In this document: positions 1-64,000 of the stretch, in pieces
Layout of the letters: the number at the start of each line of letters is the position of its first letter
How positions within the stretch are numbered: the stretch's first letter is position 1
Assembly: GCA_963732005.1 (NCBI GenBank)
Contig: CAVSXT010000005.1
Location: 237,788 to 301,787 of the forward strand
Reading direction: 5' to 3'
DNA: 64,000 bases
From: an uncultured Acidobacteriota bacterium
GTDB lineage: Bacteria; Acidobacteriota; Thermoanaerobaculia; Multivoradales; UBA5704
Translations under genes and position numbers: made by a program
The notes under the pieces: generated by a model
Database searches by the model: none
What the model saw: the letters and a program-made list of their open reading frames with translations, nothing else
Told to the model about the DNA's origin: nothing

Positions 1-1
1 T

Positions 2-976
2 CCGGCGGCGCCGGCCGCGCCGGCAGCCGCCGCCAGCGGCCAGCCGAAGGCCGTCGTGGTCCAGGCGATCAAGGACGTGGGCTCCGTCGCCAAGGGCGAC
101 CAGCTCGCCGAGGACTTCGAGATCCGCAACGACGGCAACGCGCCGCTCGAGATCACCGACGTCAGGCCTGCCTGCGGCTGCACGGTGGCCCACTACGACC
201 GCACGGTCGCGCCCGGCAGGAGCGGCGTCGTGCACCTGGTGATCGACACCACCAGCTTCACCGGCCCGGTGGCCAAGGGCGTGACCGTCTTCACCAACGA
301 TGCCGCCAACCCGCAGATCGAGCTGACCGTCCGCGCCAAGATCGACCCCTACATCGCGGTCAAGCCGGGCTATGCCCGCTACAGCATCGTGCGCGGCGAG
401 GCCAAGGAGGGCACGATCGTCCAGACGCTGTATGCGCCCGACGGCTCGCCGATGGACATCGTCAAGGTCGATTCGCCGTGGCCGTACCTGACGGTGACCT
501 TCCGCGAGGCGCAGGAGGGCGAGCGGCTGCCGGACGTGAAGGTCAAGCAGTGGCGTGTCGAGACGCTGCTGTCGAGCGACGCGCCGGTCGGCCCGCTCGC
601 CGGCAGGATCGTGGTGCACACCAACCATGCCCGGCAGAAGACGGTGGAGATCCCGGTCTCGGGCTTCGTGCGGCCGGTGATGGCGGTGACCCCGCCGAAG
701 GCCGACTTCGGCAAGCTCGAGGTCAAGGAGCCCCAGCGGCGCGTCCTCGACGTCAAGAACTTCGCCACCGAGCCGATCCGGGTGATCCGCGTCGATCCGG
801 TGGGCCAGGGCATCGAGGCCAAGGTCGAGCCGCTCGAGGAGGGACGTGAGTACGTGGTCCGGCTGACCCTCAACACGGGGATGCCCAAGGGGCCCTTCCA
901 CGGCAAGCTCACCATCCACACCGACAGCCCGAAATCGCCGGTGCTGGAGGTCGAGCTGACCGGCACCGTTCTGTAG
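2..976 (+). CDS. DUF1573 / Ig-like domain exported protein (5' truncated by window edge)
   Basis: Frame is open from base 2. Motif 'F.I.N.G..PL.I..V.PACGCT' is typical of DUF1573, followed by further Ig-like beta segments. Confidence 0.7.
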   Translation, partial: PAAPAAPAAAASGQPKAVVVQAIKDVGSVAKGDQLAEDFEIRNDGNAPLEITDVRPACGCTVAHYDRTVAPGRSGVVHLVIDTTSFTGPVAKGVTVFTNDAANPQIELTVRAKIDPYIAVKPGYARYSIVRGEAKEGTIVQTLYAPDGSPMDIVKVDSPWPYLTVTFREAQEGERLPDVKVKQWRVETLLSSDAPVGPLAGRIVVHTNHARQKTVEIPVSGFVRPVMAVTPPKADFGKLEVKEPQRRVLDVKNFATEPIRVIRVDPVGQGIEAKVEPLEEGREYVVRLTLNTGMPKGPFHGKLTIHTDSPKSPVLEVELTGTVL

Positions 977-1007
977 CGGCTGTTCCCGCGCCGCCCGTAT
1001 CCCGTTC

Positions 1008-1838
1008 TTAGCCGGGCGGCCCCCAGAGATCGCGCTCCGGCTTGGGCGGCGCCTGGCGGCGGTGCCCCCGGCCGCGCACCTCCGCCACCGCCTGCAGCGT
1101 CGGCCCCAGCACCTCGGCCTGCACGGCGGCGAGCTGGGCGATGCCCTGCAGGGCGAGGTCGATCAGGGCGTCCATCTCCGCGCGCCGGAAGCTGCGCCGC
1201 TCGCCGGTGCCCTGGATCTCCACCAGCGAGCCGCCGGCGGTGGCGACGACGTTCATGTCCACCTCCGCGACCCGGTCCTCCTCGTACTCGAGGTCGAGCA
1301 GCGGCACCCCGTCCGCGATCCCCACCGACACCGCCGCCAGCGCTTCGCCGAGCGGCCACTCCTTGATGTCGTTGCGCAGCAGCAGGCGCCCGAGCGCGAT
1401 GGCCATCGCGACGTAGGCGCCGGTGATCGCGGCGGTGCGCGTGCCGCCGTCGGCCTGCAGCACGTCGCAGTCGAGCGTCAGCGCGCGGTCGGGCATGGCC
1501 TTGAGATCCACCACCGAGCGCAGGCTGCGGCCGATGAGGCGCTGGATCTCGGAGGTGCGGCCCGATGGCCGGCCCTGTGAGACCTCGCGCGCCGTACGGG
1601 TGTGGGTGGCCCGGGGCAGCATCGAGTACTCGGCGGTGACCCAGCCCTGGCCGCTGTCCTTGAGGAACGGCGGCACGCGGGTGTCGGCGCTGGCGGCGAC
1701 CAGCACCCGGGTGTCGCCGAGCTCGATCAGCGCCGAGCCCTCGGCGAACTTGAGCACGTCGATCTCGATGCGGCACGGGCGCAGCGTGGCGGCGCCGCGG
1801 CCATGGTTGCGGCGCGGAGGAGCGGTCGGCGAGGTCAT
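1008..1838 (-). CDS. rph: Ribonuclease PH
   Basis: Motifs '[14 protein letters not shown]', '[14 protein letters not shown]', '[15 protein letters not shown]', '[18 protein letters not shown]'. Confidence 0.95.
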
Positions 1839-1851
1839 CGCCGCATTCTAC

Positions 1852-1879
1852 TCATCCGCGCAGGCCGCAGGGGCGTAAT
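1852..1879 (+). promoter_or_regulatory. Putative ECF-sigma promoter (TCATCC-N16-CGTAAT) upstream of the DUF4331 gene
   Basis: TCATCC at 1852-1857 and CGTA at 1874-1877, with a 16-nt spacer. Resembles promoters recalled for RskA-associated ECF sigma factors; assignment is inference. Confidence 0.4.
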
Positions 1880-1961
1880 GGGGATGGATGACCAAAGATC
1901 GAAGCAATGAAGGATAGGCTGAAGAGCATCGAGTCAACTCCAAGCTGAGAGGAGAACCGTT

Positions 1962-3494
1962 ATGAGACGCCGTATCGCAGCAGCCGTGCTGGCCGCCGCC
2001 GCCTTGATGACGATCGCGCTCTCCGGGGCGCCGGCAAGCGCCTCGAGCCACCGCGAGGCGCCGGGGATCGCCATGATGCCGAAGGTGGACGGCACCGATT
2101 TCTACATCTTCAACAGCTACGAGGCGGGCCGTGGCGGTTACGTGACCTTCCTCGCCAACTACGTGCCGCTGCAGGACGCCTACGGCGGTCCCAACTTCTT
2201 CACCCTCGATCAGGACGCCGTCTACCGCATCCACGTCGACAACGTCGGCAACGGCGTCGAGTCGACCACCTTCGAGTTCCGCGTCCAGCAGACGTTCAAC
2301 AACATCTCGCTGCCGGTCGGCGGCCAGACCGTGTCGGTGCCCTTCGTCAACGTCGGCCAGATCAGCGCCGGCCCCGGCGGCAACGCCGCCCAGAACGTCG
2401 AAGAGAGCTACGTGCTGAAGGTGATCAGCGGGCCGCTCGCCCACCGCACCGGCGCTGCGTATGCCAAGGACGCGGCAACCGGCCAGACCCGCTTCGCCAA
2501 GCCGATCGACAACATCGGCAACAAGTCGGTGCCGAACTACCACGACTACGCCGCCAGCTTCATCCACACCATCAACATCCCCGGCTGCGCCCAGACCGGC
2601 CGCGTGTTCGTGGGCCAGCGCCATGACGGCTTCGCCGTCAACCTCGGCGAGGTCTTCGACCTGGTCAACATCGCCAACCCGCTGGGCGACCGCAACGCCG
2701 AGCCCAACACCCTGGAGGACAAGAACGTCACCACCTTCGCCCTCGAGGTGCCGGCGTCCTGCCTGACCAGCTCCGCCAGCACGGTGATCGGCGCCTGGAC
2801 GACGGCGGCGCTGCCGCGCGACCGCGTGCTCTCGAACACGCCGGACTACCGCAACGCCAACCAGAGCGGGGACTATGTCCAGGTGTCGCGCCTAGGCGCG
2901 CCGCTGGTCAACGAGCTGGTCATCGGGCTGGCGGACAAGAACAAGTTCAACGGCAGCGCGCCGAGCGCCGACGCCCAGTTCGCCACCTACGTCACCAATC
3001 CGACGCTGCCGGCGGTGCTGCAGCTGCTGTTCGGCGCCGCCGGCGTGCAGGCGCCAACCAACTTCCCGCGCAAGGACCTGGTGGCGGCCTTCCTCACCGG
3101 CGTCGGCGGCCTGAACCAGCTCGGCGGGCCCGCCGAGGAGGTGCGGCTCAACACCGCCATCGCGCCGACCGCGGCAGCCAGCCAGAACAACCTCGGCGTG
3201 CTGGGAGGCGACAACGCCGGCTTTCCGAACGGCCGCCGGCCGGGCGACGACGTGGTGGACATCGAGCTGCGGGTGGCGATGGGCGTGCTGTGCGTCGCCT
3301 TCCCCGGCACCTATTGCAACCCCTCCGACGCGCCGTCGGGAGCCCTGCCGTTCACCGACGGGACGCTCAACGACGTCAGCCAGTTCGACGACACCTTCCC
3401 CTACCTCAAGGACCCCTTCCCGGGCTCGCCCAACGGACCGCTTGGCCCGAACGGCAACGGCCTGACCAGCAGCAGCTCAGGCGTCACCAGGTAA
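1962..3494 (+). CDS. DUF4331 domain secreted protein
   Basis: Signal peptide, then 'ASSHREAP...D.TDFY.F', 'QVSRLGAPLVNEL.I', 'GFPNGRRPGDDVVDI'. RBS GAGGAG upstream. Confidence 0.85.
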   Translation: MRRRIAAAVLAAAALMTIALSGAPASASSHREAPGIAMMPKVDGTDFYIFNSYEAGRGGYVTFLANYVPLQDAYGGPNFFTLDQDAVYRIHVDNVGNGVESTTFEFRVQQTFNNISLPVGGQTVSVPFVNVGQISAGPGGNAAQNVEESYVLKVISGPLAHRTGAAYAKDAATGQTRFAKPIDNIGNKSVPNYHDYAASFIHTINIPGCAQTGRVFVGQRHDGFAVNLGEVFDLVNIANPLGDRNAEPNTLEDKNVTTFALEVPASCLTSSASTVIGAWTTAALPRDRVLSNTPDYRNANQSGDYVQVSRLGAPLVNELVIGLADKNKFNGSAPSADAQFATYVTNPTLPAVLQLLFGAAGVQAPTNFPRKDLVAAFLTGVGGLNQLGGPAEEVRLNTAIAPTAAASQNNLGVLGGDNAGFPNGRRPGDDVVDIELRVAMGVLCVAFPGTYCNPSDAPSGALPFTDGTLNDVSQFDDTFPYLKDPFPGSPNGPLGPNGNGLTSSSSGVTR

Positions 3495-3536
3495 CCGGTC
3501 GCGCCGGCACCTCTGCTGTATCGTCCACCACACATC

Positions 3537-3571
3537 GCCCGCAGGCGCGCCGGTTTGGCGCGCCTGCGGGC
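3537..3571. terminator. Perfect 15-bp GC-rich hairpin between DUF4331 and DUF4198 genes
   Basis: GCCCGCAGGCGCGCC-GGTTT-GGCGCGCCTGCGGGC. No U-tract, so it may be an mRNA stabiliser rather than a terminator. Confidence 0.5.
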
Positions 3572-3631
3572 GCCGGCGGTAAGATCTGGCTGATGAAAAA
3601 CGGCAAGGGGAACCTCCAACCAAGAGGGACC

Positions 3632-4450
3632 ATGGCGGTCGTCCGCCTGGCCGTGGCGCTGGCGCTGCTCGGCGCCGCCGGCGCCTCGGCTCACGACCTG
3701 TGGATCGAGCCCTCGGCGTTCCTGCCGGCGCCGGGCACCCGGCTGGCCGTGCGCCTGTTCATCGGCCAGCTCTTCCGGGGCGACGTCTATCCGCGCGACC
3801 CGCGCTACCTGGTGCGCTTCGCGATGATCGGCGCCGGCGGCGAGTCGCCGATTCCCGGCATCCCGGATACCGATCCGGCCGGCTTCCTGGTGATCGGCCA
3901 GCCCGGGCTCTACCAGCTGGTCTATGCCAGCCGCCCTGCCGCCGTCGAGCTCGACGCCACGAAGTTCGAGGCCTACCTCGCCGACGAGGGTCTCGAGCCG
4001 ATCAGCGCCTGGCGCGCGCAACACGGCCAGAGCGCGGCGCGGGCCAAGGAGCTATACTCGCGCTGCGCCAAGTCGTTGATCGCGGTGGGAGGAGATGCCG
4101 GTTCCGGGCATGAGCGGGTGCTGGGGCTGACGCTCGAGCTGATCCCGGAGAAGAACCCCTACACCCTGGCCGCCGGGCAGGAGCTGCCGGTGCGCCTGCT
4201 GTATCAGGGCAAGCCGCTGGTTGGCGCGAAGGTCGCGGCGGTGCCGAAGGACCAGCCGGCGCGCCAGGTGTCGGCGCGCACCGACGCCCAGGGGCGTGTC
4301 CACCTGCCGCTCGCCGGCGCCGGTGTCTGGCTGGTCAAGGCGGTGCACATGATCGCCGCGCCGCCGGGAGCCGGCGCCGACTGGGAGAGCTTCTGGGCGT
4401 CGCTGACCTTCGCGTTGCCGGCGCATCCCCTGCGGTCGGAACGCCGATAG
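3632..4450 (+). CDS. DUF4198 domain exported protein
   Basis: Signal peptide then 'AHDLWIEP', 'YSRCAKSL', 'LELIPEKNPY', 'TDAQGRV', 'WLVKAVHM', 'WESFWASLTF'. Start chosen at the ATG after AGAGGG. Confidence 0.75.
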   Translation: MAVVRLAVALALLGAAGASAHDLWIEPSAFLPAPGTRLAVRLFIGQLFRGDVYPRDPRYLVRFAMIGAGGESPIPGIPDTDPAGFLVIGQPGLYQLVYASRPAAVELDATKFEAYLADEGLEPISAWRAQHGQSAARAKELYSRCAKSLIAVGGDAGSGHERVLGLTLELIPEKNPYTLAAGQELPVRLLYQGKPLVGAKVAAVPKDQPARQVSARTDAQGRVHLPLAGAGVWLVKAVHMIAAPPGAGADWESFWASLTFALPAHPLRSERR

Positions 4451-4519
4451 CCAGCCACGGGTCTCTCGCTTCGAGGATCGCCAAGCGGTCGGGACCAACC
4501 AAGTCACGGGACCCTCGAC

Positions 4520-5077
4520 ATGGACGGCACGCACCTCGAGGATTCCTTTCTCATCGGGCGGATCAGCGCCGGCGACCAGGAGGCCTTCGCCAGCTTCTTC
4601 GACCGCCATTCGGCGGCCGTCCTGGGCCTGGTGTTCCGCATCCTGGGCGCCCGCGCCGAAGCGGAAGAGGTGCTGCAGGAGGTGTTCCTGCAGGTCTGGC
4701 GGCAGTCCGACCGCTACGAGCCCGGCCGCTCGACGCCCCGTGGCTGGCTGCTCATGGTGGGCCGTTCGCGCGCTCTCGACCGGCTGCGCCGGCGCGACGC
4801 CCGCGACCGGCACGAGCAGGAAGCGATGGCCGACGCCGCGTTCCCGCGCCTGGCGGAGCCCCTGGGCACCGAACGGCTGGAGGAGGTCGAGCGCGGCGAT
4901 CGGGTGCATGCGGCGCTCAATCTGCTCTCCCCGGAGCAGCGTAGATGCATTGAGCTGGCGTTCTTCGAGGGTCTGACCCACACGCAGATCGCCGAGCGGC
5001 TCGCTGCCCCGCTGGGTACGGTCAAGTCCCGCATCCTGCTGGGCATGAACAAGCTGCGACAAGCCCTGAACGCCTGA
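4520..5077 (+). CDS. ECF RNA polymerase sigma factor (SigK-like)
   Basis: Region 2 '[14 protein letters not shown]'; region 4 '[27 protein letters not shown]'. Confidence 0.92.
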
Positions 5078-5079
5078 CC

Positions 5080-6006
5080 ATGACCGCCACGACCCATACG
5101 CCCCACATCGACGAGCTGCTGCCGGCCTATGCCCTGGGCGCGCTCGACGGCGAGGAGCTGCGCGAGATGCAGGCGCATCTGGCGGCGGCGAGCCCGGCCG
5201 GCCCGGCTTCCTCGGGCGGTACGAGCTGTCCGGTCTGCCAGCGCGAGCTGCGGCGGTTGGCCGGCGACCTCGAAGCGTTGGCCGGCGCCGCGGCGACCGT
5301 CCCCGCGGCCTTGGCGAGCGATGGCACCGCCGTCGTCGGCATGCTCGGCGGCGTCAGGTCGCGGCTGCTGGCGGCGGTGGCCGCCGCGCCGCGTCCCCTT
5401 GCGGCAGCCGGCGAGACGAGTGCGGCGACCGGCCGTCGCGGTGCCACCAGCCGCCCGGCACACCTCGCCGGCCGCTGGCAGCTGCTGGCCGCGGCGGCCG
5501 TGCTGGTGCTCGTCGCGGCCTGGGGTCTGGCGCGTCAGGCCAGCCTGGGCAACGAGGTCGAGCGCCTGCGCGGCGAGCGCCGGCAGCTGGCGGCGCGGGC
5601 CGATGCGCTCGAGCGCCAGCTGGCGCAGACGCAGGCGGAGGCGGGGCGGCTGGCGCGCACCCTGTCGATCATCGCCGCGCCGGGCGTGGAGTCGGTCCGC
5701 CTCGCGGGCATGGGCGCATCCCAGGCGGCGGCCGGCCGCACCTACGTCAACACCGCCGACCGCAAGGCGGTGTTCTATGCCTTCGGCCTGCCCGCCCTGG
5801 GCCCCGGCAAGACGTACCAGCTCTGGTACATCGACGACGAGGAGCACACCACCTCGGCCGGCATCTTCAACGTGGACGCCAGCGGCAAGGCCTCGCTGGT
5901 GGTGGACACGGCGCTTCCCGTGGAGCGTGTCCAGGCCTGGGCGGTGACCGTCGAGCCGAGCGGCGGCCGGCCGCAGCCCACCGGACCCATGGCTCTCGCC
6001 GGGTAG
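5080..6006 (+). CDS. Anti-sigma factor, RskA family
   Basis: N-terminal '[11 protein letters not shown]', one TM segment, coiled coil, C-terminal 'KTYQLWYI...[14 protein letters not shown]'. Directly follows the sigma gene. Confidence 0.85.
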
Positions 6007-6125
6007 CGGATCGCCCCCGACCGCGAGGTCGTCACCGCTTTCTGAACGGCAGCCTCCTCCGGCCCCGCTGGGACCGGATAGACTCGCGTCATGGATTCAG
6101 GCGGGCTCCGAGCCAGCGCAGACGG

Positions 6126-7118
6126 ATGCAGGTGAGCGGCCCGCTCGACCGCTTGCGGGAGCGTGCTCGCGAGGCGCGGGCGACGATCGTCCTCGCGGAG
6201 GGCGACGACCCGCGAGTGGTGGCGGCTGCCGAAGCCGCGGCGGCCGCCGGCCTTTGCCGCCCGCGGCTGCTGGGAACGCCCGCGGCGGTGGCGCGTGCCG
6301 CGGCGGCCGCGGCGGTGACGCTGACCGTACCGGTCGTCGAGCCGGTGGCGACTGCCGGTGAAGCCGAGCTGATCGCCGGCCGCCTGATGCGGTACCTGCC
6401 GCCGGCGGGCCGGCAGGCGGAGATCGACCGCCTCTGCCGCGACCCCCTGTACTATGCCGCCATGCAGGTGGCGACCGGTGACGCCGATGGCGCGGTCATG
6501 GGCGCCGCGGTGACCACCGCGGAGACGATGCGCGCGGCGCTGCGGATGGTGGGGCCGCGGCCGGGCCTGAAGCTGGTCTCCTCCTGCTTCCTGATGGTGA
6601 TGCCGGACGGCCGCGGCCTGGTCTACAGCGATTGCGGCGTGGTGCCGGACCCGACCTCCGAGCAGCTCGCCGACATCGCGGAGGCGGCCGCCGCCAGTTG
6701 CCGTGACCTGCTTGACGAAGAGCCGCGGGTGGCGCTGCTGTCGTTCTCCACCCACGGCAGCGCCGCCCATCCCCGGGTCGCCAAGGTGCGCCACGCGCTG
6801 TCGCTGCTGCGTGCGCGCCAGGTGGGTTTTGCCGTCGACGGCGAGCTGCAGGCGGACGCCGCGCTGGTGCCCGAAGTGGCGGCGCGCAAGGCGCCCGGCA
6901 GCCCGCTGGCGGGGCGCGCCAACGTGTTAATCTTTCCCGATCTCGACGCCGGCAACATCGCCTACAAGCTCACCGAGCGCCTGGCGGGAGCGCGTGCGGT
7001 GGGGCCGCTGCTGCAGGGGCTGGCGCGGCCCATCAACGACCTGTCGCGCGGCGCTTCCGTAGAAGACATCGTGGAGGTCATGGCAGTGACGGCCTTGGCG
7101 GCCCGGAGACCTGTATGA
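6126..7118 (+). CDS. pta: Phosphate acetyltransferase
   Basis: '[11 protein letters not shown]', '[10 protein letters not shown]', '[10 protein letters not shown]', '[18 protein letters not shown]', 'PINDLSRG'. Confidence 0.85.
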
Positions 7119-8410
7119 AGGTGCTGGTGGTGGGAGCGGGCGCGCGCGAGCATGCCCTGTGCTGGAAGCTGCGGCAGAGCCCGCTGCTGCGCGACCTCTA
7201 CTGTGCCCCCGGCAACCCCGGGATCGCGCAGCTCGCCGACCTCGTGCCGGTGGCGCCGGAGGAGATCCACCGGCTTGCCGACTTCGCCGCCGATCTGCGA
7301 ATCGACCTGACGGTGGTGGGGCCGGAGCTGCCGCTCACCCTGGGCATCGGCGACGAGTTCTCGCGCCGCGGCCTGCCCATCTTCGCCCCCAGCCAGCGGG
7401 CGGCGGAGATCGAGGGCAGCAAGGTGTTCGCCAAGCAGTTCATGGAGCGCCACGGCGTGCCCACGGCGCCGTTCGCGGTGGTGCACGGCGCCGCCGAGGC
7501 GCGCGCCGCCTGCGGCCGCTTCGGCTACCCGGTGGTGGTCAAGGCCGATGGGCTGGCCGCCGGCAAGGGAGTCACGATCGCCGCCGGCGAGGAGGAGTTC
7601 GAGGCGGCAATCGCGGCTCTGTTCGAGGAACGCCGTTTTGGCGCGGGCAGCGACCGGGCGGTCGTCGAGCAGTTCCTGGCCGGCGAGGAGGTCTCGTTCA
7701 TGGCCATCTGCGACGGCGAGCGGCTCCTGCCCCTGGCCATCGCCAAGGATTACAAGCGCATCGGCAACGGCGACACCGGTCCGAACACTGGCGGCATGGG
7801 GTCCCACAGCCCCGGCGGCCTGCCTTCCGGAGAGGCGGCGGCGGAGATCGTCGAGACCGTCATGCGCACCACCATCGCCGGCCTGGCCGAGGAAGGGCGC
7901 CCCTTCGCCGGCGTCCTCTACGCCGGCATGATCCTGACCGCCGACGGCCCCAAGGTGCTGGAGTTCAACGCCCGGCTCGGAGATCCCGAAGCGCAGGTGC
8001 TGATGCTACGGCTCGAGGACGACCTGCTGCCGGTGCTCGCGGCGGCCGCGGCGGGGGACCTCGAGCGCAACCACCGGCTGCGCTTCCGCAAGGAAGCCGC
8101 CGCCTGCGTCGTGCTGGCGAGTCAGGGCTACCCGGGACGGTCGGTCACCGGGGAGGTCATCCAGGGGCTCGACCAGGCGGCGCAGCTGGGCACCGAGGTG
8201 TTCCACGCCGGCACCCGGCGCGGGCCGCGCGGCGAGCTGCTGACCGCGGGCGGCCGGGTGCTGTCGGTGTGCGCGCTGGGATCCGATCTGGTGGGGGCGC
8301 TCAAGCGGGCCTATGCGGGAGTCGCCGAGATCCACTGGCCGGCCAAGGTCTTCCGGCGCGACATCGGCCGCCGGGTGCTGGATCTGCAGCCGCCGGCGGC
8401 GGGCGGCTGA
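7115..8410 (+). CDS. purD: Phosphoribosylamine--glycine ligase
   Basis: 'GAREHAL', 'APGNPG', 'EGSKVFAK', '[12 protein letters not shown]', 'GPNTGGMG', '[11 protein letters not shown]'. Confidence 0.97.
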
Positions 8411-8571
8411 AGCTGGCCGCGGCCCGGCCGCAGCCTGCCCGCAGCTCGGCTCCAGCCCGGCCGGGGCACCTCGCCGGTCGTGATACCCTCTCCCTGGTAT
8501 TCATCGTGCATGAAATGCGTGAGCTGCGTGAACTGTGACGGTTGTTTACAGGTGGCACGGGACCTACGACC

Positions 8572-9312
8572 ATGAGTGGATGTAGCGGCTGCGCTTTCAA
8601 GGGGATGTCGACCGCCGTCGAAGACACTTACGTCGGCGTGCGCTTCCGTGAAGAGACCAACGTGACGCTCTGCGCCACCGCCGGCACGATCTACGCTTTC
8701 GGCGAGCAGGTGGTGGTGGACCTCGAGTCGGGGCCCGCCTATGGCCGGGTCGAGCGCTCGCCGATGCCGGTCTTCAAGCCGTGCCAGAAATCGGGCGCGC
8801 GGCCGATCCTGCGCCGGGCGGACGATGCCGATACGGCGGCCCACGAGCGCCAGCGGCAGAGCGAGATGACCGCCAAGCTCTTCGCCCAGGAGCGGGCGCG
8901 CTCGCTCGGCCTGGACATGAAGGTGTCGCTGGTCGAGTTCTCGCTCAGCGGCAAGAAGGCGAATTTCTACTTCACCTCCGACGGGCGGGTGGACTTCCGC
9001 CAGCTGGTCCGCGACCTGTCCAGCCGGTTTTCGGTGCGGGTGAAGATGGTGCAGGTAGGCGCCCGCGACGAGGCCGGCCTGGTCGGCGGCATCGGCATCT
9101 GCGGCCGCACGCTGTGCTGCTCGACCTGGCTCAAGGATTTCCGGCCGATCTCGATCCAGATGGCCAAGCGCCAGAACCTGTCGCTCAATCCGTCGAAGAT
9201 CTCCGGCCAGTGCGGCAGGCTGCTGTGCTGCCTGGCCTACGAGGACGATCAATACAAGACCCGGAACCCGGACGCCCGGCCGCCGTCGCCGCAGGTGTCC
9301 GAGGTCGCCTGA
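8572..9312 (+). CDS. ricT: PSP1-domain Fe-S protein (RicT/YaaT family)
   Basis: 'RVDFRQLVRDL', 'GIGICGRTLCC', 'MAKRQNLSLNPSKISGQCGRLLCCLAYE'. Confidence 0.8.
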   Translation: MSGCSGCAFKGMSTAVEDTYVGVRFREETNVTLCATAGTIYAFGEQVVVDLESGPAYGRVERSPMPVFKPCQKSGARPILRRADDADTAAHERQRQSEMTAKLFAQERARSLGLDMKVSLVEFSLSGKKANFYFTSDGRVDFRQLVRDLSSRFSVRVKMVQVGARDEAGLVGGIGICGRTLCCSTWLKDFRPISIQMAKRQNLSLNPSKISGQCGRLLCCLAYEDDQYKTRNPDARPPSPQVSEVA

Positions 9313-9338
9313 CGCCGCGCCCGAGACGGAATACCGCC

Positions 9339-9677
9339 ATGGCCAACCGCAAGCTGATCCGCCCGGACATGAACGAGCTCAAGAACGCGCTGCCGTCGCG
9401 CAGCCTGCGCCGCAAGCAGACGCCGCCGGAGCAGACCAACGCCGAGGAGTTCTACTACCTCAAGCAGATGGCGGCGAAGACCCCGATGGTGCTCATCCTC
9501 GACGACGGCGAGGAGCTGCGGGGCTGGATCGAGTGGTACGACAAGGGTGCGCTCAAGCTCAACCGGCACTCCGGGCCCAACCTGCTGATCCAGAAGCGCA
9601 CCATCCGCTACATGTTCAAGGAAGAGGAGCTCAAGCGCCGGCCGCGCCGTAGCGGCGAGCCTCCGACGGAGCCGTAA
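9339..9677 (+). CDS. Hfq/Sm-like RNA chaperone (Acidobacterial type)
   Basis: 'TNAEEFYYLKQM..KTPMVLIL.DGE.LRGWIEWYD..ALKL..' fits an Sm1/Sm2 pattern. Confidence 0.55.
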   Translation: MANRKLIRPDMNELKNALPSRSLRRKQTPPEQTNAEEFYYLKQMAAKTPMVLILDDGEELRGWIEWYDKGALKLNRHSGPNLLIQKRTIRYMFKEEELKRRPRRSGEPPTEP

Positions 9678-9687
9678 GCGGCCCGCC

Positions 9688-10728
9688 GTGTCTCCCCTGC
9701 GTCTGGCCCTCACCCAGGGGGATCCCGCCGGCATCGGTCCGGAGATCCTGCTCAAGCTGCTCTCCGCGCGGGGAGATCCGGCGATCGGCGACCGCTGGCA
9801 GCCGATCCTGGTGGCCGAGCGGGCGGCGCTGGAGGTGCTGCGGCCCTCGCTGCCCGGCGCCCCGTGGGACCGGTTGCATTATCTCGGCGGCTTGCCCGGC
9901 GCCGCCGAGCTGGAGGGCCTCCCTGCCGGCACCCTGCCGGTGGTGGATCCGGTGGGGATGCGGCGCACCGTGCTGCCGGGCAGCTCGGGGCCGGCCGATG
10001 CCGCCGGTGCCATGGCGGCCCTCGACGCCGGCATCGCGCTGGTACGCCAGGGGACGGCCGACGCGCTGGTCACCGCGCCGGTGGCCAAGGACTCCATCGC
10101 CCGCCATCTGCTGCCGGACTTCCGCGGCCACACCGACTACCTGGCGGCGGCCTGCGACCTCGAGCGCTACGGCCGCGATTACCTGATGGCATTCCTGGCT
10201 CCCGACCTGCAGGTGGCGCTGCTCACCGTGCACCTGCCGCTGGTGCCGGCGCTGGCGGCGGCGCTCGAGCCGCGGGCGCTCGACGAGGCGCTCGCCTGCC
10301 TGGACCGTCACGCCGGCGGCCGCATCGCCCTGGCCGGGCTCAACCCGCACGCCGGCGAGGGCGGGCTGCTCGGCGGCGAGGAGGGAGCGGTGCTGGCGCC
10401 GGCGGTCGAGCGTGCCCGTCGCGCCGGCCGCGACGTCCATGGGCCCGAGAGCGCCGACTCGCTCTTCGCTCGCGCCCGCCGGGGCGAGTTCGACTGGGTG
10501 CTGGCCCTTTATCACGACCAGGGCCTGATCGCGGTCAAGACCGCCGCCTTCGGTCTGGCGACCAACTGGACCCTGGGGCTGCCTTTCCTGCGCACCTCGG
10601 TGGACCACGGCACCGCTTTTCATCTGGCGGGTCGTGGCCTGGCGGATGAGCGGCCGCTGTCGGCGGTGGTGGAAACCACCCTGGCGCTGGCGGCCGGCGA
10701 GCTGCCGCGGCGGCGCCGTCGCCCGTAG
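9688..10728 (+). CDS. pdxA: 4-hydroxythreonine-4-phosphate dehydrogenase
   Basis: 'TQGDPAGIGPEI', 'VTAPVAK', 'GHTDYL', 'GLNPHAGE', 'LYHDQGLI', 'RTSVDHGTAF'. Confidence 0.9.
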   Translation: MSPLRLALTQGDPAGIGPEILLKLLSARGDPAIGDRWQPILVAERAALEVLRPSLPGAPWDRLHYLGGLPGAAELEGLPAGTLPVVDPVGMRRTVLPGSSGPADAAGAMAALDAGIALVRQGTADALVTAPVAKDSIARHLLPDFRGHTDYLAAACDLERYGRDYLMAFLAPDLQVALLTVHLPLVPALAAALEPRALDEALACLDRHAGGRIALAGLNPHAGEGGLLGGEEGAVLAPAVERARRAGRDVHGPESADSLFARARRGEFDWVLALYHDQGLIAVKTAAFGLATNWTLGLPFLRTSVDHGTAFHLAGRGLADERPLSAVVETTLALAAGELPRRRRRP

Positions 10729-10777
10729 CCGGCGCCTGGGACTCGCGGAGAACCTTCCGGCCGCCTTCCACGCACCT

Positions 10778-10814
10778 GTTGACTGGCTACAGGAGATCCC
10801 TGTAGATTGTCAAC
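10778..10814. promoter_or_regulatory. Interrupted inverted repeat upstream of the ADOP permease (candidate operator)
   Basis: GTTGAC-TGG-CTACAGG-AGATC-CCTGTAG-ATT-GTCAAC; 26 of 37 positions self-complementary. Confidence 0.5.
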
Positions 10815-10854
10815 ATGAGCGACGGGTGGGCCGCCCGCGGGAGGTGAGTTGGAG

Positions 10855-13638
10855 ATGGCGAGGCTGCGCGCGTGGAGCGTCAGGTTCTTGAGCCTTTTCC
10901 GCCGGCGGCAGCTCGACCAGCGGCTGGACGAGGAGCTGCGTTTTCACCTCGACATGCAGGCGCGCGACAACCAGGCCCGCGGCATGGGCCCGGAAGCGGC
11001 GCGCCGCGCCGCCCGGTTGAGCTTCGCCGCCGGCGGCTCGGTGGAGCCGCTCAAGGAGGAGTACCGGGCGCGCCGCGGCGTGCCGGCGCTCGAGACGCTC
11101 GGGCAGGACCTGCGGTACGCGGCGCGGATGATGCGCAAGAGCCCCGGCTTCACCGCCGTCGCGCTGCTGTCGCTCGCCTTCGGCATCGGCACCAACTGCG
11201 CGATCTTCAGTGTCGTCGACGCGCTGCTGCTCAAGCCGCTGCCGGTTCCCGGGGCCGATCGTCTGGCGGTGCTGGCGCCCCGCGCCGCCGGCCAGGATCT
11301 GCCAGAGCTGTTCTCCTACCCCGCCTTCCGCCGCCTCGAGCAGTCCGCCACGGTGACCTCCGGCGTCGTCGCCTTCACCGCCGATTTCCAGACCCTGGTG
11401 CGCGCCGAGGATGGCCTTGGCACGGCGGGCGACGACCGCGACTTCGCACGGACCCAACTGGTCTCCGGCAACTTCTTCTCGGTGCTCGGCGCCGGCACCG
11501 CCGCCGGGCGCACCTTCGAGGAGGCCGAGGACATGGTCCCCGGCGGCCACCCGGTGGCGGTCATCGGCTACGGCTACTGGCAGCGCGCCTTCGGCCGCGA
11601 TCCGCGCATCGCCGGCAGGGTGCTGCGGGTGAACGGCGCGGCGGTGACGATCGTGGGCGTGGCCGCGCGCGGCTTTTTCGGGGTCTATGCCGACGCCTCG
11701 CCCGACATCTTCCTGCCGCTGACCCTGCGCGACCTGGTCAAGTACCGGGGCAACACCTGGGTGGACGGTCCCACGGACCTCCACCTCCCTGCCTGGCAGC
11801 AGGTCAATCTCCACTGGCTGAAGCTGATGGCGCGCCGGCGCCCGGGAGTCGGTGGCGAGCAGGCGAGCTCGGTGCTCAACGTGCTCTTCCAGCGCGACAA
11901 GGAGGCGCAGGCGGCGACCCGCGAGGACGCCCAGGAGCGCGCCGACGTGCTCGCCCAGAAGATCGTGCTGCTGCCCGGCGGGCGCGGCCTTGCCGAGTCG
12001 CGCGAGCGCCTCGGCCGGCCCCTGGTGACCCTCATGGCGGTCGCCGGCCTGGTCCTGTTGATCGCCTGCGCCAACGTCGCCAACCTCCTGCTCGCGCGCG
12101 CCGATCGGCGCCGCCGGGAGATGGCGGTGCGGCTGGGCATCGGCGCCGGGAGGGCTCGCCTGGTGCGCCAGCTGCTGACCGAGAGCCTGCTGCTGGCCGG
12201 TCTCGGCGGCGCCCTCGGACTGGCCTTCGCCTTCTGGGGCAGCCGCTTCCTGGTGGCGCTGGTCGGCAGCGCCGACGGCTCGCTGCGGCTCGACGTGGCG
12301 CTCGACGGCCGCAAGCTGCTGTTCGCCGGCGCCGCCGCCCTCGCGACCGGCCTGGTGTTCGGCCTCGCGCCGGCTTTCCAGGCGACCCGGGTGGAGCTCG
12401 CGGCGAGCCTGCAGCAGGGGGCCAGGGCGCTGGCGGGGACCGGCAGTGGGCGCCGCCGGCTGCCGTTCGGCAGGCTGCTGGTGGCGGCGCAGATCGGCCT
12501 CTCTCTGCTGCTGCTCATCGGCGCCGGGCTGTTCGTGCGCAGCCTGCAGAACCTGATGGCGGTCGATCCCGGCTTCGACCGCGACCGGCTGGTGCAGGTC
12601 TCGCTCAACCCCCGCCTGCTCGGTTATGACGAGAACCGCCTCGCCGCGCTCGACGACCGCCTGCTGGAACGGCTGGCGGCGGCGCCGGGAGTGCGTTCGG
12701 CCAGCCTTTCGCTGTGCGACCTGCTCAGCGGCGACGTCAGGACCAGCGACGTTTTCCTTCCCGGCTTCACGCCGCGCGGCGCCGAGTCCATGGAGACGCA
12801 CGCCGGCATCGTGACGCCAGGCTACTTCGCGACCGCCGGCATGGCGATCGCGAGCGGCCGCGACTTCATGGCGCGCGATCGCCAGGGCGCGCCCGAGGTG
12901 GCGGTGGTCAACCAGACCTTCGCCCGCCGCTTCCTGGCGCACCGCCCGGCGCTGGGGCAGCGCTTCGGTTTCGGCCGCATGCACGATCGCGAGTACGAGG
13001 TGGTCGGCGTGGTCCGTGATGCCAAGTACAACCGCCTCGGGGATGCCACGCCGCCGATGGCCTTCTTTCCCGTCGCCCAGAACCGCGACGAGGTGATGCG
13101 CTCCCTGCTGGTGCGGGTGGTCCCGGGCTACTCGGTATCGACGGTGGCTGCCGAGCTGCGCCGGGTCGTGGCGCAGGTGAACCCGGACCTGGCGGTGCTC
13201 GGGGTCGCGACCATGGGCGACATGGTGGATCGGTCGCTGGCCCGCCAGCGCGCCATCGCCCGGCTGATCGGCTTCTTCGGCCTGCTGGCGCTGCTGCTCG
13301 CGGCGATCGGCCTCTATGGGGTGATGTCCTACAGCGTCGCGCGGCGCACCAGCGAGATCGGCCTGCGCATGGCCCTCGGTGCGATGCGCGGCGGCGTGCT
13401 GCGGCTGGTGCTGGTCGAGACGGTGCGGCTGGTGGCCGTCGGGCTCGCGGGCGGGCTGATCGCGGCCCTGGCGGTCACCCGGCTGGCGGCCAGCCAGCTG
13501 TTCGGGATCGCGGCCAGCGACCCAGCGACAATCGCGTTCGCGACCCTGGTGATGGCGGTGGTGGCGCTCGTCGCCGGCTTCCTGCCGGCGCGGCGCGCCG
13601 CCGACACCGAGCCGATGGCGGCCCTGCGGTACGAATAG
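10855..13638 (+). CDS. ADOP-family duplicated ABC permease (MacB_PCD/FtsX x2)
   Basis: 'LDEELRFHL', 'QDLRYAARMMRKSPGF', 'LLIACANVANLLLAR', 'EIGLRMALGA'; internal duplication of the periplasmic/FtsX unit. Confidence 0.9.
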   Translation: MARLRAWSVRFLSLFRRRQLDQRLDEELRFHLDMQARDNQARGMGPEAARRAARLSFAAGGSVEPLKEEYRARRGVPALETLGQDLRYAARMMRKSPGFTAVALLSLAFGIGTNCAIFSVVDALLLKPLPVPGADRLAVLAPRAAGQDLPELFSYPAFRRLEQSATVTSGVVAFTADFQTLVRAEDGLGTAGDDRDFARTQLVSGNFFSVLGAGTAAGRTFEEAEDMVPGGHPVAVIGYGYWQRAFGRDPRIAGRVLRVNGAAVTIVGVAARGFFGVYADASPDIFLPLTLRDLVKYRGNTWVDGPTDLHLPAWQQVNLHWLKLMARRRPGVGGEQASSVLNVLFQRDKEAQAATREDAQERADVLAQKIVLLPGGRGLAESRERLGRPLVTLMAVAGLVLLIACANVANLLLARADRRRREMAVRLGIGAGRARLVRQLLTESLLLAGLGGALGLAFAFWGSRFLVALVGSADGSLRLDVALDGRKLLFAGAAALATGLVFGLAPAFQATRVELAASLQQGARALAGTGSGRRRLPFGRLLVAAQIGLSLLLLIGAGLFVRSLQNLMAVDPGFDRDRLVQVSLNPRLLGYDENRLAALDDRLLERLAAAPGVRSASLSLCDLLSGDVRTSDVFLPGFTPRGAESMETHAGIVTPGYFATAGMAIASGRDFMARDRQGAPEVAVVNQTFARRFLAHRPALGQRFGFGRMHDREYEVVGVVRDAKYNRLGDATPPMAFFPVAQNRDEVMRSLLVRVVPGYSVSTVAAELRRVVAQVNPDLAVLGVATMGDMVDRSLARQRAIARLIGFFGLLALLLAAIGLYGVMSYSVARRTSEIGLRMALGAMRGGVLRLVLVETVRLVAVGLAGGLIAALAVTRLAASQLFGIAASDPATIAFATLVMAVVALVAGFLPARRAADTEPMAALRYE

Positions 13639-13648
13639 GCGGCGTCGA

Positions 13649-15103
13649 CTACGAAGCGCCGCGGCCGGAAAGCACGGCCGGGATCGTCTTGAGCAGGATC
13701 TTGAAATCCAGCATCGGCGACCAGGAGTCGATGTACTCGAGGTCGAGCTGCATCCAGCGGTCGAAGTCGAGCTGATTGCGCCCGCTGACCTGCCAGAGGC
13801 AGGTCAGGCCCGGCTTCATCGACAGGCGGCGGCGCTGCCAGCGCTGGTAGCGGGCGACCTCCTCGGGTATCGGCGGGCGCGGGCCGACCAGGCTCATGTC
13901 GCCGCGCAGGACGTTCCAGAACTGCGGCAGCTCGTCGAGGCTGAAGCGGCGCAGGAAGCGGCCCAGCCAGGTCACCCGCGGATCGCTCCTGAGCTTGAAC
14001 ACCGGGCCGTTCATCTCGTTGAGGTGCTCGAGCGCCTGGCGCCGGTCCTCGGCGTCCTCGACCATGGTGCGGAACTTGTAGAGGGTGAAGACCCGGCCGT
14101 TCAGGCCGCAGCGGCTCTGGCGGAACAGCACATTGCCCTGCGAGGTGAACTTGATCAGCGTCGCGATCCCCGCCACCACCGGCAGGCCCAGCAGCAGCAG
14201 CAGCGACGACAAGGCGACGTCCATGACCCGCTTGGCCATCAGCGGCAGCTGGCTGGTCGGCCCGGTGGCGAAGGACAGCAGCGGGATGCCGTCGAGCTCC
14301 TCGAGCTCGACCCGCGCCTGGGTGTGCGGGAAGAGGTTGACCGCGAAGCGGGTGCGGATGCCCTGCTCCTGCAGGCTCAGGAACAGGTCCTCCAGGCGGT
14401 CGAGGTCGCGGCGGCTCACCGCGAAGATGACGTCGTCGATCACGTTGTGCTCGATGATGTGAGGCAGGTGCTTGAGCTCGCCGAGGATCGTGTAGCGGCC
14501 CGGCCAGGGCTGCGGCGGCTCGTGGCCGTTGACGATGAAGCCGAGGATGCGGTAGCCCCAGAAGCGATGGCCGTGGATCGAATCGGCGATCTTCAGCGCC
14601 GCGGCGTTGGTGCCGACGATCAGCACGGTGCGGTAGTTGAAGCCGTGCGAGCGCACGTAGCGCGAGCTGATGCGCAGGCAGAGCTTCTCGCCCAGCAGCA
14701 GCAGCGACGCGAAGACGCCGAACAGCAGCACCCAGGCGCGGCTGATCTGGTCGTTGCCGAGCAGCCGGACGTCGATGCGCAGGACGTACAGCGCCAGGGT
14801 GAAGACGATCGTGCCGCTGGCGCAGACCCGCAGGATCGCCCACGACTCGTCGAGCAGCGGCACGGTGCGCTGGGACCGGTAGCGTCCCGACAGCAGCAGC
14901 AGGGTGCCCCAGATCACCAGCGCCAGGGGCAGCAGCGGCAGGTACGCGGTCAGCGGATAGAGACGGGCCGGGAAGGCCTGTGGCACCAGCCGCGGCAGGA
15001 TCCAGCTGCGCAGCGAGAACGCCAGCAGGAAGGCGGCCGCGACGAGCGCCAGATCGACGAGAAAGATCGAGGCCGCAAGGATTCGGGCTCGTTCTTTCAG
15101 CAT
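13649..15103 (-). CDS. Polyprenyl-phosphate hexose-1-phosphate transferase (WcaJ/WbaP-like sugar transferase)
   Basis: N-terminal TMs and CoA-binding-like segment; 'KFRTM', 'DPRVT..GRFLRRFSLDELPQFWNVLRGDMSLVGPRP', 'KPGLT..WQVSGR'. Confidence 0.92.
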   Translation of the reverse strand: MLKERARILAASIFLVDLALVAAAFLLAFSLRSWILPRLVPQAFPARLYPLTAYLPLLPLALVIWGTLLLLSGRYRSQRTVPLLDESWAILRVCASGTIVFTLALYVLRIDVRLLGNDQISRAWVLLFGVFASLLLLGEKLCLRISSRYVRSHGFNYRTVLIVGTNAAALKIADSIHGHRFWGYRILGFIVNGHEPPQPWPGRYTILGELKHLPHIIEHNVIDDVIFAVSRRDLDRLEDLFLSLQEQGIRTRFAVNLFPHTQARVELEELDGIPLLSFATGPTSQLPLMAKRVMDVALSSLLLLLGLPVVAGIATLIKFTSQGNVLFRQSRCGLNGRVFTLYKFRTMVEDAEDRRQALEHLNEMNGPVFKLRSDPRVTWLGRFLRRFSLDELPQFWNVLRGDMSLVGPRPPIPEEVARYQRWQRRRLSMKPGLTCLWQVSGRNQLDFDRWMQLDLEYIDSWSPMLDFKILLKTIPAVLSGRGAS

Positions 15104-15339
15104 GGATTCGAGCTCAGCTTGGGCATCGCCCTCGATCGAAGAGGCTGTTCATTGTAACGTGGCGCAGCCTCGCACCGTCTATGCCCGCCGGCGGCAGCGG
15201 CGGGAGCTTTGGCATACCTGGAAAACGCCTGGCGACACCTACCAGTTCCTGAAACACCCGGCGATCGGGATTCCTGCGCCTGGCGGTGCTGCACGCGCCG
15301 TGCCGGCCGCGGGCCGGCGCCTGGGTGGCGCGGGCTGGC

Positions 15340-16500
15340 TCACCGCCGGTCGGCCAGCGCTGCCAGCAGCTCCGCGTACTGGTCGGCCACCCGTTCCCAG
15401 GAGTAGCGGCGGGCGGCCCGCCGGGCCGCGACCAGGCCGGCCTGCCAGGCGCGCAGGGGGCGCCGCCGCACCTGTTCGAGGCGGGCGGCCAGGGTCTCGG
15501 GATCGGCGGCCCGGAAGTAGGCGGCGGCCGGGCCGGCGGTCTCGCGGTTCTCGGGGGTGTCGTTGACCACCAGGCAGTTGCCGTATCCCATCGCCTCCAC
15601 CAGCGCCGGGTGGGTGCCGCCGACCTCGGTGGCGTGGACGTAGGCGAGGGCGTTCGCCAGCAGCTCGCGGTACTCCTCGCCGTAGATCGGCCCGGGGAAC
15701 AGGATGCGCGGATCGGCGCCGCGGGTGAAGCCGGCGATAAAGTCGCCCGCATACGGGGCCCCGCCCACCATCACCAGCGGCAGCTCGCCGCGCACCGCGC
15801 GGTAGGCCGCCGCCACCTGGTGCGGGTTGTTCTCGGGCTCGAAGCGGCTGACGTAGAGGAAGTAGCGGCGTGGCTGCAGCCCCAGCCGGGCCAGAGCGCC
15901 GGCGCCTGCCAAGGCCTCCGGGCTCGCCGCCGGCGGCGAGTCCGGAGGCCGGGGTGGGCGCGGATCGACGCCATAGGCGATGGCCGTCGAGTCGGCGCCA
16001 TAGCGCTCCAGGTAGTGGCGGCGGATCACCTCGGCATCGGTGATCAGGGCGTCCGGCAGGATGCAGGCCAGGCGCTCGGACAGCGCGTAGACGGCGCGGC
16101 CGAAGGGCCCCCATTTGCGGCGGCGGCGCTCGATGCCGTCGACATGCAGGGCGGCGGGGATGCCGGCGGCGGCAAGCAGCGGCAGGAACAGGGCGTTGGC
16201 CGAGTTGACCACCAGCGCGGCGTCGAAGCCGCGGGCGCCGGCGTGCAGGCAGGAGAGCAGGGTGTGGACGGGCGTGTCCAGGTGCTTGGTGCGCACCGTC
16301 GGCAGCACCACCAGCTCGACGCCGCGGTAGCTGCGGAGCGCGCGCGGCGTCGAATGGGAGCGGCAGTAGACGGTGACCCGGAAACCGCGCGCCAGCAGCC
16401 GCACCGACAGCTCCTCCATCAGCGTCTCGTAGCCGCCGTAGCGGGCGGGGATGCCGCGGCTGCCGATCAGCGCCACCGCCGGGCCCGGCGGGCGGCTCAC
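15340..16500 (-). CDS. Glycosyltransferase family 4 (DUF1972/WchF-like)
   Basis: 'IGSRGIPARYGGYET', 'VSRFEPENN', 'HATEVGGTHPALVEAM'. GTG start overlaps the upstream TGA (GTGA). Confidence 0.85.
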   Translation of the reverse strand: MSRPPGPAVALIGSRGIPARYGGYETLMEELSVRLLARGFRVTVYCRSHSTPRALRSYRGVELVVLPTVRTKHLDTPVHTLLSCLHAGARGFDAALVVNSANALFLPLLAAAGIPAALHVDGIERRRRKWGPFGRAVYALSERLACILPDALITDAEVIRRHYLERYGADSTAIAYGVDPRPPRPPDSPPAASPEALAGAGALARLGLQPRRYFLYVSRFEPENNPHQVAAAYRAVRGELPLVMVGGAPYAGDFIAGFTRGADPRILFPGPIYGEEYRELLANALAYVHATEVGGTHPALVEAMGYGNCLVVNDTPENRETAGPAAAYFRAADPETLAARLEQVRRRPLRAWQAGLVAARRAARRYSWERVADQYAELLAALADRR

Positions 16501-17492
16501 AGCGGCGCTCCCTGGCGGCCGAACCAGGCGTCCAGCTCGGCCGCCGGGCGGGTGCGGCGGCTCTGGATGGCGCGCCGCCGGGCCAGCAGCTCGGCGCGGT
16601 GGCGCAGCAGCCAGCCGTAGGCGCCGAGCGACGAGCGCTCGCGCAGCGCCACCCAGGCGAGCGCCCCGAGGTCGCGGCCGAGGGTGGGCAGCAGGGTGCG
16701 CGCCAGGTTGCGGCCGGTCTGGTGGTAGATGCGCAGCAGGTAGCGGTTCTTGAGCGAGTGGAGATTGACGGCGGCAGGCATCGCGCCGCGCCGTGCGGGC
16801 ACGTTGAAGCGCCGGTGCTCGGCGACGGCGGCGGGCTCGTAGAGGATCTCCCAGCCGCGCTCGCGCAGGCGGAAGCAGAGCTCGGCGTCCTCGCGGAACG
16901 AGTGGAAGCGCGGGTCGAAGATCTCGCCGTCGACCGCCGCGTCGAGCAGCGCCGCGCGGCGGAAGAGCGAGGCCGCGCCGGTAGCGCCGAAGACCCGATC
17001 GGGAAGCGCCCACTGGCCGCGGTCGGGCTCGCCGGAGCCGCGGTCGAGGTGGCGCCAGGCGCTGGTCAGGCGCATGCCGCAGGCGTCGAGCAGGCGCGGG
17101 GAGCCGGGCTTCTCCGGACGCACCAGGCGCCCGGCGACCGCCGCGACCCGCAGCTCCGGATGAGCTTCCATGCGCGCCGCCAGGCGCTCGAGGTAATCGG
17201 GCCGCGGGCGGGCGTCGGCGTTGAGGGTCAGGACGTAGGGCGCGCGGGTGGCGGCGATGGCGGCGTTCATGCCGGCGGCAAAGCCGATGTTGGCGGCGTG
17301 GCCGGCGGCGGACAGCGGGATGCCGTGCGGCGCCGTGCGCCGCGCCTCGTCGAGGCTGCCGTCGCGGCTGCCGGAATCGACCAGCGCGATCTCGGCCGGC
17401 GGCGGCCGCAGTGCCGCGATCGCCGCCATGCAGCCCGCCAGGTCCGGCGCCGAGTCGTGGGTGACCAGGCAAATGGCGACGTCAACTGCCAT
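16497..17492 (-). CDS. Glycosyltransferase family 2
   Basis: 'VDSGSRDGS', 'NIGFAAGMN', 'LNADA', 'FHSFREDAELCFR'. Confidence 0.88.
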   Translation of the reverse strand: MAVDVAICLVTHDSAPDLAGCMAAIAALRPPPAEIALVDSGSRDGSLDEARRTAPHGIPLSAAGHAANIGFAAGMNAAIAATRAPYVLTLNADARPRPDYLERLAARMEAHPELRVAAVAGRLVRPEKPGSPRLLDACGMRLTSAWRHLDRGSGEPDRGQWALPDRVFGATGAASLFRRAALLDAAVDGEIFDPRFHSFREDAELCFRLRERGWEILYEPAAVAEHRRFNVPARRGAMPAAVNLHSLKNRYLLRIYHQTGRNLARTLLPTLGRDLGALAWVALRERSSLGAYGWLLRHRAELLARRRAIQSRRTRPAAELDAWFGRQGAPL

Positions 17493-18679
17493 CGCGCCCT
17501 CGCTGGGACCGAGTGGATGGTCCGGGAAGCGGAGCTCGCGTCAGCGTCAGGGACGGTGGTTGCGGCGTCGCCGGAGCGCCGAGGTCCTCGCGCGCGGCGG
17601 CGCGCCGGCGTGGCGCCGGTGGGGTCGAGGGACATGCCGCGGGGAAGGCGCCAGCCGGAGAGCGCGCCGGCCAGGGCCAGCAGCAGGCCGGACGCCGCCT
17701 CGCGGCGGGAAGCGGCGCGGCGGGGGCGGCGGGCGGCCACCAGCGGCAGGCGGAGCAGGAGGCCGGCGATCAGGCCGGCCCGCGCCGCCGGCAGCCAGGC
17801 GGCGCCGTGGTGCTTGGCCAGGTAGCGCTCGAGGCCGCGGTGATAGATCCAGAGGAAGCGCCCGTAGCCCAGGCGCGGCACGCTGCTGCCGAGGGCGTGG
17901 CGGAAGCGCGCCGCTGGCCAGTAGAGCAGGCGCGCGCCGGTCTGCCGCAGCCGGTGCGCCAGGTCGACGTCCTCGAACCAGGCGGGATGGAAGCGCTCGT
18001 CGAAGCCGCCGGCGGCCAGGAGCGCTTGGCGGCGGAGCGCCAGCGCCGCCGCCGCCGGCTGCTCGACCGGCGTGCCGGGCGGCGGCTCGGCGGTGAGGCG
18101 GCCGGCGGCGCCGGCAGCGCCGGCGAAAGGCCAGGGAAGGGTCTGGCGCAGGCAGCCCCAGGCCGAGGGGAGGCGGCGCAGCTGCCAGGCGAATTGCGGT
18201 TCGCCGTCGGCGCCGGTGAGGCGGGGAGCCAGGCCGGCGGCCTCCGGATGCGCGGCGAAGCCTGCGAGCAGCTGCTCGAGCGCGCCGGGCTCGGGCAGGG
18301 CGTCGGGGTTTAGCAGGAGGAGCAGCGGCGCCCGGCTGGCCGCCACCCCGGCGTTGACGCCGCCGGCAAAGCCGAGATTGCGCCCCGGCTGCATCAGCCG
18401 GATGGAAACGGACGCGGCCGGCGGTGGTTGCCCCGGCAGGCTTGCGATAGGCGCCGAAGCGCTGTTGTCCACCACCAAGAGCTCGAAGCGCTGGTCGTCG
18501 TGCGGCCAGGCGGCGATCAGCTCGGCGAGCCGGGCGTCGTCGCGCCAGTGCACCACGATGCCGGCCAGCGCCGGCAGCGGGTGTGGCGCCGCCGGTGATG
18601 CTTCCATGGCTGGCGGCGAGGGCGGTGCCGGTAGGGGCGAGGGTTTTCCCGGTGGCAGCGGGGAGCGAGGGGCGGCCAT
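17267..18679 (-). CDS. Glycosyltransferase family 2 (low-complexity termini; 3' end overlaps next gene)
   Basis: 'VVDNS', 'NLGFAGGVN', 'LLNPDA', 'GGFDERFHPAWFEDVDL'. The last ~75 codons overlap the next GT2. Confidence 0.8.
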   Translation of the reverse strand: MAAPRSPLPPGKPSPLPAPPSPPAMEASPAAPHPLPALAGIVVHWRDDARLAELIAAWPHDDQRFELLVVDNSASAPIASLPGQPPPAASVSIRLMQPGRNLGFAGGVNAGVAASRAPLLLLLNPDALPEPGALEQLLAGFAAHPEAAGLAPRLTGADGEPQFAWQLRRLPSAWGCLRQTLPWPFAGAAGAAGRLTAEPPPGTPVEQPAAAALALRRQALLAAGGFDERFHPAWFEDVDLAHRLRQTGARLLYWPAARFRHALGSSVPRLGYGRFLWIYHRGLERYLAKHHGAAWLPAARAGLIAGLLLRLPLVAARRPRRAASRREAASGLLLALAGALSGWRLPRGMSLDPTGATPARRRARGPRRSGDAATTVPDADASSASRTIHSVPARARWQLTSPFAWSPTTRRRTWRAAWRRSRHCGRRRPRSRWSIPAAATAASTRRGARRRTASRCPPPATPPTSALPPA

Positions 18680-18689
18680 CGGTCAGAGG

Positions 18690-19979
18690 TTACCCCGATT
18701 GGGGCGGCCAGCGGCTCAGGCGGGCCACCTCGGCCAGCGGCGGCGCGGACGGGCCGCGGCGGGCGAACGCCGGCAGGTGGCGCAGGGCGCGCCCCCATCC
18801 CGCGATCGCGCCGGTCAGGCGCCGGCGGCCGGCGCTCCGATCGGCGCCGGGGGCAGCGCTCCGATCGGCGCCGGGGGCGGCGCCCCCTAGTTCGCGGTCA
18901 GCGCTGCGGTCCGGGGAGCGGCGCGTGGCGAAGGGGCCGGCGAGATCCAGGAGATCGCGCAGCAGCATCCGCGGCAGCCGAAGCCAGAGACCGCGGCCGA
19001 GCAGGCGGGCGGCCGCCAGGTAGCGGTTGCCGTAGATCAGGCGCCACCGTCGGCGGCTGGCGGGTGCCGCACGCCCCGAGGCCGATCCGGCATGGAGCGC
19101 CCGCGCCGCCGGCGCCAGCAGGGCGCGAAAGCCGGCTGCGCGCAGGCGGCCGGCCAGCTCGGCGTCCTCGTAATAGGAGATCAGGCGCGGGTCGAAGACC
19201 CGGCCGTCCGGCGCCACTCGTTCGAGTGCCGTGCGCCGGAACAGCGCGGCGGTCGCCGAGACCCCGAAGACTTCGACGGCGGTGGTTGGCCCGTTTGAAA
19301 TCCCATTGGCTCCAGAGAGGCCGCCCCCTGCGGCCACCGCGGCGGCAGTTGACTTCCCGGCCGCCGGCGCAATTGCCGGCGTGTCGGGCACGGCGCCGGC
19401 GGCCAGCGCTGATTCCAGCTCCTCCAATGCCATGCCGTGCCCGAGCTGAATGGCTTGCCACCACCGGTTCCAGCCCAGGCCACAGCTGTCGATCTGCCGG
19501 CGGCGGTCCCGGGTTTGGCCGGGTGGCTCAGCCAGCGGCAGTCCGGCGGCGGCGTCCAGGTCGCGACCATCGGCGAGGAGGTTGACACCCTGCGCGGCGG
19601 CGGCGCCGGGATCGGCGCACAGCGCGGCGGCAAGCGTGGCGAGCCAGCCGGGTCCGACCACCGCGTCGTCGTTGACCGTGGCCAGCAGCTCGCCGCGGGC
19701 CGCCGCGATCCCGAGATTGGTGCCGCCCGTGAAGCCCAGGTTGCGTTGCGGCCGCAGCACGCGATCGGCAAGGCCGGGCGGCAGCGCCAGCGGTTGCGGG
19801 GCCTGATCCACCACCACGATCTCGAGCGAGCGCACGCCCTCCTGCCGCCGCAGCGCGGTCAGGCAGGCGGCGAGCCATGGGCTGCCGCCGATCGTCGGAA
19901 CCACCGCGGTGACCTCCGGGATTTCCGGTTCGACGGCGGCCATGCGGGTCGCCGCGGGCTCGCCCGGCTCAGGCCGCAT
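18690..19979 (-). CDS. Glycosyltransferase family 2 with Ala/Gly-rich insertions
   Basis: 'NLGFTGGTN', 'VNDDA', 'FDPRLISYYEDAEL..RL'. Confidence 0.82.
   Translation of the reverse strand: MRPEPGEPAATRMAAVEPEIPEVTAVVPTIGGSPWLAACLTALRRQEGVRSLEIVVVDQAPQPLALPPGLADRVLRPQRNLGFTGGTNLGIAAARGELLATVNDDAVVGPGWLATLAAALCADPGAAAAQGVNLLADGRDLDAAAGLPLAEPPGQTRDRRRQIDSCGLGWNRWWQAIQLGHGMALEELESALAAGAVPDTPAIAPAAGKSTAAAVAAGGGLSGANGISNGPTTAVEVFGVSATAALFRRTALERVAPDGRVFDPRLISYYEDAELAGRLRAAGFRALLAPAARALHAGSASGRAAPASRRRWRLIYGNRYLAAARLLGRGLWLRLPRMLLRDLLDLAGPFATRRSPDRSADRELGGAAPGADRSAAPGADRSAGRRRLTGAIAGWGRALRHLPAFARRGPSAPPLAEVARLSRWPPQSG
18832..18879. repeat. 24-bp tandem repeat x2 (in-frame, AAPGADRS)
   Basis: GCGCTCCGATCGGCGCCGGGGGC[A/G] twice. 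Confidence 0.85.
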
Positions 19980-19991
19980 GCCGCGCCCCGC

Positions 19992-22223
19992 TCATTCCCA
20001 GGCGAGCTCGATGCGATCGAGCACCGCGCCGTTGAGGGCGCCCGGGGGGTGCGGGCCGTGGGCGGTGAGCACCAGAGCGGCGCCCGGCGGCCAATCAAAG
20101 GGTCCCAGGCTCAGCTCCTCCCAGGCGCGGTCGCGCACCGGCGTCCAGACCGCCAGCAGGCGGCCGCCGGCGGCGATCTCGACCTCGAAGGGCACAGGTT
20201 GGTTGCGGATCAGCTCGGCGTCGAGCGTCAGCCGCACCAGGCGGCCGCCGGCGACGACCGGCGCACGCACCTGGTCGCCCACCCGCAGCACCCAGCCGCC
20301 CCGGTAATCGGTGCGCTCGATCACCCAGCGGTCGGGGTAGAGGTGGCCGCCGAGCTTGATCACCGGTGGATCCTCGAGCTCGACGACGCGGGTCGGGATC
20401 CGCGCGGCGGCGATCGGCAGGACGGCGGCGGCGGCGAGCACGGCGGCGATGCCGGCCAGCGCCGCCGGCAGGCCTCGCCGGCGGGGCAGCCACCAGGCGC
20501 CGACGATCGCTGCCAGCGAGACCGGCGGCCAGAGCCAGGTGGCGGTGCGCGGCCGCACCGCGCTCGGGAAGAACCGCGCCAGGTCGGCGCCAAGCCGCGA
20601 GCCGAGATGGTCGAGAACGTAGGTGCGCCCGTCCGCGAAGTTGTAGGTCCAGCCGGGGACCACGATCCAGACGACGGTCAGGACCAGGGTCAGGGAGCCC
20701 AGACCGGCAAGCAGCCAGCGCGCTCCCGGACGGTGACGGCGGGCGAGCAGCGGCGCCAGCGCCAGGCCGAGCAGCGGCAGGGCGATCAGCGCGTAGCGGA
20801 ACGGCGGCGACCAGCCGCCGTACCATTCGCCGCGCGGGGTCACCACCATCAGGTAGGGCAGGGTGAGAACGGCGAGGTGGGCTGGCAGCGCCGCACGGCG
20901 GGCGAGCAGCAGCGCCACGGCCGGCAGCAGCAGCAGCCAGATCGGCGCGAAGGCGAACAACCCGAAGGCGCAGTCGTAGAGCAGCCCGAGGCCGCCGCCC
21001 AGGTAGTCCTGCAGCGTGTGGCGGTTGGGATCGATCTCCTGCCAGCTGTGGATCTTCAGCGGGTTCGAGTAGAGCCACAGGTTGTACAGCAGGATGCCGC
21101 CCACCAGCGCCAGCAGGATCGTCCCCAGCGCCAGCAGCTGGCGGCGGTGCGACGGCTGCCTCGCGGTCCGCCAGGCGGCCAGCACTACCAGCGGTGCCGC
21201 GATCAGGATGAAGCGGATCTTGAGCAGCGGCAGCAGCAGCACCGGGATCGCGATGGCCAGCCAGGCGCGGCGGATCGGCGGCGGGGCGTCCGCCGGCGCG
21301 GGCGCCAGCGCCAGGATCTGGTCGAGCGCTGCTGCCGCGAGCAGTGCGGCGGGGACCTCGACCCATACCTGGTAGGAATAGAGCAGCAGCGGCGGCGCCA
21401 GCGCCACCCAGGCATAGACCGCCATTGTTTCGCCGGGAAGCTCGGCGGCGTAGTGCCGGCCGAGGCGCAGGGTCAGCCAGGCCAGCGCCGCGGTCAGCAG
21501 CGCCATGGTGATCAGGGCGCCGGCCTTGCCGGCCAGGCGATAGGCCGGGACCAGGGCCAGTGGCAGCAGCGCGTTGTGGCGGGAGTAGATCTCGCCGTGC
21601 CGGCCCACCGGATCGCCGGGCTGCGGCGCGATCGGGCGGTCCATGAAATGGCGCCAGTCGCCGGCGGCGTAATTGTTCGCCAGGTCGGTGTCGCCGTCGT
21701 AAGCCAGGCTGTGGGCGAGCAGCAGGTTGTAGGGCTCGTCGCCGTCCGGCTGGCGATGCCCGGCGGACCAGGGCAGGATGGCGAGATAGACCGTCAGCGG
21801 CAGCCAGAAGAACAGCGCCGAGGGGCGCGAGCCGAGCCGGTGCCCGAGCAGCGGCCGCAGCGCCGGCAGCTGCCGCGCCAGCCGATGGGCGAGCACCAGC
21901 AGCAGGCCGGCGGCCAGGATCTCACTGGCGTATGGCAAGCCCATCGCCGGCCGGGCGAAGGCCGCCGCTACCAGCAAGCCCAGCGCCGCCAGCTCGCCGG
22001 CGCTGCCGGCCCGCGGCAGCCGGCGGGCGCCCTGCCGCACGCCCCAGTGGTGAATTCCGAACAGGGCCGCTAGGACCAGCGGCAGGAGAGCCATGGTCCC
22101 CGCCAGCGGGTCGTCGGCCGGCAACGGCGGAAACCGCGACATCGCCGCGGTGGCGAGCGCCGCGGCGATGAACGCCGCCGCCACCTTGGCGACCGGTTCG
22201 AAGGCCGCGGGCTTATCTTTCAA
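19992..22223 (-). CDS. Multi-pass membrane protein, probable GT-C fold glycosyltransferase
   Basis: More than 10 hydrophobic segments; loop motif 'PDGDEPYNLLLAHSL..DGDTDL.NNY' with the acidic pair typical of GT-C enzymes; lies in a glycan cluster. Confidence 0.6.
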   Translation of the reverse strand: MKDKPAAFEPVAKVAAAFIAAALATAAMSRFPPLPADDPLAGTMALLPLVLAALFGIHHWGVRQGARRLPRAGSAGELAALGLLVAAAFARPAMGLPYASEILAAGLLLVLAHRLARQLPALRPLLGHRLGSRPSALFFWLPLTVYLAILPWSAGHRQPDGDEPYNLLLAHSLAYDGDTDLANNYAAGDWRHFMDRPIAPQPGDPVGRHGEIYSRHNALLPLALVPAYRLAGKAGALITMALLTAALAWLTLRLGRHYAAELPGETMAVYAWVALAPPLLLYSYQVWVEVPAALLAAAALDQILALAPAPADAPPPIRRAWLAIAIPVLLLPLLKIRFILIAAPLVVLAAWRTARQPSHRRQLLALGTILLALVGGILLYNLWLYSNPLKIHSWQEIDPNRHTLQDYLGGGLGLLYDCAFGLFAFAPIWLLLLPAVALLLARRAALPAHLAVLTLPYLMVVTPRGEWYGGWSPPFRYALIALPLLGLALAPLLARRHRPGARWLLAGLGSLTLVLTVVWIVVPGWTYNFADGRTYVLDHLGSRLGADLARFFPSAVRPRTATWLWPPVSLAAIVGAWWLPRRRGLPAALAGIAAVLAAAAVLPIAAARIPTRVVELEDPPVIKLGGHLYPDRWVIERTDYRGGWVLRVGDQVRAPVVAGGRLVRLTLDAELIRNQPVPFEVEIAAGGRLLAVWTPVRDRAWEELSLGPFDWPPGAALVLTAHGPHPPGALNGAVLDRIELAWE

Positions 22224-24633
22224 GATCCACCTGGTACAGGGCCAGGCCGGTGGTCGGCGGCAAGCCGGCGGCGAGGTCGATCTCCACGCGGGCGTAGCTG
22301 CCGGCGCGCGGCAGCCGCAGGCGGGTACGGTAGCGCTGGCCGAAGAAATCGCCGGCCACCCAGGCCAGCCAGGGCCGCGGTGCGATCAGGCCCGAGGTGG
22401 CAGCCAGGTCGGGCCGGCGCGCCGCCCACTCGCCGGTGTCCTCGCCGGCGCGCAGTTGCAGCTCGACCGGCGCGAAGCCAGTGCCGAGCAGTCGTATCCG
22501 CGCCACCGGCGTGCCGGCGGCCAGGCCGGCCGCGTTGACGAGGCTGGTCTGCAACTCCAGGCCGCGGATGCGCCCCAGCCCGAGGTCGGCGCGCCAGAGT
22601 GGACGGCCGCCGTCGAGCAGCACGGCGTCGCCGCCGTCGAGGAGGGCAGTGCTCGGGGATGCCAGCCGGGGGCCCACCAGGGCGGCGAACAGCGCGATGC
22701 CGGCAGCGGTTGCCGCACGCCGCCCGGCGGCGGCTGCCGGGCGCGCTCCGGCGAGGCCTGCCGTGCGCCGGCCGGCGAGGCCTGCCATGCGCAGGCCGGC
22801 GAGGTCTGCGGTGCGCAGGCCGGCAGGGGCTGCTCTCGCCGGTTGCCGCAACTTCGGCGTACGGCGTAAGGCCACGCCGGTGACGGCGGTTAGCAGGATC
22901 GCGCCGGCGCCGATCGCCGCCGCCAGTCGCGGCCCGGCGCCATCGCCGCCACCGATCAACGCCAAGGCGTCGGCCAGCGGATCCTGGCGCAGCCAGGGAT
23001 AGGACGCCAGCAGAGTGGTGCCGAGCAGCAGTGCCGCGCTCCAGACCGCCGCCAGGCCAGCCGCTGCGCCCGTAGCCGGCAGGGCGAGCGCCGCCAGTGC
23101 CAGAGGGGCCGCCAGCGCCGAGCGATTGGGTAGCCAGGGGGTGGCGGATGCGAGCAGCAGGGCGGCGACCAGTAGAGTCCGGGAGCGGCGCTGCCGCGCC
23201 GCCGGCAGCGCGGCGGGTACCAGCATCACCAGCCAGGCCAGGGCGGCGGCCCCTTCGTGCCAGGAAGCATGGGCGGCGAGCGGGCCGGGAAGGTTCAAGC
23301 CTGCCAGCGCCGCGCCGCGCGTCACCGCTGCCAGCGCCAAAGCCCCGGAAGCTGCCAGACCGGGGCGCCAGACCGCCAGGCCGGCGAGCGCCATGGCCCA
23401 GCCGGCACGCGGTTCCCAGGCGATCGGTAGCGCCAGCGCCAGCAAGCCTGGTGTCACTCGCGCCCAGGCCGGCCAGGCCGCCGTGGATGCCCAGATTGGC
23501 CACGCGCGCCAGGTCGTCCTCGGCGCTGGCGCTGGCAGCCGTGGTTCGCCGGTTCCGACCGTGGAGGGGGCCTCGCCCGCTCCGGGGAGGCTGGCGCCGC
23601 CGGCCAGTGCCACGAGCGCCAGGGTAGTTGCCACCGTCCAGCCAGGGGCCAGCACCGCCGCCACGGTGGCCGCAGCCAGCGCCGGCAGCAGGCCGCGACG
23701 GCGCCAGAGCAGCGCCAGCGCGGCACCGGCGGCCACCGGCAGCGCGACGAGCGCCATCCAGGGCCGCAGCGATCGCCCCGGTGCGAACAGCAGCTCGCCT
23801 CGCAGCAGCACCTGGCAGCCGAAGCAGAGCGCGATGGCTGCCCCCAAGCGAATCCGGCCAGAGCCGCTAGAGCCGCTAGAGCCACTAGAGCCGCCGGAGC
23901 CGCGAGAGGTGCTGAGGGCGCCAAGGGCGCCAAAGCCGCCTGAGCCAGGCGGGCGTGAGCGGGTGTCCGTGCGGTCGGCGCCTGCTGCGGCGCTCGGTCC
24001 CACGGAATGGCGATCCATGCTGGCGGGATCGGTGCCGCCGCTGCCACTCGTGATCGCCGACAGCCGCAGCAGCTGGCGTCCCACCGCGACGGCGAGAGAA
24101 GCAGCGAGCAGCGCCATCACCGCCGCGCCGCGCCCTGGGCCGGCGGGCAGCGCCCAGACTGCCGCCACCGCCAGGGCCGCCCCGAGCCCCAGCTCGGCAG
24201 CCGGTGGGGGTGCCAGAGCTGCCACCGCCACCAGCACCGCCGCGGCCAAGCGCCCGAGGTAGGCGCCTTCGGCCGCAGCCGCCGGATCGACCTCGTGTGC
24301 CGCGAAGCAGCCGATCGCCGCCAGCGCCGCAGGTGGCAGCGCCCACCGGGCCAGCCTGACTTTCAGAGGATGAGCTCGCACGCGCGCCGGCAGGACGGGA
24401 ACATGGCACAGCGCCGGATCGCGTGCTGCCCGCGCTGTCGATGACAGCCGCGCGGCGGCCGCAACCAGCGGGGCACCGAGGTGCGCCGAGTCTAAACGCC
24501 GATTCCCTTCCGTAGCAACCTGCCGGCGCGGCGACAGCGAGGCAGATCCCCACTGACGCCGCGCGGGTTTTGCCCTGGTCCCGTCATCAGAGGGCTGGTC
24601 CGGCCGCCGCCCGCCGGGCCACCGCAGTGACAC
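22213..24633 (-). CDS. Hypothetical multi-pass membrane protein (true start uncertain)
   Basis: Long ORF with many Ala/Leu TM-like segments; overlaps the next gene's start by 11 nt. Confidence 0.55.
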   Translation of the reverse strand: MSLRWPGGRRPDQPSDDGTRAKPARRQWGSASLSPRRQVATEGNRRLDSAHLGAPLVAAAARLSSTARAARDPALCHVPVLPARVRAHPLKVRLARWALPPAALAAIGCFAAHEVDPAAAAEGAYLGRLAAAVLVAVAALAPPPAAELGLGAALAVAAVWALPAGPGRGAAVMALLAASLAVAVGRQLLRLSAITSGSGGTDPASMDRHSVGPSAAAGADRTDTRSRPPGSGGFGALGALSTSRGSGGSSGSSGSSGSGRIRLGAAIALCFGCQVLLRGELLFAPGRSLRPWMALVALPVAAGAALALLWRRRGLLPALAAATVAAVLAPGWTVATTLALVALAGGASLPGAGEAPSTVGTGEPRLPAPAPRTTWRAWPIWASTAAWPAWARVTPGLLALALPIAWEPRAGWAMALAGLAVWRPGLAASGALALAAVTRGAALAGLNLPGPLAAHASWHEGAAALAWLVMLVPAALPAARQRRSRTLLVAALLLASATPWLPNRSALAAPLALAALALPATGAAAGLAAVWSAALLLGTTLLASYPWLRQDPLADALALIGGGDGAGPRLAAAIGAGAILLTAVTGVALRRTPKLRQPARAAPAGLRTADLAGLRMAGLAGRRTAGLAGARPAAAAGRRAATAAGIALFAALVGPRLASPSTALLDGGDAVLLDGGRPLWRADLGLGRIRGLELQTSLVNAAGLAAGTPVARIRLLGTGFAPVELQLRAGEDTGEWAARRPDLAATSGLIAPRPWLAWVAGDFFGQRYRTRLRLPRAGSYARVEIDLAAGLPPTTGLALYQVDLER
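22751..22822. repeat. 24-bp imperfect tandem repeat x3 (in-frame AG[LR]R[TM]A[DG]L)
   Basis: Units start at 22751, 22775 and 22799: GCGAGG[C/T]CTGC..TGCGC.GGCCG. Confidence 0.8.
23861..23902. repeat. 9-bp tandem repeat (GAGCCGCTA-like) encoding a (GSS)n linker
   Basis: GAGCCGCTA GAGCCGCTA GAGCCACTA GAGCCGCCG GAGCCG. Confidence 0.75.
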
Positions 24634-24714
24634 CGCGGATGGGGACCTGCGGCGCTGCGGTTCGACTCGGCGGTCAGCTAAGGAGATCTGCGTCCCGGCG
24701 CGCGAGCCCCAGGG

Positions 24715-24885
24715 CTAGCACTTGTGGATCGGGCAGGTTGATTGGCAGGTGTAGGCGTTGCAAGTTGGAGCGTTGATCGTCGGCTGGACGAAGCCTGCTG
24801 CCACCTCTCCGAGCCGGTCGGCCGTGAGCCGCAGGAGCGTCTCGCTGTTCAACCGGAGGCCGCGGGTCGTGGTGAGTCTCTTCAT
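24715..24885 (-). CDS. Putative RiPP (class I lanthipeptide-like) precursor, 56 aa
   Basis: MKRLTTTRGLRLNSETLLRLTADRLGEVAAG-FVQPTINAPTCNAYTCQSTCPIHKC. RBS GAGGAG; LxLx[K/S]x5L-type leader; Thr/Ser/Cys-rich core. Confidence 0.6.
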   Translation of the reverse strand: MKRLTTTRGLRLNSETLLRLTADRLGEVAAGFVQPTINAPTCNAYTCQSTCPIHKC

Positions 24886-25174
24886 TTGGTCTTCTCCTCG
24901 AGAGGATGCGAGGGGCCCCATGCCCTCCACATCGAGAGACGCTGTCTCTGTATTGTCTCTGCATTTAGAAGTGTGCGAATAGTGCCAAATGGGACCTGGA
25001 CACGAGTTCGCTGCAGGCGTCAACCCGCCGATCGCTGCCGTCTCGCGTGTCGCACGGCACCCTGCGCGGGCGGTGGCAGGTGCCGAGGCCGGTACGGGAC
25101 CGGGTCAAGCCACTCGGCAAGCGGGGACTCCGCCGGCTTCGTACACGGGTCCGGGCGGGATAAACTGCCCGGCC

Positions 25175-26562
<1,388 letters not shown>

Positions 26563-26580
26563 GTAGAATCAATAGTTTAA

Positions 26581-26640
26581 GTGCCACGCCTGAAGGTCGT
26601 TGCTTGTGCCGGGAACGCGATTTGTGCCAAAATTGTGCCA
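26581..26640 (+). repeat. Direct repeats (TTGTGCCA), candidate integrase arm-type sites
   Basis: GTGCCA at 26581, TTGTGCC at 26604, TTGTGCCA at 26622 and 26633 (11-bp period), between the tRNA and the integrase. Confidence 0.6.
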
Positions 26641-26642
26641 CT

Positions 26643-27683
26643 GTGGCTTACTTCCAGAAGCGAGTGGGCAGGCGCGGCCAGGTTTCCTGGCTGGTCAGGG
26701 TGCGCATCGGGAGCGAGTGTCGGACGAAGACGTTTCGCCGGAAGGCCGACGCTGAGCGCTGGGGCGGAAAGACGGAGGACGCTCTGCGGGACGGCGTCCG
26801 TCTCCCCGGTCGCGAGGAGAGGCGGCGGACTGTGGGCGACATGATCGCGCGCTACCGCGAGAAGGTCGTCCCGCGCTACCGACCACGAGAGCAGCTTCAA
26901 AGGGGAAGCAAGCTGGCCTGGTGGGAGCGCGAGCTAGGAGGCAGGCGTCTGGTCGAGCTCTCGGCGGCAGATATCGGTGAAGCTCTGGACCGGCTCACCT
27001 GCGGTCCCGCCACGGCGAACCGCTATCTGACGGTGCTCAAGCATGTGCTGTCCATCGCGCGCAGGGAGTGGGAATGGGTGGTGGACAATCCCGCGACCCG
27101 AGTCCGGGCGCGCAAGGAGCCGCGCGGGCGGCTCCGTTACCTTTCGGAGCAAGAGCGTCGCCGGCTCCTGGCTGCCTGCCGCGCCAGCGACGAGCCGCGG
27201 TTGTATGCGCTGGTGGTCGTCGCCCTGGGAACCGGCGCGCGACAGGGGGAGCTGCTCAGCCTTCGCTGGAGCGATGTCGACCTGGATCGCTGCCGGGCGA
27301 CCCTTGAACACACGAAGAACGGTGAGCGCCGCGTGTTGCCTCTCGAGGGTCCCGTGCTGGATATCCTGCGGGAGAGGAAGGCGCGGCGCGAGGACGGTAT
27401 CGACGAGGTCTTTGGCAGCCAGCGTGGGTTGGCTACGTTTCCGCGGAATGCATGGGAGGAGGCGATCAAAGCGGCCGGTGTAGCGGATTTCCACTTCCAC
27501 GATATTCGTCATACGTTCGCCAGCTACATGGCCATGAGCGGCGCCACGCTGGCCGAGCTGGCCGAGGCCCTGGGGCACAAGACGCTGGCGATGGTGAAGC
27601 GCTATGCGCACCTCAGCGAGGCGCACACGTCCGGTGTGGTGAAAAGGATGACGGAGAAGTTCCTGGTTGGCGGTGTCTCCTAG
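26643..27683 (+). CDS. Tyrosine recombinase / phage-type integrase
   Basis: Catalytic set: 'TGARQGEL' (R), 'TKNG' (K), 'FHDIRHTFAS' (HxxR), 'LGHK' (H), 'RYAH' (Y). GTG start at 26643 preferred over the ORF-track start inside the tRNA. Confidence 0.93.
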   Translation: MAYFQKRVGRRGQVSWLVRVRIGSECRTKTFRRKADAERWGGKTEDALRDGVRLPGREERRRTVGDMIARYREKVVPRYRPREQLQRGSKLAWWERELGGRRLVELSAADIGEALDRLTCGPATANRYLTVLKHVLSIARREWEWVVDNPATRVRARKEPRGRLRYLSEQERRRLLAACRASDEPRLYALVVVALGTGARQGELLSLRWSDVDLDRCRATLEHTKNGERRVLPLEGPVLDILRERKARREDGIDEVFGSQRGLATFPRNAWEEAIKAAGVADFHFHDIRHTFASYMAMSGATLAELAEALGHKTLAMVKRYAHLSEAHTSGVVKRMTEKFLVGGVS

Positions 27684-27696
27684 CAGATAAAGCCCC

Positions 27697-27882
27697 TCAA
27701 TCTTCGATCCCGAGGAACCGCCGCACCGCTTCCCGGATCAGTGCGGCCTCCGACCTGCGCTCCTGGAAGGCCCGAAGCCGTAGCGCCTCGGCTTCGTCCT
27801 CGTGAAACCAGGCGCACTTCCGCGTCCCGGTGCCGGTGATCCCCGCTACGGGGTCGTCCTCATCCTTGCGCCGTGTCGCCAT
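27697..27882 (-). CDS. Small ribbon-helix-helix (CopG-like) protein
   Basis: 'RKCAWFHEDEAEALRLRAFQERRSEAALIREAVRRFLG'; 61 aa; convergent with the integrase. Confidence 0.65.
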   Translation of the reverse strand: MATRRKDEDDPVAGITGTGTRKCAWFHEDEAEALRLRAFQERRSEAALIREAVRRFLGIED

Positions 27883-28021
27883 GGTGCAATGAGCATAGAA
27901 CAGTGGCCATGGCCATCTTGCGCCGTGGCGCCATGATGCCATAGACTGCCAGTAAACCAAGCGGCCCCGGCGCAGGGTGCGACCTGACGCCGGAGCCTGA
28001 CCCGACACGGGAGAGAACCCC

Positions 28022-28357
28022 ATGCCAAGCTGTGATGAGCTTAGACCACCGGAGCCAGGCGCCCCCTGGACCCCCGCCAGAGCGCAAGCGCAACTGGCCG
28101 ACGAGGCGAACGCCCTGCGCGCCATCGCAGACCGCCTCTCGGACGTGCACGCCTGGCTGCCTCCTCCCCCGGACCTGGCCGACCGCCAGGAGCACCGCAA
28201 GCCCTACGACGTGGCAACCGACGTGCTGGCGACCATCGAATGCGTCCTGGAAGACAACCTGCGGCCGGCAATCGAGAGCCTCGAGGCGTCGGCCCAGGTC
28301 ACGGACGAGGCATTACTTCTGGCGTTCGTGGAGGAGTGCCGCAGGTGGCAGCCATGA
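28022..28357 (+). CDS. Hypothetical helical protein
   Basis: RBS GGGAGAG; stop overlaps the next start (ATGA); protein-like composition. Confidence 0.6.
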   Translation: MPSCDELRPPEPGAPWTPARAQAQLADEANALRAIADRLSDVHAWLPPPPDLADRQEHRKPYDVATDVLATIECVLEDNLRPAIESLEASAQVTDEALLLAFVEECRRWQP

Positions 28358-28596
28358 GGTCCGACGAACGGGTCGCCTCCCAGGTCGGCAAGTCCCTCCG
28401 GCGCCTCCGGCTTGAGCGCGATCTCAATCAGAAGCAGGTCGCCGGACGGGCCGGGATCACCAGCTCAATGCTCAGCCGCTACGAGCAGGGACACCATCAC
28501 CCCTCCCTTCCCGTGCTGGTCAAGGTGCTCCGCGCCCTGGACTGCTCGGCCGAGGACTTCGGCAAGCGCTTGGGACCCTGGGGGCGCCTACCGTGA
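28354..28596 (+). CDS. XRE-family helix-turn-helix protein
   Basis: 'LRRLRLERDLNQKQVAGRAGITSSMLSRYEQG...PSL..LVKVLRAL'. Confidence 0.88.
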   Translation: MRSDERVASQVGKSLRRLRLERDLNQKQVAGRAGITSSMLSRYEQGHHHPSLPVLVKVLRALDCSAEDFGKRLGPWGRLP

Positions 28597-28799
28597 GGTC
28601 CACCCAATCGGCGGCGAGCTTGAGCGCGCGAGCGGCATCGCCGTCAACGCAATCTGCGCCTACAAGTCCCGGCGGCGGCGCCCGCCGCCGGCGGCCGTCG
28701 AACGCTTTGCTCATCGCGATGGGCCGCACCTGGGAATCGCTCGACCTGGCGCGGGCGCTCCTGCGTGAGGTCGGCGCTTTCGACGGCGAAGCGCGCTGA
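28593..28799 (+). pseudogene. Frameshifted XRE-type HTH gene
   Basis: HTH 'ELERASGIAVNAICAYKSRRRRPPPAAVER' lies in a different frame from the start and from the tail 'LLIAMGRTWESLDLARALL'; two compensating shifts at about 28614 and 28706. Confidence 0.45.
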
Positions 28800-29017
28800 C
28801 CGATCCCCTTCCGCGTCAGCTCGCGGAAGGCGACCACCGCCATGTAGTCGATCCGCTCGCAGCGGCAGGGGCCGACGCAGAGGCGCTTCCAGTCGCAATC
28901 CCGCCTGAATGATCTGGACTCTTCCGACGAGCTCAACCAGAAACTTCATAGTCTGGCCGACGGGATCGAGTCGCAATCCCACCTGACTGATCTGGTCTCT
29001 TCCGACGCTCCTCTTCC

Positions 29018-30388
29018 GAGGTACCCTCAGAAGGTGTGGAAATGCAGAAGGCGGTGTAGCCTACCTCTGACGTTCCAAAACCCGGGCTGGCAGGCCCGAG
29101 AACGAGGGAGGAACACCGCCGTGGTCGAGAAGATCACCGACAAGCGATCGACGTCAAGCGAGGCATGGGAGTCGCTCGAGAGCTGGGTGAGGGGGAAAGT
29201 GCAGGACTTCGTGCAAGCTCTGCTGGAAGAGGAAGTTACGGAGCTGCTCGGGCGTGCAAAGTCGGCGAGGAGAGCGACGGTGAACGCGGACGCCGGCTAC
29301 CGCAATGGCCACGGCAAGCCGCGGCGACTGACGTTGAGCAGCGGCACGATCACGGTGCGCCGGCCGCGGGTGCGGGATCTCGAGGAGCGGTTCGAGAGCC
29401 GGGTACTGCCGCTGTTCGCCAAGCGGACGCGCGAGGTCGACGGGCTGATCCCGGAGCTCTACCTGCACGGGTTGGCCGAGGGGGACTTTGACCTGGCGCT
29501 ACGCGGCCTGCTCGGGGAGGAAGCGCCGCTGTCGGCCTCGACCGTGGCGCGGCTGAAGGCGAATTGGCAGGTGGAGTACGACGAGTGGCGGCGCCGGCGG
29601 CTCGACGGTCTTGAGCTCACCTACCTGTGGGTGGACGGCCTCTACGTGAAAGCAGGGCTCGAGAAGGACAAGGCCGCGGTGCTCGTCGCCATCGGCGGGC
29701 TGTCGGATGGACGCAAGGTCGTGCTCGCGGTGATGCCCGGTCAGCGCGAGTCCACCGAGAGCTGGTCGGCGATGCTGCGCGATCTGAAGGCTCGCGGCCT
29801 GGTCTGCCCGCGCCTGGCGGTCGCGGACGGTCACCTGGGCATCTGGGGGGCGCTCCGCAACGTCTACCCGGAAGCTTCGGAGCAGCGGTGCTGGAACCAC
29901 CGAATCGTCAACGTGCTCGACAAGGTCCCGCAGCGACTCCATGAAGAGGCCAAGCCGCTGCTGTGCACGATCCCCTACGCGGCAACGCGCGGCGAAGCTG
30001 AGGCGGCCAAGCAGCGGTTCGCGCGCTGGTGCCGCACGCGCGGCCAGCAGGCGGCAGCTGAGCTACTCGACCATGACTGGGATCGCATGGTCACCTTCTA
30101 CCAGTTCCCAGAGCCGCACTGGCGCCACCTGCGGACCACCAACATCGTCGAGTCGCCGTTCTGCGGCCTGCGGCTCCGCACCGACGCCGCCAGGCGGTAC
30201 AAGAAAGTCGAGCACGCGACGGCCGTACTCTGGAAGTTGCTGCTCGTTGCCGAGCGGCGCTTCCGCCGACTCAACTCACCCGTTCTGTTGAAGGAAGTCT
30301 TCGCAGGAGTGCAGTACATCGATGGAGTACGAGCGCGCCGCGAGGAGGCCGCCGCCTGATGCGTTTACACACCTCTTGACGGAACCTC
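29018..30388 (+). mobile_element. IS256-family insertion sequence (1371 bp) inside a CRISPR spacer
   Basis: 28-bp imperfect IRs (GAGGTACCCTCAGAAGGTGTGGAAATGC vs rc GAGGTTCCGTCAAGAGGTGTGTAAACGC, 22/28); 9-bp TSD TCCTCTTCC at 29009-29017 and 30389-30397. Confidence 0.93.
29121..30359 (+). CDS. IS256-family (Mutator-like) DDE transposase
   Basis: 'GYRNGH', 'LWVDG', 'ESTESW', 'AVADGHLG', 'QRCWNH', 'LRTTNIVES'. GTG start after GAGGGAGG. Confidence 0.93.
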   Translation: MVEKITDKRSTSSEAWESLESWVRGKVQDFVQALLEEEVTELLGRAKSARRATVNADAGYRNGHGKPRRLTLSSGTITVRRPRVRDLEERFESRVLPLFAKRTREVDGLIPELYLHGLAEGDFDLALRGLLGEEAPLSASTVARLKANWQVEYDEWRRRRLDGLELTYLWVDGLYVKAGLEKDKAAVLVAIGGLSDGRKVVLAVMPGQRESTESWSAMLRDLKARGLVCPRLAVADGHLGIWGALRNVYPEASEQRCWNHRIVNVLDKVPQRLHEEAKPLLCTIPYAATRGEAEAAKQRFARWCRTRGQQAAAELLDHDWDRMVTFYQFPEPHWRHLRTTNIVESPFCGLRLRTDAARRYKKVEHATAVLWKLLLVAERRFRRLNSPVLLKEVFAGVQYIDGVRARREEAAA

Positions 30389-31541
30389 TCCTCTTCCTGA
30401 AGAGTAGGAACGTCGACATGGAGTCGCAATCCCACCTGACTGATCTGGTCTCTTCCGACAGCTGGTGCAGGACTACCTCAAGACGTGGGCCGACCAGTCG
30501 CAATCCCACCTGACTAATCTGGTCTCTTCCGACCCTGTCCGTGGCGGTCATCCTGTTCATCGCAGGGGTCATGTTCGTCGCAATCCCACCTGACTGATCT
30601 GGTCTCTTCCGACCAAGCTGCCGGACCGCTATGGAGGCGGAGCGCTGGGCAGTTAAGTCGCAATCCCACCTGACTGATCTGGTCTCTTCCGACGCTATGA
30701 ACCTTTCCCTTGAAAAGGCGACTGATTTCAGAAGTCGCAATCCCACCTGACTGATCTGGTCTCTTCCGACGACACCCGCGTCGACGCCCCCACTCTCATC
30801 ACCTTCCCGAACCGTCGCAATCCCACCTGACTGATCTGGTCTCTTCCGACTGTTCTAAAGGGCAACCAACCGCCTCCCCTCGGGCAGTCGCAATCCCACC
30901 TGACTGATCTGGTCTCTTCCGACCCGTATCCCAGACCGGCAGTGTTCTGCCCCTAGTGAGGTCGCAATCCCACCTGACTGATCTGGTCTCTTCCGACTCC
31001 TTCCCTCGACCGCGACCGAGAAGCCCAAGGCCACCACCTATCAAGTCGCAATCCCACCTGACTGATCTGGTCTCTTCCGACAGCGAGGCGATGAAGGAAG
31101 CTCGCGTGCTCGTCGAATCTCTCGGTCGCAATCCCACCTGACTGATCTGGTCTCTTCCGACCGAAACACCCGCTGTATGTTCCCTATCACTACGCGCCGT
31201 CGCAATCCCACCTGACTGATCTGGTCTCTTCCGACAACCTCCTTGCCGACGGCCTCAGCATCGAGGACTTCGGTCGCAATCCCACCTGACTGATCTGGTC
31301 TCTTCCGACCTGACCAGCTATCCCGCGGCCCCCGCGACGCTGGGTGAGTCGCAATCCCACCTGACTGATCTGGTCTCTTCCGACGACCAGACGAACCCCC
31401 ATCTCATCCGGGCGAAGAAGCCCCTCGCCGTCGCAATCCCACCTGACTGATCTGGTCTCTTCCGACGGAGCGTACGGCCATGGAGCGGGTCAAGTTCCAA
31501 AGAAGTCGCAATCCCACCTGACTGATCTGGTCTCTTCCGAC

Positions 31542-31720
31542 TGCCGCCTTTTTAACTTCCTTATTATCAAAGAGTTGGAGGCCCTCCGGCCGTTACCTGC
31601 CGAAGCGGGCTCTTTCAGGAGAGAAAATCGTCCTTGGCTTGGCCGTCGCCGGTCATCGTAAGTGCTGAGGAGATGTGAGTTAGACGCTCGGCCGTTACCT
31701 GGGTGCCAAAATGGCGAATT
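31542..31720 (-). promoter_or_regulatory. Putative CRISPR leader
   Basis: Non-coding and AT-rich next to the last repeat (TTTTTAACTTCCTTATTATCAAAGAGTT); contains a 13-bp direct repeat CGGCCGTTACCTG at 31587 and 31689. The distal boundary is approximate. Confidence 0.65.
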
Positions 31721-32040
31721 TGGCTTGGCATCATCTATGCTCCGGCGCCGCTCAAGCCGAGATAGAGATCCGGATGGGCACGATGCCCAGGATGTCTTCG
31801 GGGCTCACACCCAATAGATTCGCACCCTGTCGTGGGCCTCGTCAATCACGCATGAAATTCGTGTTCCGATTGCGGCGGCGCATTGGCGCGCGGCGGTGGT
31901 TTCAAGGCTCGCATTGCGCGGCGCGTTCGTGCCGGAGGAGCTGGCCATGATCGTGGACTGCAAGGGCCTGCGCCGGAGCCTCTTGGACCCAGCCTCCGGG
32001 CCTCTGGTCTCGAATGCTGCGCGGTGGCTTCGGCCAGGCG

Positions 32041-32499
32041 CTACGGCGACTGGTCTGCTTCATGGGCCGCGAGCAGGTCGGCCGAGGCCGTGGCGGCATG
32101 CGGGCTGCGGATCGCCTTGGGGAAGAGCACCGTGAGAGTCCTGAGCGGCAGGTGCCGGTCCCAGCACTGCCTGGGCTTGGCGTCGGTGCGCGTGGTGATG
32201 GCGACCGCGGCGACGTCGAGATAGCCGAGGTGCTCCCGGTCGGAGTCGCGATCGTCGATCGGGCTGGCGCGGAAGGAGCCGGAGAGCTCGAGCCAGTTGC
32301 CGTACACCCTGGTGATGCGATCGTCCGCGTCGTAGGGGTAGCCGTGGCGGTCGGCGTCGACCAGATCGACCCTGAGGCTCACCTGCTCGCCGGCGAAGTG
32401 ACCGATGACCAGCAGGGAAAGGTTGTGGCGGCCTGAAAAGTACGATTCGTCCGGGCGGATCCAGCCGGTGAGCAGGACGTCGCGGGCTTGCTGGTTCAT
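32041..32499 (-). CDS. Hypothetical protein (152 aa)
   Basis: ATG at 32499; protein-like beta-rich composition; same orientation as neighbours. Confidence 0.5.
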   Translation of the reverse strand: MNQQARDVLLTGWIRPDESYFSGRHNLSLLVIGHFAGEQVSLRVDLVDADRHGYPYDADDRITRVYGNWLELSGSFRASPIDDRDSDREHLGYLDVAAVAITTRTDAKPRQCWDRHLPLRTLTVLFPKAIRSPHAATASADLLAAHEADQSP

Positions 32500-32594
32500 C
32501 GCGGTCTCCGGGTGAAGTGCTTGCTGGTGGTGAATCGCTCGGGCTCGGTCGCGTCGGCGGTCTCTGGCGTGGCTGCTGGTGGCGAGGGCCGGGA

Positions 32595-33401
32595 TCACGA
32601 CATCCGCGCGGCGGCGTCGCGGTCCTCCGGGCCGGCGGTGTAGCGGCCGGCGCGGTCCAGGTTGTCGAGGGTCAGGACGATGCGCCCGGCCTCGGCGGTG
32701 ACCCGAGCGCGCTGCCCGGGGGTGAAACCGAGCCGCGCCAGCCAGCGGCCGGAGAAGCGGATGGACGGTAGGCCGGCGTCGGCGAGGGCGCGGGTGACGG
32801 CAAGGCTGCGGGGCGCCGGCCGCCGCGGCGAATCGAGCAGCCCGGCGCCCTGCGCGATGGCCTCGGCGACGAGGTCCATGGCTCCGTCCACGGCGGGGAT
32901 GTGAAAGCAGAGGCGGGCGGGGCGCGGGGCGGCAAGGCAGACGGCGCCCGCGGGGGAATCGGCGACCAGGCGCGGCGGTGGCGCCGCGGGCAGACGCCAC
33001 TCGACGGCGAGCAGCGAGCCGTCCACGGCCTGGGAGAGGCGGGCGAGCACGGGGACGCAGGGGGGGACGGATTGGCGCCAGAAGGCGAGCATGGCCGGGC
33101 CGAGGGGCCGCCCATTGGGATCGGAGGGGGCGAGACGGATGGCCAGCCTGACCCAACCGTCGGCGGTGAGCTCGAGATCCTGCGGCACCTCGAAGGAGCA
33201 CTGGACCGCGAAGCGCTTCCAGGGTTCCGGGTCGCCGCCGGTGGCGAGGGTCACATGCAGCTGCTGGCTGAGAATGGTTACCAAGGTGGCGCGGTAACCC
33301 GAGCGCTCGGCGGCATTGCGTGGAGTAGGTTGGGTCCGCACCACGGTGTCGGTGCAGCCGGCGATCTGGAGCAGGTAGGTATCGGTGTGCGGGAAGGTCA
33401 T
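32595..33401 (-). CDS. Protein with a C-terminal SymE-like (AbrB-fold) toxin domain
   Basis: C-terminal 'PSIRFSGRWLARLGFTPGQRARVTAEAGRIVLT' matches the SymE pattern P.I.L.G.WL...GF..G....V....G.L.I. Confidence 0.6.
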   Translation of the reverse strand: MTFPHTDTYLLQIAGCTDTVVRTQPTPRNAAERSGYRATLVTILSQQLHVTLATGGDPEPWKRFAVQCSFEVPQDLELTADGWVRLAIRLAPSDPNGRPLGPAMLAFWRQSVPPCVPVLARLSQAVDGSLLAVEWRLPAAPPPRLVADSPAGAVCLAAPRPARLCFHIPAVDGAMDLVAEAIAQGAGLLDSPRRPAPRSLAVTRALADAGLPSIRFSGRWLARLGFTPGQRARVTAEAGRIVLTLDNLDRAGRYTAGPEDRDAAARMS

Positions 33402-33417
33402 GAGATCGGCGCTCCTT

Positions 33418-34077
33418 TCAGCGGGCCGGGGCGGCGGGTGCGGTGGCCCGTCCGGCGAGATCGTTTAAACGCATCGCGGTGCCGCAGGGGCAGATGGGCA
33501 GGCCGGCGGCGATCCACTTGGCGGTGATGCGAGCGGTGTAACCGCAGCCCGGGCAGGCGACCTTGTGCAGGCGGGTGGTCTGCTTCCGCCGATCGGGATC
33601 GGCGACGAGGCCGGCATGGGGGAAGGTGCCGAGGCGGGCGGCGAGGTCGGCGAGGCGGGCGGCGAGCTCGGGGCCGGCGGTGGTGTCGGTCATGCGGCCG
33701 CGCAGGCCGAGGGCTAGGGCCAGGCGGCGGAAGGGCGGGCCGTGCTTGGCGCGGGTGCCGACGGCGGTGTGCACGAGCTCGTGGACCAGGACCTCGAGAA
33801 CCGGCAGGGGCTCGCCGAGCAGCGGCGAGACGAAAACCTGATAGATGCCGTCGCGCGAGGCCTCCGGCGGCCAGCACTCGCCGATGCGGCGGGAGCGGCG
33901 GGCAAGAGCGCCCACCGAAGGAAAACCAATCGAAACCTGGACCGCCGCCGGCACCGGGATTCCCTGGGACTGAAAGTCGGGCCGGAGGTGGTTGACGGCG
34001 CGATGCAGCCACGCCTCGCGGGTGGCGGCTGCCGGCGGTGATGGCAGGGGCGGGGCCGGTTTGGCGATCTTGAGCAT
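33418..34077 (-). CDS. SprT-like zinc metallopeptidase with C-terminal Zn ribbon
   Basis: 'VLVHELVH' (HExxH), 'HGPPFRRLA', 'CPGCG...CPCG'. Confidence 0.8.
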   Translation of the reverse strand: MLKIAKPAPPLPSPPAAATREAWLHRAVNHLRPDFQSQGIPVPAAVQVSIGFPSVGALARRSRRIGECWPPEASRDGIYQVFVSPLLGEPLPVLEVLVHELVHTAVGTRAKHGPPFRRLALALGLRGRMTDTTAGPELAARLADLAARLGTFPHAGLVADPDRRKQTTRLHKVACPGCGYTARITAKWIAAGLPICPCGTAMRLNDLAGRATAPAAPAR

Positions 34078-34199
34078 GGATAGATTGTATATCTAAATGG
34101 CAAACAAGTCAATCTTTCTCTCGAGACCGCGGGCGAAAAGCGAGCGCCTGAGGCGACCCTCGGGCCGGATCGGGAAGACGGCGGGGTGAGGCTAGGAAT

Positions 34200-34520
34200 C
34201 TACGGGCGAGGCGACTTGCGGGGGCGTCCGGGAGACTTCAGCTTGGGCACGGGTTCGCCGCGGCGGCGGGCGCGGGTGCGCTGCTGGCTGAGGCGCTGGC
34301 GGCGCCGGACCTCGGGATCGGTCGGAGGCTCCGGCAGCAGCTTGGAGATGGTGGCCGCCACCGAGGGAATGAGGCCGAAGGCCTCCGCCTGGGCCAGGAC
34401 GCCGGTGACGAGGATCTCCGTCTTCGTCAGGCCGCGGCGCTCGGCGAGCTGGTCGAGGAGCGCTCCGACCTCCGCGGAAACCCGAAGACCGATGTGCTGG
34501 CGGGGCGGCACGCCTGGCAT
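34200..34520 (-). CDS. Ribbon-helix-helix DNA-binding protein
   Basis: 'HIGLRVSAEVGALLDQLAERRGLTKTEIL'. Confidence 0.65.
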   Translation of the reverse strand: MPGVPPRQHIGLRVSAEVGALLDQLAERRGLTKTEILVTGVLAQAEAFGLIPSVAATISKLLPEPPTDPEVRRRQRLSQQRTRARRRGEPVPKLKSPGRPRKSPRP

Positions 34521-34680
34521 TGTCGCACAGCCGCCGCGGCGGCGCCCCGGAAGGGTGGCGACCGAAGCCAGGGACCGAGGTCGATCGCGTGCGCGCGGGG
34601 CAGCGCTGGGAGGTCGGAGGCTGCGGCCCGCGAGCGTTCTTTTTTAAGAATCAAAATATATATGTACTCGTCGCCGAGCC

Positions 34681-34829
34681 CTGTGGGAACTGTGGAAATC
34701 GCGCTTCTCAGCGATTTCCAAGGGACTGCGGGAAGGGTGGGAAACCGGCGAACAAGGGAGCGGTCCACAGGCCGCTGGCGGTGGGGAGCCGGTTTTCCAC
34801 GCTTTCCGCAGGCCCGGCAGTTTCCACAG
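34681..34829. other. Branched palindromic (three-way-junction) non-coding element
   Basis: Outer stem CTGTGGGAACTG/CAGTTTCCACAG; perfect 10-bp hairpin TGGAAATCGC/GCGATTTCCA (34693-34720); 26-bp stem GGACTGCGGGAAGGGTGGGAAACCGG/CCGGTTTTCCACGCTTTCCGCAGGCC. Confidence 0.75.
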
Positions 34830-35135
34830 TGGCCAAGAGGGAGGTGCTGGGTGCGTCCGCCGAGGGGTGGGCGGCGTCCGGCCAGAGCGCCCGAGATCCG
34901 TGGCCCGGCCTTGGGCGGTCGCGAGGTCGAGGGTGGTCTGAATGGGCCCGGCGAGGGAGGAAGAGCGCTCTTTCTGGTCTAGACCATATATATAGCTTGA
35001 CACAACTATGATTCCGACCATAGTGTCTTATGCCAGGTCCGATCCCGCCAGCGCCGGCTCCGGATGCTGTGGTCGGGCATGAGGTCTGGACCGCTTCCTG
35101 TCGGAAGGGATCCGTGTGGGAAAGGGGCAGCACAG

Positions 35136-35273
35136 ATGCGAGTCGATCGGGATCGTGGGCGGGTGGAGCGCGTGGAGCTGACGACGGGTCTTGACGAGGC
35201 GTCGCTGGCGAAGGTCAAGGGCGGCCTCAAGTCGGAGCGGGTCCAGGGGGACCCAGGGCCGGGCGGCGGCTAG
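35136..35273 (+). CDS. Small peptide with a double-glycine-type leader (45 aa)
   Basis: MRVDRDRGRVERVELTTGLDEASLAKVKGG-LKSERVQGDPGPGGG; RBS AAAGGGG. Confidence 0.5.
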   Translation: MRVDRDRGRVERVELTTGLDEASLAKVKGGLKSERVQGDPGPGGG

Positions 35274-35578
35274 CGGTCGGGTGTGATGTCTGGGCAGGCG
35301 GCGGGGCCGGGGGGAGCTTGGCGAATGTCCTCCCCGGCCTCGCGGCGTCTTGAGCGGGGCCGGGTGGGCGGGTGGACTGTCGACGCTCGCCGAGCCCAGG
35401 GGCGACTACCGCAAGCCGCTTCGATAAAATCAACTTATCGCAAGTCAGGAGTTGCCATGACCCCATCCGCGCCTGCCGTCGAGGCGGAACGCGCCGCGGC
35501 CGCCGGTGGCACGGCAGGTGGTGGAGAGGTTCGTTTACGAGAGGATCGTCGCGCCTGGCATGGAGCCGCCCATTCCGT

Positions 35579-36019
35579 TCAGCTCAAGTCGTCCGGGGGC
35601 GCCACGCCCGCCGCCGCCACCTGGCGCGGCCGCCGGGCCGCGCCGTCCCAAGCCAGCACCACGCGCGGGCGCGCGCGCCGCATGGCTTGAGGCGCGCCGC
35701 GGCCGGCCGCTGGGCCGCCGAGCGGCCTCGCCGGCCCCCTCGCCGGCGGTCGCGCCACCCGCCCCGCCGCCGGCGGTCGCCGGTGCCGCACCCGCCAGTA
35801 GGCGCAACATTCCAGCTCCACCGCCTTGAGCAGCCAGTCCCCTCTGTCGGCGTCCTCGTCCCAGGTCTCGACCGCGGCCAGGAGCGCCCGCTCCAGCACA
35901 TCCACCATGCTCGCCGGGGGAATCCGATATCCCGACAGGAGGCGCCGCAGCCCAGGCCGGATCAGCGAGACCACCAGCGTCATCGCCACCAGGTCCTGCT
36001 GCGAACCGTTGCCTTCCAT
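35579..36019 (-). CDS. Sigma-70 region-2-like protein lacking a recognisable region 4
   Basis: 'LRRLLSGYRIPPASMVDVLERALLAAVETWDE....DWLLKAVELECCAYWR' follows the ECF region-2 pattern, then a low-complexity tail. Confidence 0.45.
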   Translation of the reverse strand: MEGNGSQQDLVAMTLVVSLIRPGLRRLLSGYRIPPASMVDVLERALLAAVETWDEDADRGDWLLKAVELECCAYWRVRHRRPPAAGRVARPPARGPARPLGGPAAGRGAPQAMRRARPRVVLAWDGAARRPRQVAAAGVAPPDDLS

Positions 36020-36204
36020 TCTCGGCTCTCCTCAGCCCGGCCACCACACCGGCGCCTGCCTCTCCCGCCTCGACAGCTCTGCTTTCGCGTGCGCCGGGCT
36101 CGGCGGCGCCGCCCCGCAGCGGATCGCCGCCAGCCTCGCCGGACGCCCCGCCCTGCCACCAGGTCGCCCAGCACGGGTTGCTCCGCTCGCCCCGCCCGCC
36201 ATCG

Positions 36205-37494
36205 TCACAGCCCGGCCGCGGCGCCGAGCGGATCCTCGCTCTCGGCATGCCCGCGCAGCACGCGGTCGGCGAGCAGCCGCGGCGGCGTCAGCAGCGGCGG
36301 TCGGCCAGCACCGGTGACCGCCGCCCGCCGCAGCCGCCGTTTCCACTCGACGCAGCGCGCGTGCAAAGCTTCCGGCCGCTCCGCGGCGAGCCGCGACAGG
36401 CCCGCGAACCCCGACGCGAACCACCCGCCGGCGCCCGGGAACGCGACCGCCAGTGGGCGGGTCAGCTCCGCGACCGCGCCGAAGCGTCGCGCTTCGATCC
36501 GCAGCAGCACCTGCTCGAAGGTGGCGCGCGCCGCCTCCGCCGCGCTGCCGCGCTGCAGCAGCTCGCGGCGCACCGGCCGCAACAGCACCTCCGCCCGGCC
36601 ACGCTCCCCAGCCGCGGCGGCGATCCTCGCCTCCGCCCAGCGGCGCGCCACGGCTTCGGCAGGCGACGACGCGAGCGGCACCAGCGCCGCGGCGCGCCGC
36701 TGTTGCTCCTGCGCCGCATCGAGATCGCCCAGCGTCGCCGCGATCTCGGCCAGGCCCAGCCACAGTCGCGCCGCGAGCGAGGGTGCAAAGGCGGCATCGA
36801 GCAGCTGCAGCGCCAGCTCGCTCGCGGTCGCCGCGTTGACCAGGTCGCCGGTGTCGAGCAGCAGCAGCCCCAGCTCGGCCTGGCAGGCGGCCGCCGGCCC
36901 GGCGGCGCCGAGCCGCGCGAACAGCGAGCTGGCGCGCAGGAAGTGGCCGACCGCCGCGTCGACGTCGCCGCTGTCGGCCGCCAGCTGCGCCCGGCCGGCG
37001 CTTGCCAGCGCCGCCGCCTCGCAGGGGCCGCCGGCCGGGACGAACGCCTCCATGGCGCGGAAGCTGTCGTCGGCCAGGCGCAGCTGCGCCGCCTTGAGCC
37101 GTGCCTTGCCCGATAGCCAGTGGGCGAGCGCCGCCGCCTGGCGGGCCAGCCCCTGCGCATCGTCCGCCAAGACCGCGGCGAGCGCCGCGCCCAGCTCGGC
37201 GACCGGCCGCGCGTCGCCCGCTGGCGCGAACAGCTCGCTCTCCGCCCGCAGCGCCAGCAGCTTGACCAGGCTCGGCCGGCGATAGCGCGGCTGGTGCCGG
37301 GCGGCCGCCGCACGCTCGCGCGCCGGCAGTGCCAGCAGCTCCGCCGCCAGCTCTCCGTCCAGCCGGGCCGCCCGCATCAGGCCGGCGGCGCTGCCGGCCA
37401 TCCCGTAGGCGTAGGCGGCCGGTGGCATCGCCGGGCCGGGGGCCGGGCGCGCCGCCGTGCCGGCCTGGTCAGGACGCGCCGGCCGGAAGGGCAT
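36205..37494 (-). CDS. TPR-like alpha-helical repeat protein (divergent paralog, no HTH)
   Basis: Ala/Leu-rich helical hairpins; C-terminal segment resembles those of 37469, 39961 and 41432. Start uncertain. Confidence 0.6.
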   Translation of the reverse strand: MPFRPARPDQAGTAARPAPGPAMPPAAYAYGMAGSAAGLMRAARLDGELAAELLALPARERAAAARHQPRYRRPSLVKLLALRAESELFAPAGDARPVAELGAALAAVLADDAQGLARQAAALAHWLSGKARLKAAQLRLADDSFRAMEAFVPAGGPCEAAALASAGRAQLAADSGDVDAAVGHFLRASSLFARLGAAGPAAACQAELGLLLLDTGDLVNAATASELALQLLDAAFAPSLAARLWLGLAEIAATLGDLDAAQEQQRRAAALVPLASSPAEAVARRWAEARIAAAAGERGRAEVLLRPVRRELLQRGSAAEAARATFEQVLLRIEARRFGAVAELTRPLAVAFPGAGGWFASGFAGLSRLAAERPEALHARCVEWKRRLRRAAVTGAGRPPLLTPPRLLADRVLRGHAESEDPLGAAAGL

Positions 37495-38878
37495 CGCTTG
37501 CCTCCTTGGCCGCCGCCCGCGGCACACTCCACCAGGAAAGCGAGGGCCGGCGTGCTGCGTCCAGCCGCGCGGCGAGCACGCCCACGAGCTCGGCGGTCAG
37601 ACGCTCTTCCCTGCACGCCTGCTGGAACCGGAGCAGGGTCGCCATCGCGTCGCGCCCGACCTCGGCCGGTCCGAAGGCCGGCAGGATCTGGTCGGCGAGC
37701 TGCCGGACCGCCGCCTCGTCACCCTCCCCGAGGAGCAGGCTCGCGAGGTCCAGCCAGGCGAGCCCGGCCTCGATCCCGAACTGGTGCGCGACCAGCGCCC
37801 GCGCCGCCTCGTCCAGCTGCCGTTTGGCGGCCTCCCGGTCGCCGGCCGCGAGCAGGATGCGCGCCTGCGCCCGGCGCAGCAGCGTCGGGACCCTGCACCG
37901 GTCCAGGCCATCCTCCGGTTGCAGCGCGGCGGCGACCGTGGCGGCCGCCGCCTCGAAGCGCCCCAGCGCGATGGCCGACCACACCTCTGCGCACCACAGG
38001 TAGGGGCGCAGCGCCGCCGAGCAGGCGGCCGGGCGGCTCTCGTTCAGCCGCCCGGCGGCCGCCGCGAGCAACGGCGGCACAGCCTCCGGCCGGCCCAGGT
38101 GATGGAGGCACCACGCCTGCTGGAGCAGCACCTCGGCGCCGCTCATCCCTTCGAGCTCGCCGCCGGCCACCTCCCATGCTTCAGCGCCCAGCATCGCTTC
38201 GACCCGCTCGAGCAGCGCCACCGCCTCGCCGAGCCGCCGCTGCTCGCGGCGCAGGACCGCGGTTTGCGCCAGGATCTGCGCTTCGACCTGGGGATCGCCG
38301 GTGCCGCGCGCGCACCAGCTCCACGCGGCGTCGAGCGCCTGGTCCGCCGAGTGCGGCTCGCCCAGCAGGCGGCGCGCCATCCCCAGCCGCGCAAGGCCGA
38401 TCGCCGTCAGGTCCGCCACCCAGGCCGGGTCGTACCCCTCGCCGAGGTGGCCGGCGATCCGGATGGCGACGAACGCGAGCCGCGCGGCGCGATCCGGCCG
38501 CTCGGCCGCCACCTCCTCGAGGCCCTTGGCCAGGAGCAGCCGGCAGAGGCCCCAATGGTGATAGGACTCATCCCTCTCGACGGCCCGGAGCTGCTCCTCG
38601 AAGCTCAGGGCGCCGAGCCCCTGCCAGAGAACCGGTGCGGCCGTGCCCTCGGTCGCGACGATCACGTCGTCGCAGTGCCGCACCGCGCAGCGGAGCCGCC
38701 GCAGCTCGGCCTCCGCCTCCCGCCACTCGGGGCAGTGGTGCACCAGGTCCGGCACCACCTCGCGGGCGATCGCCTCGGCGTCGAGCGCCCCGCCCACCAG
38801 CCGGGCGAGGAGCAGCGACGTCGGCTGCCGCGCGGTCGCGCCGGCGAGCAGTGCGAGGTGATCGGCGTGGTTGGGCAT
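37469..38878 (-). CDS. TPR-like helical repeat protein (no HTH)
   Basis: 'HHWGLCRLLL', 'ARLGMARRLLGE..SADQAL..AW', C-terminal 'AGLAWLDLA.L.L.EG....VRQLA..IL..F....V.RDAMATL..F'. Confidence 0.72.
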   Translation of the reverse strand: MPNHADHLALLAGATARQPTSLLLARLVGGALDAEAIAREVVPDLVHHCPEWREAEAELRRLRCAVRHCDDVIVATEGTAAPVLWQGLGALSFEEQLRAVERDESYHHWGLCRLLLAKGLEEVAAERPDRAARLAFVAIRIAGHLGEGYDPAWVADLTAIGLARLGMARRLLGEPHSADQALDAAWSWCARGTGDPQVEAQILAQTAVLRREQRRLGEAVALLERVEAMLGAEAWEVAGGELEGMSGAEVLLQQAWCLHHLGRPEAVPPLLAAAAGRLNESRPAACSAALRPYLWCAEVWSAIALGRFEAAAATVAAALQPEDGLDRCRVPTLLRRAQARILLAAGDREAAKRQLDEAARALVAHQFGIEAGLAWLDLASLLLGEGDEAAVRQLADQILPAFGPAEVGRDAMATLLRFQQACREERLTAELVGVLAARLDAARRPSLSWWSVPRAAAKEASDALPAGAS

Positions 38879-39481
38879 GTCTTGGCTCAGCAGGCGGACA
38901 TCCAGGCACCTGCCTGGGCCGGCGCCTGCGCTTGCGATGTTGCGGAAGCGTAGGACCGGGGGCGTCTGGCGGCAATCACGCTGGGGACGAGATCAAGCCC
39001 GGCCGCAACGGCGGGGCGGTTTGGCCCACCGTACCGTCGGTCCACGCGCTCTGCGGCCTCAGCTGGCGCCGCGGGGCGCTCTCGCCTGCGTTGTAGCTGA
39101 GGCGAGCGCCGGGCTGTCGCGCGCCCCCGGTGGGTTCGCGCTGCCGGATCGGCGGCCCCGGCGCACGCCCGGCAGCATCTCGGAGGGCACTTGGCCTGGC
39201 TGTTCCGCCTGGGCATCGCGCTGCTGCTGGGAAGCCTCCGCTGCAAGCGCCGGTCGCGGGGCGCCCCCGGCCGGCCTCAGCATGGATACCGATGGCGGGC
39301 GAGCTGGGGGAGCCGCCGGCGCCGCTCGCCGCGTCTGCCGCCCCTTCCCGTTTCATGCCTCCTCGGCGCACACTGAGCAGCAATTGGGGGGGCCTTTGGC
39401 CCGCCCGGTACCGGGATCAAGGAGGTCCCCGCCCCGGCCATGGCGGTCGTCGCGGCGGACCTCGCCGAAAGGAGCTTGCGC

Positions 39482-39817
39482 ATGCCCGCTTCCTTCCCCA
39501 GGCGCGCCGTTCTCGCGCTGGCGCTCGTCGTTGCGCTCTCCCTGCCCTCCGCCATGGCCGCGTCGCCCCTGGCCGCGGCCGGCGCGCCGCTGCTGCGCAC
39601 GCCGGCCGCCGGCAGCACCGCGATCACGCGCCTGTGGAGCTGGCTCGCGCCCTGGTGGCCCGACAATGGCTGCAGCCTCGACCCGAACGGCGGCTGCGCC
39701 AGCATTGCTCCGGTGCCGCCGGTGCGCCCCTCAAACTGCGGCAGCGCCGATCCCGATGGCCGGTGTCGAAACGTGATCGCGGTGCACCCATCCACGGCGC
39801 GTATCAGGCGGCACTGA
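39482..39817 (+). CDS. Small secreted peptide precursor with two C-x(3)-DP[ND]G-x-C-like modules (111 aa)
   Basis: RBS AAAGGAG; signal peptide 'MPASFPRRAVLALALVVALSLPSAMA'; amphipathic 'TRLWSWLAPWW'; 'NGCSLDPNGGC' and 'NCGSADPDGRC'. Confidence 0.7.
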   Translation: MPASFPRRAVLALALVVALSLPSAMAASPLAAAGAPLLRTPAAGSTAITRLWSWLAPWWPDNGCSLDPNGGCASIAPVPPVRPSNCGSADPDGRCRNVIAVHPSTARIRRH

Positions 39818-39960
39818 TCAACGCGAACAGAGCCTGCTGCGAGGGTCAGGGTTCGAGGAACCTGTCCTCTCTCGGTGGACGCGGTCGGGCGTCGGGAGTG
39901 CGGGCGCGCTCCCACGCGAGGCCGGCGCACTTTGCCCGGCGGGAACGAGGGTGCGCTGCG

Positions 39961-41442
39961 CTATCCGGGCTGGAACGGCGGCGCCGGCTCGTGCCGGCTC
40001 TGCTCCAGGTAGTCCAGCAGCCGCCGGGCCAGCTCCGCCGTGACGGTCTGCGCCGCGGCTGCCTCGCAAAACAGGCGGAGCGCCGCCAGGGCCTCCCGGT
40101 GCACCCGTTGGCCGCGGAAGATCCAGAGCATCTCCTCGGCCAGGCCTACAACCTCCGCGCGCCGGCCCGCTTCGAGGTGCAGGATCGCCAGCTCCAGGGA
40201 TACCAGGGCCGTGTCGTAGCCGTTCTCGAGCGCGGCAAACTCGCGCCGGACCTGCTCGAACGCCGTCAGCGCCTCTTCCCGCTGTCCGCGGCCCGCCGCC
40301 ACCCGGCCCCGCAGCCAGCGCATCCGCACGGTGTCGAGCTTGTGGTCCAGCTCCTGCGTGAGCTGCTCGAGCGCGGGTAGCCTCGCCGCCGCCTCCTCGT
40401 ACTCGCCGAGGTGGCATAGGTTCACGACGAGGTTGAAGCTCAGCACGCACTGCTCGCGAGCATCGGTGGCGTCGCCTACGCGCGAGGCGGCCTCGCGCAG
40501 CGCTCGCAGTGCCTGCACTGGCTCTCCCGCCTGCTCCAGCACCACCGCCCGGTTCAGCAGCAGCCGCCCGCGCGACTGTGGAGGCGCCATGGCCAGCGCC
40601 CGGTCGAGTAGCTCGAGCGCGATGTTGAACTGCCGCTGCTCGCGGCGCAACGATGCTTCCAGGTCGAGAAGTCGCCATTCGCCAGGCTGCGGCTCGCCGG
40701 CAGGCCCGCCCGCCCGCCGGAGGGCCCGGACCGTGGCGAAGCTCGCGTCGGCCGCCGGCAGGTCGCCCGCCACCCGCTGCGCGCTGGCGACGAACGCCCA
40801 TGCGTAGCCTTCCAGGCTCCAGCATTGCGCCTGCTCACCGGGCGCCGTCTTCGCCACCCGCACTGCCAGCAGCGCGAGGCGGAGCGCTTGGCCCGCGTCG
40901 TCCGCCGCGGCCCGCGCGCTCGCTGCGCACAGCCGCTCGACGAGGTTCTGAAATTCCTGCCACCAATCGGGAAGCAGCAGCCTCTCGCGGGAGGCGAGGT
41001 CCGGCGGGCCGGAGAGGTCGCGCACCTCCACCGCCTGCGTGCCAAGAGCGCCGGCGGCATCGTCGCGCCCGTCGTCGGCTTCGGCTGGCGACGCCAGGAG
41101 CTCCGCCACGGCCGCGCGAGCCGCGGCGCCGAGGTCGCGCTCGAGCATCTCCCCCACGGCCATGGCCACCTCCTCGCCGGCCGGCGCGGCGCTGCCCTCC
41201 GACCACCGTCGCGCGAGCCGGATCGCGGGCAGCACCACCTCGTCGATTGCCCAGGGCGGCACCCCCGCCACCTTCGCCAGCCTCTCGATGCTGGCGCGCG
41301 ACGGGGTCTCTTTTCCTTCCTCGAAGCGGCAGATCGTGCTCCTGTGCAGGCCCGCCGCGGTGGCCAGCTCGCGCTGCGTCCAGTCCCGCAGCAACCGCAG
41401 GAACCCGACCAGCACTCTCGAGTCGGCGGCATCAGCTGGCAT
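39961..41442 (-). CDS. XRE-HTH + TPR-like regulator
   Basis: N-terminal 'FLRLLRDWTQRELATAAGLHRSTICRFEEG'; TPR-like body; C-terminal 'YDTALVSLELA...VHREALAALRLFC'. Confidence 0.82.
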   Translation of the reverse strand: MPADAADSRVLVGFLRLLRDWTQRELATAAGLHRSTICRFEEGKETPSRASIERLAKVAGVPPWAIDEVVLPAIRLARRWSEGSAAPAGEEVAMAVGEMLERDLGAAARAAVAELLASPAEADDGRDDAAGALGTQAVEVRDLSGPPDLASRERLLLPDWWQEFQNLVERLCAASARAAADDAGQALRLALLAVRVAKTAPGEQAQCWSLEGYAWAFVASAQRVAGDLPAADASFATVRALRRAGGPAGEPQPGEWRLLDLEASLRREQRQFNIALELLDRALAMAPPQSRGRLLLNRAVVLEQAGEPVQALRALREAASRVGDATDAREQCVLSFNLVVNLCHLGEYEEAAARLPALEQLTQELDHKLDTVRMRWLRGRVAAGRGQREEALTAFEQVRREFAALENGYDTALVSLELAILHLEAGRRAEVVGLAEEMLWIFRGQRVHREALAALRLFCEAAAAQTVTAELARRLLDYLEQSRHEPAPPFQPG

Positions 41443-42931
41443 CGGTCGCCTGGGCCTCGAATCGCAGTCCGGGATCGCGGCGCGCCCGCTCCAGGTAGTC
41501 GAACAGGCGCCGGGCCAACGCTGCTGTCGCGGTGTCGTTGGCCGCCGCCCTGCAATACAGCCGCAGCGCCGCCAGCGCCTCGCGGTGCACCTGCTGCGAG
41601 CTGAAGATCCACAGCATGGCCTCGGCCAGTGCCCGCACCTCTCCGAGATGGCCCTCCTCCAGCTCGAGCATCGAGAGCTCAAGCGATACCAGCGCCGTGT
41701 CGTAGGGATTGCCTGCCTGCGCGAACTGCCGCCGCACCTCCTCGAAGGCGACTCTCGCGGCCTCGCGCTTGCCCAGCCCGGCCGCCACCCGCGCGGACAG
41801 CCAACCGTGTCGTAGGAGGTCCAGCTCGTTGCCCAATTCAACGATCTTGTTACGCAGTTCCGGGAGCTGTGCCTCGGCTTCCTGGTGCCGCCCAAGGTGG
41901 CAGAGGATGACGATGCCATTGAATCGGACCACCAGCCGATCTCGCGGCTCGCGCGCCGCCTCGATCAGCGGTGCGGCCTCACGCAGCACGGCGAGCGCCG
42001 CGTCGATCTCCCCTTGGTACTCAAGCGTCACCGCCCTGTTGAGCAGGATGCGGCCCCTTGCCGCCGCCGGCGCCGCCGCCAGCGCCCGGCCCAGCAAATC
42101 GAGCGCCTGTTCGAACTCGCCCAACTCACGCCGCAGCGATGCTTCGAGGTCCAGCAGGCGCCATTCCGCCAGCGGGCTGTCTGCGGCGGCCGCGCCGGCC
42201 CGCCAGCACTCCGAGGCGGCGGCGAAGCTCTTGCCCGCCGCCTGCAGGTGCCCGCGCACGCGCTGTGCGTTGCCGACGAAGGCCCAGACCCACCCGAGCA
42301 GCCGCGACCGCCACGCCGGTTCGCCCGGGGCCAGCTCCGCCGCCCGCAGCGCCAGCCGCGCCAGCTCCTCGGCCCGCTGACCGTCGGCCGCCGCGGCGCG
42401 CACGCTCTCGTCGCACAGCCGCTCGGCGAGCGCCCAGGTCTGGTGCTCCGGCGAGGTCTCCACCCGATCGCGCCGCGCCGTCGGCGCCATTTGGCGCAGC
42501 TCCTCCCACAACCGCGCCGCCTCCCGCCGCGCCGCCGCCAGCCGCCGGACGCGCGCCGCCTCGAGCAGCCGCGAGCGCGTGAGGCTCGCCGCCAGCAGCC
42601 CGATCCGCGCTGCGGCCCGCGCCACTCGCTGCCGCTCGCCGCGCGAGGGCTCGATCGGCGACCGCCCGGCCGCGGCCGGCGCCGGCGCTCCCGGTGACAG
42701 GCCCCGCAGGAAGAGCAGCACCAAGTCCACCTCCCCGGCCTCGTAGCCCATCGCCGCCGCCAGGACGTCGAGCGTCTCGCGCGACAGGATCTTTACCGTC
42801 CCACCCTCGTAGCTACCCACCAGCTTGCGCCGGACGCCCGCTGCGGCCGCCAGCTCCGTCTGGCTGTAGCCGCGGGCGGTCCTCAGGTGGATGAGCGCCA
42901 GGCTCAGCGGCGGCGGCGCGGGTCGTGGCAT
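41432..42931 (-). CDS. XRE-HTH + TPR-like regulator (tandem paralog)
   Basis: 'LIHLRTARGYSQTELAAAAGVRRKLVGSYEGG'; shares 'EWRLLDLEASLRR', 'RGR.LLNRAV.LE', 'YDTALVSLEL', 'VHREALAALRL' with 39961..41442; 11-nt overlap. Confidence 0.82.
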   Translation of the reverse strand: MPRPAPPPLSLALIHLRTARGYSQTELAAAAGVRRKLVGSYEGGTVKILSRETLDVLAAAMGYEAGEVDLVLLFLRGLSPGAPAPAAAGRSPIEPSRGERQRVARAAARIGLLAASLTRSRLLEAARVRRLAAARREAARLWEELRQMAPTARRDRVETSPEHQTWALAERLCDESVRAAAADGQRAEELARLALRAAELAPGEPAWRSRLLGWVWAFVGNAQRVRGHLQAAGKSFAAASECWRAGAAAADSPLAEWRLLDLEASLRRELGEFEQALDLLGRALAAAPAAARGRILLNRAVTLEYQGEIDAALAVLREAAPLIEAAREPRDRLVVRFNGIVILCHLGRHQEAEAQLPELRNKIVELGNELDLLRHGWLSARVAAGLGKREAARVAFEEVRRQFAQAGNPYDTALVSLELSMLELEEGHLGEVRALAEAMLWIFSSQQVHREALAALRLYCRAAANDTATAALARRLFDYLERARRDPGLRFEAQATDAS

Positions 42932-43355
42932 AGGGCGGCCTCCATTGTCGCATGTCCTAAATACACCGGTGATCGCCACCCGTGCCGGCGAGACATCGCG
43001 GCGGAACCTCGCCCTTCACCTGCCCGCTTTCGAGACAAAGGTTCCCCGAAAAGCAACTCCGGGTGATTCTCGCGTATCTTGAAGTTCTTGCAAAGAGGAA
43101 TTTGTGGATTCTCTCGCGCGCTCTCGGCCGCGCCTTCGGCGCGCGGACCGGGAGCCGCTTATCCCCATGAACCTCGGACCCGCGCGAATCCCGTCTCGCG
43201 CAGGTCCTCAGCCGTTGCAACGCGTCCTCGCTTCTGGTGTGTCCGGGCACCCTCTGAGATTCAGCCTGAGCACCTCCCCTCCTTAGTCGGCGAGAAGGCG
43301 CCTGGGTAGGCGGCCGGCAAGCTGCGAGAGCATGATTCCGTGGGCAGGAGCCGTC

Positions 43356-44618
43356 TTACTCCGATCTCTTTGCTCTCGGCGGCCTTTGATAATGAGTTGC
43401 TGTAACAAAGTCGATGAAAGCCACGGCAGACCCAACCGCGAGGCGGGCATGACGCGGTTCCAGGCCCCGGTGGTGGCCGTCGCGGCCGTGCCCCGAGCCA
43501 TAGAGCCCGCGGAGTTCAGCAAGGTACTGAGTCAAAGCTGCGAGGTTACGGAGAATAAGTCGTATTGTCTCTGCGCCTTTGGCTTCGTCGGAGATGCCCT
43601 CCGGAACTAAATTGAGTTCCTTCGCCAGCAGCTTGGTGAGTTTCGGTAAATCTGCCTTGGGCGACACTGCAATACCCCTCTTCTTGAGAATGGTCTTGCA
43701 GCAAGTTTCGACCAGGTCCTTAGCGGTTCCAATCGCGAGTGTCGGATCTCGCTCTACTGCTGCCTCGAGACGTTCAATCTCCTTCTGCATCCATCCTGCG
43801 TCGAGGGCGTCGGCGACCGTCTTTGCCCGCGAGAGCGATCTTCCGCCGCTCCCAGGTTGACTCCTCCTGGGTACGAATCGAGGATGGCCGGCAACGGTCT
43901 CCTCCTCGATCAGATTCCAGCCTGATGGACGAAGAATCTCATTGAATTTCTGCGCGAGCTTAAGAGCCTCGTTCCGGTCGGGTCGCACGGCGGGATGGAT
44001 CACTTCGCAAATAAATCGAAGGAAATTTGCGGACGATCCTTTCATTAGATCGAACCGGCCATCGCCAAAAATCCAGTCGTCAGGCCAATCATTCGGGTTG
44101 TTAACGCGATGTTGCCAAATATCATCAGCTGCGTTCTGAAAGCGGTAATCGTTAGAAGGTAGCTGTTCAAGGTCAAAGAGACGCTCAAGGAATTCGACGT
44201 CTCCCAGTTGACCATACCAAGGCACGTTGCCGATCCTCAGAGTGTCAGCTATGCTCTGGCGTGTTGCGCGGGACACCTCTTCGTCGGAAAGACGCCAATC
44301 GGCGCGTGTCTCTACGGTCGGTGCGATAAGTGCAGTGTACGAATCGCTCGAAAATTGCGCCAAGGCCGATGCGAGGCGTTTAGTGATCTGGTTTTCCAGT
44401 CCCTCGCGCTTGCCTCCCAACCGAGCATAAGCCGTTGGCTCTAATTGCAGATAGATGGTCCACGAGGTTGTGCCACCGTTCCAATTGTCGTAACCCGTTT
44501 CTTCAACGCGGGCCTTCGCGATTCGCAAGACTTTAGCCGCATCGGCCATTCCTTCCGTCGAGAGCATCGCCTCAGCGGTCGCAAGGTAGCGTTCTAGATC
44601 GTCAGGGCCTAGGTTCAT
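43356..44618 (-). CDS. Abortive infection family protein (AbiJ N-terminal-like + Abi_C domain)
   Basis: 'FLERLFDLEQLPS.DYRF..A..DIWQH.VNN..DW..DWIF.D.RF.L'; C-terminal 'AIGTAKDLVETCCKTIL', 'LRGLYGSGHGR', 'ARLAVGSA'; visibly lower GC. Confidence 0.8.
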   Translation of the reverse strand: MNLGPDDLERYLATAEAMLSTEGMADAAKVLRIAKARVEETGYDNWNGGTTSWTIYLQLEPTAYARLGGKREGLENQITKRLASALAQFSSDSYTALIAPTVETRADWRLSDEEVSRATRQSIADTLRIGNVPWYGQLGDVEFLERLFDLEQLPSNDYRFQNAADDIWQHRVNNPNDWPDDWIFGDGRFDLMKGSSANFLRFICEVIHPAVRPDRNEALKLAQKFNEILRPSGWNLIEEETVAGHPRFVPRRSQPGSGGRSLSRAKTVADALDAGWMQKEIERLEAAVERDPTLAIGTAKDLVETCCKTILKKRGIAVSPKADLPKLTKLLAKELNLVPEGISDEAKGAETIRLILRNLAALTQYLAELRGLYGSGHGRDGHHRGLEPRHARLAVGSAVAFIDFVTATHYQRPPRAKRSE

Positions 44619-44939
44619 GAGTATTCATCCATCAGGATACGGCGACCTGCTCCACTCTACTGTAATAGGTCCACGAAGGGGGAGCGAGCCGGGTCGTGCC
44701 TCACCTCGGTGCAATCGGCTCGGGCCTCGCATTCGAGCGCCGGCCGCTTGCGGCCCCGGATCTCGAGCCGCCTACTCGGCGGAGCGGCCGAGCTAGAGAT
44801 TTGAATAGATGGTTAGCCATGCTGCGATGTAGTTTTCGCATACGGCCGAGTGTTGCTTTAAAAGCTCTTGTCGATTAGGCTTTTCCTGCGACAACTCAAA
44901 TTAGGCCTCGCGGTGCGTCGGTCCCGCCGGGAGGAGGGC

Positions 44940-47900
44940 ATGTCCAAAGCGGTCGGGCGGCTTGAAGGGGGGTTGCGCCCAGCGCTCCGGCGACAGTCGG
45001 GGCGAATGGCCGTAGCGCTGGCCGTCGGTCTGCTGGCGGCGGTGGCAGGATCGGCGCGCCTCTGCGGCCAGACCGTCACGTTGCAGGCCATCGCCGACAG
45101 CACGATCAAGCAGGAGAGCCCCAATCAGAGCTTTGGCGCTCAAGCGACGCTGGTGGTGAAGGAAGGCGGCAGCCGCGTGCTGGTCCGCTTCGATCCGGCG
45201 GCGATCGGCGCCGCGGTGGGCGGCGGCAGCCTGGCGTCGGCCCAGCTGCGGCTCTACATCGGCACCAATGGCGGCAACTGGGGGACGACCGGGCGCACTG
45301 TCGACGTCTACCGGGCCGACGCCTCCTGGACGGAGATGGGCGCCACCTGGAACTGCGCCGTGGACGCCAATCCCGCAAACAGTGTCGCTGATTGCGCGAC
45401 CCCGTGGAACGGCGGCACGATCGAGGACGACGCCACGGATACGGTGGTCGTCACCAACACCAGCAGCGGCTGGATCCAGTTCGACGTCACGGCCGACGTC
45501 CAGGCCTTCCTGGCTGGCACGGCGAACGACGGCTGGCTGCTCGAGAAGACCGACGAGGGGCAGGGCGGCCGCGTCGATCTGGTGTCCAGGGAGGGGTCGG
45601 CGGGGCAGGGACCGCAGCTGGTCCTGATCAGCCAGAGCGCCGCGGTGGACACGGTGCCGCCGGCTGTCGCCATCGTCGCGCCGGCGCAGCCGGTGCTGGT
45701 CAACATGCCGTCGCCGCCGATCGCCGTGGCCTATCAGGACGGCGGCTCGGGGGTCGATACCTCGACGCTGCGCGTGGTGCTCGACGGCCAGGACCTGACG
45801 GCAGGCTGCACGGTCGGCGCCCAGTCGGCAAGCTGCACGTCACCGGCGCTTGCCGCCGGCGCGCATACGGTGACCGCCAACGTCCAGGACCACGCCGGCA
45901 ACGCCGCTACGGCGAGCAGGAGCTTCCAGCTCTTTCTCGGTCCGGCGGTCAGCACGCTGACGCTCCCGGCCGTGGCGGATACCTACATCACCGGCGCAGC
46001 GCCGGACAAGGAGCATGGCCGCGCGGCGATCCTGCGGGTCGCCAAGAGCGGACCCCGCCGGGCGCTGGTGCAGTTCGACCCGGCGGCGCTGGCCGCGGCG
46101 CTGGCGGGCAGCCAGTTGCTGTCCGCTCAGCTCGAGCTCGCGATCGCCGCCAACGGCAACAACTGGGGAACGAGCGGCCGGACGGTGGGTGTGTATCCTA
46201 TGACGGTGGCGTGGTCCGAGGCGGCCGCGACCTGGGACTGCCCGGCCGACACCAACCTCGACAATCACCAGCCGGACTGCGCCGCGCGCTGGAACGGCGG
46301 CGCCTTCGCGGCGAGCCCCACGGCCACCGCGCTGCTCACTCGCGATCTCGGCGGGACGCTGGATTTCGACGTCACCGCCGACGTCGCCGCCTTCCTCGCC
46401 GGCACGGCAAGCGACGGCTGGCTGCTCAAGAAGACCGACGAGGCGGCGAGCGGGCGGGCCGACTTCGTCTCCCGCGAGGCCGGCTCCGGCCAGGCGGCGC
46501 AGCTGGTCGTCGTCTTTCAGGTCCCGGCGCCCGACACCACGCCGCCGACGCTCACTATCACCAGCCCCGCCGACGGCTCGTACTCGCGGACGCCGTCGAT
46601 CCAGGTCACGGGCACGATCGGCGGCACGGTCGCGGCGGTGACGGTCGGCGGTCAGCCGGCGAGCCTCGCCCAGGGCGGCTTCACGGCCAGCGTGACGCTG
46701 GTGCAAGGCGCGAACGTGCTGGTCGCGGTGGCGACCGATGCGGCCGGCAACCAGGCCTCGGCCACCGCCTTGGTGACGCTCGACACGACACCGCCGACGT
46801 TGACCCTGACGACGCCGTCGCCCGGGCAGCTCACCAACCAGCCGCAGGTCCAGGTGGCGGGCAGCGCCACCGATGACAGCGGCATCGCCACGCTGACGGT
46901 CGGCGGCCAGCCGGTCACTCTCGCCGCCAGCGGTAAGTTCAGCACCCTGGTGCCGGTGGGCGAGGGCGTGAGCTCGATCGAGGTGGACGCCGTCGACCTC
47001 GCGGGCAACCAGCAGACCGTCGTCGTGAGCGTCAACCGCTTCAGCATCCCGACGGTCGCCATCGTCTCGCCGCCGGACCTGAGCTACGTCAACGCCACCA
47101 CGGTGACGGTGAGCGGCACGGTCGGCGCGGCGGTGACGGTCAGCGTCAACGGCGTCGCCGCCGCGGTCTCCGGCAACAGCTTCACCGCCGCCGGGGTGCC
47201 GCTCGCCGAGGGCGGCAACAGCCTGACGGCGACCGCCACCGATGCGCAGGGGCACGTCGGTCTGGCCACGATCAACGTGGTGCGCGACCTGACGCCGCCG
47301 CACGTGGCCATCTACACGCCGGCGGCCGGGGCGACGGTCGGCGACAGCGCGGTCGCCGTCTCGGGCCTGGTCAACGACATCGTCGCCGGCACGGTCAACG
47401 CCGGCAACGTGCAGGTGACGGTCAACGGCGTGCCCGCGGTGGTGGCCAACCGGGCGTTCCTCGCGCCCGCGGTGCGGTTGCAGCCGGGCACCAACGTGCT
47501 GACCGCGGTGGCGGTGGACGCCAGTGGCAACCAGGCGCAGACCAGCGTCACGGTGCAGCAGGCGCGGCCGGCCGCGCCCAGCGTCGCCGTCGTCCTGGGC
47601 GGTGGCCAGAGCGCGGTCATCGGCACGGTGCTGGCCCAGCCGCTGGTGGCGGTGGTGCAGGACGCGGTGGGCCAACCGGTGCCGGGCAAGACGGTGCTCT
47701 TCCGGGTGCGGGGCGGCAACGGCACGCTGGATGGCGGCCGGCGCGATCTGGGGGTGACCAGCGATGCCAACGGCCAGGCGCTGGTGCACTTCACCCTCGG
47801 CACCCGTGCCGGCGCCGGCAATCAAGTGGTCGAGGCGTCGGCGGTGGGCAGCGGACCGCCGGCGGTCTTCCTGGCCAGCGCGCTGCCGGGCGCCCCGGCG

Positions 47901-49568
47901 TTGATCGTCGTCGACTCGGGAGACCAGCAGCTCGGCGTCGCCGGCCAGGCGCTGCCGCGGCCGCTGGCGGCGGCCGTGGTCGATGCCGGCGGGAACCGCC
48001 TGGCCGAGGTGGCGGCCAGCTTCCGGGTGGTCAAGGGCGCCGGCCAGCTCGCCAACGGCCAGCAGACCATGGCGCTCACCACCGACAGCGACGGCCGGCT
48101 CATCGCGGCGCTCACCACCGATCCGGCCGAGGGCGTCGCCAACAACGTGGTCGAGGCCACGATCGATGGTCTCGCCGGCGGGCTGGTGGCGAGCTTCACC
48201 GCCTCCACCTGGGCGGCGGGGGACCCCAGCCTGACGGCGGTGAGCGGGGTGGTGCTCGACAACAGCAATCTGCCGCTCGCCGGGGTCACCATCCGCATCC
48301 GGGACACCGCCCTGACCGCGGTCACCGATGCCCAGGGGCTGTTCCAGATCGCGCCGGCGCCGGTCGGCACGCTCAAGCTGATCGTCGACGGCAGCACCGC
48401 GCAGCGCTCCGGCGCCTGGCCGGACCTGGAATTCGACCTCACCACGGTGCCGGGACGCAACAACACGGTGCGCATGCCGATCTACCTGCTGCCGCTCGAC
48501 CTGGCGCACGGCATCCAGGTGGACGAGACGCACGGCGGCACGCTGACCCTGCCGCAGCTCCCCGGCTTCGCGCTGCAGATCCAGCCGGGCTCGGTCACCT
48601 TCCCCGGCGGCGGCCGCAGCGGCGTGGTGAGCGTGACGGTGGTGCACAGCGACAAGGTGCCGATGGTCCCCAACTTCGGCCAGCAGCCGCGGCTGATCGT
48701 GACCATCCAGCCGGCCGGCGCCCTGTTCAATCCGCCCGCCCAGCTCACCATGCCGAACGTCGAGGGTCTGGCCCCCGGCCAGGTGACCGAGCTCTACTCC
48801 TTCGACCACGACCTCGGGCACTTCGTGAGCATCGGCCCCGCCACGGTGAGCGACGACGGCAGCGTCGTCACCTCCAACGTCGGCGTCGGCATCCTCAAGG
48901 CCGGCTGGCACTGCTGCGGGTTTCCGCAGGGCAGCGGGACTCCCAACAGCTGCCCTGAGTGCACGGACTGTACAGGCGACCAGTGCAAGGCAAGGGATCT
49001 TTGCACAGCCTGCAAGAGCCCTCCGGGTCCGGGCTATTCCTGTAATGGTCCAAAAGACTGCGCACCTCCTAACGCGATCCTCCCCAACATCGCCGACAGA
49101 GTCAGGCTACAGGTCGACAAGCAGAGCACTCAAGTCTTCCAATGTCCGGACGATCCCAATGGTCCGCCTGACAAAGCCCAACGCTGCGGCGCGTCCATGT
49201 TCTTTAACTATTCAAGTGTGGATCCTCATTGTGGTTCCATCGATCTCGCAGGAAATAGCTGGTCGGAAACCGCTACCAGTGACTATAATTGCAGCGGAGC
49301 GCTCCAGCACAAGGCGATCGTGATTGGTTCCGGTTGCAGCGTCGATCCGGGGAACGCCCTGACAGGCTGCCATGATGAGTTCTCCGTATGTCTCGACCCT
49401 AGTTCGCTTCCTCTCGGCGATTGTATTGAGACAGCGCAGCAGCAAATTCTCTGGCAGCCTTATGGCAGTGATAACAAGTATCCAGGCGAGACCGTTACCG
49501 TGGTGTTTACCTTCCATAGGACACAGTCCGGATGCACCGGCAGCATATCGGTCACCCGGATGCCATAG
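44940..49568 (+). CDS. Giant secreted protein: 2x DNRLRE-like, multiple Ig-like, carboxypeptidase-regulatory-like domains, Cys-rich C-terminal tip
   Basis: RBS GAGGAGG; signal peptide; two 'ADS/TY..P....G....L.V......LVxFD' units; repeated 'P.V.I.SP' Ig units; 'GWHCCG' at 48903-48920 followed by a Cys-rich, lower-GC tail. Confidence 0.82.
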   Translation: MSKAVGRLEGGLRPALRRQSGRMAVALAVGLLAAVAGSARLCGQTVTLQAIADSTIKQESPNQSFGAQATLVVKEGGSRVLVRFDPAAIGAAVGGGSLASAQLRLYIGTNGGNWGTTGRTVDVYRADASWTEMGATWNCAVDANPANSVADCATPWNGGTIEDDATDTVVVTNTSSGWIQFDVTADVQAFLAGTANDGWLLEKTDEGQGGRVDLVSREGSAGQGPQLVLISQSAAVDTVPPAVAIVAPAQPVLVNMPSPPIAVAYQDGGSGVDTSTLRVVLDGQDLTAGCTVGAQSASCTSPALAAGAHTVTANVQDHAGNAATASRSFQLFLGPAVSTLTLPAVADTYITGAAPDKEHGRAAILRVAKSGPRRALVQFDPAALAAALAGSQLLSAQLELAIAANGNNWGTSGRTVGVYPMTVAWSEAAATWDCPADTNLDNHQPDCAARWNGGAFAASPTATALLTRDLGGTLDFDVTADVAAFLAGTASDGWLLKKTDEAASGRADFVSREAGSGQAAQLVVVFQVPAPDTTPPTLTITSPADGSYSRTPSIQVTGTIGGTVAAVTVGGQPASLAQGGFTASVTLVQGANVLVAVATDAAGNQASATALVTLDTTPPTLTLTTPSPGQLTNQPQVQVAGSATDDSGIATLTVGGQPVTLAASGKFSTLVPVGEGVSSIEVDAVDLAGNQQTVVVSVNRFSIPTVAIVSPPDLSYVNATTVTVSGTVGAAVTVSVNGVAAAVSGNSFTAAGVPLAEGGNSLTATATDAQGHVGLATINVVRDLTPPHVAIYTPAAGATVGDSAVAVSGLVNDIVAGTVNAGNVQVTVNGVPAVVANRAFLAPAVRLQPGTNVLTAVAVDASGNQAQTSVTVQQARPAAPSVAVVLGGGQSAVIGTVLAQPLVAVVQDAVGQPVPGKTVLFRVRGGNGTLDGGRRDLGVTSDANGQALVHFTLGTRAGAGNQVVEASAVGSGPPAVFLASALPGAPALIVVDSGDQQLGVAGQALPRPLAAAVVDAGGNRLAEVAASFRVVKGAGQLANGQQTMALTTDSDGRLIAALTTDPAEGVANNVVEATIDGLAGGLVASFTASTWAAGDPSLTAVSGVVLDNSNLPLAGVTIRIRDTALTAVTDAQGLFQIAPAPVGTLKLIVDGSTAQRSGAWPDLEFDLTTVPGRNNTVRMPIYLLPLDLAHGIQVDETHGGTLTLPQLPGFALQIQPGSVTFPGGGRSGVVSVTVVHSDKVPMVPNFGQQPRLIVTIQPAGALFNPPAQLTMPNVEGLAPGQVTELYSFDHDLGHFVSIGPATVSDDGSVVTSNVGVGILKAGWHCCGFPQGSGTPNSCPECTDCTGDQCKARDLCTACKSPPGPGYSCNGPKDCAPPNAILPNIADRVRLQVDKQSTQVFQCPDDPNGPPDKAQRCGASMFFNYSSVDPHCGSIDLAGNSWSETATSDYNCSGALQHKAIVIGSGCSVDPGNALTGCHDEFSVCLDPSSLPLGDCIETAQQQILWQPYGSDNKYPGETVTVVFTFHRTQSGCTGSISVTRMP

Positions 49569-49572
49569 CGCT

Positions 49573-51504
49573 ATGCGTTCCAGCCCTCGGTTTGCCGGCG
49601 TCTGCGCGATGAGGCTTCTGGCCTTCTATCCGCTGATTGCAACCCAGCTCTTCTTTCATCCGGCGGTCGCGACCGTATGCCCCTGGACGGAGGTGGGTGG
49701 AGAGAGGCTGCTCGACGGCCGCGTAGGGTCCTTTTCCTCCACGGACATGACGGTCGAAGGGGTCTGGGACGCGCTGGTTAGCCAGCACGCCGTTCCACTG
49801 TCGTTCATCCAGGCCGCACCCGAAGCCAAAGTCAGCCTCGACCTCCGCGGGGCCACGGTCCGCCAGGTGCTCGACGCCGTGGTGGCTCGCGCTCCGGCAT
49901 ATCGCTATGAGGTCATCGGTGACCGACTCGTGTTGTTTCCGCGTGACCTGAAATGGGAGATGCGCCTCGAGGGCTTCACCTCCGGGCCGGCACGCCGCCT
50001 GGACGTGGCGGTCGACCTCGTCCGCGAGCTGAAGCGAAGAGACCCCGACTTCGCGGGGTTGATCGCGCCCGCGTATAGAGTCATTGGCAGCGAGGGAGCA
50101 ATCTACCGTGACGTCGTGAAGGTGGTCTCACCGGGTACGATCCTCGAGCTGCTGGTGCAGCTCCTGGGCCAGCGTCCATCTGCCGTGTTCTCCCTGGGCC
50201 GAGATCGCTGGGGGCATCAATTCCTTGACCTTAGCGGGGTGCAGCTGCTGCAGTCCTTCGAGTTGACGGCGCCATCGACCACCTTGCGGGATAGGGCCGA
50301 CACAGTGCAGCTCAAGGTGCTGGGCAGATTGAGGGGCCTGGGCGAGCGACTGGACTTCACTGCCGGTGGCTGTGGCACCACCTATTCATCCAGCGACGAA
50401 GGGGTGATCACTGTCAGCGCCGACGGGTTGGTTAGTGTACGTGGCACCGGTAGGGCAGTGGTCATCGCAAGAAACGACGACAGCTTGTCCTCTCTGCCCT
50501 TGACCGTCATCCTTACCGCTGAGCAGGTACGTCCGCGACCCGGGGCGCCGCCGCGGGCCACCGGAGGCGGCAAGCCCCTGGTGGCGGCAGCTCTACAGCT
50601 TGCCCAGGGGGCAGCCGCAGCCTGCTCATGGCCTGAGGCGACTGGCGAGCGGTTGCTCGCACGCAAGGTCGGCGATCTCTCGGTGACGCTGGTCGAGGTG
50701 GAGAAGGCGGTCGCCGAGATCGCCAAGCAGAGTGACCTGCCGATGTCGTTCATCCAGGCCGATTCACACCGCAAGATCAGCCTGACTCTGCGCGACGCGA
50801 GCGTGCGGCAGGCACTGGACGAGATCCTCCGGCAAGCGCCCGAATATCGCTACGGCCTGGTGGCCGAGCGCCTGGTGCTGTATCCGCACGATCCGATCTG
50901 GGAAACGCGGCTGGACAACCTGAGTCTGGGTCCCGGACCGCGCTTTGCGGTGACGGGTGAGCTGGCGAAGGAGCTATCCCGGCGTTTGCCCGCCCTCGCC
51001 TACCTTTCAGGCCCCTGGATGCTCGGCAACGGCAACAGCTACACCTATAGAGACATCGTCAGCGTGACCGGACCCGGCTCGATCCTTGATTTATTCGTCC
51101 AGCTCCTCGGCGGCCGCCCCTCTACCTTCTTCATCCTGGACAAGCCGAGCGAGGTGCGCGGCAGCCTGTCGGTGAGCTCGATGGACCAGCTACGTTCCCT
51201 GAAGGTGACGGCGCCGACCACGACATTTCATCGCTCTGGCGAAGCTGCGCAGCTAAAAATGACTGGGCTGTTGAGAAGTGGCGGAGAGAAGGATCTCTCC
51301 GCGGGTGCGTGCGGGACGGTCTACTCGGTCAACGACGATCGAGTCGTCGGTGTCACCGCCGACGGTCTGGTGAGCGCTGGTGTCAACGGCACCGCGGCGG
51401 TCACGGTGTCAAACGAGCATTCGTCCGCGTCGATCGTTTTCGAGGTCCGTCGATCCGACTCTCCGGCGCCGGCCGCGCCTTTGGCGCCGGCCGGCAAGGA
51501 GTAG
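49573..51504 (+). CDS. Secreted protein with two tandem [STN-like + Ig-like (Big_2)] units
   Basis: Duplicated 'PLSFIQA....KVSLDLRGATVRQVLD.VV..AP.YRY.VI.DRLVLFP' and 'CGTxYSxxDxxVITVxADGLVS'. Start at 49573 or 49609. Confidence 0.68.
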   Translation: MRSSPRFAGVCAMRLLAFYPLIATQLFFHPAVATVCPWTEVGGERLLDGRVGSFSSTDMTVEGVWDALVSQHAVPLSFIQAAPEAKVSLDLRGATVRQVLDAVVARAPAYRYEVIGDRLVLFPRDLKWEMRLEGFTSGPARRLDVAVDLVRELKRRDPDFAGLIAPAYRVIGSEGAIYRDVVKVVSPGTILELLVQLLGQRPSAVFSLGRDRWGHQFLDLSGVQLLQSFELTAPSTTLRDRADTVQLKVLGRLRGLGERLDFTAGGCGTTYSSSDEGVITVSADGLVSVRGTGRAVVIARNDDSLSSLPLTVILTAEQVRPRPGAPPRATGGGKPLVAAALQLAQGAAAACSWPEATGERLLARKVGDLSVTLVEVEKAVAEIAKQSDLPMSFIQADSHRKISLTLRDASVRQALDEILRQAPEYRYGLVAERLVLYPHDPIWETRLDNLSLGPGPRFAVTGELAKELSRRLPALAYLSGPWMLGNGNSYTYRDIVSVTGPGSILDLFVQLLGGRPSTFFILDKPSEVRGSLSVSSMDQLRSLKVTAPTTTFHRSGEAAQLKMTGLLRSGGEKDLSAGACGTVYSVNDDRVVGVTADGLVSAGVNGTAAVTVSNEHSSASIVFEVRRSDSPAPAAPLAPAGKE

Positions 51505-51518
51505 CGGTGGGGAGGCCG

Positions 51519-52628
51519 ATGCGACTGTCCAAGAGCGGTGCGCTGGTGACTGTCATATCGGGGGCGCGCTTCGACGGGTCGTGTCAGGAGGCGATAGCGC
51601 CCTTTCGATTGCCTCTCCTCGCTGGTGCCTGGAGGCTGCTTCTCGGGATCGGCGTGCTGGCGCTCAATGCGTTCGCTCCGCGACCAGCAAGTGGACAGGT
51701 GATCGATTTGTCGGTTGTGGATGTTCCGGTCTCCGCAGGGGCCAAGGAGGCTTGCGAATGGACTGGCCCCTCCGTGGAATGGGTGCTGGCGAGGCGTCTG
51801 CCTGCTGGCGAGATATCGGGTTCGTTGGAATCTGAGGTCATTCCGTACTTGAATCGGTACGGTCCGGTATCCTTCATAACGAAGGGCACCGGCGACAAGC
51901 AGGTTCGGCTACAGATTGGCCAGGGCGCCACGATGCGGGAGGTCCTCGGGCAGATGGGGGGCGAGGCTTCCGACTACCGCTTTGGAGCGATCGATGGCAG
52001 ACTCGTCCTCTATCCGAAAGGAGAGATGTACGAGACTGTGGTCGAGCTCGGGCCGCTGGCCAGGATGAAGCGATCGGAGGCTTTTTTCTCCCTGATCAGG
52101 AGCCTAAAGGATTGGAGCAAAGCATTTCAGACCCTCGAGCTACCGACCTTCCGCGGGTCCCTGGTCGTAATGGAGAAAGAGGGATCGAAGCCGGGAGACT
52201 TTAACGCGGGTTCGGAAAAGTTTCCCTACCAAGACATGATCGAGGTCGGTGGCAAGCGATCAGTCCTCGAGCATCTGGTGTCCTTGATCCAGAAGCGCCC
52301 ATCGCAGACGTTTCGAATGCTCGACACAGGCGATGGCCATCTCGTTCTTGACCTCGATTCGACGCCTTTGGTGGAGAATCTCAAAGTGCACCTGCCGTCA
52401 GCGGTCAGGGTCGGCGATAGCTTCGACGCATTGGTAACCGGGACGCTCGACGACGGTACGGTCGTTTCGCTCGCGGGGCCGGAGTGCTATGTCAGCTATG
52501 ACGTCGATAGGGCTGAAGTTCTTGAGATCGACGGTCTGGGGAGGACGGTCGCGAGAAAAAAGGGCGTGGGGACCATTGTTGTCACGTATGAGCACCAGTT
52601 TGCCCGCGCTCAGGTTGAGGTCCAATGA
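51519..52628 (+). CDS. Secreted protein with one [STN-like + Ig-like] unit (paralog of the previous gene)
   Basis: 'PVSFIT......VRLQIGQGATMREVL.QM......YRFGAIDGRLVLYP'; 'CYVSYDVDRAEVLEIDGLG'. Confidence 0.62.
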   Translation: MRLSKSGALVTVISGARFDGSCQEAIAPFRLPLLAGAWRLLLGIGVLALNAFAPRPASGQVIDLSVVDVPVSAGAKEACEWTGPSVEWVLARRLPAGEISGSLESEVIPYLNRYGPVSFITKGTGDKQVRLQIGQGATMREVLGQMGGEASDYRFGAIDGRLVLYPKGEMYETVVELGPLARMKRSEAFFSLIRSLKDWSKAFQTLELPTFRGSLVVMEKEGSKPGDFNAGSEKFPYQDMIEVGGKRSVLEHLVSLIQKRPSQTFRMLDTGDGHLVLDLDSTPLVENLKVHLPSAVRVGDSFDALVTGTLDDGTVVSLAGPECYVSYDVDRAEVLEIDGLGRTVARKKGVGTIVVTYEHQFARAQVEVQ

Positions 52629-55600
52629 CGATCGGAGAACGGATGCGCCGGCAAGGGAGTTTGACCTCAGCGGCAGGCGCGCCTTTTCTGCTGCTCTTCC
52701 TCGCTGCCTCGGCTGCATGGGGCCAGCTCGACCAGACCTGCACGGTCAGCGCGCTCAACCGCACGGCGCCGGTGGACGCCAACGGCGTCTGGGTGCTGAC
52801 CAACGTGCCGATCGGCTCGGGGCAGATCCGGGTGCGCGCCACCTGCGTCGCCAACGGCGTCACCCGCTCCGGGCAGTCGAGCCTGATCACCATCCCCGCC
52901 AACGGGGTGATCACCGTCGACGACATCTCGTTCGCTCAATTGCAGCCGATCCCGACGCTGCTCACGCTCGCGGCGCCGGTGGCGTCGCTCGGGAGCGCGG
53001 GCCAGCAGGTGCAGCTCGCCGCGACGGCGACCTATCCGGACGCCTCGCAGGCCGACGTCACGCCGGGCGCCTCCGGCACCGGCTACCGGTCGAGCAATCC
53101 GGCGATCGCCAGCGTCGATGCCAACGGCGTGGTGACCGCGCTGCTGAGCGGCGTGGTGATGATCAGCGCGCTCAACGAGGGGGTGCTCGGGGTGCTGCGC
53201 CTGCAGGTGGTGCTCGCCGGCAGCACGGCCGGGGACGGCATCCCCGACGACTGGAAGGTCGCGCACGGCCTCGATCCGAACGACCCCTACGTGGCGATGG
53301 AGGACCCGGACAACGACGGCCTCACCAACCTCGAGGAGTACCAGAACGGCACCGATCCCAACAACCCGGACACCGACGGCGACGGCCTCTCCGACGGCGA
53401 CGAGGTGCACGTCTACCACACCAACCCGCTGCTCTGGGACACCGATGGCGACGGCCTCGCGGATGGGGTCGAGGTGCGCACCGGCAGCGATCCGCTCGAC
53501 AGCCACAGCTTCAACCTGGCGGCGGCGCTCGCCGCGATCACGGTCTCGCCGGCCGCGTTCACCCTGGCCTTCAACACGGTCGGCGGCGAGGCGTCGCGGC
53601 AGCTGTCGGCGCAGGGCAGCGTCATCGACGGCCGGACCATCGACCTGTTCAATCCGCTCTACCAGGCCCAGGTCCAGGTCGCATCGAGCAACCTGGCGGT
53701 GGCGAGCTTCGGAGCGCAGCCGGGCCGGGTGTATGCCGGGCAGAGCGGCACCGCCACGATCGCGGTGACGGTGAGCCACGGCGGCCCTGCCGCGACGTCG
53801 AGCGTCACGGTGACGACGTTCTCGCCGGTCGCGCTGGCCTTCCTGCCGCTTCCCGGCTTTCAGAACGCGGTCGAGGTGGCCGGCAACTTCGCGTTCCTGG
53901 CCTCCGGCGCCTACGGGCTGGCGGTCGTGGACGTGACCAATCTGCAGGCCCCGGAGCTGGTCGCGCAGCTGGCCACCCTGGGCAGCGCCAACGACGTGCG
54001 GGTCGCGGGCACCATGGCCTACGTCGCCGAGACCATCGGGCTGCAGCTGGTGGACGTGAGCGAGCCGGCGCATCCCGTGCAGCTCGGCAGCGTGAGCTTC
54101 CCGGGTGGCGACCAGGGGCGCCTGGCGGTCGGTGGCAGCCTGGTGTATCTCGCCGACCTGAATTTCGGCCTGCACGTGGTGGACGTGACGAATCCCCTGC
54201 AGCCGGTCGAGGTCGGCAGGCTGGCGCTCACGGGCACCCCGCGCGCGGTGAGCCTGGGCGGCACCGGGCAGGGCGGCTTCGGCCTGAGCGGATCGTATGC
54301 GGTGGTCGCCTGCGGCGACGGGGGCGTGGCGGTCGTCGACGTGAGCGTGCCGGCGGCGCCGGTCCTCGTGGGCATCACCGCTCCCGACCAACCGCGCGCC
54401 GGTAGCGTCACGGTGCGCGGGCACTACGCCTACGTGGCCGCCGGGGAGGCCGGGATCTACGGCGGCTTGCACGTCGTCGAGCTGGCGGACCCGACCAACC
54501 CCGTGGACCTGGGGACCGGCGAGGACGATCTGGGAGTGGTCCGCGTGGCGCTGGCGGACGGGTTCGCGCTGGGCGCGCAGTTCTTCATCGCCGGCCAGGT
54601 GGCGATCTTCGGGGTCGGCAGCCTGCCGCCGGCCTACACCGCGGTGCTCGACCTGAGCACGGTGCCCGGCGCCGGCGGGGTGGTCGCGCCGCGGGGCAGC
54701 GACATCGCCGTGCGCAACGGCGCGGTGTTCATCGCCGGCAACGGCCAGCAGCTGGGCGAGTTCATCGACTACGCCACGGCCCAGGGCGGTCTCTACACCG
54801 GGCTCTTCGAGTTGCCGGTGGACGGCGATACCAATCCCCCGGCGGTGAGCATCACCTCGCCGGCGGCGGGCGCGCCGCTGCTGGAGCGGCTGCCGGTGAC
54901 GGTGGCGGTGACCGCGCAGGACGAGGTGTCGGTGGCCTCGGTCGGCATCCTGGTCAACGGCGCGATGGTCGAAACGCTCTACCAGCCGCCCTACCAGGTC
55001 GCCCTGCAACCGCCAGCCGGGCAGGCGGCGATGACCCTCGGCGCCGTGGCGACGAACCTCGGCGGCGTGCAGGCGACCACGCAGGAGACGTTCGTCGTGC
55101 AGCCCTATCCGCTGCCGGTGGCGAGGCTGCTGGCGCCGGTTCCCGGCCAGGTTTTGATCGACGGCATGCCGCTCATCATCGCGGTCGCGGCGAGCGACGC
55201 CGTGGCGGTGACGCGGGTCGAGGTCTATGTGAACGGCCAGCTGGCCGGCACGCTTTCGGCGCCGCCGTACCTCTTCCAGGTGACGGTCCCGCGCGGGTCG
55301 GCAGCGCTCGCGGTGACGGCGCTCGCCTACGACGCGCTCGGGGCGGGGGCGCCGTCGGCGCCGGTGACCGTCACGGTGCAGCCGGACGTGCCGCCGACGG
55401 TGGCGATCTTCTCGCCGCTCGACGGCGCGCAGGTGACCGAGGGCAGCGTGGTGCCGATCGTGGCGGGAGCCAGCGACGCGACTGGTATCTCGAGCGTGCT
55501 GTTCGATCTCTTCGGCATGGAATTCACGGGTGCTGCCACCGCGCCGTTCGTGGCTTCGATCGTCGCGCCGCCGGCCGGCCAGACCGCGGTGCTGTCGGTT

Positions 55601-56647
55601 GTCGCCACCGACAACGTGGGCTTGGCGGCGCAGTCCGCCCCGGTGACCATCACCAGCGTCGTCGATCCGGGAACGGCGGTGAGCGGGCTGGTCGTGGACC
55701 CGGCCGGCGCCCGCGTCGCGGGAGCGAGCGTGAGCGTGTTCGTGGGCGGCGTGGCGGCGGCGACCACCACCTCCGGCGCGGACGGCTCCTTCACGGTGGG
55801 CGGCCTGCCCACCAACAGCGGCGACTTCGTGGTGGGCGTGGTCGGCACGCTGGGCGGCTGCCCCGCCGCCGCCGAGGCCGAGGTGCCGCCGCCGCCGCCG
55901 GGCCAGAACGAAGCGCTCGGCTACCTGACGCTGGTCGCGGCTGCCGTGCCGCAGCCGACCACGGTGATTGGCAGCGTCCTGGGCGCCGACGGCCAGGGAC
56001 TGGCGGACGTCACCGTCACCGTCTCGAGCGCCGATCTGGCCGACACCGCCACCGTGGTGAGCGGCCCCGCCGGCGTCTTCACGATCGCCGCGTTCCCGGC
56101 GCGGGCGTGGACGCTGCAGGCCGAGGCGACGATCACCATCGGTGGCGTCATGCTCTACGCTGCCAGCGGCGCCAACGGCCCGCACGCGGTCGCCGGCGGC
56201 ACCACGGACCTGGGCTCGCTCGCGCTCCAGCCCTATCCGTTCACCGGCCCCGACCCGCTGACCACGGTGACCGGCCAGGTCTTCACCTCCGATGGCTCGC
56301 CGGGGTCGGGCGCCCAGGTGGTGATCGACATCGGCTACGCCCAGCTCGTCGCGACGGCCGCCGCCGATGGCACCTTCGCCGTCGCCGGCGTGCCCACGCT
56401 GCAGGGCGCGGTCACGGTTACCGCCTCGCTGCACCTGCCCTGCCACGTCCTGCTGGTCGCCGGGCCGGTGACGGTGAGCCAGCTCGCGCTGGGCGGCCTG
56501 ACCGCCGTCAGCATGCCGCAGCTGGTGCCCGATCCCGGGCCGCCGCCGCCGATCATCTTCACCTCCGTGCCGATCGAACCTCGGCGAGGGGACCCGGCGA
56601 GCGGCAGGGACGCCGGCGGACCGCTCGCCACGGCATCCATGCCCTGA
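52625..56647 (+). CDS. Large surface protein with Ig-like domains, Ca-binding DxDxDG repeats, LVIVD repeats and carboxypeptidase-regulatory-like domains
   Basis: Signal peptide; 'DPDNDGLTNLEEY', 'DTDGDGLSDGDE'; repeated 'L.VVDV..P..P' LVIVD units; Ig-like 'P.V.I.SP' units. Confidence 0.82.
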   Translation: MTIGERMRRQGSLTSAAGAPFLLLFLAASAAWGQLDQTCTVSALNRTAPVDANGVWVLTNVPIGSGQIRVRATCVANGVTRSGQSSLITIPANGVITVDDISFAQLQPIPTLLTLAAPVASLGSAGQQVQLAATATYPDASQADVTPGASGTGYRSSNPAIASVDANGVVTALLSGVVMISALNEGVLGVLRLQVVLAGSTAGDGIPDDWKVAHGLDPNDPYVAMEDPDNDGLTNLEEYQNGTDPNNPDTDGDGLSDGDEVHVYHTNPLLWDTDGDGLADGVEVRTGSDPLDSHSFNLAAALAAITVSPAAFTLAFNTVGGEASRQLSAQGSVIDGRTIDLFNPLYQAQVQVASSNLAVASFGAQPGRVYAGQSGTATIAVTVSHGGPAATSSVTVTTFSPVALAFLPLPGFQNAVEVAGNFAFLASGAYGLAVVDVTNLQAPELVAQLATLGSANDVRVAGTMAYVAETIGLQLVDVSEPAHPVQLGSVSFPGGDQGRLAVGGSLVYLADLNFGLHVVDVTNPLQPVEVGRLALTGTPRAVSLGGTGQGGFGLSGSYAVVACGDGGVAVVDVSVPAAPVLVGITAPDQPRAGSVTVRGHYAYVAAGEAGIYGGLHVVELADPTNPVDLGTGEDDLGVVRVALADGFALGAQFFIAGQVAIFGVGSLPPAYTAVLDLSTVPGAGGVVAPRGSDIAVRNGAVFIAGNGQQLGEFIDYATAQGGLYTGLFELPVDGDTNPPAVSITSPAAGAPLLERLPVTVAVTAQDEVSVASVGILVNGAMVETLYQPPYQVALQPPAGQAAMTLGAVATNLGGVQATTQETFVVQPYPLPVARLLAPVPGQVLIDGMPLIIAVAASDAVAVTRVEVYVNGQLAGTLSAPPYLFQVTVPRGSAALAVTALAYDALGAGAPSAPVTVTVQPDVPPTVAIFSPLDGAQVTEGSVVPIVAGASDATGISSVLFDLFGMEFTGAATAPFVASIVAPPAGQTAVLSVVATDNVGLAAQSAPVTITSVVDPGTAVSGLVVDPAGARVAGASVSVFVGGVAAATTTSGADGSFTVGGLPTNSGDFVVGVVGTLGGCPAAAEAEVPPPPPGQNEALGYLTLVAAAVPQPTTVIGSVLGADGQGLADVTVTVSSADLADTATVVSGPAGVFTIAAFPARAWTLQAEATITIGGVMLYAASGANGPHAVAGGTTDLGSLALQPYPFTGPDPLTTVTGQVFTSDGSPGSGAQVVIDIGYAQLVATAAADGTFAVAGVPTLQGAVTVTASLHLPCHVLLVAGPVTVSQLALGGLTAVSMPQLVPDPGPPPPIIFTSVPIEPRRGDPASGRDAGGPLATASMP

Positions 56648-56648
56648 G

Positions 56649-58448
56649 GTGCCTGGCGTGCTCGGCAAGCAGCGGCGTCCGAGGAGGCTCCCCGGCGATG
56701 GCGGCGCGGCCGGTGGCCCACGCCCACGGCAGCCTGCCGCCGGCGCCGCCGCTGCCGCGGGCGACGGAGCGGCTGGGGCGGCGGCAGCCGGCGGCACGCT
56801 GAGCCGGCGCGGGCTGATCGGCGGCGGCGCCGCGCTGGCCGGGCTGGCGCTGGCCGGGGACGCGCTGGCGCCCGCCGGTGTGGCCGCCGCCGCCGCCGGG
56901 TCCGCCGCGCCCGGTTCCGGCGCCGTCTCCCCGTCCCACCTCGCCGGCACGGTGGTCCAGGACCGGGCGCGCCATGCCTTCGAGGCGCGGGTCGCGGCCG
57001 CCAGGCTGCAGGAGGGCCAGCCTGCCGCCCGCCACGCCACCAACGGCGACGAGGCGGAGCTGCCCGGCTGGATCGCCTGCTACTCGAAGGGGCTGCCGCA
57101 CGATGCACGAGGCGAGGTGGATGCCGCGGCCTACCGGCTGCTGCTGGACGCCATCGCCTCCGGGCGCCCGGCCGACTTCGAGCGCATCCCGCTCGGCGGC
57201 TTCGTCAAGCTCGCCAACCCGCAAGGCGGCCTTGCGCTCAACCTGATCGGTCCCGATCCGGGCTGCGTCGAGCTCGCGCCGCCGCCGCGCTTCGCCAGCG
57301 CCGAGCAGGGGGCGGAGCTGGTGGAGCTGTACTGGCAGGCGCTGCTGCGCGACGTCGCCTTTGCCGACTACGAGACGCATCCGCTGGCGCGGCGCGCTGC
57401 CGAGGACCTCTCCCGGCTCGCCGGCTTCCGCGGCCCGCGGGACGCGGCCGGCCGGGTGGCGCCGGCGACCCTGTTCCGCGGCACCGGCGCCGCCAGCCTC
57501 GCCGGACCTTACGTATCGCAGTTCCTGTACAGAGACATCTTCCTGCCGCCGATGTGGGTGCCGCAACGGGTACGCACCACGGTCCCGGGGGGCGACTTCC
57601 TGGTCAAGGCCGACGAGTGGCTGGCAGTCCAGAACGGTGCCATCGCCGGCGTCAACCGCTTCGACGAGCACCCGCGCCACCTGCGCAACGGCCGCGACCT
57701 CGGCGAGTTCGTGCACCGCGACTTCAGCTACCAGGGGGCGCTCGACGCCTGCCTGATCCTGCAAAAGATCGGAGCCCTGCCCAACGGCGGCAACCCCTAC
57801 AAGCACTCCCGCACCCAGTCGGGGTTCACCACCTTCGGCGCTCCCTATCTGTTCTATCTCCTGGCCGTGGTCACCCAGGTCGCGCTCACCACCTCCTGGT
57901 ACCAGAAGTGGTGCGTGCACCGGAGGCTGCGGCCGGAGGAGTATGCCGGGCGGGTGGAGGTACAGCGTGCCGGAGGTCGCCAGTATCCGATCCCGGAGGA
58001 GCTGCTGACGTCCGGCGGAGTCGGCGAGGTGGTGAGGCGGCATGGCACGGCACTGCTACCGCAGGCCTATCCCGAGGGCTGCCCGCTGCATCCGTCCTAC
58101 CCGGCGGCGCACGCGGTGATCGCCGGCGCCGGGGTGACGGTGCTCAAGGCGTTCTACGACGAGTCGTACCTGGTGCCTAATCCGGTGATGCCGGCGCCCG
58201 ACGGGTTGGCGTTGCGCCCGTATGCCGGGCCGCCGCTGACGATTGGCGGCGAGTTGGACAAACTGGCCTGGAACATCGCCATGGGGCGGAACTTCGCCGG
58301 CATCCACTGGCGGTCGGACGCTGGCGGTGGGCTCGAGCTGGGGGAGCAGGTGGCGGTGGCGGTGCTGCGGGAGATGAAGCTGACCGGGAACGAGGTGTTC
58401 GCGGGGTTCAGCTTGCGGCGGTTCGATGGGGTGCGGGTGACGGTGTAG
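56649..58448 (+). CDS. Tat-exported vanadium-dependent haloperoxidase-like protein (PAP2 superfamily)
   Basis: Tat motif 'LSRRGLIGG'; 'WYQKWCVHRRLRPEE', 'HPSYPAAHA', 'GRNFAGIHWRSD'. Confidence 0.85.
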   Translation: MPGVLGKQRRPRRLPGDGGAAGGPRPRQPAAGAAAAAGDGAAGAAAAGGTLSRRGLIGGGAALAGLALAGDALAPAGVAAAAAGSAAPGSGAVSPSHLAGTVVQDRARHAFEARVAAARLQEGQPAARHATNGDEAELPGWIACYSKGLPHDARGEVDAAAYRLLLDAIASGRPADFERIPLGGFVKLANPQGGLALNLIGPDPGCVELAPPPRFASAEQGAELVELYWQALLRDVAFADYETHPLARRAAEDLSRLAGFRGPRDAAGRVAPATLFRGTGAASLAGPYVSQFLYRDIFLPPMWVPQRVRTTVPGGDFLVKADEWLAVQNGAIAGVNRFDEHPRHLRNGRDLGEFVHRDFSYQGALDACLILQKIGALPNGGNPYKHSRTQSGFTTFGAPYLFYLLAVVTQVALTTSWYQKWCVHRRLRPEEYAGRVEVQRAGGRQYPIPEELLTSGGVGEVVRRHGTALLPQAYPEGCPLHPSYPAAHAVIAGAGVTVLKAFYDESYLVPNPVMPAPDGLALRPYAGPPLTIGGELDKLAWNIAMGRNFAGIHWRSDAGGGLELGEQVAVAVLREMKLTGNEVFAGFSLRRFDGVRVTV

Positions 58449-58619
58449 CAGGCTCGGAATCCGAATATGCTTCCCGATCCGAGCTGGTGCAGGGGAAGGC
58501 TTTAGTATTTCCGGCAGCAGGAAGCACCGAATCCGGGTCCAGCAGAGATTTGGTAGGATGCTGGAAATGTCCGAGGCGGCCAGGCGGCGGCAAGCACGGA
58601 ATCCAATCAGAGGTTTAGA

Positions 58620-61600
58620 GTGAAGACCGTTAGGATTGCAATCTGCCAGCTCGAATCGCATCCGGCGCTGTATTTCGGCGCAGCTGCCCTCCTCGAGGAA
58701 CCCTTCGTTCCGGCACACAACAAACCATCGCTCGCGAAACTCGGTGCCAGAGGAATCGATGTAATATCGCTTCAGCAAGGCTGCCTAGAACACTATCTTG
58801 GGTGGAATCAAGTTCGCATCGCCAGCGTGTTGACATTCCTAGAGACCGTCGCGCCCCTTCCTGACCTTGTCCTACTTCCAGAAGGCTCAATTCCGATCGA
58901 GCTTCTACCAAGCGTTGGCGAGTGGTCGTCGAAAACTGGAGCAACCGTCCTGGCTGGTACGCATACTCCTCGGAGAACGCCACACGCCCAAGAATGCTAC
59001 AGGGCGATTGGCTTAGACGCAAAAGGCATGAGGCAGTTATTCAAGTATCAGTCATCAAATGTCCTACCATTAATTAGAACGGGGCACGCAGTCATTATCC
59101 CCAAGCGCCATGCTTCTCCGTTCGAGACTTCCACCAGCTCCACGGTTTTGCCGGCCACACCCTCACTGAGGCCATTTTCTTCTGGTGCACCTCAGCATAT
59201 TTTCGAACTATTGCCAATGATATGCTCGGAAGCACTACAGCTTTCCACGGTCGCTAAGCCCTATGACGTAGTGGGCCTTTTGGCCTATGATTCAAGGCCC
59301 ACCCAGTTCGGCGCATTCATTTCAACCCAAGTGCGAAACAAGAAGGCAGTGGCGTTCTGCAACGATGGCGCCTTTGGTGGAAGCTCAATCGCGACAGCTC
59401 TCGACAACAGGATGTCGAGTTGGCTTCACGAGACTTTGCCCAACGGCCTTCCGGCAGGCGATGCTATCCTCGTGGCAGACATCGATCTCGACGTGACCGC
59501 GGTAGAGGTGGGTACGGCGGTGCCGGGGGTATCAATGCGGCTTGTGTTGCTTGCCTCTATCGTTGGTGAGCACCATCCCGCAAGTGAAGCAGCTCGGCAA
59601 ATGGCTGAGGTGCGGGAACTCGGCCAGTCAACAGCGCGCGCTGCACAGCTAGAGGAGCTGTTGCGCAGGCCTTTGGAAACGTTGCAACGTGTCCGTCTCG
59701 ATCAACTTCTGACTGTGGAGGCACGTGGACTTCCGTCGGAAGAGTTGTGGCGGGAACTAGGCCGAGATTGTATCCTTCCTGGGCTCTCTTCGCTTCGCGA
59801 ACTCGAAGCCCAACTGAGCTCTAGATGTTCACGCTACCTTACTCCGCTCCTCGGATCCTCCTTGACGCAAAAGGAGGAGGTGGCGATTCCTTTTATGCAA
59901 TATCTCGCCGAGTGCAATCGCCGGATGGGAGCACAGGCGCCCGATGATACCAAGGCAAAGGCTGAAGACTATGCCATCGCAATAGTCGACCGTGAGCGCG
60001 AAACCTCTTCCGTTCATCTCTTTCTAGACGAACCGACTCAGCTAGTTCTGGAAGTTACCGGTCTTAACGGGATTGGGAAAACCTCGACTCTTAAGAAAGC
60101 CCTTACGCAATCTGGAATATCAGCCACACTCAGGATCATTCTTACTGATACCTCCTCAGTGGATTATATCCTCTACTCTGTGCTTCAGTATGGTGGAGGC
60201 CAGCCACGACCACCCTACAGCGATCCTGCCCAAGTCGCCAGTGGTCCAGCCTTGCGGGCCGCGTTGAGATCAATTCGTGTCTTGATACTTGAAGGCGCAC
60301 ACTATCTCTTGGATCGAGATGCCTGGCGAGATGCGCGTTTCCCGTCTGTAATCGCAGCGCTGTTGGATTCTGCTGATGCGACGCGAACGAAAATCATTAT
60401 AGAGTCGCGCCATGAGCTGCCCCTGGCGCTAGGGCATCCTGCTTCAAGGGCAAAGCTGCATGTTAGGGGCCTCAGCAAGGAGGCGAATAGATTTGGGGTT
60501 GCACTCTTCGATGCGCAGTTACGCCGTGTCAACCTTCTCCCAAGCGTTGTCGGCGATCGCGAGAAGAGCACTATCGTCGACAAACTTGGTGGTCATCCTG
60601 TTGCCATCGCGCTGGCGGCTGACGTGTCATACGAGGAAGGTGTCGATGCTTTGCTCGCTTCCCTAAGGGATCGTCGCGGTTTCTTTTTGCATTTTCTCGA
60701 AGAACTGGTTCGGGGATTGAAGCTCACGGATGATCAGGCGACTGTCATGCGACTTCTTTGCGTAGCGCGGTCAGGCGTTCCGCGTGCCGTCATACTGGAA
60801 TCAGTACCGTTTGCAGCTGGCCCCAGCCTTCGAGAGCTCATTGCCATGGGTGCTGTAGAGGTCGGCCCAAACGGTTGGGTTGAGGTTGCCTCCGTACTGC
60901 GCGACTACTTTGACTCCTCTGAAGTTCCGCCCGACGTGCTGAAATCATTTCATGCGGCTGCAGCGCAGGCTCTCGCTCGCATGGTGCAAGAAAGCGATGG
61001 CGGTGCTGTGGGCCTAGCTGTCGAGGCAGAGTATCACGCGGCTCTAGGGGGGATTGAGTCTCCGGTATCGACAGGCCTGGTAGATGGTGCTGTTGCAACG
61101 GCGCAGGAGTTTTACGCGCAGCAACGATACGACGAGGCGGCGGCGATCCTCGCGCCACTTGCGAGAGCGAAGCAGTCGCTGGATATCCTTCGGCTTGCCG
61201 CGCAGGTGGAGGCGAGGCGTAATAACTTCGATGCGGCTCTTTCCTTTGCACGAGAGGTCTTTAAGCGGAATCCGAGGGACACTTCACTCCTGGCGGAGCT
61301 TTCGAAGATCACGCTCACTCAGTTCCAAGATGAAATTACAGAGCAACTTGTCAGCATTGCTCGGTCTTCTGCTGTTGAGGATGTGAGCATTATGATTGTG
61401 GAGGGTCGTCTGCATCTTCGGAGAGGGAACTTCCCTGCTGCCGAGACGGTGCTGAGGAAGGCTGCGCAGCTGACAGAGAAGAATCCTTGGCCATTTTTCT
61501 ATCTTGGTAGGACGCTAATACGCAGTGGCAAGTTGGATGAGGCGATAGATGTACTTCATGCCGGCGAGGAGTTCTATTTTAAGGTCGAGGCAAGAGGGAG

Positions 61601-62126
61601 AGCGGCTCTTGACGCCATTAGGACACAGTTGGGCATTGCCTACCTGCTGGACGATAAGCTAGAGCTAGCGGCGACGATCCTTGAGTCGGTGCTTCAGCAG
61701 GACAAACCCAATCCAGAAGGTATTCGGGCATTGGCTGCGCTTGCGATTAAGCGCGATGGCGTTAAGGAAGCTCATCAGGTGCTTGAGCGACTGCAGGAAG
61801 CTGGGATTAAGAGTCGAGCCGATGAAGCTCAGTTCCGGCTGCTGTACGGTCTTTTTTATTTGGGTATAGACGACCTTAACAAAGCCAGCGCTGAATTTGG
61901 CAAGGCACACAACGCAGATAGGACGAACGTATTTGTGATGATGAAGTGGGCGAGGACTCTGTTTGATCTCGCAGTCAGTCGCTTCTCGGAATCCGATGAA
62001 ACTTACAAGGTTTATGTGACTGACTGCGCCAGGCTGGTTAGAAAGATTCTGGAATTTGATCCAGATAATCACGAAGGAGTCCGCCTCATGGAGAGTCTCA
62101 GGAACCGTTTTGGAGTGGATATCTGA
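58620..62126 (+). CDS. Nitrilase-fold (CN hydrolase) + STAND-like NTPase + TPR fusion protein
   Basis: N-terminal 'VRIAICQ', 'LLPEGS', 'IPKRHASPFE', 'MICSEAL' (E-K-C triad); Walker A 'GLNGIGKT' near 60060; 'LGGHPVAIALAA' (GxP); C-terminal TPRs; low GC. Confidence 0.72.
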   Translation: MKTVRIAICQLESHPALYFGAAALLEEPFVPAHNKPSLAKLGARGIDVISLQQGCLEHYLGWNQVRIASVLTFLETVAPLPDLVLLPEGSIPIELLPSVGEWSSKTGATVLAGTHTPRRTPHAQECYRAIGLDAKGMRQLFKYQSSNVLPLIRTGHAVIIPKRHASPFETSTSSTVLPATPSLRPFSSGAPQHIFELLPMICSEALQLSTVAKPYDVVGLLAYDSRPTQFGAFISTQVRNKKAVAFCNDGAFGGSSIATALDNRMSSWLHETLPNGLPAGDAILVADIDLDVTAVEVGTAVPGVSMRLVLLASIVGEHHPASEAARQMAEVRELGQSTARAAQLEELLRRPLETLQRVRLDQLLTVEARGLPSEELWRELGRDCILPGLSSLRELEAQLSSRCSRYLTPLLGSSLTQKEEVAIPFMQYLAECNRRMGAQAPDDTKAKAEDYAIAIVDRERETSSVHLFLDEPTQLVLEVTGLNGIGKTSTLKKALTQSGISATLRIILTDTSSVDYILYSVLQYGGGQPRPPYSDPAQVASGPALRAALRSIRVLILEGAHYLLDRDAWRDARFPSVIAALLDSADATRTKIIIESRHELPLALGHPASRAKLHVRGLSKEANRFGVALFDAQLRRVNLLPSVVGDREKSTIVDKLGGHPVAIALAADVSYEEGVDALLASLRDRRGFFLHFLEELVRGLKLTDDQATVMRLLCVARSGVPRAVILESVPFAAGPSLRELIAMGAVEVGPNGWVEVASVLRDYFDSSEVPPDVLKSFHAAAAQALARMVQESDGGAVGLAVEAEYHAALGGIESPVSTGLVDGAVATAQEFYAQQRYDEAAAILAPLARAKQSLDILRLAAQVEARRNNFDAALSFAREVFKRNPRDTSLLAELSKITLTQFQDEITEQLVSIARSSAVEDVSIMIVEGRLHLRRGNFPAAETVLRKAAQLTEKNPWPFFYLGRTLIRSGKLDEAIDVLHAGEEFYFKVEARGRAALDAIRTQLGIAYLLDDKLELAATILESVLQQDKPNPEGIRALAALAIKRDGVKEAHQVLERLQEAGIKSRADEAQFRLLYGLFYLGIDDLNKASAEFGKAHNADRTNVFVMMKWARTLFDLAVSRFSESDETYKVYVTDCARLVRKILEFDPDNHEGVRLMESLRNRFGVDI

Positions 62127-62248
62127 TATCTAGCCCTAATGGCGCGTTGGGACCTGGGTTCACGGCCGCTTCGCCGTCACAGAGAACGACCCGACGAGCC
62201 TGGTCGGACGTCTGGCTGTCGTGGGCGAGTGGAAGCCCACAGGGGACC

Positions 62249-63736
62249 TTACAGGCGATTTGTGCCTCTTTTCATACCGAGATGGGCTCTAAACATTGGG
62301 TGAATATCAAATCGCCTGCTATTGGAGACACTGAGACTGAAGGCTTGATGAGGTCCCAGGTAACCACTCTTTGCTGCATGGCCTCGTCCGAGACTTCCAA
62401 AGGGCTCGGCCCGCAAAAAGCCAACTCGCCAGAGAAGGTCGATCAGCCTCCCGGGATCAATGGCAAGACACCATGACTCAGCACCTGGAGCGCTTAGCTC
62501 TCGTTCACAAATTCGAAGACAGTGGTATTCCAAAGCATCTCTTGAGAACGAAATCGGCATGCCGCGAAAGGTCTCAAAGATATCGTCAAGGCCAGGAAAC
62601 TCAAACCTATATTCAGCAGCTGTATCCTTTAGGCGGGCCTCAGAATGAAGAGGCTCAACGGAGCTTATGAGGTCGTAATTAAAAGGAGGCAGTAAAGACC
62701 TCTTCAATGCGAGATCGCGAACTAGTTCGCAAAACTGTATTAGCTCGCGAGGGCGATAGAGAGTGCGGTCCACAAGATATTTAAACGACTTGCCCTGCCG
62801 ATCCGTTAGAGTCTCAGAGAAGACCCTGTTCCAGAGGTGTTCCGCCTGTAGAAAGTTTAACTCCGGGACAGAAACGCGCAATCTCTTCGCTATCATCTCC
62901 AAGAGGCTTTGTTCATCCCATACGAGGAACTCAATGGTGTCGCGATATTTTTGAGCGTCGTCGAATAGAGCTGGGATGCTTCGGTAAAGCTCGAGGCGAA
63001 GCGATAGAATTACCCGAACGCCGTTTTGTTCATTGTTTATTAGCATGGAAGCATTGAAAAGACCTGCTACAAAGGCCCGCGCATCCTCCGAGTTGTCCCA
63101 GCCGCGATCCAACTCGTCAACAAGAACGATTACAGGCTTGGTCCGCGCCAGTATAGCTAGGTGACTAACCGGAGTTGTAAGCTCCTCAAGTCGATATAAC
63201 CGGGCGAGCTCCCGTGCCTTGACACCAGCCTCGAACTTTCCTAGTTTGATGCCCTCAAGCCGTTTAATAAATGATATCAGCATGCCAATTGGATTCACGT
63301 CCATGTTGGCGTGATTGTCTCGTAAGTAGTTATACAGCTTGCCTGCTGCGCCGTGTTTCAGGCGAGAGCCAGTTTTGGTAACTGCCTTCATGGCAGACAG
63401 ATATATGATGTATCTCCAGGCGGCCGCGTATGCAGCCTGCTTTGCCCATGCTCCATCCTCTTCCCTCCGCAGGGTGGTTTCAAGGATGCCATACGAGTAG
63501 TCATCAGGTGCGAGTTCCAGTACTGTCGCGCTGCCGCGGAGTCTTGCAGCCAGCGCCTTTAGAATCGCAGTCTTGCCCGCCCCTCGATTTCCAAGGACAA
63601 TTGTCTTGTCGCCATACCTGAGGCGGCGAAAGGATTCAGATTCGAAGAAGTATCTATCGAGGTGCTCCTCTCTTTCGGCAGCAGGTGCGCCAAACGAAAG
63701 ATCGGCTGGATCGATTCGGGTAGTGTGGGTATTCAT
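62249..63736 (-). CDS. P-loop ATPase (Sll1717/FunZ-like)
   Basis: 'FGAPAAERE...L..YF', 'GNRGAGKT', 'VLVDELDRGW', 'RPRELIQF'; low GC. Confidence 0.75.
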   Translation of the reverse strand: MNTHTTRIDPADLSFGAPAAEREEHLDRYFFESESFRRLRYGDKTIVLGNRGAGKTAILKALAARLRGSATVLELAPDDYSYGILETTLRREEDGAWAKQAAYAAAWRYIIYLSAMKAVTKTGSRLKHGAAGKLYNYLRDNHANMDVNPIGMLISFIKRLEGIKLGKFEAGVKARELARLYRLEELTTPVSHLAILARTKPVIVLVDELDRGWDNSEDARAFVAGLFNASMLINNEQNGVRVILSLRLELYRSIPALFDDAQKYRDTIEFLVWDEQSLLEMIAKRLRVSVPELNFLQAEHLWNRVFSETLTDRQGKSFKYLVDRTLYRPRELIQFCELVRDLALKRSLLPPFNYDLISSVEPLHSEARLKDTAAEYRFEFPGLDDIFETFRGMPISFSRDALEYHCLRICERELSAPGAESWCLAIDPGRLIDLLWRVGFLRAEPFGSLGRGHAAKSGYLGPHQAFSLSVSNSRRFDIHPMFRAHLGMKRGTNRL

Positions 63737-64000
63737 GAAAGGCGAAAATGTTCTATTAGCCGCTGCCTACCTGAGGCAATATGGTCAATTGCAGCCGCGG
63801 AGTCAAGGAAGTTGCAATGGCGCAATGAGCGCATATGCAAATAGGGCCATTGATTCCACGCAGGTGTGGGGAGAGAAGGAGCCATCTCTGCTAGTGAAAA
63901 GGGGGCTCGCTGACGAATTCAAGGGCCAGCGCGGGAAGTGCGCTCCAATTACGGCACTGCCACGGGACCGGCGGCGGTTCCGCTGATCAATTGCAGGTCT

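Follow-up and report, generated by a model that had tools for sequence, protein, structure and literature searches.

The CRISPR array described here is very probably what remains of a formerly complete type III-B CRISPR–Cas locus, made 'distant' by loss of its cas cluster. On this reading the array is neither an orphan nor a mobile-element device, and loss of neighbouring cas genes is a known and fairly ordinary origin of distant arrays, with no new mechanism. It lies in a 64 kb stretch of DNA from a soil Thermoanaerobaculia MAG, referred to below as the window, in which the following features were annotated.

26475..26562, plus strand: tRNA-Ser(UGA) gene, a recurrent integration site in the clade (ARAGORN, Rfam)
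26644..27686, plus strand: tyrosine integrase gene, apparently intact, start codon inferred (Pfam Phage_integrase, E = 1.4e-31)
28240..28596, plus strand: gene for a Cro/C1-type HTH protein, between the integrase gene and the array (Pfam HTH_3, E = 3.6e-15)
28892..29006, minus strand: trailer end of the array, with the degenerate terminal repeat (three mismatches), spacer 1 and repeat 2
29018..30388, plus strand: IS256-family insertion sequence, 1371 bp, inside spacer 2 (Pfam Transposase_mut, E = 5.5e-55)
30423..31541, minus strand: main part of the array, with 15 repeats (14 identical and the copy at 30497 with one mismatch) and 14 complete spacers of 36–47 nt
31542..31735, minus strand: leader, with boxes common to the leaders of about 30 related arrays
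31806..31873, minus strand: cas2 pseudogene fragment, about codons 45–66 of 77 (blastn and tblastn to the closest relative, L126)
31947..32027, plus strand: N-terminal fragment (27 codons) of a gene for a CARF-like membrane protein (tblastn)
31996..32077, plus strand: cas6 pseudogene fragment, codons 53–79 of 342 (blastn and tblastn)

The 37 nt repeat GTCGCAATCCCACCTGACTGATCTGGTCTCTTCCGAC (plus strand) has 17 matches in the window at three mismatches or fewer; shuffled sequences gave none. All but two copies are identical, the exceptions being those at 30497 and 28892 (one and three mismatches, respectively). Direct repeats alternate with 16 different spacers of similar length (36–47 nt), of which the insertion sequence splits one, and the array is bounded by a leader on one side and a degenerate repeat on the other, as a CRISPR array should be. 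The original prediction of 17 repeats, 15 of them identical, with a leader and spacers of this length thus agrees with the repeat search and the shuffles. The leader, poorer in G+C, occupies the right-hand end (31542–31735) and the degenerate repeat the left-hand end, so the direction of reading is that of the minus strand, with GTCGGAAGAGACCAGATCAGTCAGGTGGGATTGCGAC as the crRNA-sense repeat. Repeat homogeneity, previously taken as a mark of recent activity, is a weak sign of it because 555 nt of repeat gain point changes slowly. A stem-loop repeat was also considered and dropped, as the fold of the repeat on its own was insignificant (z = −1.0). BLAST comparison of the concatenated spacers gave no phage match and a plasmid match at chance level only (26 nt, E = 0.7), IMG/VR searches with three spacer cores found nothing, and the spacers matched neither the window nor the fetched loci of relatives.

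The IS256-family element splits the array between repeats 2 and 3. Its ends, read from the sequence, carry the inverted repeats GAGGTACCCTCAGAAGGTGTGGAAATGCA and GAGGTTCCGTCAAGAGGTGTGTAAACGCA and are flanked by a 9 bp target duplication, TCCTCTTCC (29009–29017 and 30389–30397). A soil metagenome contig matches 29018–30388 exactly and then continues into unrelated sequence, which supports these ends; an exact-protein look-up returned no identical record for the transposase. Other interrupted arrays likewise contain an insertion sequence with a target-site duplication inside a spacer, and a second case (L119) has a repeat of the same family. Compared with them the present insertion is nothing unusual: the old end was hit and the leader-proximal part is intact.

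The leader contains an A/T-rich −10-like box (31560–31574), a proximal conserved box, GGTAACGGCCGGAGG (31580–31599), and a distal conserved box (31690–31731) that has counterparts in L117 and L051, equally far from the first repeat. A simple scan of the leader for a sigma-70 promoter gave none. The last repeat and the proximal leader together (31504–31599, 96 nt) are 86% identical to the cas-adjacent array of the closest relative, and the leader alone (31542–31599) is 79% identical.

This closest relative (L126/L014; SerRS 95% identical) has a repeat that differs from that of the window at one of 37 bases, followed by cas2, a reverse transcriptase gene (RVT_1), a gene for a 249-residue CARF-like protein lying between cas2/RT and cas6, and then cas6, cmr2, cmr3, RAMPs, cmr5 and a RAMP; its Cas10 is named 'type III-B Cas10/Cmr2' by NCBI. 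Scans of plausible ORFs with Pfam, NCBIfam and PADLOC found no intact cas gene in the 64 kb window, and neither did a tblastn search with the 12 Cas proteins of this relative. The absence of cas genes stated in the original prediction therefore stands for intact genes, but three short cas pseudogene fragments of 66–82 nt adjoin the leader. The cas2 fragment matches L126 cas2 (DATGHG010000306.1) with 86% identity over 44 nt by blastn and 64% over 22 residues by tblastn (E = 2e-4), and the CARF-like fragment gave 67% over 27 residues (tblastn, E = 1.5e-6). The cas6 fragment, in a different frame from the CARF-like fragment that precedes it, matches L126 cas6 (blastn 83% over 72 nt, E = 7e-14; tblastn 67% over 27 residues, E = 1.5e-6) and also the cas6 genes of L096, L097 and L109. 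Leader, cas2, CARF-like gene and cas6 have the same order and orientation as in the relative, the collinear matches spanning 31542–32077; cmr2–6 are gone from the window, and there is no complete type III-B locus with cas10/cmr2 and cmr3–6 adjacent to the array. Since the fragments lie beside the leader in their ancestral order, it was at this site that the cas operon was lost by deletion. The original prediction missed these fragments, which show the array to be the remnant of a complete locus and not one made to do without cas genes. The two loci differ further in repeat number (17 in the window and three in L126) and in chromosomal context, which is tRNA-Ser and an integrase gene in the window, and SOD, an ECF sigma factor and a kinase in L126.

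Reduction of cas2, the CARF-like gene and cas6 to fragments, and an insertion sequence within the array, would also be expected of a dead relic, that is, an array neither processed nor used after the operon was lost, which persists only since the time has been too short for inter-repeat recombination to delete it. We rate this reading as a serious possibility, somewhat short of an even chance. Spacers with no target found and the decay of the adaptation module even in the closest relative, where the reverse transcriptase is split over two frames and cas1 is absent, fit it as well; it is at odds with the retention of both family-conserved leader boxes and of 15 identical repeats among 17.

On sequence grounds the repeat belongs to a type III-B-associated family that is common in soil Acidobacteriota. 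Repeats with 1–10 changes relative to that of the window were found at about 50 loci of related MAGs, and where cas genes adjoin these arrays they are cas6, cmr2–6, cas2 and RT, i.e. type III-B. The earlier label 'type III-like' is borne out by this association, as arrays with repeats differing by 1–4 bases adjoin cas6 and cmr2–cmr6 in related MAGs. In L096, Cmr4, Cmr5 and Cmr6 (NCBIfam) and a Cas6 (PF10040) are encoded beside an array whose repeat has four mismatches, and L034 and L123 have cmr2–6 near arrays of the family. About half of the 8 kb blocks with arrays of the family contain no cas gene detectable with III-B queries, the only ones used in this survey, with which other cas types near family members would go undetected. 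The repeat ends are invariant across the family (5' GTCGGA and 3' GG[TA]GGGATTGCGAC, also given as 5' GTCGGA and 3' GGTGGGATTGCGAC), and the Cas6 proteins that serve arrays with these ends are 52–69% identical to each other, which argues against a dead relic. In CAWAUI010000004.1 an array with an identical repeat has as its neighbour a Cas6 paralogue of only 64% identity; Cas6 proteins this divergent therefore coexist with one repeat. The exact repeat (3 Ns) was absent from the genome contigs and IMG/VR entries searched. Among soil metagenome contigs it occurred once, in L001, which represents the trailer end of a different array that has no cas genes. This type III-B-linked family of repeats, leaders and Cas6 proteins is found widely among uncultured soil Thermoanaerobaculia and in other Acidobacteriota, whose genomes commonly contain several dispersed arrays.

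The repeat also carries ATTGCGAC at its 3' end. The Thermus thermophilus HB27/HB8 type III-A/III-B repeat, GTTGCAAGGGATTGARCCCCGTAAGGGGATTGCGAC, shares the 3' end GGGATTGCGAC with it, which amounts to the last 11 repeat bases only and implies no membership; outside these bases the repeats differ, as do the Cas6 families and the host phyla. The T. thermophilus repeat ends in GGGGATTGCGAC, as the original prediction had stated, and the two cases are alike in having many dispersed arrays with one repeat that are served by cas genes elsewhere (PMC10989782).

An array counts as distant if the nearest cas cluster is over 20 kb away but the genome does contain cas genes; such arrays can arise, as has been described, when one cas cluster is lost and a compatible array stays behind (Bernheim et al., 2020; PMC7145637). 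An intact Cas6 that belongs to this family (P0141; 339 residues, PF27225 and PF10040) and the SerRS of the window (P0001) are both recorded by NCBI/ENA on a contig of 2,979,791 bp, a placement by equal bp figure and not by coordinates. The 2.98 Mb contig of the window thus appears to encode another Cas6, and the array is therefore 'distant' and not 'orphan', a term that would mean no cognate cas gene in the genome and that finds no support at this level. P0141 has no match in the window, and exact-protein look-ups gave no identical record for it or for P0001. It is 63% identical to the Cas6 of the closest relative, to which the cas6 fragment of the window is closer than it is to P0141. As with the distant arrays of Bernheim et al., there is no intact cas gene within about 29 kb on either side and the repeat type fits a Cas6 family present in the genome. 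The origin proposed here, in which one of two similar cas clusters disappears and the array stays, is among those that these authors describe (PMC7145637); the difference is that in the window the loss is directly visible as gene fragments. The locus is a clean sequence-level case of how a distant array arises, with the operon deleted in place, its fragments identifiable, and leader and repeats intact, and it suggests that arrays should be checked for cas pseudogene fragments before they are named orphan or element-borne. No cas1 or cas2 is known for the genome, which was counted against use in trans.

For the loss of the cas cluster we propose the following course. The ancestral order would have been array, leader, cas2, RT, CARF-like gene, cas6 and cmr2–6. 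At least three deletions took the cas genes out in place, leaving the intact two-box leader beside the 66–82 nt fragments, a step that we regard as established. The IS256-family element landed later, close to the trailer, in one of the older spacers, so the 15 leader-proximal repeats are still contiguous with the leader. Minus-strand transcription of the array may still be driven from the leader; P0141 would cut 8 nt upstream of the 3' end of every repeat, yielding crRNAs with a 5'-AUUGCGAC tag, and these may be taken up by a type III effector whose genes lie elsewhere. The 8 nt tag of the T. thermophilus type III arrays is AUUGCGAC; a literature search for this sequence returned only unrelated papers. 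Use of the array in trans is plausible, with roughly equal chances either way, and the array is a candidate for cross-processing between Cas6 paralogues about 63% identical; if not so used, it would be a silent relic on its way out. An intact P0141 in what is apparently the same genome weighs against the dead relic, whereas the 63% identity of this remaining Cas6 to the cognate type is in keeping with it, as is the absence of any Cas10/Cmr2 from the 2,979,791 bp contig among the best 120 of 1967 Cmr2 matches. Both the IS insertion and the loss of the neighbouring cas genes are compatible with decay and were counted against use in trans.

The array lies about 1.2 kb from the integrase gene, as originally stated (end of the integrase ORF at 27686, first repeat at 28892), and it had been read as cas-less cargo of a mobile element at tRNA-Ser that borrows host Cas6, effector and Cas1–2 for the defence of the element or for competition. 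The setting accords with such cargo: the tRNA-Ser gene is a proven integration site in relatives, the integrase translation has the R, HxxR and Y motifs, this gene and that of the Cro/C1-type HTH protein stand directly between the tRNA gene and the array, an AbiJ-like gene and NTPase genes follow further along, and what lies downstream of serS is different in each of the relatives compared. On the right-hand side of tRNA-Ser, none of the genes of the window is present in L005, L129 or L130. L005 and L129 do have second partial tRNA copies (attR) 4.5 and 9.2 kb downstream, but the attL/attR-bounded elements at tRNA-Ser in relatives span only 4.5–9 kb and none contains an array. In the remaining 37 kb of the window, searches for a second tRNA 3' end (13-mers, a 28-mer with three mismatches, and blastn-short) found no attR, which could lie beyond the 64 kb or have been lost. 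Nor do close relatives differ by presence and absence of the element, as the sister species keeps an integrase remnant at the same site, decayed by a frameshift and stops, with 91% nucleotide identity, the level of the core flanks; the integrase therefore predates the species split. Carriage by an integrative element is not borne out by these data. The cas fragments, moreover, indicate that a full operon once accompanied the array, which was thus not selected as a stand-alone guide set, and no spacer matches a mobile element. The cargo reading is accordingly very unlikely.

Only slightly less improbable is that the array is kept, used and perhaps extended by a second, divergent type III system on the same chromosome, as a guide library movable between strains as island cargo. 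Such movement is conceivable because the array adjoins an intact integrase gene at a tRNA hot spot. The hint for this reading is a soil metagenome in which the leader and the oldest spacer are identical to those of the window but all other spacers of the array are missing.

The 37-nt repeat GTCGCAATCCCACCTGACTGATCTGGTCTCTTCCGAC is present in 17 copies within 28892-31541, against none in shuffled sequence, and 15 of these are identical, which confirms the CRISPR array as originally predicted. The other two are the copy at 30497, with a single change, and the outermost one (28892), with three. All 16 spacers are distinct, with lengths of 36-47 nt. Since the degenerate repeat lies at the left end and a stretch lower in G+C follows at the right (from 31542 on), the array reads in the minus-strand direction, giving GTCGGAAGAGACCAGATCAGTCAGGTGGGATTGCGAC as the crRNA-sense repeat. 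Folding of the repeat gave no significant structure.

The exact repeat was not found in species-representative genomes. A looser pattern, in which the repeat 3' end (GGATTGCGAC) had to occur twice at CRISPR spacing with GTCG at the repeat start, returned 119 loci, about 50 of which have 37-nt repeats with ten or fewer changes from the window repeat. The sources of these family loci are almost entirely MAGs of Thermoanaerobaculia, Holophagales and other Acidobacteriota, and every repeat opens with 5'-GTCGGA and closes with GG(T/A)GGGATTGCGAC-3'. In locus L096 (repeat four changes off), the array is immediately preceded by genes for Cmr4, Cmr5 and Cmr6 and followed by one for a PF10040 Cas6. Locus L014 (repeat one change off) comes from the MAG that also encodes the closest SerRS relative. 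The type III-B locus of this MAG (L126-L128; DATGHG010000306.1) has the order array, leader, cas2, RVT_1 fragment, 249-aa CARF-like membrane protein, 93-aa ORF, cas6, cmr2/cas10, cmr3, RAMP, 264-aa ORF, RAMP (cmr4), cmr5, RAMP (cmr6) and a second mini-array. Using the proteins of this relative as queries, cas6, cmr, cas2, reverse transcriptase or CARF-like genes were found in 24 of the approximately 50 family blocks and none in 26; the queries were type III-B proteins only, so that other cas types may occur elsewhere. Several genomes have three to five separate arrays of the family. The array is thus a genuine member of a type III-B repeat family. The likeness to Thermus thermophilus in the original prediction is also correct, as the III-A/III-B repeat of that species has the 3' end GGGGATTGCGAC (PMC10989782).

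The adaptation module of the closest relative is itself decayed (L014 5557-6586 / L126 8755-9350): the reverse transcriptase is truncated and divided between two frames, cas2 survives, and a cas1 gene could not be seen. The array beside its cas genes consists of just three repeats, each slightly different. In CAWAUI010000004.1 the cmr6-array-cas6 segment is duplicated (L096 and L097, at 2.984 and 3.008 Mb), with 24 kb between the copies.

For the leader, about 40 family arrays were aligned over the 110 nt that precede their first repeat. A proximal box, GGTAAC(G/A)GC(G/C)G(A/G)A(G/A)G, also written GGTAACGGC(C/G)G(G/A)AGG, lies approximately 40-58 nt before the array begins (e.g. in L009, L026, L074, L096, L117 and L051), and an A/T-rich TATAAT-like or GATAAT-like box approximately 20-35 nt upstream. 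Both are present in the window leader, at 31580-31599 and 31560-31574, respectively. A further, distal box (31690-31731) has counterparts in L117 and L051 that stand equally far from the first repeat. Some family leaders, at least, have a second box 150-190 nt upstream with the same GGTAACGGCCG core as the proximal box. These boxes may bind an integration host factor or a regulator. No promoter was called in the leader by a simple sigma-70 scan. The last repeat and proximal leader together (31504-31599, 96 nt) share 86% identity with the cas-adjacent array of the relative, and the leader alone (31542-31599) 79%.

No intact cas gene was detected in the 64-kb window, in keeping with the original prediction, using Pfam, NCBIfam and PADLOC on plausible ORFs and tblastn queried with 12 Cas proteins from the closest relative; fragments are present. 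When the flank on the leader side was compared with every fetched locus, L126 showed three more matches, which keep both collinearity and orientation with the leader.

31806-31849: cas2 fragment, nucleotide match to L126 8789-8832 inside cas2 (86%)
31808-31873, minus strand: cas2 fragment, protein match to codons 45-66 (64% of 22 aa, E 2e-4)
31947-32027: CARF-like gene fragment, the gene start in L126 (first 27 codons, 67%, E 1.5e-6)
32006-32077: cas6 fragment, nucleotide match to L126 11155-11225 inside cas6 (83%, E 7e-14)
31996-32076: cas6 fragment, protein match to codons 53-79 in a different frame (67%, E 1.5e-6)

For the CARF-like fragment a protein match only was reported, and no nucleotide match to L126. 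The stretch from the first to the last of these points measures 2.4 kb in the relative and 270 nt in the window, where nothing of cmr2-6 follows, so the cas operon beside the array was removed by at least three deletions. Array and leader are therefore very probably what remains of a type III-B locus that lost its own cas operon in place; arrays left after cas loss have been described (PMC7145637). The locus of the relative adjoins SOD, an ECF sigma factor and a kinase, a chromosomal context unlike that of the window, which indicates that the whole module moved at some time. Directly beyond the cas fragments lies a 268-aa ORF (32595-33401, minus strand) with a C-terminal SymE_toxin-like (AbrB/SpoVT-type) domain (E 7.8e-9).

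A search with the Cas6 of the relative identified P0141, a 339-aa Cas6 (PF27225 and PF10040; 63% identity). Its sole contig of record is 2,979,791 bp long, as is that of the window's SerRS, so that both appear to be encoded on one contig. P0141 has no match in the window and hence lies at least approximately 29 kb from the array. The window cas6 fragment shares 17 of 22 residues with the Cas6 of the relative versus 12 of 22 with P0141, which places P0141 in a second, more divergent locus. No protein from its contig was among the 120 matches listed for a Cmr2 query, a result that is not decisive. CAWAUI010000004.1 has a third Cas6 paralogue, which shares 64% identity with its neighbour and adjoins an array whose repeat is identical, so Cas6 proteins this divergent coexist with one repeat; cross-processing of the array by a divergent Cas6 would be plausible. 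The array is now 'distant' in the sense of Bernheim et al. (2020) and may draw on a second system, with a Cas6 of its own, encoded elsewhere on the chromosome. We give about even chances to its still being processed in trans, a possibility that the original prediction had raised. The spacers were searched against phages, plasmids, IMG/VR, the window and the fetched loci, and no protospacer was found.

In the soil run X1 (2024 metagenome), the trailer flank with spacer 1 (window 28721-28970) and the leader (31527-31773) occur with zero differences. Spacers 3-16 were not seen, at a depth of only 2-7, where contigs show presence and not absence. Near-identical strains may have turned over their spacers, or coverage may simply be low; the pattern is a lead rather than evidence.

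The array had also been proposed to be cargo of a mobile integrative element, on account of the integrase nearby. The following genes lie to its left.

25175-26488: serS
26475-26562: tRNA-Ser(UGA)
26644-27686: tyrosine integrase, apparently intact
28240-28596: Cro/C1-type HTH gene

The SerRS is 95% identical to a Thermoanaerobaculia MAG protein, with further matches from soil Thermoanaerobaculia/Acidobacteriota. An apparently intact integrase lies beside tRNA-Ser, but no second copy of the tRNA 3' part was found in the window. In a sister species, homology extends through tRNA-Ser and the first 375 nt beyond; its copy of the integrase is a pseudogene, with a reading frame broken by two 1-nt deletions and one stop codon, and is followed by an IS630-type (DDE_3) transposase. 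The tRNA-integrase stretch is 91% identical, similar to the long core alignments (88-92%), so the integrase was present before the two species split. Inserts at the same tRNA-Ser in relatives (L005, 4.5 kb, 11300-15944; L129, 9.2 kb, 11308-20541) are bounded by a 63-76-nt copy (attR) of the tRNA 3' part, yet hold no array. These observations do not establish carriage by a currently mobile element, and the cargo model as proposed is considered very unlikely. In this clade, the tRNA-Ser downstream of serS is a hot spot at which integration has recurred. All sequence to its right differs from that of the window in every relative examined, which places the array in a hypervariable island at this hot spot. 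The right side of the array has ORFs that match no family, two tandem HTH-TPR paralogues (39961-42979), an AbiJ-like gene (AbiJ_NTD3 and Abi_C; 43356-44618), large surface proteins and, in a low-GC segment (52-59%) that closes the window on the right, two STAND/AAA NTPase genes (58620-63736); the context resembles a defence island.

The array itself is interrupted by an insertion sequence.

29018-30388: IS256-family element, 1371 bp, between repeats 2 and 3 from the trailer end (Transposase_mut, E 5.5e-55)

Its ends are imperfect inverted repeats of approximately 29 bp, flanked on both sides by the 9-bp duplication TCCTCTTCC. They are confirmed by a soil metagenome contig that matches exactly 29018-30388 and continues into unrelated DNA; X1 also holds the element in another context. 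Removal of the element and one duplication copy restores a 36-nt spacer. The element arrived in an old spacer after the cas operon was deleted. In another Acidobacteriota MAG (L119 2473-3696; CAVWRJ010000025.1), an IS256-like transposase, 61% identical to that of the window, lies between two array pieces of the same repeat family, and IS256 insertion into arrays of this family may be recurrent.

Follow-up and report, generated by a model that had tools for sequence, protein, structure and literature searches.

The locus lies in a 64-kb stretch of DNA (hereafter the window) from an uncultured Acidobacteriota bacterium, the sequence of which was found only in soil metagenome DNA runs. Five genes, A, B, P, C and D, are present, all with a coding-type GC3 of 0.86–0.91 (Table 1). 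A sequence-only reading of this DNA had described A and B as XRE-HTH + TPR proteins near a gene for a secreted peptide, and their coordinates and domains as well as the signal peptide of P were borne out. B is oriented tail-to-tail with P, while C is divergent from P. The stop of A overlaps the start of B, with no peptide gene following A; D overlaps the 3′ end of C, and these two genes are apparently co-operonic. The same A-B-<P-C-D block recurs in an unrelated contig (L201) at protein identities of 64, 55, 48, 42 and 53%, respectively, the ortholog of D again coming after that of C, so the gene order is not due to chance. C-like and D-like genes occur together in L205, too.

Table 1. Features of the locus, in coordinates of the window
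Feature	Position	Strand	Evidence
A: XRE-HTH + TPR receptor paralog, 499 aa	41432-42931	-	HTH_3, TPR matches
B: XRE-HTH + TPR receptor, 493 aa, 'R1' position	39961-41442	-	HTH_3, HTH_31, TPR_12; AF2
P: secreted precursor, 111 aa	39482-39817	+	GC3 0.87, RBS, signal peptide, conserved family
P signal peptide, residues 1-26	39482-39559	+	n-h-AxA
P core 1	39662-39697	+	family consensus match
P core 2, degenerate	39734-39766	+	alignment to family
Structured 5′ leader RNA of P	39414-39476	+	covariance model
C: HTH-less receptor paralog, 469 aa, 'R2' position	37469-38878	-	BLASTP, hhalign, AF2
D: TPR (MalT-like) protein	36205-37494	-	TPR_MalT below cut-off, hhalign
'Sigma-like' ORF (E)	35579-36019		no domain match

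Pfam assigned HTH_3 (8e-7) and TPR matches to A, and HTH_3 (1e-9), HTH_31 (2e-9) and TPR_12 (2e-7) to B, the N-terminal HTH_3/HTH_31 domains of both proteins exceeding the Pfam cut-offs. A and B share 47% identity over 483 aa (E=4e-102), a homology search returned >320 relatives of B, and reading by eye revealed no evident signal peptide or transmembrane segment in the receptor sequence. The AF2 model of B (pLDDT 84.6) consists of an HTH (residues 1–60), a disordered stretch (117–155) and 16 helices arranged into 7–8 TPRs (158–482). This predicted fold is that of a peptide-binding-type TPR superhelix, in agreement with the groove that had been anticipated. In a Foldseek search with the model, LGN/Pins ranked first, followed by the Rap–pheromone complexes 4gyo and 8rst (E ~1e-4, TM ~0.64); PlcR was matched as well (1e-3), likewise behind LGN. 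The TPR domain of LGN/Pins, an 8-TPR superhelix whose inner groove binds extended peptides, comes closest in fold to B as well as to C, yet it belongs to a eukaryotic polarity protein and the resemblance is structural only (15% identity), with no functional homology. Thus, the expected likeness to RRNPP structures was recovered for Rap and PlcR, but as the best match is eukaryotic LGN, it is generic for superhelical TPRs. Searches of Pfam and NCBIfam for RRNPP homology returned generic HTH and TPR matches only, and at E≤1, the 60 matches listed for a profile of 60 homologs against all PDB sequences included none of the RRNPP proteins. As modelled, the likeness of B to Rap and PlcR is therefore a structural resemblance rather than demonstrated homology.

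Four paralogous receptors had been proposed, of which A, B and C are clear. C aligns with B at 30% identity over 323 aa (BLASTP, E=4e-14) and with receptor residues 130–491 at an hhalign probability of 99.2%. D, in contrast, lacked significant BLASTP similarity to either B or C and is kin to the receptor TPR domain at the profile level only (hhalign 91%, E=1e-6; TPR_MalT at 1e-8, below the Pfam cut-off), which leaves three clear paralogs and one distant one. In C, a helical domain takes the place of the receptor N-terminus and the HTH is missing; the AF2 model (pLDDT 81.7) matched LGN/Pins and Rap in Foldseek, and only ~10 homologs were found. Neither C nor D has an HTH, be it through loss or because none was ever present, and the groove residues of both are different; they probably act via protein partners or another ligand. 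The adjacent 'sigma-like' ORF, previously suggested as such a partner, had no match in Pfam, NCBIfam or PADLOC. An H-x4-C-x2-[C/W] pattern in the N-terminus of C bears some resemblance to a zf-HC2 anti-sigma domain; Pfam, even at E≤10, returned nothing for the ORF or for this N-terminus (sigma70 region 2/4, zf-HC2) and no sigma or anti-sigma domain in nine C-family members. With no Pfam domains and no counterpart of the ORF in the orthologous L201 block, an ECF sigma/anti-sigma pair formed by the two is not supported.

A ribosome-binding site, GAAAGGAG, lies 7 nt upstream of P. In the protein, the signal peptide is followed by a Trp-rich motif (LWSWLAPWW) and then by two Cys-loop cores. Core 1, D-N-G-C-S-L-D-P-N-G-G-C, contains the canonical C-x6-C loop (x1=S, x2=L, x5=N, x7=G), whereas in core 2, N-C-G-S-A-D-P-D-G-R-C, G-C is transposed to C-G, resulting in C-x8-C; a 16-aa tail, atypical for the family, follows. 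A first search identified 35 homologs of P, and a profile search (E≤1e-3) extended these to 2,234 or more clusters at 50% identity. Membership in this conserved family marks P as a real gene rather than a fortuitous ORF in DNA of 75% GC. The family core consensus is [DKE][NEA]G-C-x-[ILVAM]-D-P-x-G-x-C, with 2–5 cores of the form G-C-x1-Φ-D-P-x5-G-x7-C in each precursor. Of 163 family members, 160 had signal-peptide features and 150 an even number of cysteines, and 2–4 aa separated the last core from the stop codon in 108 of 130 precursors. At the four variable core positions, identity was 0.48 within a precursor vs. 0.21 between precursors.

Comparative RNA analysis revealed a structured 5′ leader RNA conserved ahead of the peptide genes. 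In this leader, an apical hairpin (consensus GCGGCC-N5-GGCCGC) sits atop a covarying basal helix that encloses it, and the CUCC of the leader 3′ arm directly adjoins the ribosome-binding site. The covariance model recognized the window leader with 34.9 bits (E=1.5e-5), and its MFE fold reached –32 kcal/mol; a search of positions 26000–46000 against Rfam at the gathering score gave tRNA-Ser only, with no match for the P leader. Many related P promoters further carry a 14–16-bp palindrome over the –35 region, ~25 nt upstream of a –10-like box. This candidate operator, GT(G/A)GATTAATC(C/T)AC, is absent from the P promoter in the window.

Receptor and peptide genes proved to be preferentially adjacent, as the sequence-only reading had expected. 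A receptor homolog was located ≤500 bp from 93 of 98 motif-found peptide ORFs, the nearest receptor being tail-to-tail with a gap of 0–150 bp for 78 of those. Vice versa, for 54 of 93 testable receptor genes, collected independently of the peptide motif, a peptide ORF with at least two cores lay ≤400 bp downstream, in convergent orientation in all 54 cases. Many of the receptors without a downstream peptide gene were the next gene in R-> <-P R-> arrays. The convergent pair of an HTH-TPR receptor gene and a peptide gene is a previously undescribed module, carried by Thermoanaerobaculia, Holophagales and unclassified Acidobacteriota MAGs. Inspection of five cassette neighbourhoods of 17–21 kb (gene calls and Pfam) revealed no recurring transporter, protease, modifying enzyme or immunity gene, and Opp genes, as a possible importer, were not linked to the cassette in any of the five. 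A RiPP or bacteriocin cluster was rejected, as no enzyme, dedicated transporter or immunity gene recurred in these five neighbourhoods.

The variable core positions also covary with the receptor. For x1 and x5, the top MI columns fell on receptor helices A2–A4, at groove-facing TPR2–4 positions of the convergent receptor (groove-facing by the canonical TPR register, not by model coordinates), with complementarity in size and charge. In contingency tables, F/Y300 paired with x1=G and A/S/T300 with x1=I/V/T; W256 paired with x5=N/D/S and A/G256 with x5=H/Y/F/L/W, and of the charged residues, K297 went with x5=D/S/N and R293 with x5=N/S/D. The covarying columns are the canonical TPR positions 1/2, 5, 6 and 9. 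Covariation held within bins of overall identity and was replicated in two datasets independent of each other, one selected by peptide and the other by receptor; the odds ratios were 4.5–190, from statistics that ignore phylogenetic non-independence. The divergent neighbour, R2, gave almost no signal. Columns 279, 311 and 478 on TPR B helices were likewise among the high scorers, and whole-domain distance correlations for R1 did not favour A helices over B helices. From this covariation we infer direct binding between receptor and core. B is predicted to be the cognate receptor of P, and A, which equals B at the predicted specificity residues (columns 256, 257, 260, 279, 293, 297, 299, 300, 337 and 340), is predicted from these identical groove residues to sense the same peptide; C differs from both at all specificity columns.

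We consider it fairly probable that B and P constitute a self-contained receptor–ligand cassette that works like RRNPP peptide quorum sensing of Bacillota, with a receptor family unrelated or undetectably related to RRNPP and a propeptide of a new kind. Of the RRNPP-like system suggested earlier, adjacency, TPR fold and covariation stand, whereas homology to RRNPP families was undetectable, and neither the sigma-like partner nor carriage on an island found support. P would be transcribed with its structured leader, the promoter palindrome serving as operator in related loci, though not in the window. Following presumed export by Sec and removal of the signal peptide, each core may close as a disulfide loop in the periplasm, and proteolysis would free the 2–5 cores. 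A core-derived peptide would then reach the cytoplasm, probably via an oligopeptide permease, and bind, in the receptor encoded by the convergent gene, within the concave groove that the TPR superhelix forms. There, the covariation would place x5 in contact with TPR2/TPR3 (columns 256, 257, 260, 293 and 297) and x1 with TPR3/TPR4 (columns 299, 300, 337 and 340). Peptide binding might alter the action of an XRE-HTH dimer on palindromic operators, with autoregulation of P and the neighbouring receptor gene as the putative outcome. Against signalling speak the diderm host, in which a ~1.2 kDa peptide must cross the outer membrane twice for cell–cell communication, and, in the window, the P promoter without palindrome and the degenerate second core.

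Tight linkage and the promoter palindrome fit simple local regulation equally well. HTH-TPR proteins could be dedicated transcription factors for P, their TPRs sensing something else, and P an effector instead of a signal, for example a small Cys-loop repeat protein, periplasmic or secreted, with a bacteriocin-like, adhesive or ion-binding role. In line with this, mature proteins of 70–100 aa are larger than typical propeptides, large proteins also carry Cys-less DPNG[RK] repeat arrays, and the G-C..D-P.G.C scaffold is conserved to a degree unusually high for a pheromone, suggesting a structural role. We nevertheless judge such a regulator–target pair unlikely, since it leaves unexplained both the complementary covariation of x1 and x5 with the groove of the convergent receptor only and why many paralogous effector genes should each need their own co-diversifying regulator; moreover, an immunity or export gene recurred in none of the five neighbourhoods. 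The receptor–core contact suggested by covariation is, in turn, equally compatible with binding before export, by analogy to T3SS chaperone/activator or FlgM-type logic: a receptor occupied by unexported precursor in the cytoplasm might report secretion flux rather than population density, so that in a diderm the outer membrane need not be crossed and no re-import is required. To our mind this is more doubtful still, as Sec exports constitutively, during or after translation, so that it is not obvious what would be sensed, the even number of cysteines and the C-x6-C loops point to an oxidised periplasmic product, and many specificity classes per genome are hard to square with a secretion-feedback loop. 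Finally, the locus had been regarded as island cargo, and the tRNA-Ser and integrase (13 kb from the locus), CRISPR array, IS, AbiJ and SymE-like gene in its region, the TA or RM genes often adjoining the cassette in other genomes and the frequent placement of RRNPP systems on mobile elements (PMC9765709) would suit an accessory module for phage defence or element maintenance; we deem this very improbable, given that PADLOC found no defence system (generic HTH-level matches for A and B, nothing for P, C and D), no toxin-like partner is present, the 64-kb window holds no attR copy and the multi-copy cassettes (up to 6 loci per MAG) are scattered over the chromosomes in many MAGs, and the proposal concerns what the system controls, which is compatible with peptide signalling.

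Read as a peptide-signalling cassette, the module shares with NprR-NprX, PlcR-PapR and AimR-AimP, which occur in Bacillota or their phages, a cytoplasmic receptor of N-terminal XRE-type HTH and C-terminal TPR superhelix and an adjoining small gene for a (here predicted) Sec-exported propeptide, together a two-gene self-contained unit. As in RRNPP systems, the cassettes are present as many paralogs per genome, their peptide positions have diversified and they often lie in variable regions. Unlike those systems, the module lacks recognizable homology, by sequence or profile, to Rap, Rgg, NprR, PlcR, PrgX, AimR or ComR, resides in a diderm Acidobacterium instead of Bacillota, is almost always convergent, and encodes a propeptide of ~106 aa with 2–5 cysteine-bracketed cores instead of a single linear C-terminal oligopeptide. 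In the Rgg/SHP group III of streptococci, a small peptide gene likewise lies downstream of and convergent with the HTH-receptor gene; SHPs, however, lack a Sec signal peptide and are exported by PptAB, and Rgg, with 5 TPR-like repeats, has a shorter repeat domain; the host is Gram-positive. Rap-Phr is the closest RRNPP structural match to B (PDB 8rst, 4gyo). Cassette family size and spread resemble Rap-Phr expansions, and Rap exemplifies an HTH-less TPR receptor comparable to C. Unlike A and B, Rap carries in place of an HTH an N-terminal 3-helix bundle, with which it binds response regulators; Phr peptides are cysteine-free and linear, five or six residues in length, and rap and phr are co-directional. 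The tandemly duplicated propeptides of Rap(phi3T) contain several pheromone copies that are freed by proteolysis outside the cell (PMC11343458), a parallel to the several cores per precursor and their presumed proteolytic release.

The RRNPP family has been described only in Bacillota/Gram-positives (PMC9765709, PMC10075063, PMC12998947). If our reading is true, peptide communication like that so far known only from Gram-positives would exist in a diderm phylum.

A bare ORF list says little about the receptor–peptide locus, where the DNA has a GC content of ~75%, and codon-position GC was therefore examined; all candidate genes displayed the coding pattern GC3 > GC1 > GC2, with GC3 values of 0.86–0.91. 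The two receptor-type proteins, A and B, are 47% identical to each other, and the small secreted precursor gene convergent with B, termed P, was without Pfam or NCBIfam match. The genes of the locus and of its surroundings are compiled below, including the HTH-less receptor paralog C, the more distant TPR relative D and the short ORF E. A search for expression data returned soil metagenome DNA runs only.

Features of the receptor–peptide locus and its surroundings (window positions)
Feature	Position	Strand	Description
Seryl-tRNA synthetase, tRNA-Ser(tga), tyrosine integrase	24983–27683		in this order
tRNA-Ser(tga)	26475–26562		
CRISPR array	28892–31541		~17 copies of the 37-nt repeat GTCGCAATCCCACCTGACTGATCTGGTCTCTTCCGAC
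Mutator-family (IS256-like) transposase gene	28848/29034–30359	+	splits the CRISPR array between repeats 2 and 3
Three small genes	32595–34520	-	SymE/AbrB-like, SprT-like/Zn-ribbon, weak RHH
E	35579–36019	-	coding-type GC3 (0.88); C-terminal half Arg/Pro/Ala-rich, low complexity
D	36205–37494	-	TPR-like; kinship to receptors at profile level only
C	37469–38878	-	no HTH; receptor homolog from residue 130 onward
C to P leader	38879–39413		~530 bp; no recognisable gene, HTH remnant or operator
Structured 5′ leader of P	39414–39476	+	covariance-model match
P	39482–39817	+	ribosome-binding site GAAAGGAG; classical n-h-AxA signal peptide
B	39961–41442	-	XRE-type HTH (HTH_3/HTH_31 above Pfam cut-off), then TPR matches
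A	41432–42931	-	XRE-type HTH (HTH_3/HTH_31 above Pfam cut-off), then TPR matches
AbiJ_NTD3 + Abi_C abortive-infection-type gene	43356–44618	-	1e-54

Homologs of P exist, and their alignment comprises a signal peptide, a Trp-rich segment (LWSWL..LW) and two to four repeats of (D)NGCSLDPNGRC. Across 163 family ORFs, the median precursor length is 106 aa; 160 combine K/R with a hydrophobic core and an AxA-like site, and 150 have an even cysteine count in the mature region. The repeated core follows the consensus [DKE]-[NEA]-G-C-x1-[ILVAM]-D-P-x5-G-x7-C, in which G, C, D, P, G and C are virtually invariant and x1 and x5 highly variable. At the variable positions, cores of one precursor are far more alike (identity 0.48) than cores of different precursors (0.21), and in 108 of 130 precursors 2–4 residues separate the end of the last core from the stop. 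P itself contains a canonical core 1 (CSLDPNGGC), a degenerate core 2 (NCGSADPDGRC) and a longer tail; DNGCSLDPNGGC is a candidate peptide ligand for residues 158–493 of B.

More than 320 homologs of B (40–56% identity) were found, nearly all from soil metagenomes or Thermoanaerobaculia MAGs. Linkage between the two families was tested from either side. As the peptide alignment lacks a conserved stretch of 7–10 columns, the peptide-side scan of one genome per species relied on a double-core DNA pattern (two cores in tandem), yielding 120 loci, of which almost all belong to Thermoanaerobaculia, Holophagales or unclassified Acidobacteriota MAGs. About 12 of these 120 matches (in Streptomyces, Actinoplanes, Syntrophaceae, Vicinamibacterales and OM182) were taken as chance, because neither a family-type peptide ORF nor a receptor was nearby. 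An A/B-like gene lay within 500 bp of 93 of the 98 small ORFs with at least two cores, and for 78 the nearest such gene was arranged tail-to-tail at a gap of 0–150 bp. Searching metagenome contigs with a receptor profile gave 80 loci, in which 54 of 93 testable receptor genes had a peptide ORF (≥2 cores) within 400 bp downstream, convergent in every case (54/54). Where a receptor is not followed by a peptide gene, it is in many cases the next member of an array of the type R-> <-P R-> <-P R->. The adjacency of receptor and peptide gene on which the sequence-only reading had built is a recurrent trait, seen from both sides.

MAGs harbored up to six loci (a lower bound) at dispersed chromosomal sites. 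Across 1.84 billion representative proteins, a profile search for the peptide family returned 2,234 clusters with E ≤ 1e-3; with E ≤ 1e-10, the number was 961. P0168 and P0255, two large secreted proteins of 783 and 731 aa, carry dozens of Cys-free x-D-P-N-G-[RK] repeats and match the peptide profile via the DPNG turn only; this repeat family may be related. Five neighbourhoods of 17–21 kb each had no transporter, protease or modifying enzyme in common, their neighbours being TA, RM and housekeeping genes.

An AF2 model of B (pLDDT 84.6) comprises the HTH (residues 1–60), a disordered linker (117–155) and 16 helices that form a superhelix of 7–8 TPRs (158–482). Foldseek against the PDB ranked the LGN/Pins TPR domain first (E = 4e-6), followed by the Rap–pheromone complexes 4gyo and 8rst (E ~1e-4, TM ~0.64) and PlcR–PapR (E = 1e-3), all of which bind extended peptides in the inner groove. 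By sequence, no RRNPP homology was found in Pfam, NCBIfam or a PDB profile search; as the profile of 60 B homologs retrieved, among the matches listed, generic HTH and TPR sequences only, homology to RRNPP receptors is not shown. Of the RRNPP-like relationship initially suspected, a generic resemblance in fold to Rap and PlcR, ranking behind LGN, is seen, and kinship at the sequence or profile level is not detectable. Near-invariant polar residues sit on the A helices of the TPRs (N220, R223, R257, D260, E262, S264, R293, E303, Q304, R329, D370, R373, W376, Y409, D410, R449 and E450).

To relate receptors to ligands, each peptide was matched to the receptor encoded convergently (R1, n = 106) and, if there was one, to the divergent neighbour (R2, n = 45). 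The strongest R1 associations, by p-values that ignore phylogeny, concerned x1 and x5: in receptor alignment columns, x1 covaries with 299, 300 and 301 (helix A3) and 337, 338 and 340 (A4), and x5 with 256, 257 and 260 (A2) and 290, 293 and 297 (A3). A few B-helix columns (279, 311, 478) scored likewise high, and R2 showed almost no association with peptide positions. In contingency tables, column 300 is F/Y with x1 = G and A/S/T with x1 = I/V/T; column 256 is W with small polar x5 (N/D/S) and A/G with bulky x5 (H/Y/F/L/W); K297 accompanies x5 = D/S/N; and column 293 is R with x5 = N/S/D and Y with x5 = H, a pattern that, judged from the residue pairings, is physically sensible. The R1 TPR domains share a median pairwise identity of 45%, the effects hold inside bins of overall identity, and the covariation was found again separately in peptide-selected (n = 63) and receptor-selected (n = 43) pairs, with odds ratios of 4.5–190. 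Whole-domain mirror-tree correlations of A versus B helices were uninformative for R1.

Columns were placed on the canonical 34-residue TPR register (anchored by the small residue 8, G15, A20 and A27) rather than on model coordinates. The covarying ones correspond to positions 1/2 and 5 of TPR2, 2/6/8/9 of TPR3 and 6/7/9 of TPR4; in TPR–peptide complexes, such register positions are largely groove-facing. A and B are the same at every specificity column, with residues that suit x1 = S and x5 = N/D of P, and C is unlike both at every one. Binding of the unexported precursor by the receptor would fit the covariation, but would leave the system without a sensing logic. A plain regulator–target pair leaves the complementarity unexplained.

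Comparison of the upstream regions of ~150 peptide genes revealed four shared elements, namely the SD sequence GAAAGGAG, a –10-like box GCACCAT(A/G)T at –80 to –72, a 14–16-bp palindrome GT(G/A)GATTAATC(C/T)AC ~25 nt upstream of this box, and a leader of ~60 nt. The palindrome (e.g. at loci L079, L147, L043 and L069, ~100–115 nt upstream of the start codon) lies over the –35 region and has the form typical of XRE-dimer operators. Transcription is predicted to start ~62 nt upstream of the start codon. The promoter of P in the window carries no recognisable palindrome, without a match within three mismatches. In the leader, a covarying basal helix encloses an apical hairpin (GCGGCC-N5-GGCCGC); the 3′ arm of this helix (..CCUCUCC) abuts the SD sequence. 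Alternatively, the arm could form pairs with GGAG over a GAAA loop, and its CUCC could sequester the ribosome-binding site.

RNAalifold recovered no structure from a plain MAFFT alignment because indels in the basal helix misalign the leaders, which was resolved by subsets of equal length and a covariance model seeded with 11 equal-length leaders. This model detected 75 instances in 877 kb, i.e. the one in the window and 74 in related loci (L005–L197). Pairing between the 5′ and 3′ arms of the same leader is more stable than between arms exchanged among loci (–14.8 vs. –13.3 ± 0.34 kcal/mol, z = –4.4). In the model-fitted alignment, which leans toward structure, 85% of cells pair vs. 79% in shuffles (0/500 shuffles reach 85%), 74 vs. 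35 cells are double changes, and the covariation score is 0.273 vs. 0.186, with slid controls at ≤0.10. Absent from Rfam, the motif may represent a new cis-regulatory element.

Of the four paralogs initially proposed, A, B and C are clear homologs (C vs. receptors: BLASTP E = 4e-14, hhalign 99.2%), and D is related at the profile level only (hhalign 91%, E = 1e-6; BLASTP not significant). Foldseek matches of C are dominated by its TPR part. A sigma or anti-sigma identity, considered for E and for the N-terminus of C, was rejected as family searches gave no match; E lacked family matches at any threshold and an ortholog beside the orthologous block elsewhere, which leaves the suggested sigma-like partner without a basis. 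That block, A-B-<P-C-D, recurs in the JGI contig L201 with identities of 64/55/48/42/53%, and another contig, L205, carries a C–D pair beside a different R/P module in a different arrangement. P0302 (486 aa), 74% identical to C, appears to be a paralog elsewhere in the same genome and suggests a second C-type locus there. The C–P gap of the window is unusually long (560 bp) and gave no tblastn signal of an HTH pseudogene remnant upstream of C; the spacer matching the stretch from C to the P leader measures only 80–160 bp in typical modules and ~480 bp in the L201 block.

The cassette resides in a variable stretch of the window. A tRNA gene next to a tyrosine integrase is a classic island insertion site, but as no second copy (attR) of the tRNA-Ser 3′ end was present in the 64-kb window, the supposed location on an island is unproven. 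No cas genes were seen near the CRISPR array. The trio of small genes, with the SymE/AbrB-like domain at the C-terminus of a 268-aa protein, looks like conjugative-element or TA cargo, and the AbiJ-type gene directly upstream of A, located in a low-GC patch (0.58 vs. ~0.74), was probably acquired horizontally. A defence or addiction role of the cassette itself finds no match, as defence-system models returned nothing specific at the locus, and would concern its output, not its mechanism.

The most economical reading, and the one we favour, is a receptor–ligand cassette working like RRNPP systems. The analysis establishes the linkage, the features of both families, the structural class, the covariation, the promoter/operator elements and the leader. 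A Sec-exported precursor would carry several copies of a Cys-bracketed decapeptide, and a cytoplasmic HTH–TPR receptor paired with it would read x1 and x5 in its groove and act on palindromic operators; disulfide formation, proteolytic release, outer-membrane passage, re-import and the direction of regulation are steps that we infer. With RRNPP(A) systems it has the defining architecture in common; it differs in its host (diderm Acidobacteriota), its multi-core propeptide (Cys loops, ~106 aa) and its gene orientation. By sequence and profile it shows no homology to them, and we regard it as RRNPP-like in its working, not as a demonstrated member of the family.

In the literature examined, RRNPPA systems are reported only from Bacillota/Gram-positives and their phages, and signalling by peptides that bind TPR receptors in the cytoplasm counts as a trait of Gram-positives (Bacillota) (PMC9765709, PMC10075063, PMC12998947); the family is reported to lack a known outgroup (PMC12700828). 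Our literature search on RRNPP in Acidobacteria, Thermoanaerobaculia or Gram-negatives retrieved nothing relevant. We tentatively propose, at slightly less than an even chance, that Thermoanaerobaculia and Holophagales use a large, previously unseen family of RRNPP-like cassettes with multi-copy disulfide-looped pheromones, cytoplasmic HTH–TPR receptors, an x1/x5 specificity code, thousands of pherotypes and a structured leader controlling pheromone translation. If true, a compact and predictable code (peptide x1/x5 vs. receptor positions 256, 260, 293, 297, 300, 337 and 340) would be testable with synthetic peptides and reusable in orthogonal synthetic circuits. The family would also constitute the first genetically encoded peptide/cytoplasmic-receptor quorum sensing in diderm bacteria, a signalling logic crossing the monoderm/diderm divide by convergence or as the missing outgroup. 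Acidobacteriota dominate in soils, where Thermoanaerobaculia and Holophagales are abundant members, and are hardly cultivable; the cassettes would offer a first handle on cell–cell communication in this phylum.

Follow-up and report, generated by a model that had tools for sequence, protein, structure and literature searches.

An acidobacterial nitrilase-STAND-TPR protein is probably a variant of a known bacterial immune design

What does a bacterium gain from a single protein in which a carbon-nitrogen hydrolase head is joined to a STAND nucleotide switch and a TPR array? Such a protein is encoded near the end of the window, i.e., the whole 64,000-nucleotide stretch of an uncultured Acidobacteriota genome analysed here, and the preliminary description read it as NLR-like, with an unusual effector domain. 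The gene is one ORF of 1168 aa with a GTG start (Table 1). AGAGG lies 8–12 nt 5′ of this GTG, which aligns with the Met of homologues, and full-length homologues of 31–67% identity align with the protein from end to end. An identical protein is found on one other contig, of 5.5 kb. The low-GC block noted earlier around the gene is real: the gene has 54.5% GC as against 71.4% for window positions 1–48000 (genome ~71%), and the block extends from near position 58450 as far as the window end. There is no tRNA gene near this island, and a promoter/terminator scan of it performed no better than on shuffled sequence. A convergent downstream AAA_16 ATPase gene (62249-63736) was considered as a partner and rejected, because it is absent beside every homologue.

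Table 1. Positions of the gene, its domains and its motifs in the window
Feature	Residues	Coordinates	Strand	Basis
Whole ORF	1–1168	58620..62126	+	TAA/TAG/TGA-free frame; stop at 62124-62126
Nitrilase-superfamily (C-N hydrolase) domain, DRT-type	1–316	58620..59567	+	AF2, Foldseek, PADLOC RTasNitrilase, PDB profile
Glu88 codon (putative catalytic Glu, LPEGS)	88	58881..58883	+	Invariant in 24; E in 98/102 long relatives; aligns with FSE motif of DRT1
Lys162 codon (putative catalytic Lys)	162	59103..59105	+	Invariant in 24; K in 99/102; after strand 156–161 in model
Glu169 codon (putative second Glu of tetrad, Lys+7)	169	59124..59126	+	Invariant in 24; E in 98/102
Cys202 codon (putative nucleophile, MICSEAL)	202	59223..59225	+	Invariant in 24; C in 100/102; aligns with DRT1 catalytic C1116
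Helical linker, ending in a disordered hinge (440–455)	317–455	59568..59984	+	AF2: helices 322–436, pLDDT <50 at 440–455
STAND nucleotide-binding domain	456–615	59985..60464	+	Motifs; Pfam nSTAND6
Walker A GLNGIGKT	481–488	60060-60083	+	Fits GxxxxGK[ST]
Putative Walker B RVLILEG	554–558 (VLILE)	60276-60296	+	Motif
Putative sensor-1 strand KIIIESRH		60390-60413	+	Motif
Helical and winged-helix domains of NOD	616–820	60465..61079	+	GHP conservation; Foldseek 6mfv_A
GxP-type motif LGGHPVAIALAA		60585-60620	+	GHP 94–99% conserved
TPR sensor-like array, ~18 helices	821–1168	61080..62123	+	Pfam TPR_19 5.7e-13, TPR_14 2.6e-10; AF2 all-helical

The N-terminal CN-hydrolase fold proposed in the preliminary description is upheld by structure prediction. 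The AF2 model of residues 1–335 has a pLDDT of 82.7 and a pTM of 0.85, and all 34 of its Foldseek PDB matches with E ≤ 1e-3 belong to the nitrilase superfamily (best E 1.7e-8, probability 1.00, TM 0.45–0.58). Both model and matches give the alpha-beta-beta-alpha sandwich of that superfamily, at only ~10–13% identity. General sequence models pass the head by. Thus, Pfam CN_hydrolase (PF00795) has no match in the 1168-aa protein at E ≤ 1 and is absent from the 25 Pfam families most often matched by 24 members of the family, and the N-domain alone has no match by sequence in the PDB. The head is recognised only through its fold and the PADLOC models of DRT nitrilases.

The E-K-C triad, which had been described as intact, is so: Glu88, Lys162 and Cys202 are invariant in a 24-member alignment, as is Glu169. 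In the model, Cys202 lies between strand 196–201 and helix 203–206, the position of a nucleophile elbow. Glu169 was assigned as the likely second Glu of a tetrad by its spacing from Lys162, and adjoins a low-confidence loop (residues 170–174) in the model. Among 102 diverse full-length representatives with at most 50% mutual identity, the Glu88-Lys162-Glu169-Cys202 tetrad is retained in about 100 (~98%), the GAF-type class included; catalysis is therefore under selection.

Which nitrilases the head belongs with is told by the same models. PADLOC RTasNitrilase matches 21 of the 24 members (best E 9.6e-11), RT_UG5-nitrilase 18 and Drt1a 2, and the sole credible PDB profile match is the nitrilase domain of DRT1 (9yfd), with Cys202 aligned on the catalytic Cys1116. 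As judged by sequence, the closest detectable relatives of the head are the nitrilases of defence reverse transcriptases, a kinship stronger than the one noted before. Like DRT1 (UG1) and the class 3 UG/Abi RT-nitrilases (UG5, RT-associated; 9yfd), the head has the aligned catalytic Cys and Glu. Unlike DRT1-type systems, the protein has no reverse transcriptase, alpha-repeat domain or protein-primed DNA; its nitrilase is N-terminal rather than C-terminal, and is placed under a STAND-TPR switch instead of the RT-based part. Agreeing with this, searches of Pfam, NCBIfam and PADLOC turned up no reverse transcriptase domain, and where RT-nitrilase profiles of PADLOC match, they do so over their nitrilase part alone. 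The nitrilase is the effector of DRT1, where tetramer assembly is required for activity and the nitrilase core supports a filament (PMC13275509); the substrate and the killing mechanism are explicitly left as an open question by the 2026 structure paper (PMC13275509). The output enzyme of the present protein is a carbon-nitrogen hydrolase of a kind for which tests exist so far only in anti-phage systems built on reverse transcriptases.

The remaining parts follow the module order that had been proposed, as AF2, Foldseek and Pfam agree. The P-loop and the GHP motif are firmly conserved in relatives: G481, G486 and K487 of Walker A each at 99%, and GHP (residues 658–660, within GGHPVAIALAA, residues 657–667) at 94–99%. 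The Walker B-like VLILE with a Glu in place of Asp is likewise present, but its acidic residue is less constant than its earlier mention would suggest, since E558 is retained in only 45 of 70 relatives (64%) and replaced by Q, R, S or T in the others. ATP hydrolysis may therefore be dispensable or weak; we also counted this variability against an immune reading. As an alternative Walker B, KIIIE (residues 591–595) was disfavoured by the Walker A spacing and the strand order of the model, which both point to VLILE as the Walker B and make KIIIESR the more likely sensor-1 strand.

In Pfam, the NTPase gives weak matches to AAA_22, nSTAND6 and ATPase_2 and none to NACHT; nSTAND6 matches 15 of the 24 members, with a best E of 1.3e-8. 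In Foldseek, the full-length model best matches the crystal structure of a PH0952-type archaeal STAND-TPR protein (6mfv_A; E 2e-12, 753 aligned columns), which covers the NOD-TPR part at 14% sequence identity and has no nitrilase head; further matches include a plant resistosome and SAMD9. Taken together, GHP, 6mfv and nSTAND6 identify the arrangement of STAND proteins, in which a nucleotide-binding, helical and winged-helix module carries a GxP motif and precedes the repeats. A PDB search by sequence with the full-length profile yielded TPR proteins alone and nothing on the NOD.

The C-terminal TPRs were correctly called, with significant Pfam matches spanning residues 830–1110. This array is the most conserved segment of the family (mean pairwise identity 48%), a pattern that fits recognition of a conserved target and would equally fit a housekeeping ligand; we set it, too, against an immune reading. 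The linker is the least conserved segment (29%), and also follows the nitrilase head in relatives without the NOD-TPR module.

How does this architecture compare with known immune STAND systems? It resembles Avs/AVAST (Avs2-Avs5, Avs7) in module order, size, single-gene organisation and TPR-like sensor, and, like Avs, appears to lie in mobile, defence-rich DNA. It differs in the effector, which is a nuclease, SIR2, TIR or protease in Avs and a nitrilase here, and in its NTPase, which is nearest to Pfam nSTAND6. In Avs, trigger-induced oligomerisation assembles the effector (PMC13581612), and the same logic would be expected of the present protein. As to whether the system is already catalogued, none of the 24 members was matched at E ≤ 0.01 by an Avs model of PADLOC v2.0, a version that predates the 2026 Avs families. 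This lack of an Avs match was likewise counted against an immune reading.

The novelty of the effector needs qualification. A nitrilase does fall outside the usual Avs effectors, as stated in the preliminary description, but a CN-hydrolase is listed in a domain-architecture figure among the domains fused to bacterial NACHT modules, and that fusion is apparently not among the proteins tested there (Kibby et al., bioRxiv 10.1101/2022.07.19.500537). The bNACHT entry shares with the present protein the pairing of a C-N hydrolase with a STAND-class NTPase, a likeness seen at the level of the figure listing; it differs in the NTPase, which here matches weakly to nSTAND6/AAA_22 and not to NACHT. The literature on nitrilases with STAND, Avs or NLR proteins gave no description of the nitrilase-STAND-TPR family. 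The only related items were the CN-hydrolase entry in the legend of the bNACHT figure and, in ParA-based systems, toxins that are C-N hydrolases, and the word ‘nitrilase’ does not appear in the main text of the 2026 STAND-family survey.

We propose that the protein is probably a variant of a known immune design. More specifically, we think it rather likely that the gene, which moves horizontally, encodes an immune sensor of the Avs / bacterial NLR-like type that works on its own and whose oligomerisation assembles an active nitrilase. This is supported by the architecture and fold, the tetrad, the kinship with DRT nitrilases, the single-gene layout and the mobile, apparently defence-rich neighbourhoods described below. 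In the proposed mechanism, the C-terminal TPR array would bind a trigger, for which a conserved phage protein is the best candidate; binding would free the ATP-bound STAND module to oligomerise, which would in turn gather the N-terminal nitrilase domains. Because enzymes of the nitrilase superfamily work only once dimerised or further assembled, such gathering could switch on an activity that hydrolyses a non-peptide C-N bond of some essential component of the cell, for which the preliminary description had suggested NAD-related amides, and the infected cell would be arrested or killed.

Within an immune role, the nitrilase might instead act on a macromolecule, by deamidating Asn/Gln or an N-terminal amide of a host or phage protein, or by acyl transfer. 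Deamidation and acyl transfer are both known from other branches of the superfamily (Nta1 and Lnt). The wide divergence of the head from metabolite-acting enzymes, together with its further invariant residues Q10, H14, E27, H115, N248 and R264, which could shape an unusual pocket, would suit such a target, as would the presence of protein N-terminal amidases and acyltransferases in the Pace and Brenner classification of the superfamily (cited in PMC13275509). The present data fit either kind of target; the DRT1 authors favour small amide- or amine-bearing metabolites as the substrate (PMC13275509). We regard a macromolecular target as unlikely, though worth keeping in mind.

The genomic neighbourhoods bear on whether the protein is immune at all. 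The family comprises 367 homologue representatives at E ≤ 1e-10, patchily distributed across Acidobacteriota classes and one alphaproteobacterium. For context, we surveyed 16 loci, given here as plain counts without background statistics. No partner or neighbour gene is conserved across them. Restriction-modification or restriction genes adjoin the family gene in 5 of the 16, namely type I RM at P0004, type I RM with GmrSD at L011, MmeI-type RM at L010 and L013, and an Mrr nuclease with a serine recombinase and Replic_Relax at L012. Mobile-element or toxin-antitoxin surroundings mark most of the others: L006 lies at a Mu-like prophage edge, L007 and L008 are on plasmid-like contigs that carry IS elements as well as PIN toxin-antitoxin pairs, L005 sits in IS-rich DNA, and L003 has PemK with DUF4062. 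The context of the homologues thus appears defence-island- or mobile-element-like. At three loci (L001, L014 and L015) the neighbours are housekeeping or uninformative, and these were counted against an immune reading. Gene GC falls below flank GC in the window and at each of the 15 homologue loci. The gene is, on the evidence of composition and distribution, horizontally acquired, with a single-gene organisation. A tblastn search of PLSDB plasmids and INPHARED phages found no relative, nor did a scan of IMG/VR, and Foldseek against viral structures (BFVD) gave nothing significant; the absence of relatives from cultured-host plasmids, phages and IMG/VR was also entered against an immune reading.

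These data also bear on a non-immune role, in which the STAND-TPR part would respond to a protein or metabolite of the cell itself and so gate a C-N hydrolase that tunes metabolism or a stress response. Among bacterial STAND-TPR proteins, many are indeed regulators and not immune proteins (MalT, AfsR and GutR-type); regulatory STANDs such as the MalT-type act on transcription. The housekeeping genes around some loci, the conservation of the TPR array and the lack of an Avs model match are all compatible with such a role, as is the occurrence of the same head on GAF-domain relatives, another point held against an immune reading. GAF domains are typical small-molecule sensors, and these relatives hint at small-molecule regulation. 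Disagreeing with a signal-gated amidase, however, no metabolic or regulatory neighbour is conserved in the 16 loci; the gene repeatedly keeps company with restriction systems, with plasmid genes and IS elements, with toxin-antitoxin pairs and, at one locus, with a prophage; its GC is anomalous everywhere and its distribution patchy; and the enzyme itself is most closely related to defence nitrilases. We consider a non-immune amidase quite improbable.

Least probable is that the nitrilase domain serves chiefly for structural oligomerisation or as an adaptor, with the lethal output elsewhere (ATP consumption or a recruited protein): the nitrilase domain does make all contacts of the DRT1 tetramer (PMC13275509) and the family has no second recognisable effector, but tetrad retention across divergent relatives is not expected of a pure scaffold, no partner gene is conserved, and the poor Walker B conservation argues against ATP burning.

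Returning to the immune sensor, we would raise, as a tentative and somewhat doubtful extension, that the DRT-type nitrilase is a defence-dedicated clade missed by Pfam CN_hydrolase and a portable warhead on at least three unrelated controllers, all attacking the same essential amide-bearing target. The controllers would be the protein-priming RTs (DRT1/UG5), STAND-TPR switches (70 or more clusters at 50% identity) and GAF-array proteins (30 or more). If so, this would be an effector chemistry new to prokaryotic immunity, and the single-protein, trigger-activated form would offer the easiest route to the substrate. The STAND-TPR form is a simpler handle on the DRT1 nitrilase question, as it is one gene and has no nucleic-acid product. 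It should be switchable, either by co-expression of a trigger or by activating NOD mutations, which work in other NLR-like proteins. If the protein protects, carbon-nitrogen hydrolysis would join the outputs of bacterial NLR-like receptors, and effector heads would be shown to pass between RT-, STAND- and GAF-based controllers. Fitting such a portable effector, the same head is joined to a different C-terminal module, of GAF domains, in a protein that adjoins a Gabija-like pair.

The best-supported reading of P0001, the nitrilase-STAND-TPR protein, is that of a putative Avs-like sensor, i.e. one resembling the antiviral STAND proteins of that name. We infer that the TPR array would bind a trigger, that the STAND module would then oligomerise, and that the N-terminal nitrilase domains (heads) would thereby be brought together. 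Enzymes of the nitrilase superfamily, to our knowledge, require a dimer or larger assembly for activity. In the reverse transcriptase-nitrilase anti-phage defence protein DRT1, tetramer assembly via the nitrilase domain is needed for both activity and toxicity (PMC13275509). For these two reasons, oligomerisation would be tied to activity. Among several candidate substrates is an NAD-related amide; alternatively, the head may act on a protein, either deamidating it or serving as an N-terminal amidase.

The structure-based domain parsing that the preliminary description had proposed resolves nitrilase, linker, P-loop/NOD and TPR helices in the full-length model of P0001 (pLDDT 83.4; see table), NOD being the P-loop, helical and winged-helix domains of the STAND module. 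Its top structural match is 6mfv_A (E 2e-12, 753 columns), annotated as the crystal structure of a STAND protein with TPRs; a wheat resistosome and human SAMD9 are also among the matches. Pfam places TPRs at aa ~830-1110 (TPR_19, 5.7e-13) and gives weak P-loop matches (AAA_22, nSTAND6, ATPase_2) at aa 456-597. No Pfam CN_hydrolase match was obtained in P0001 even at E≤1, and PADLOC gave a weak RTasNitrilase match (E 4e-4, aa 66-257). The nitrilase fold claimed for the N-terminus is borne out by an AlphaFold2 model that covers aa 1-335 and was based on the family alignment (pLDDT 82.7, pTM 0.85). All 34 Foldseek matches of this model in the PDB at E≤1e-3 are nitrilase-superfamily enzymes (best E 1.7e-8, TM 0.45-0.58), among them an S. 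aureus C-N hydrolase (3p8k), AmiF formamidases, PH0642 amidase, N-carbamoylputrescine amidohydrolase, the NAD synthetase glutaminase domain and Nit4; the following matches drop to E 1e-2. Because the matches at this threshold all fall in one superfamily, we judge the modelled fold to be a genuine nitrilase fold, albeit a divergent one.

The initial search returned 24 full-length homologues (31-67% identity), which constitute alignment A1 and were the source of the domain HMMs. An exhaustive N-domain HMM search of 1.84 billion cluster representatives yielded 769 proteins when the cut-off was E≤1e-3; 367 of these reach E≤1e-10 and 151 reach E≤1e-30. When the 102 listed representatives of at least 900 aa were scanned with the domain HMMs, 70 had the nitrilase-linker-NOD-TPR build (mostly 1150-1190 aa), and 32 combine this head, in many cases together with the linker, with another C-terminal part (1040-1830 aa, no NOD-TPR module). 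The latter kind comprises P0094, P0101, P0120, P0029 and about 28 other representatives; GAF domains occur in three of the proteins of this kind that were scanned. Within the family, mean pairwise identity is highest in the TPR array (48%) and lowest in the linker (29%). Pfam nSTAND6 matches 15 of the 24 members (best E 1.3e-8). At species level, the family occurs in genomes of Acidobacteriota (Vicinamibacterales, Thermoanaerobaculia and one unclassified MAG) and in one Boseongicola MAG.

The E-K-C triad described as apparently intact is so throughout A1, where E88 (LPEGS), K162 and C202 (MICSEAL) are invariant, as is E169. Among the 102 representatives, E88 is kept in 98, K162 in 99, E169 in 98 and C202 in 100, and both C-terminal classes retain the tetrad. 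In the head model, E88 lies at the end of strand 83-86, K162 after strand 156-161, and C202 between strand 196-201 and helix 203-206; these modelled positions are those of nitrilase catalytic residues. An N-domain profile run against PDB sequences found DRT1 (9yfd) at E 0.012, aligning the head's PE motif with SE of DRT1 and C202 with residue 1116, its catalytic cysteine (PMC13275509). A septin match in the same search (E 0.16) is evidently spurious.

The P-loop GLNGIGKT (Walker A) and the GHP motif (LGGHPVAIALAA), which corresponds to the GxP motif of NB-ARC domains, are present as described and show 94-99% conservation in 70 relatives. The Walker B-like VLILE is likewise present in P0001, but its glutamate is retained in only 64% of those relatives. 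From this difference, ATP binding by nitrilase-STAND-TPR proteins looks essential, whereas hydrolysis may be dispensable.

The single reading frame in a low-GC block was also correctly recognised: the gene has 54.5% GC versus 71.4% in window 1-48000, and the block extends from ~58450, directly after an upstream PAP2-like gene, as far as the window end. An AGAGG motif lies 8-12 nt 5' of the annotated GTG start, which is judged sound since the N-terminus of P0001 matches homologue Met-starts residue by residue in A1. In all 15 homologue loci (L001-L017) the family gene is 3-19 GC points under its own flanks, which suggests that the gene retains a foreign base composition in every genome that it enters. 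No neighbour gene is conserved across the 16 loci examined, window included, and the gene is thus a one-gene unit. The context pattern across these loci (see table), a count and not an enrichment statistic, is that expected of a mobile defence gene.

Coordinates of features in the window, in P0001 and in the homologue loci
Feature	Position	Strand	Details
Nitrilase-STAND-TPR ORF	window 58620..62126	+	1168 codons, GTG start, uninterrupted
Nitrilase domain	aa 1-316		full-length model
Helical linker	aa 322-436		full-length model
Disordered hinge	aa 440-455		full-length model
P-loop alpha/beta domain	aa 459-614		full-length model
Helical + winged-helix domains	to about aa 810		full-length model
TPR-type helices, about 18	to aa 1164		full-length model
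Window locus, AAA_16 P-loop ATPase	window 62249-63736	-	495 aa; convergent with the nitrilase-STAND-TPR gene, same low-GC block; weak PADLOC matches PDC-M28C (3e-6), PtuA (about 5e-4)
Second lower-GC stretch	window 48500-52700		60-65% GC; downstream of 1566-aa repetitive ORF
P0004 locus			complete Type I RM system directly downstream; toxin-antitoxin genes
L011			Type I RM methylase and specificity genes; GmrSD
L010			MmeI-type RM enzyme; serine recombinase
L013			MmeI-type RM enzyme
L012 (67% homologue, Acidobacteriota MAG)			Mrr-type nuclease, large serine recombinase, Replic_Relax gene
L006 (most divergent full-length homologue, 31% identity)	L006:13692-22255		adjoining Mu-like prophage: terminase, Mu portal, Gp36 and remainder
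L007, L008			plasmid-like contigs: ParA/RepA, IS elements, PIN toxin-antitoxin pairs
L005			several transposases
L003			DUF4062 protein; PemK
L009 (closest homologue, 67% identity)	L009:8045-9858		Multi_ubiq-ThiF(E1-like)-BubE operon, 2 kb downstream
L001, L014, L015, L016			housekeeping or unannotated neighbours
L017, P0029 gene (head without NOD-TPR)	L017:10001-14968		1655 aa; 7.8-Mb genome

Three of these loci carry further features. A 419-aa ATPase in the L006 prophage matches PADLOC mad3 (E 2.4e-11). The L009 operon is a bacterial ubiquitination-like module; in this locus the beginning of the homologue overlaps with a Replic_Relax gene. The P0029 gene is flanked on one side by a transposase/ArdC/MazG block and on the other by a Gabija-like pair, AAA_15 with OLD-TOPRIM followed by a UvrD helicase.

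With respect to known systems, the protein is like Avs proteins in its proposed working but lies outside every Avs family compared: no PADLOC Avs model matches P0001 or the family's 24 members. Its head belongs instead with the DRT nitrilases, RTasNitrilase matching 21 of the 24 (best E 9.6e-11), RT_UG5-nitrilase 18 and Drt1a two; P0001 lacks a reverse transcriptase and is therefore not a DRT. The observation of the preliminary description is confirmed, and its interpretation is upheld in part: the nitrilase-STAND-TPR architecture and the link to the DRT nitrilases stand. The DRT1 paper calls nitrilases uncommon in antiphage defence (PMC13275509), and the main text of a 2026 survey of defence STANDs does not mention them. 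Coupling a STAND to a C-N hydrolase output is, as a general idea, not new, because CN-hydrolase was already listed among domains fused to NACHT modules, though that fusion was not among the proteins tested (Kibby et al., bioRxiv 10.1101/2022.07.19.500537), and C-N hydrolase toxins within ParA-based systems appear in a 2026 preprint. Our literature search found no description or test of the family with nSTAND6-like NOD, TPR array and DRT-type head, which is specific and fairly large. The family is of value chiefly as a simple means of approaching the chemistry of defence nitrilases.

Elsewhere in the window, the ORFs 49372-51504 and 51309-52628 of the second lower-GC stretch have no Pfam or PADLOC match. 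The AAA_16 ATPase was not found adjoining any homologue of the nitrilase-STAND-TPR gene in the loci examined; it is possibly a defence candidate in its own right, with partner genes beyond the window end.
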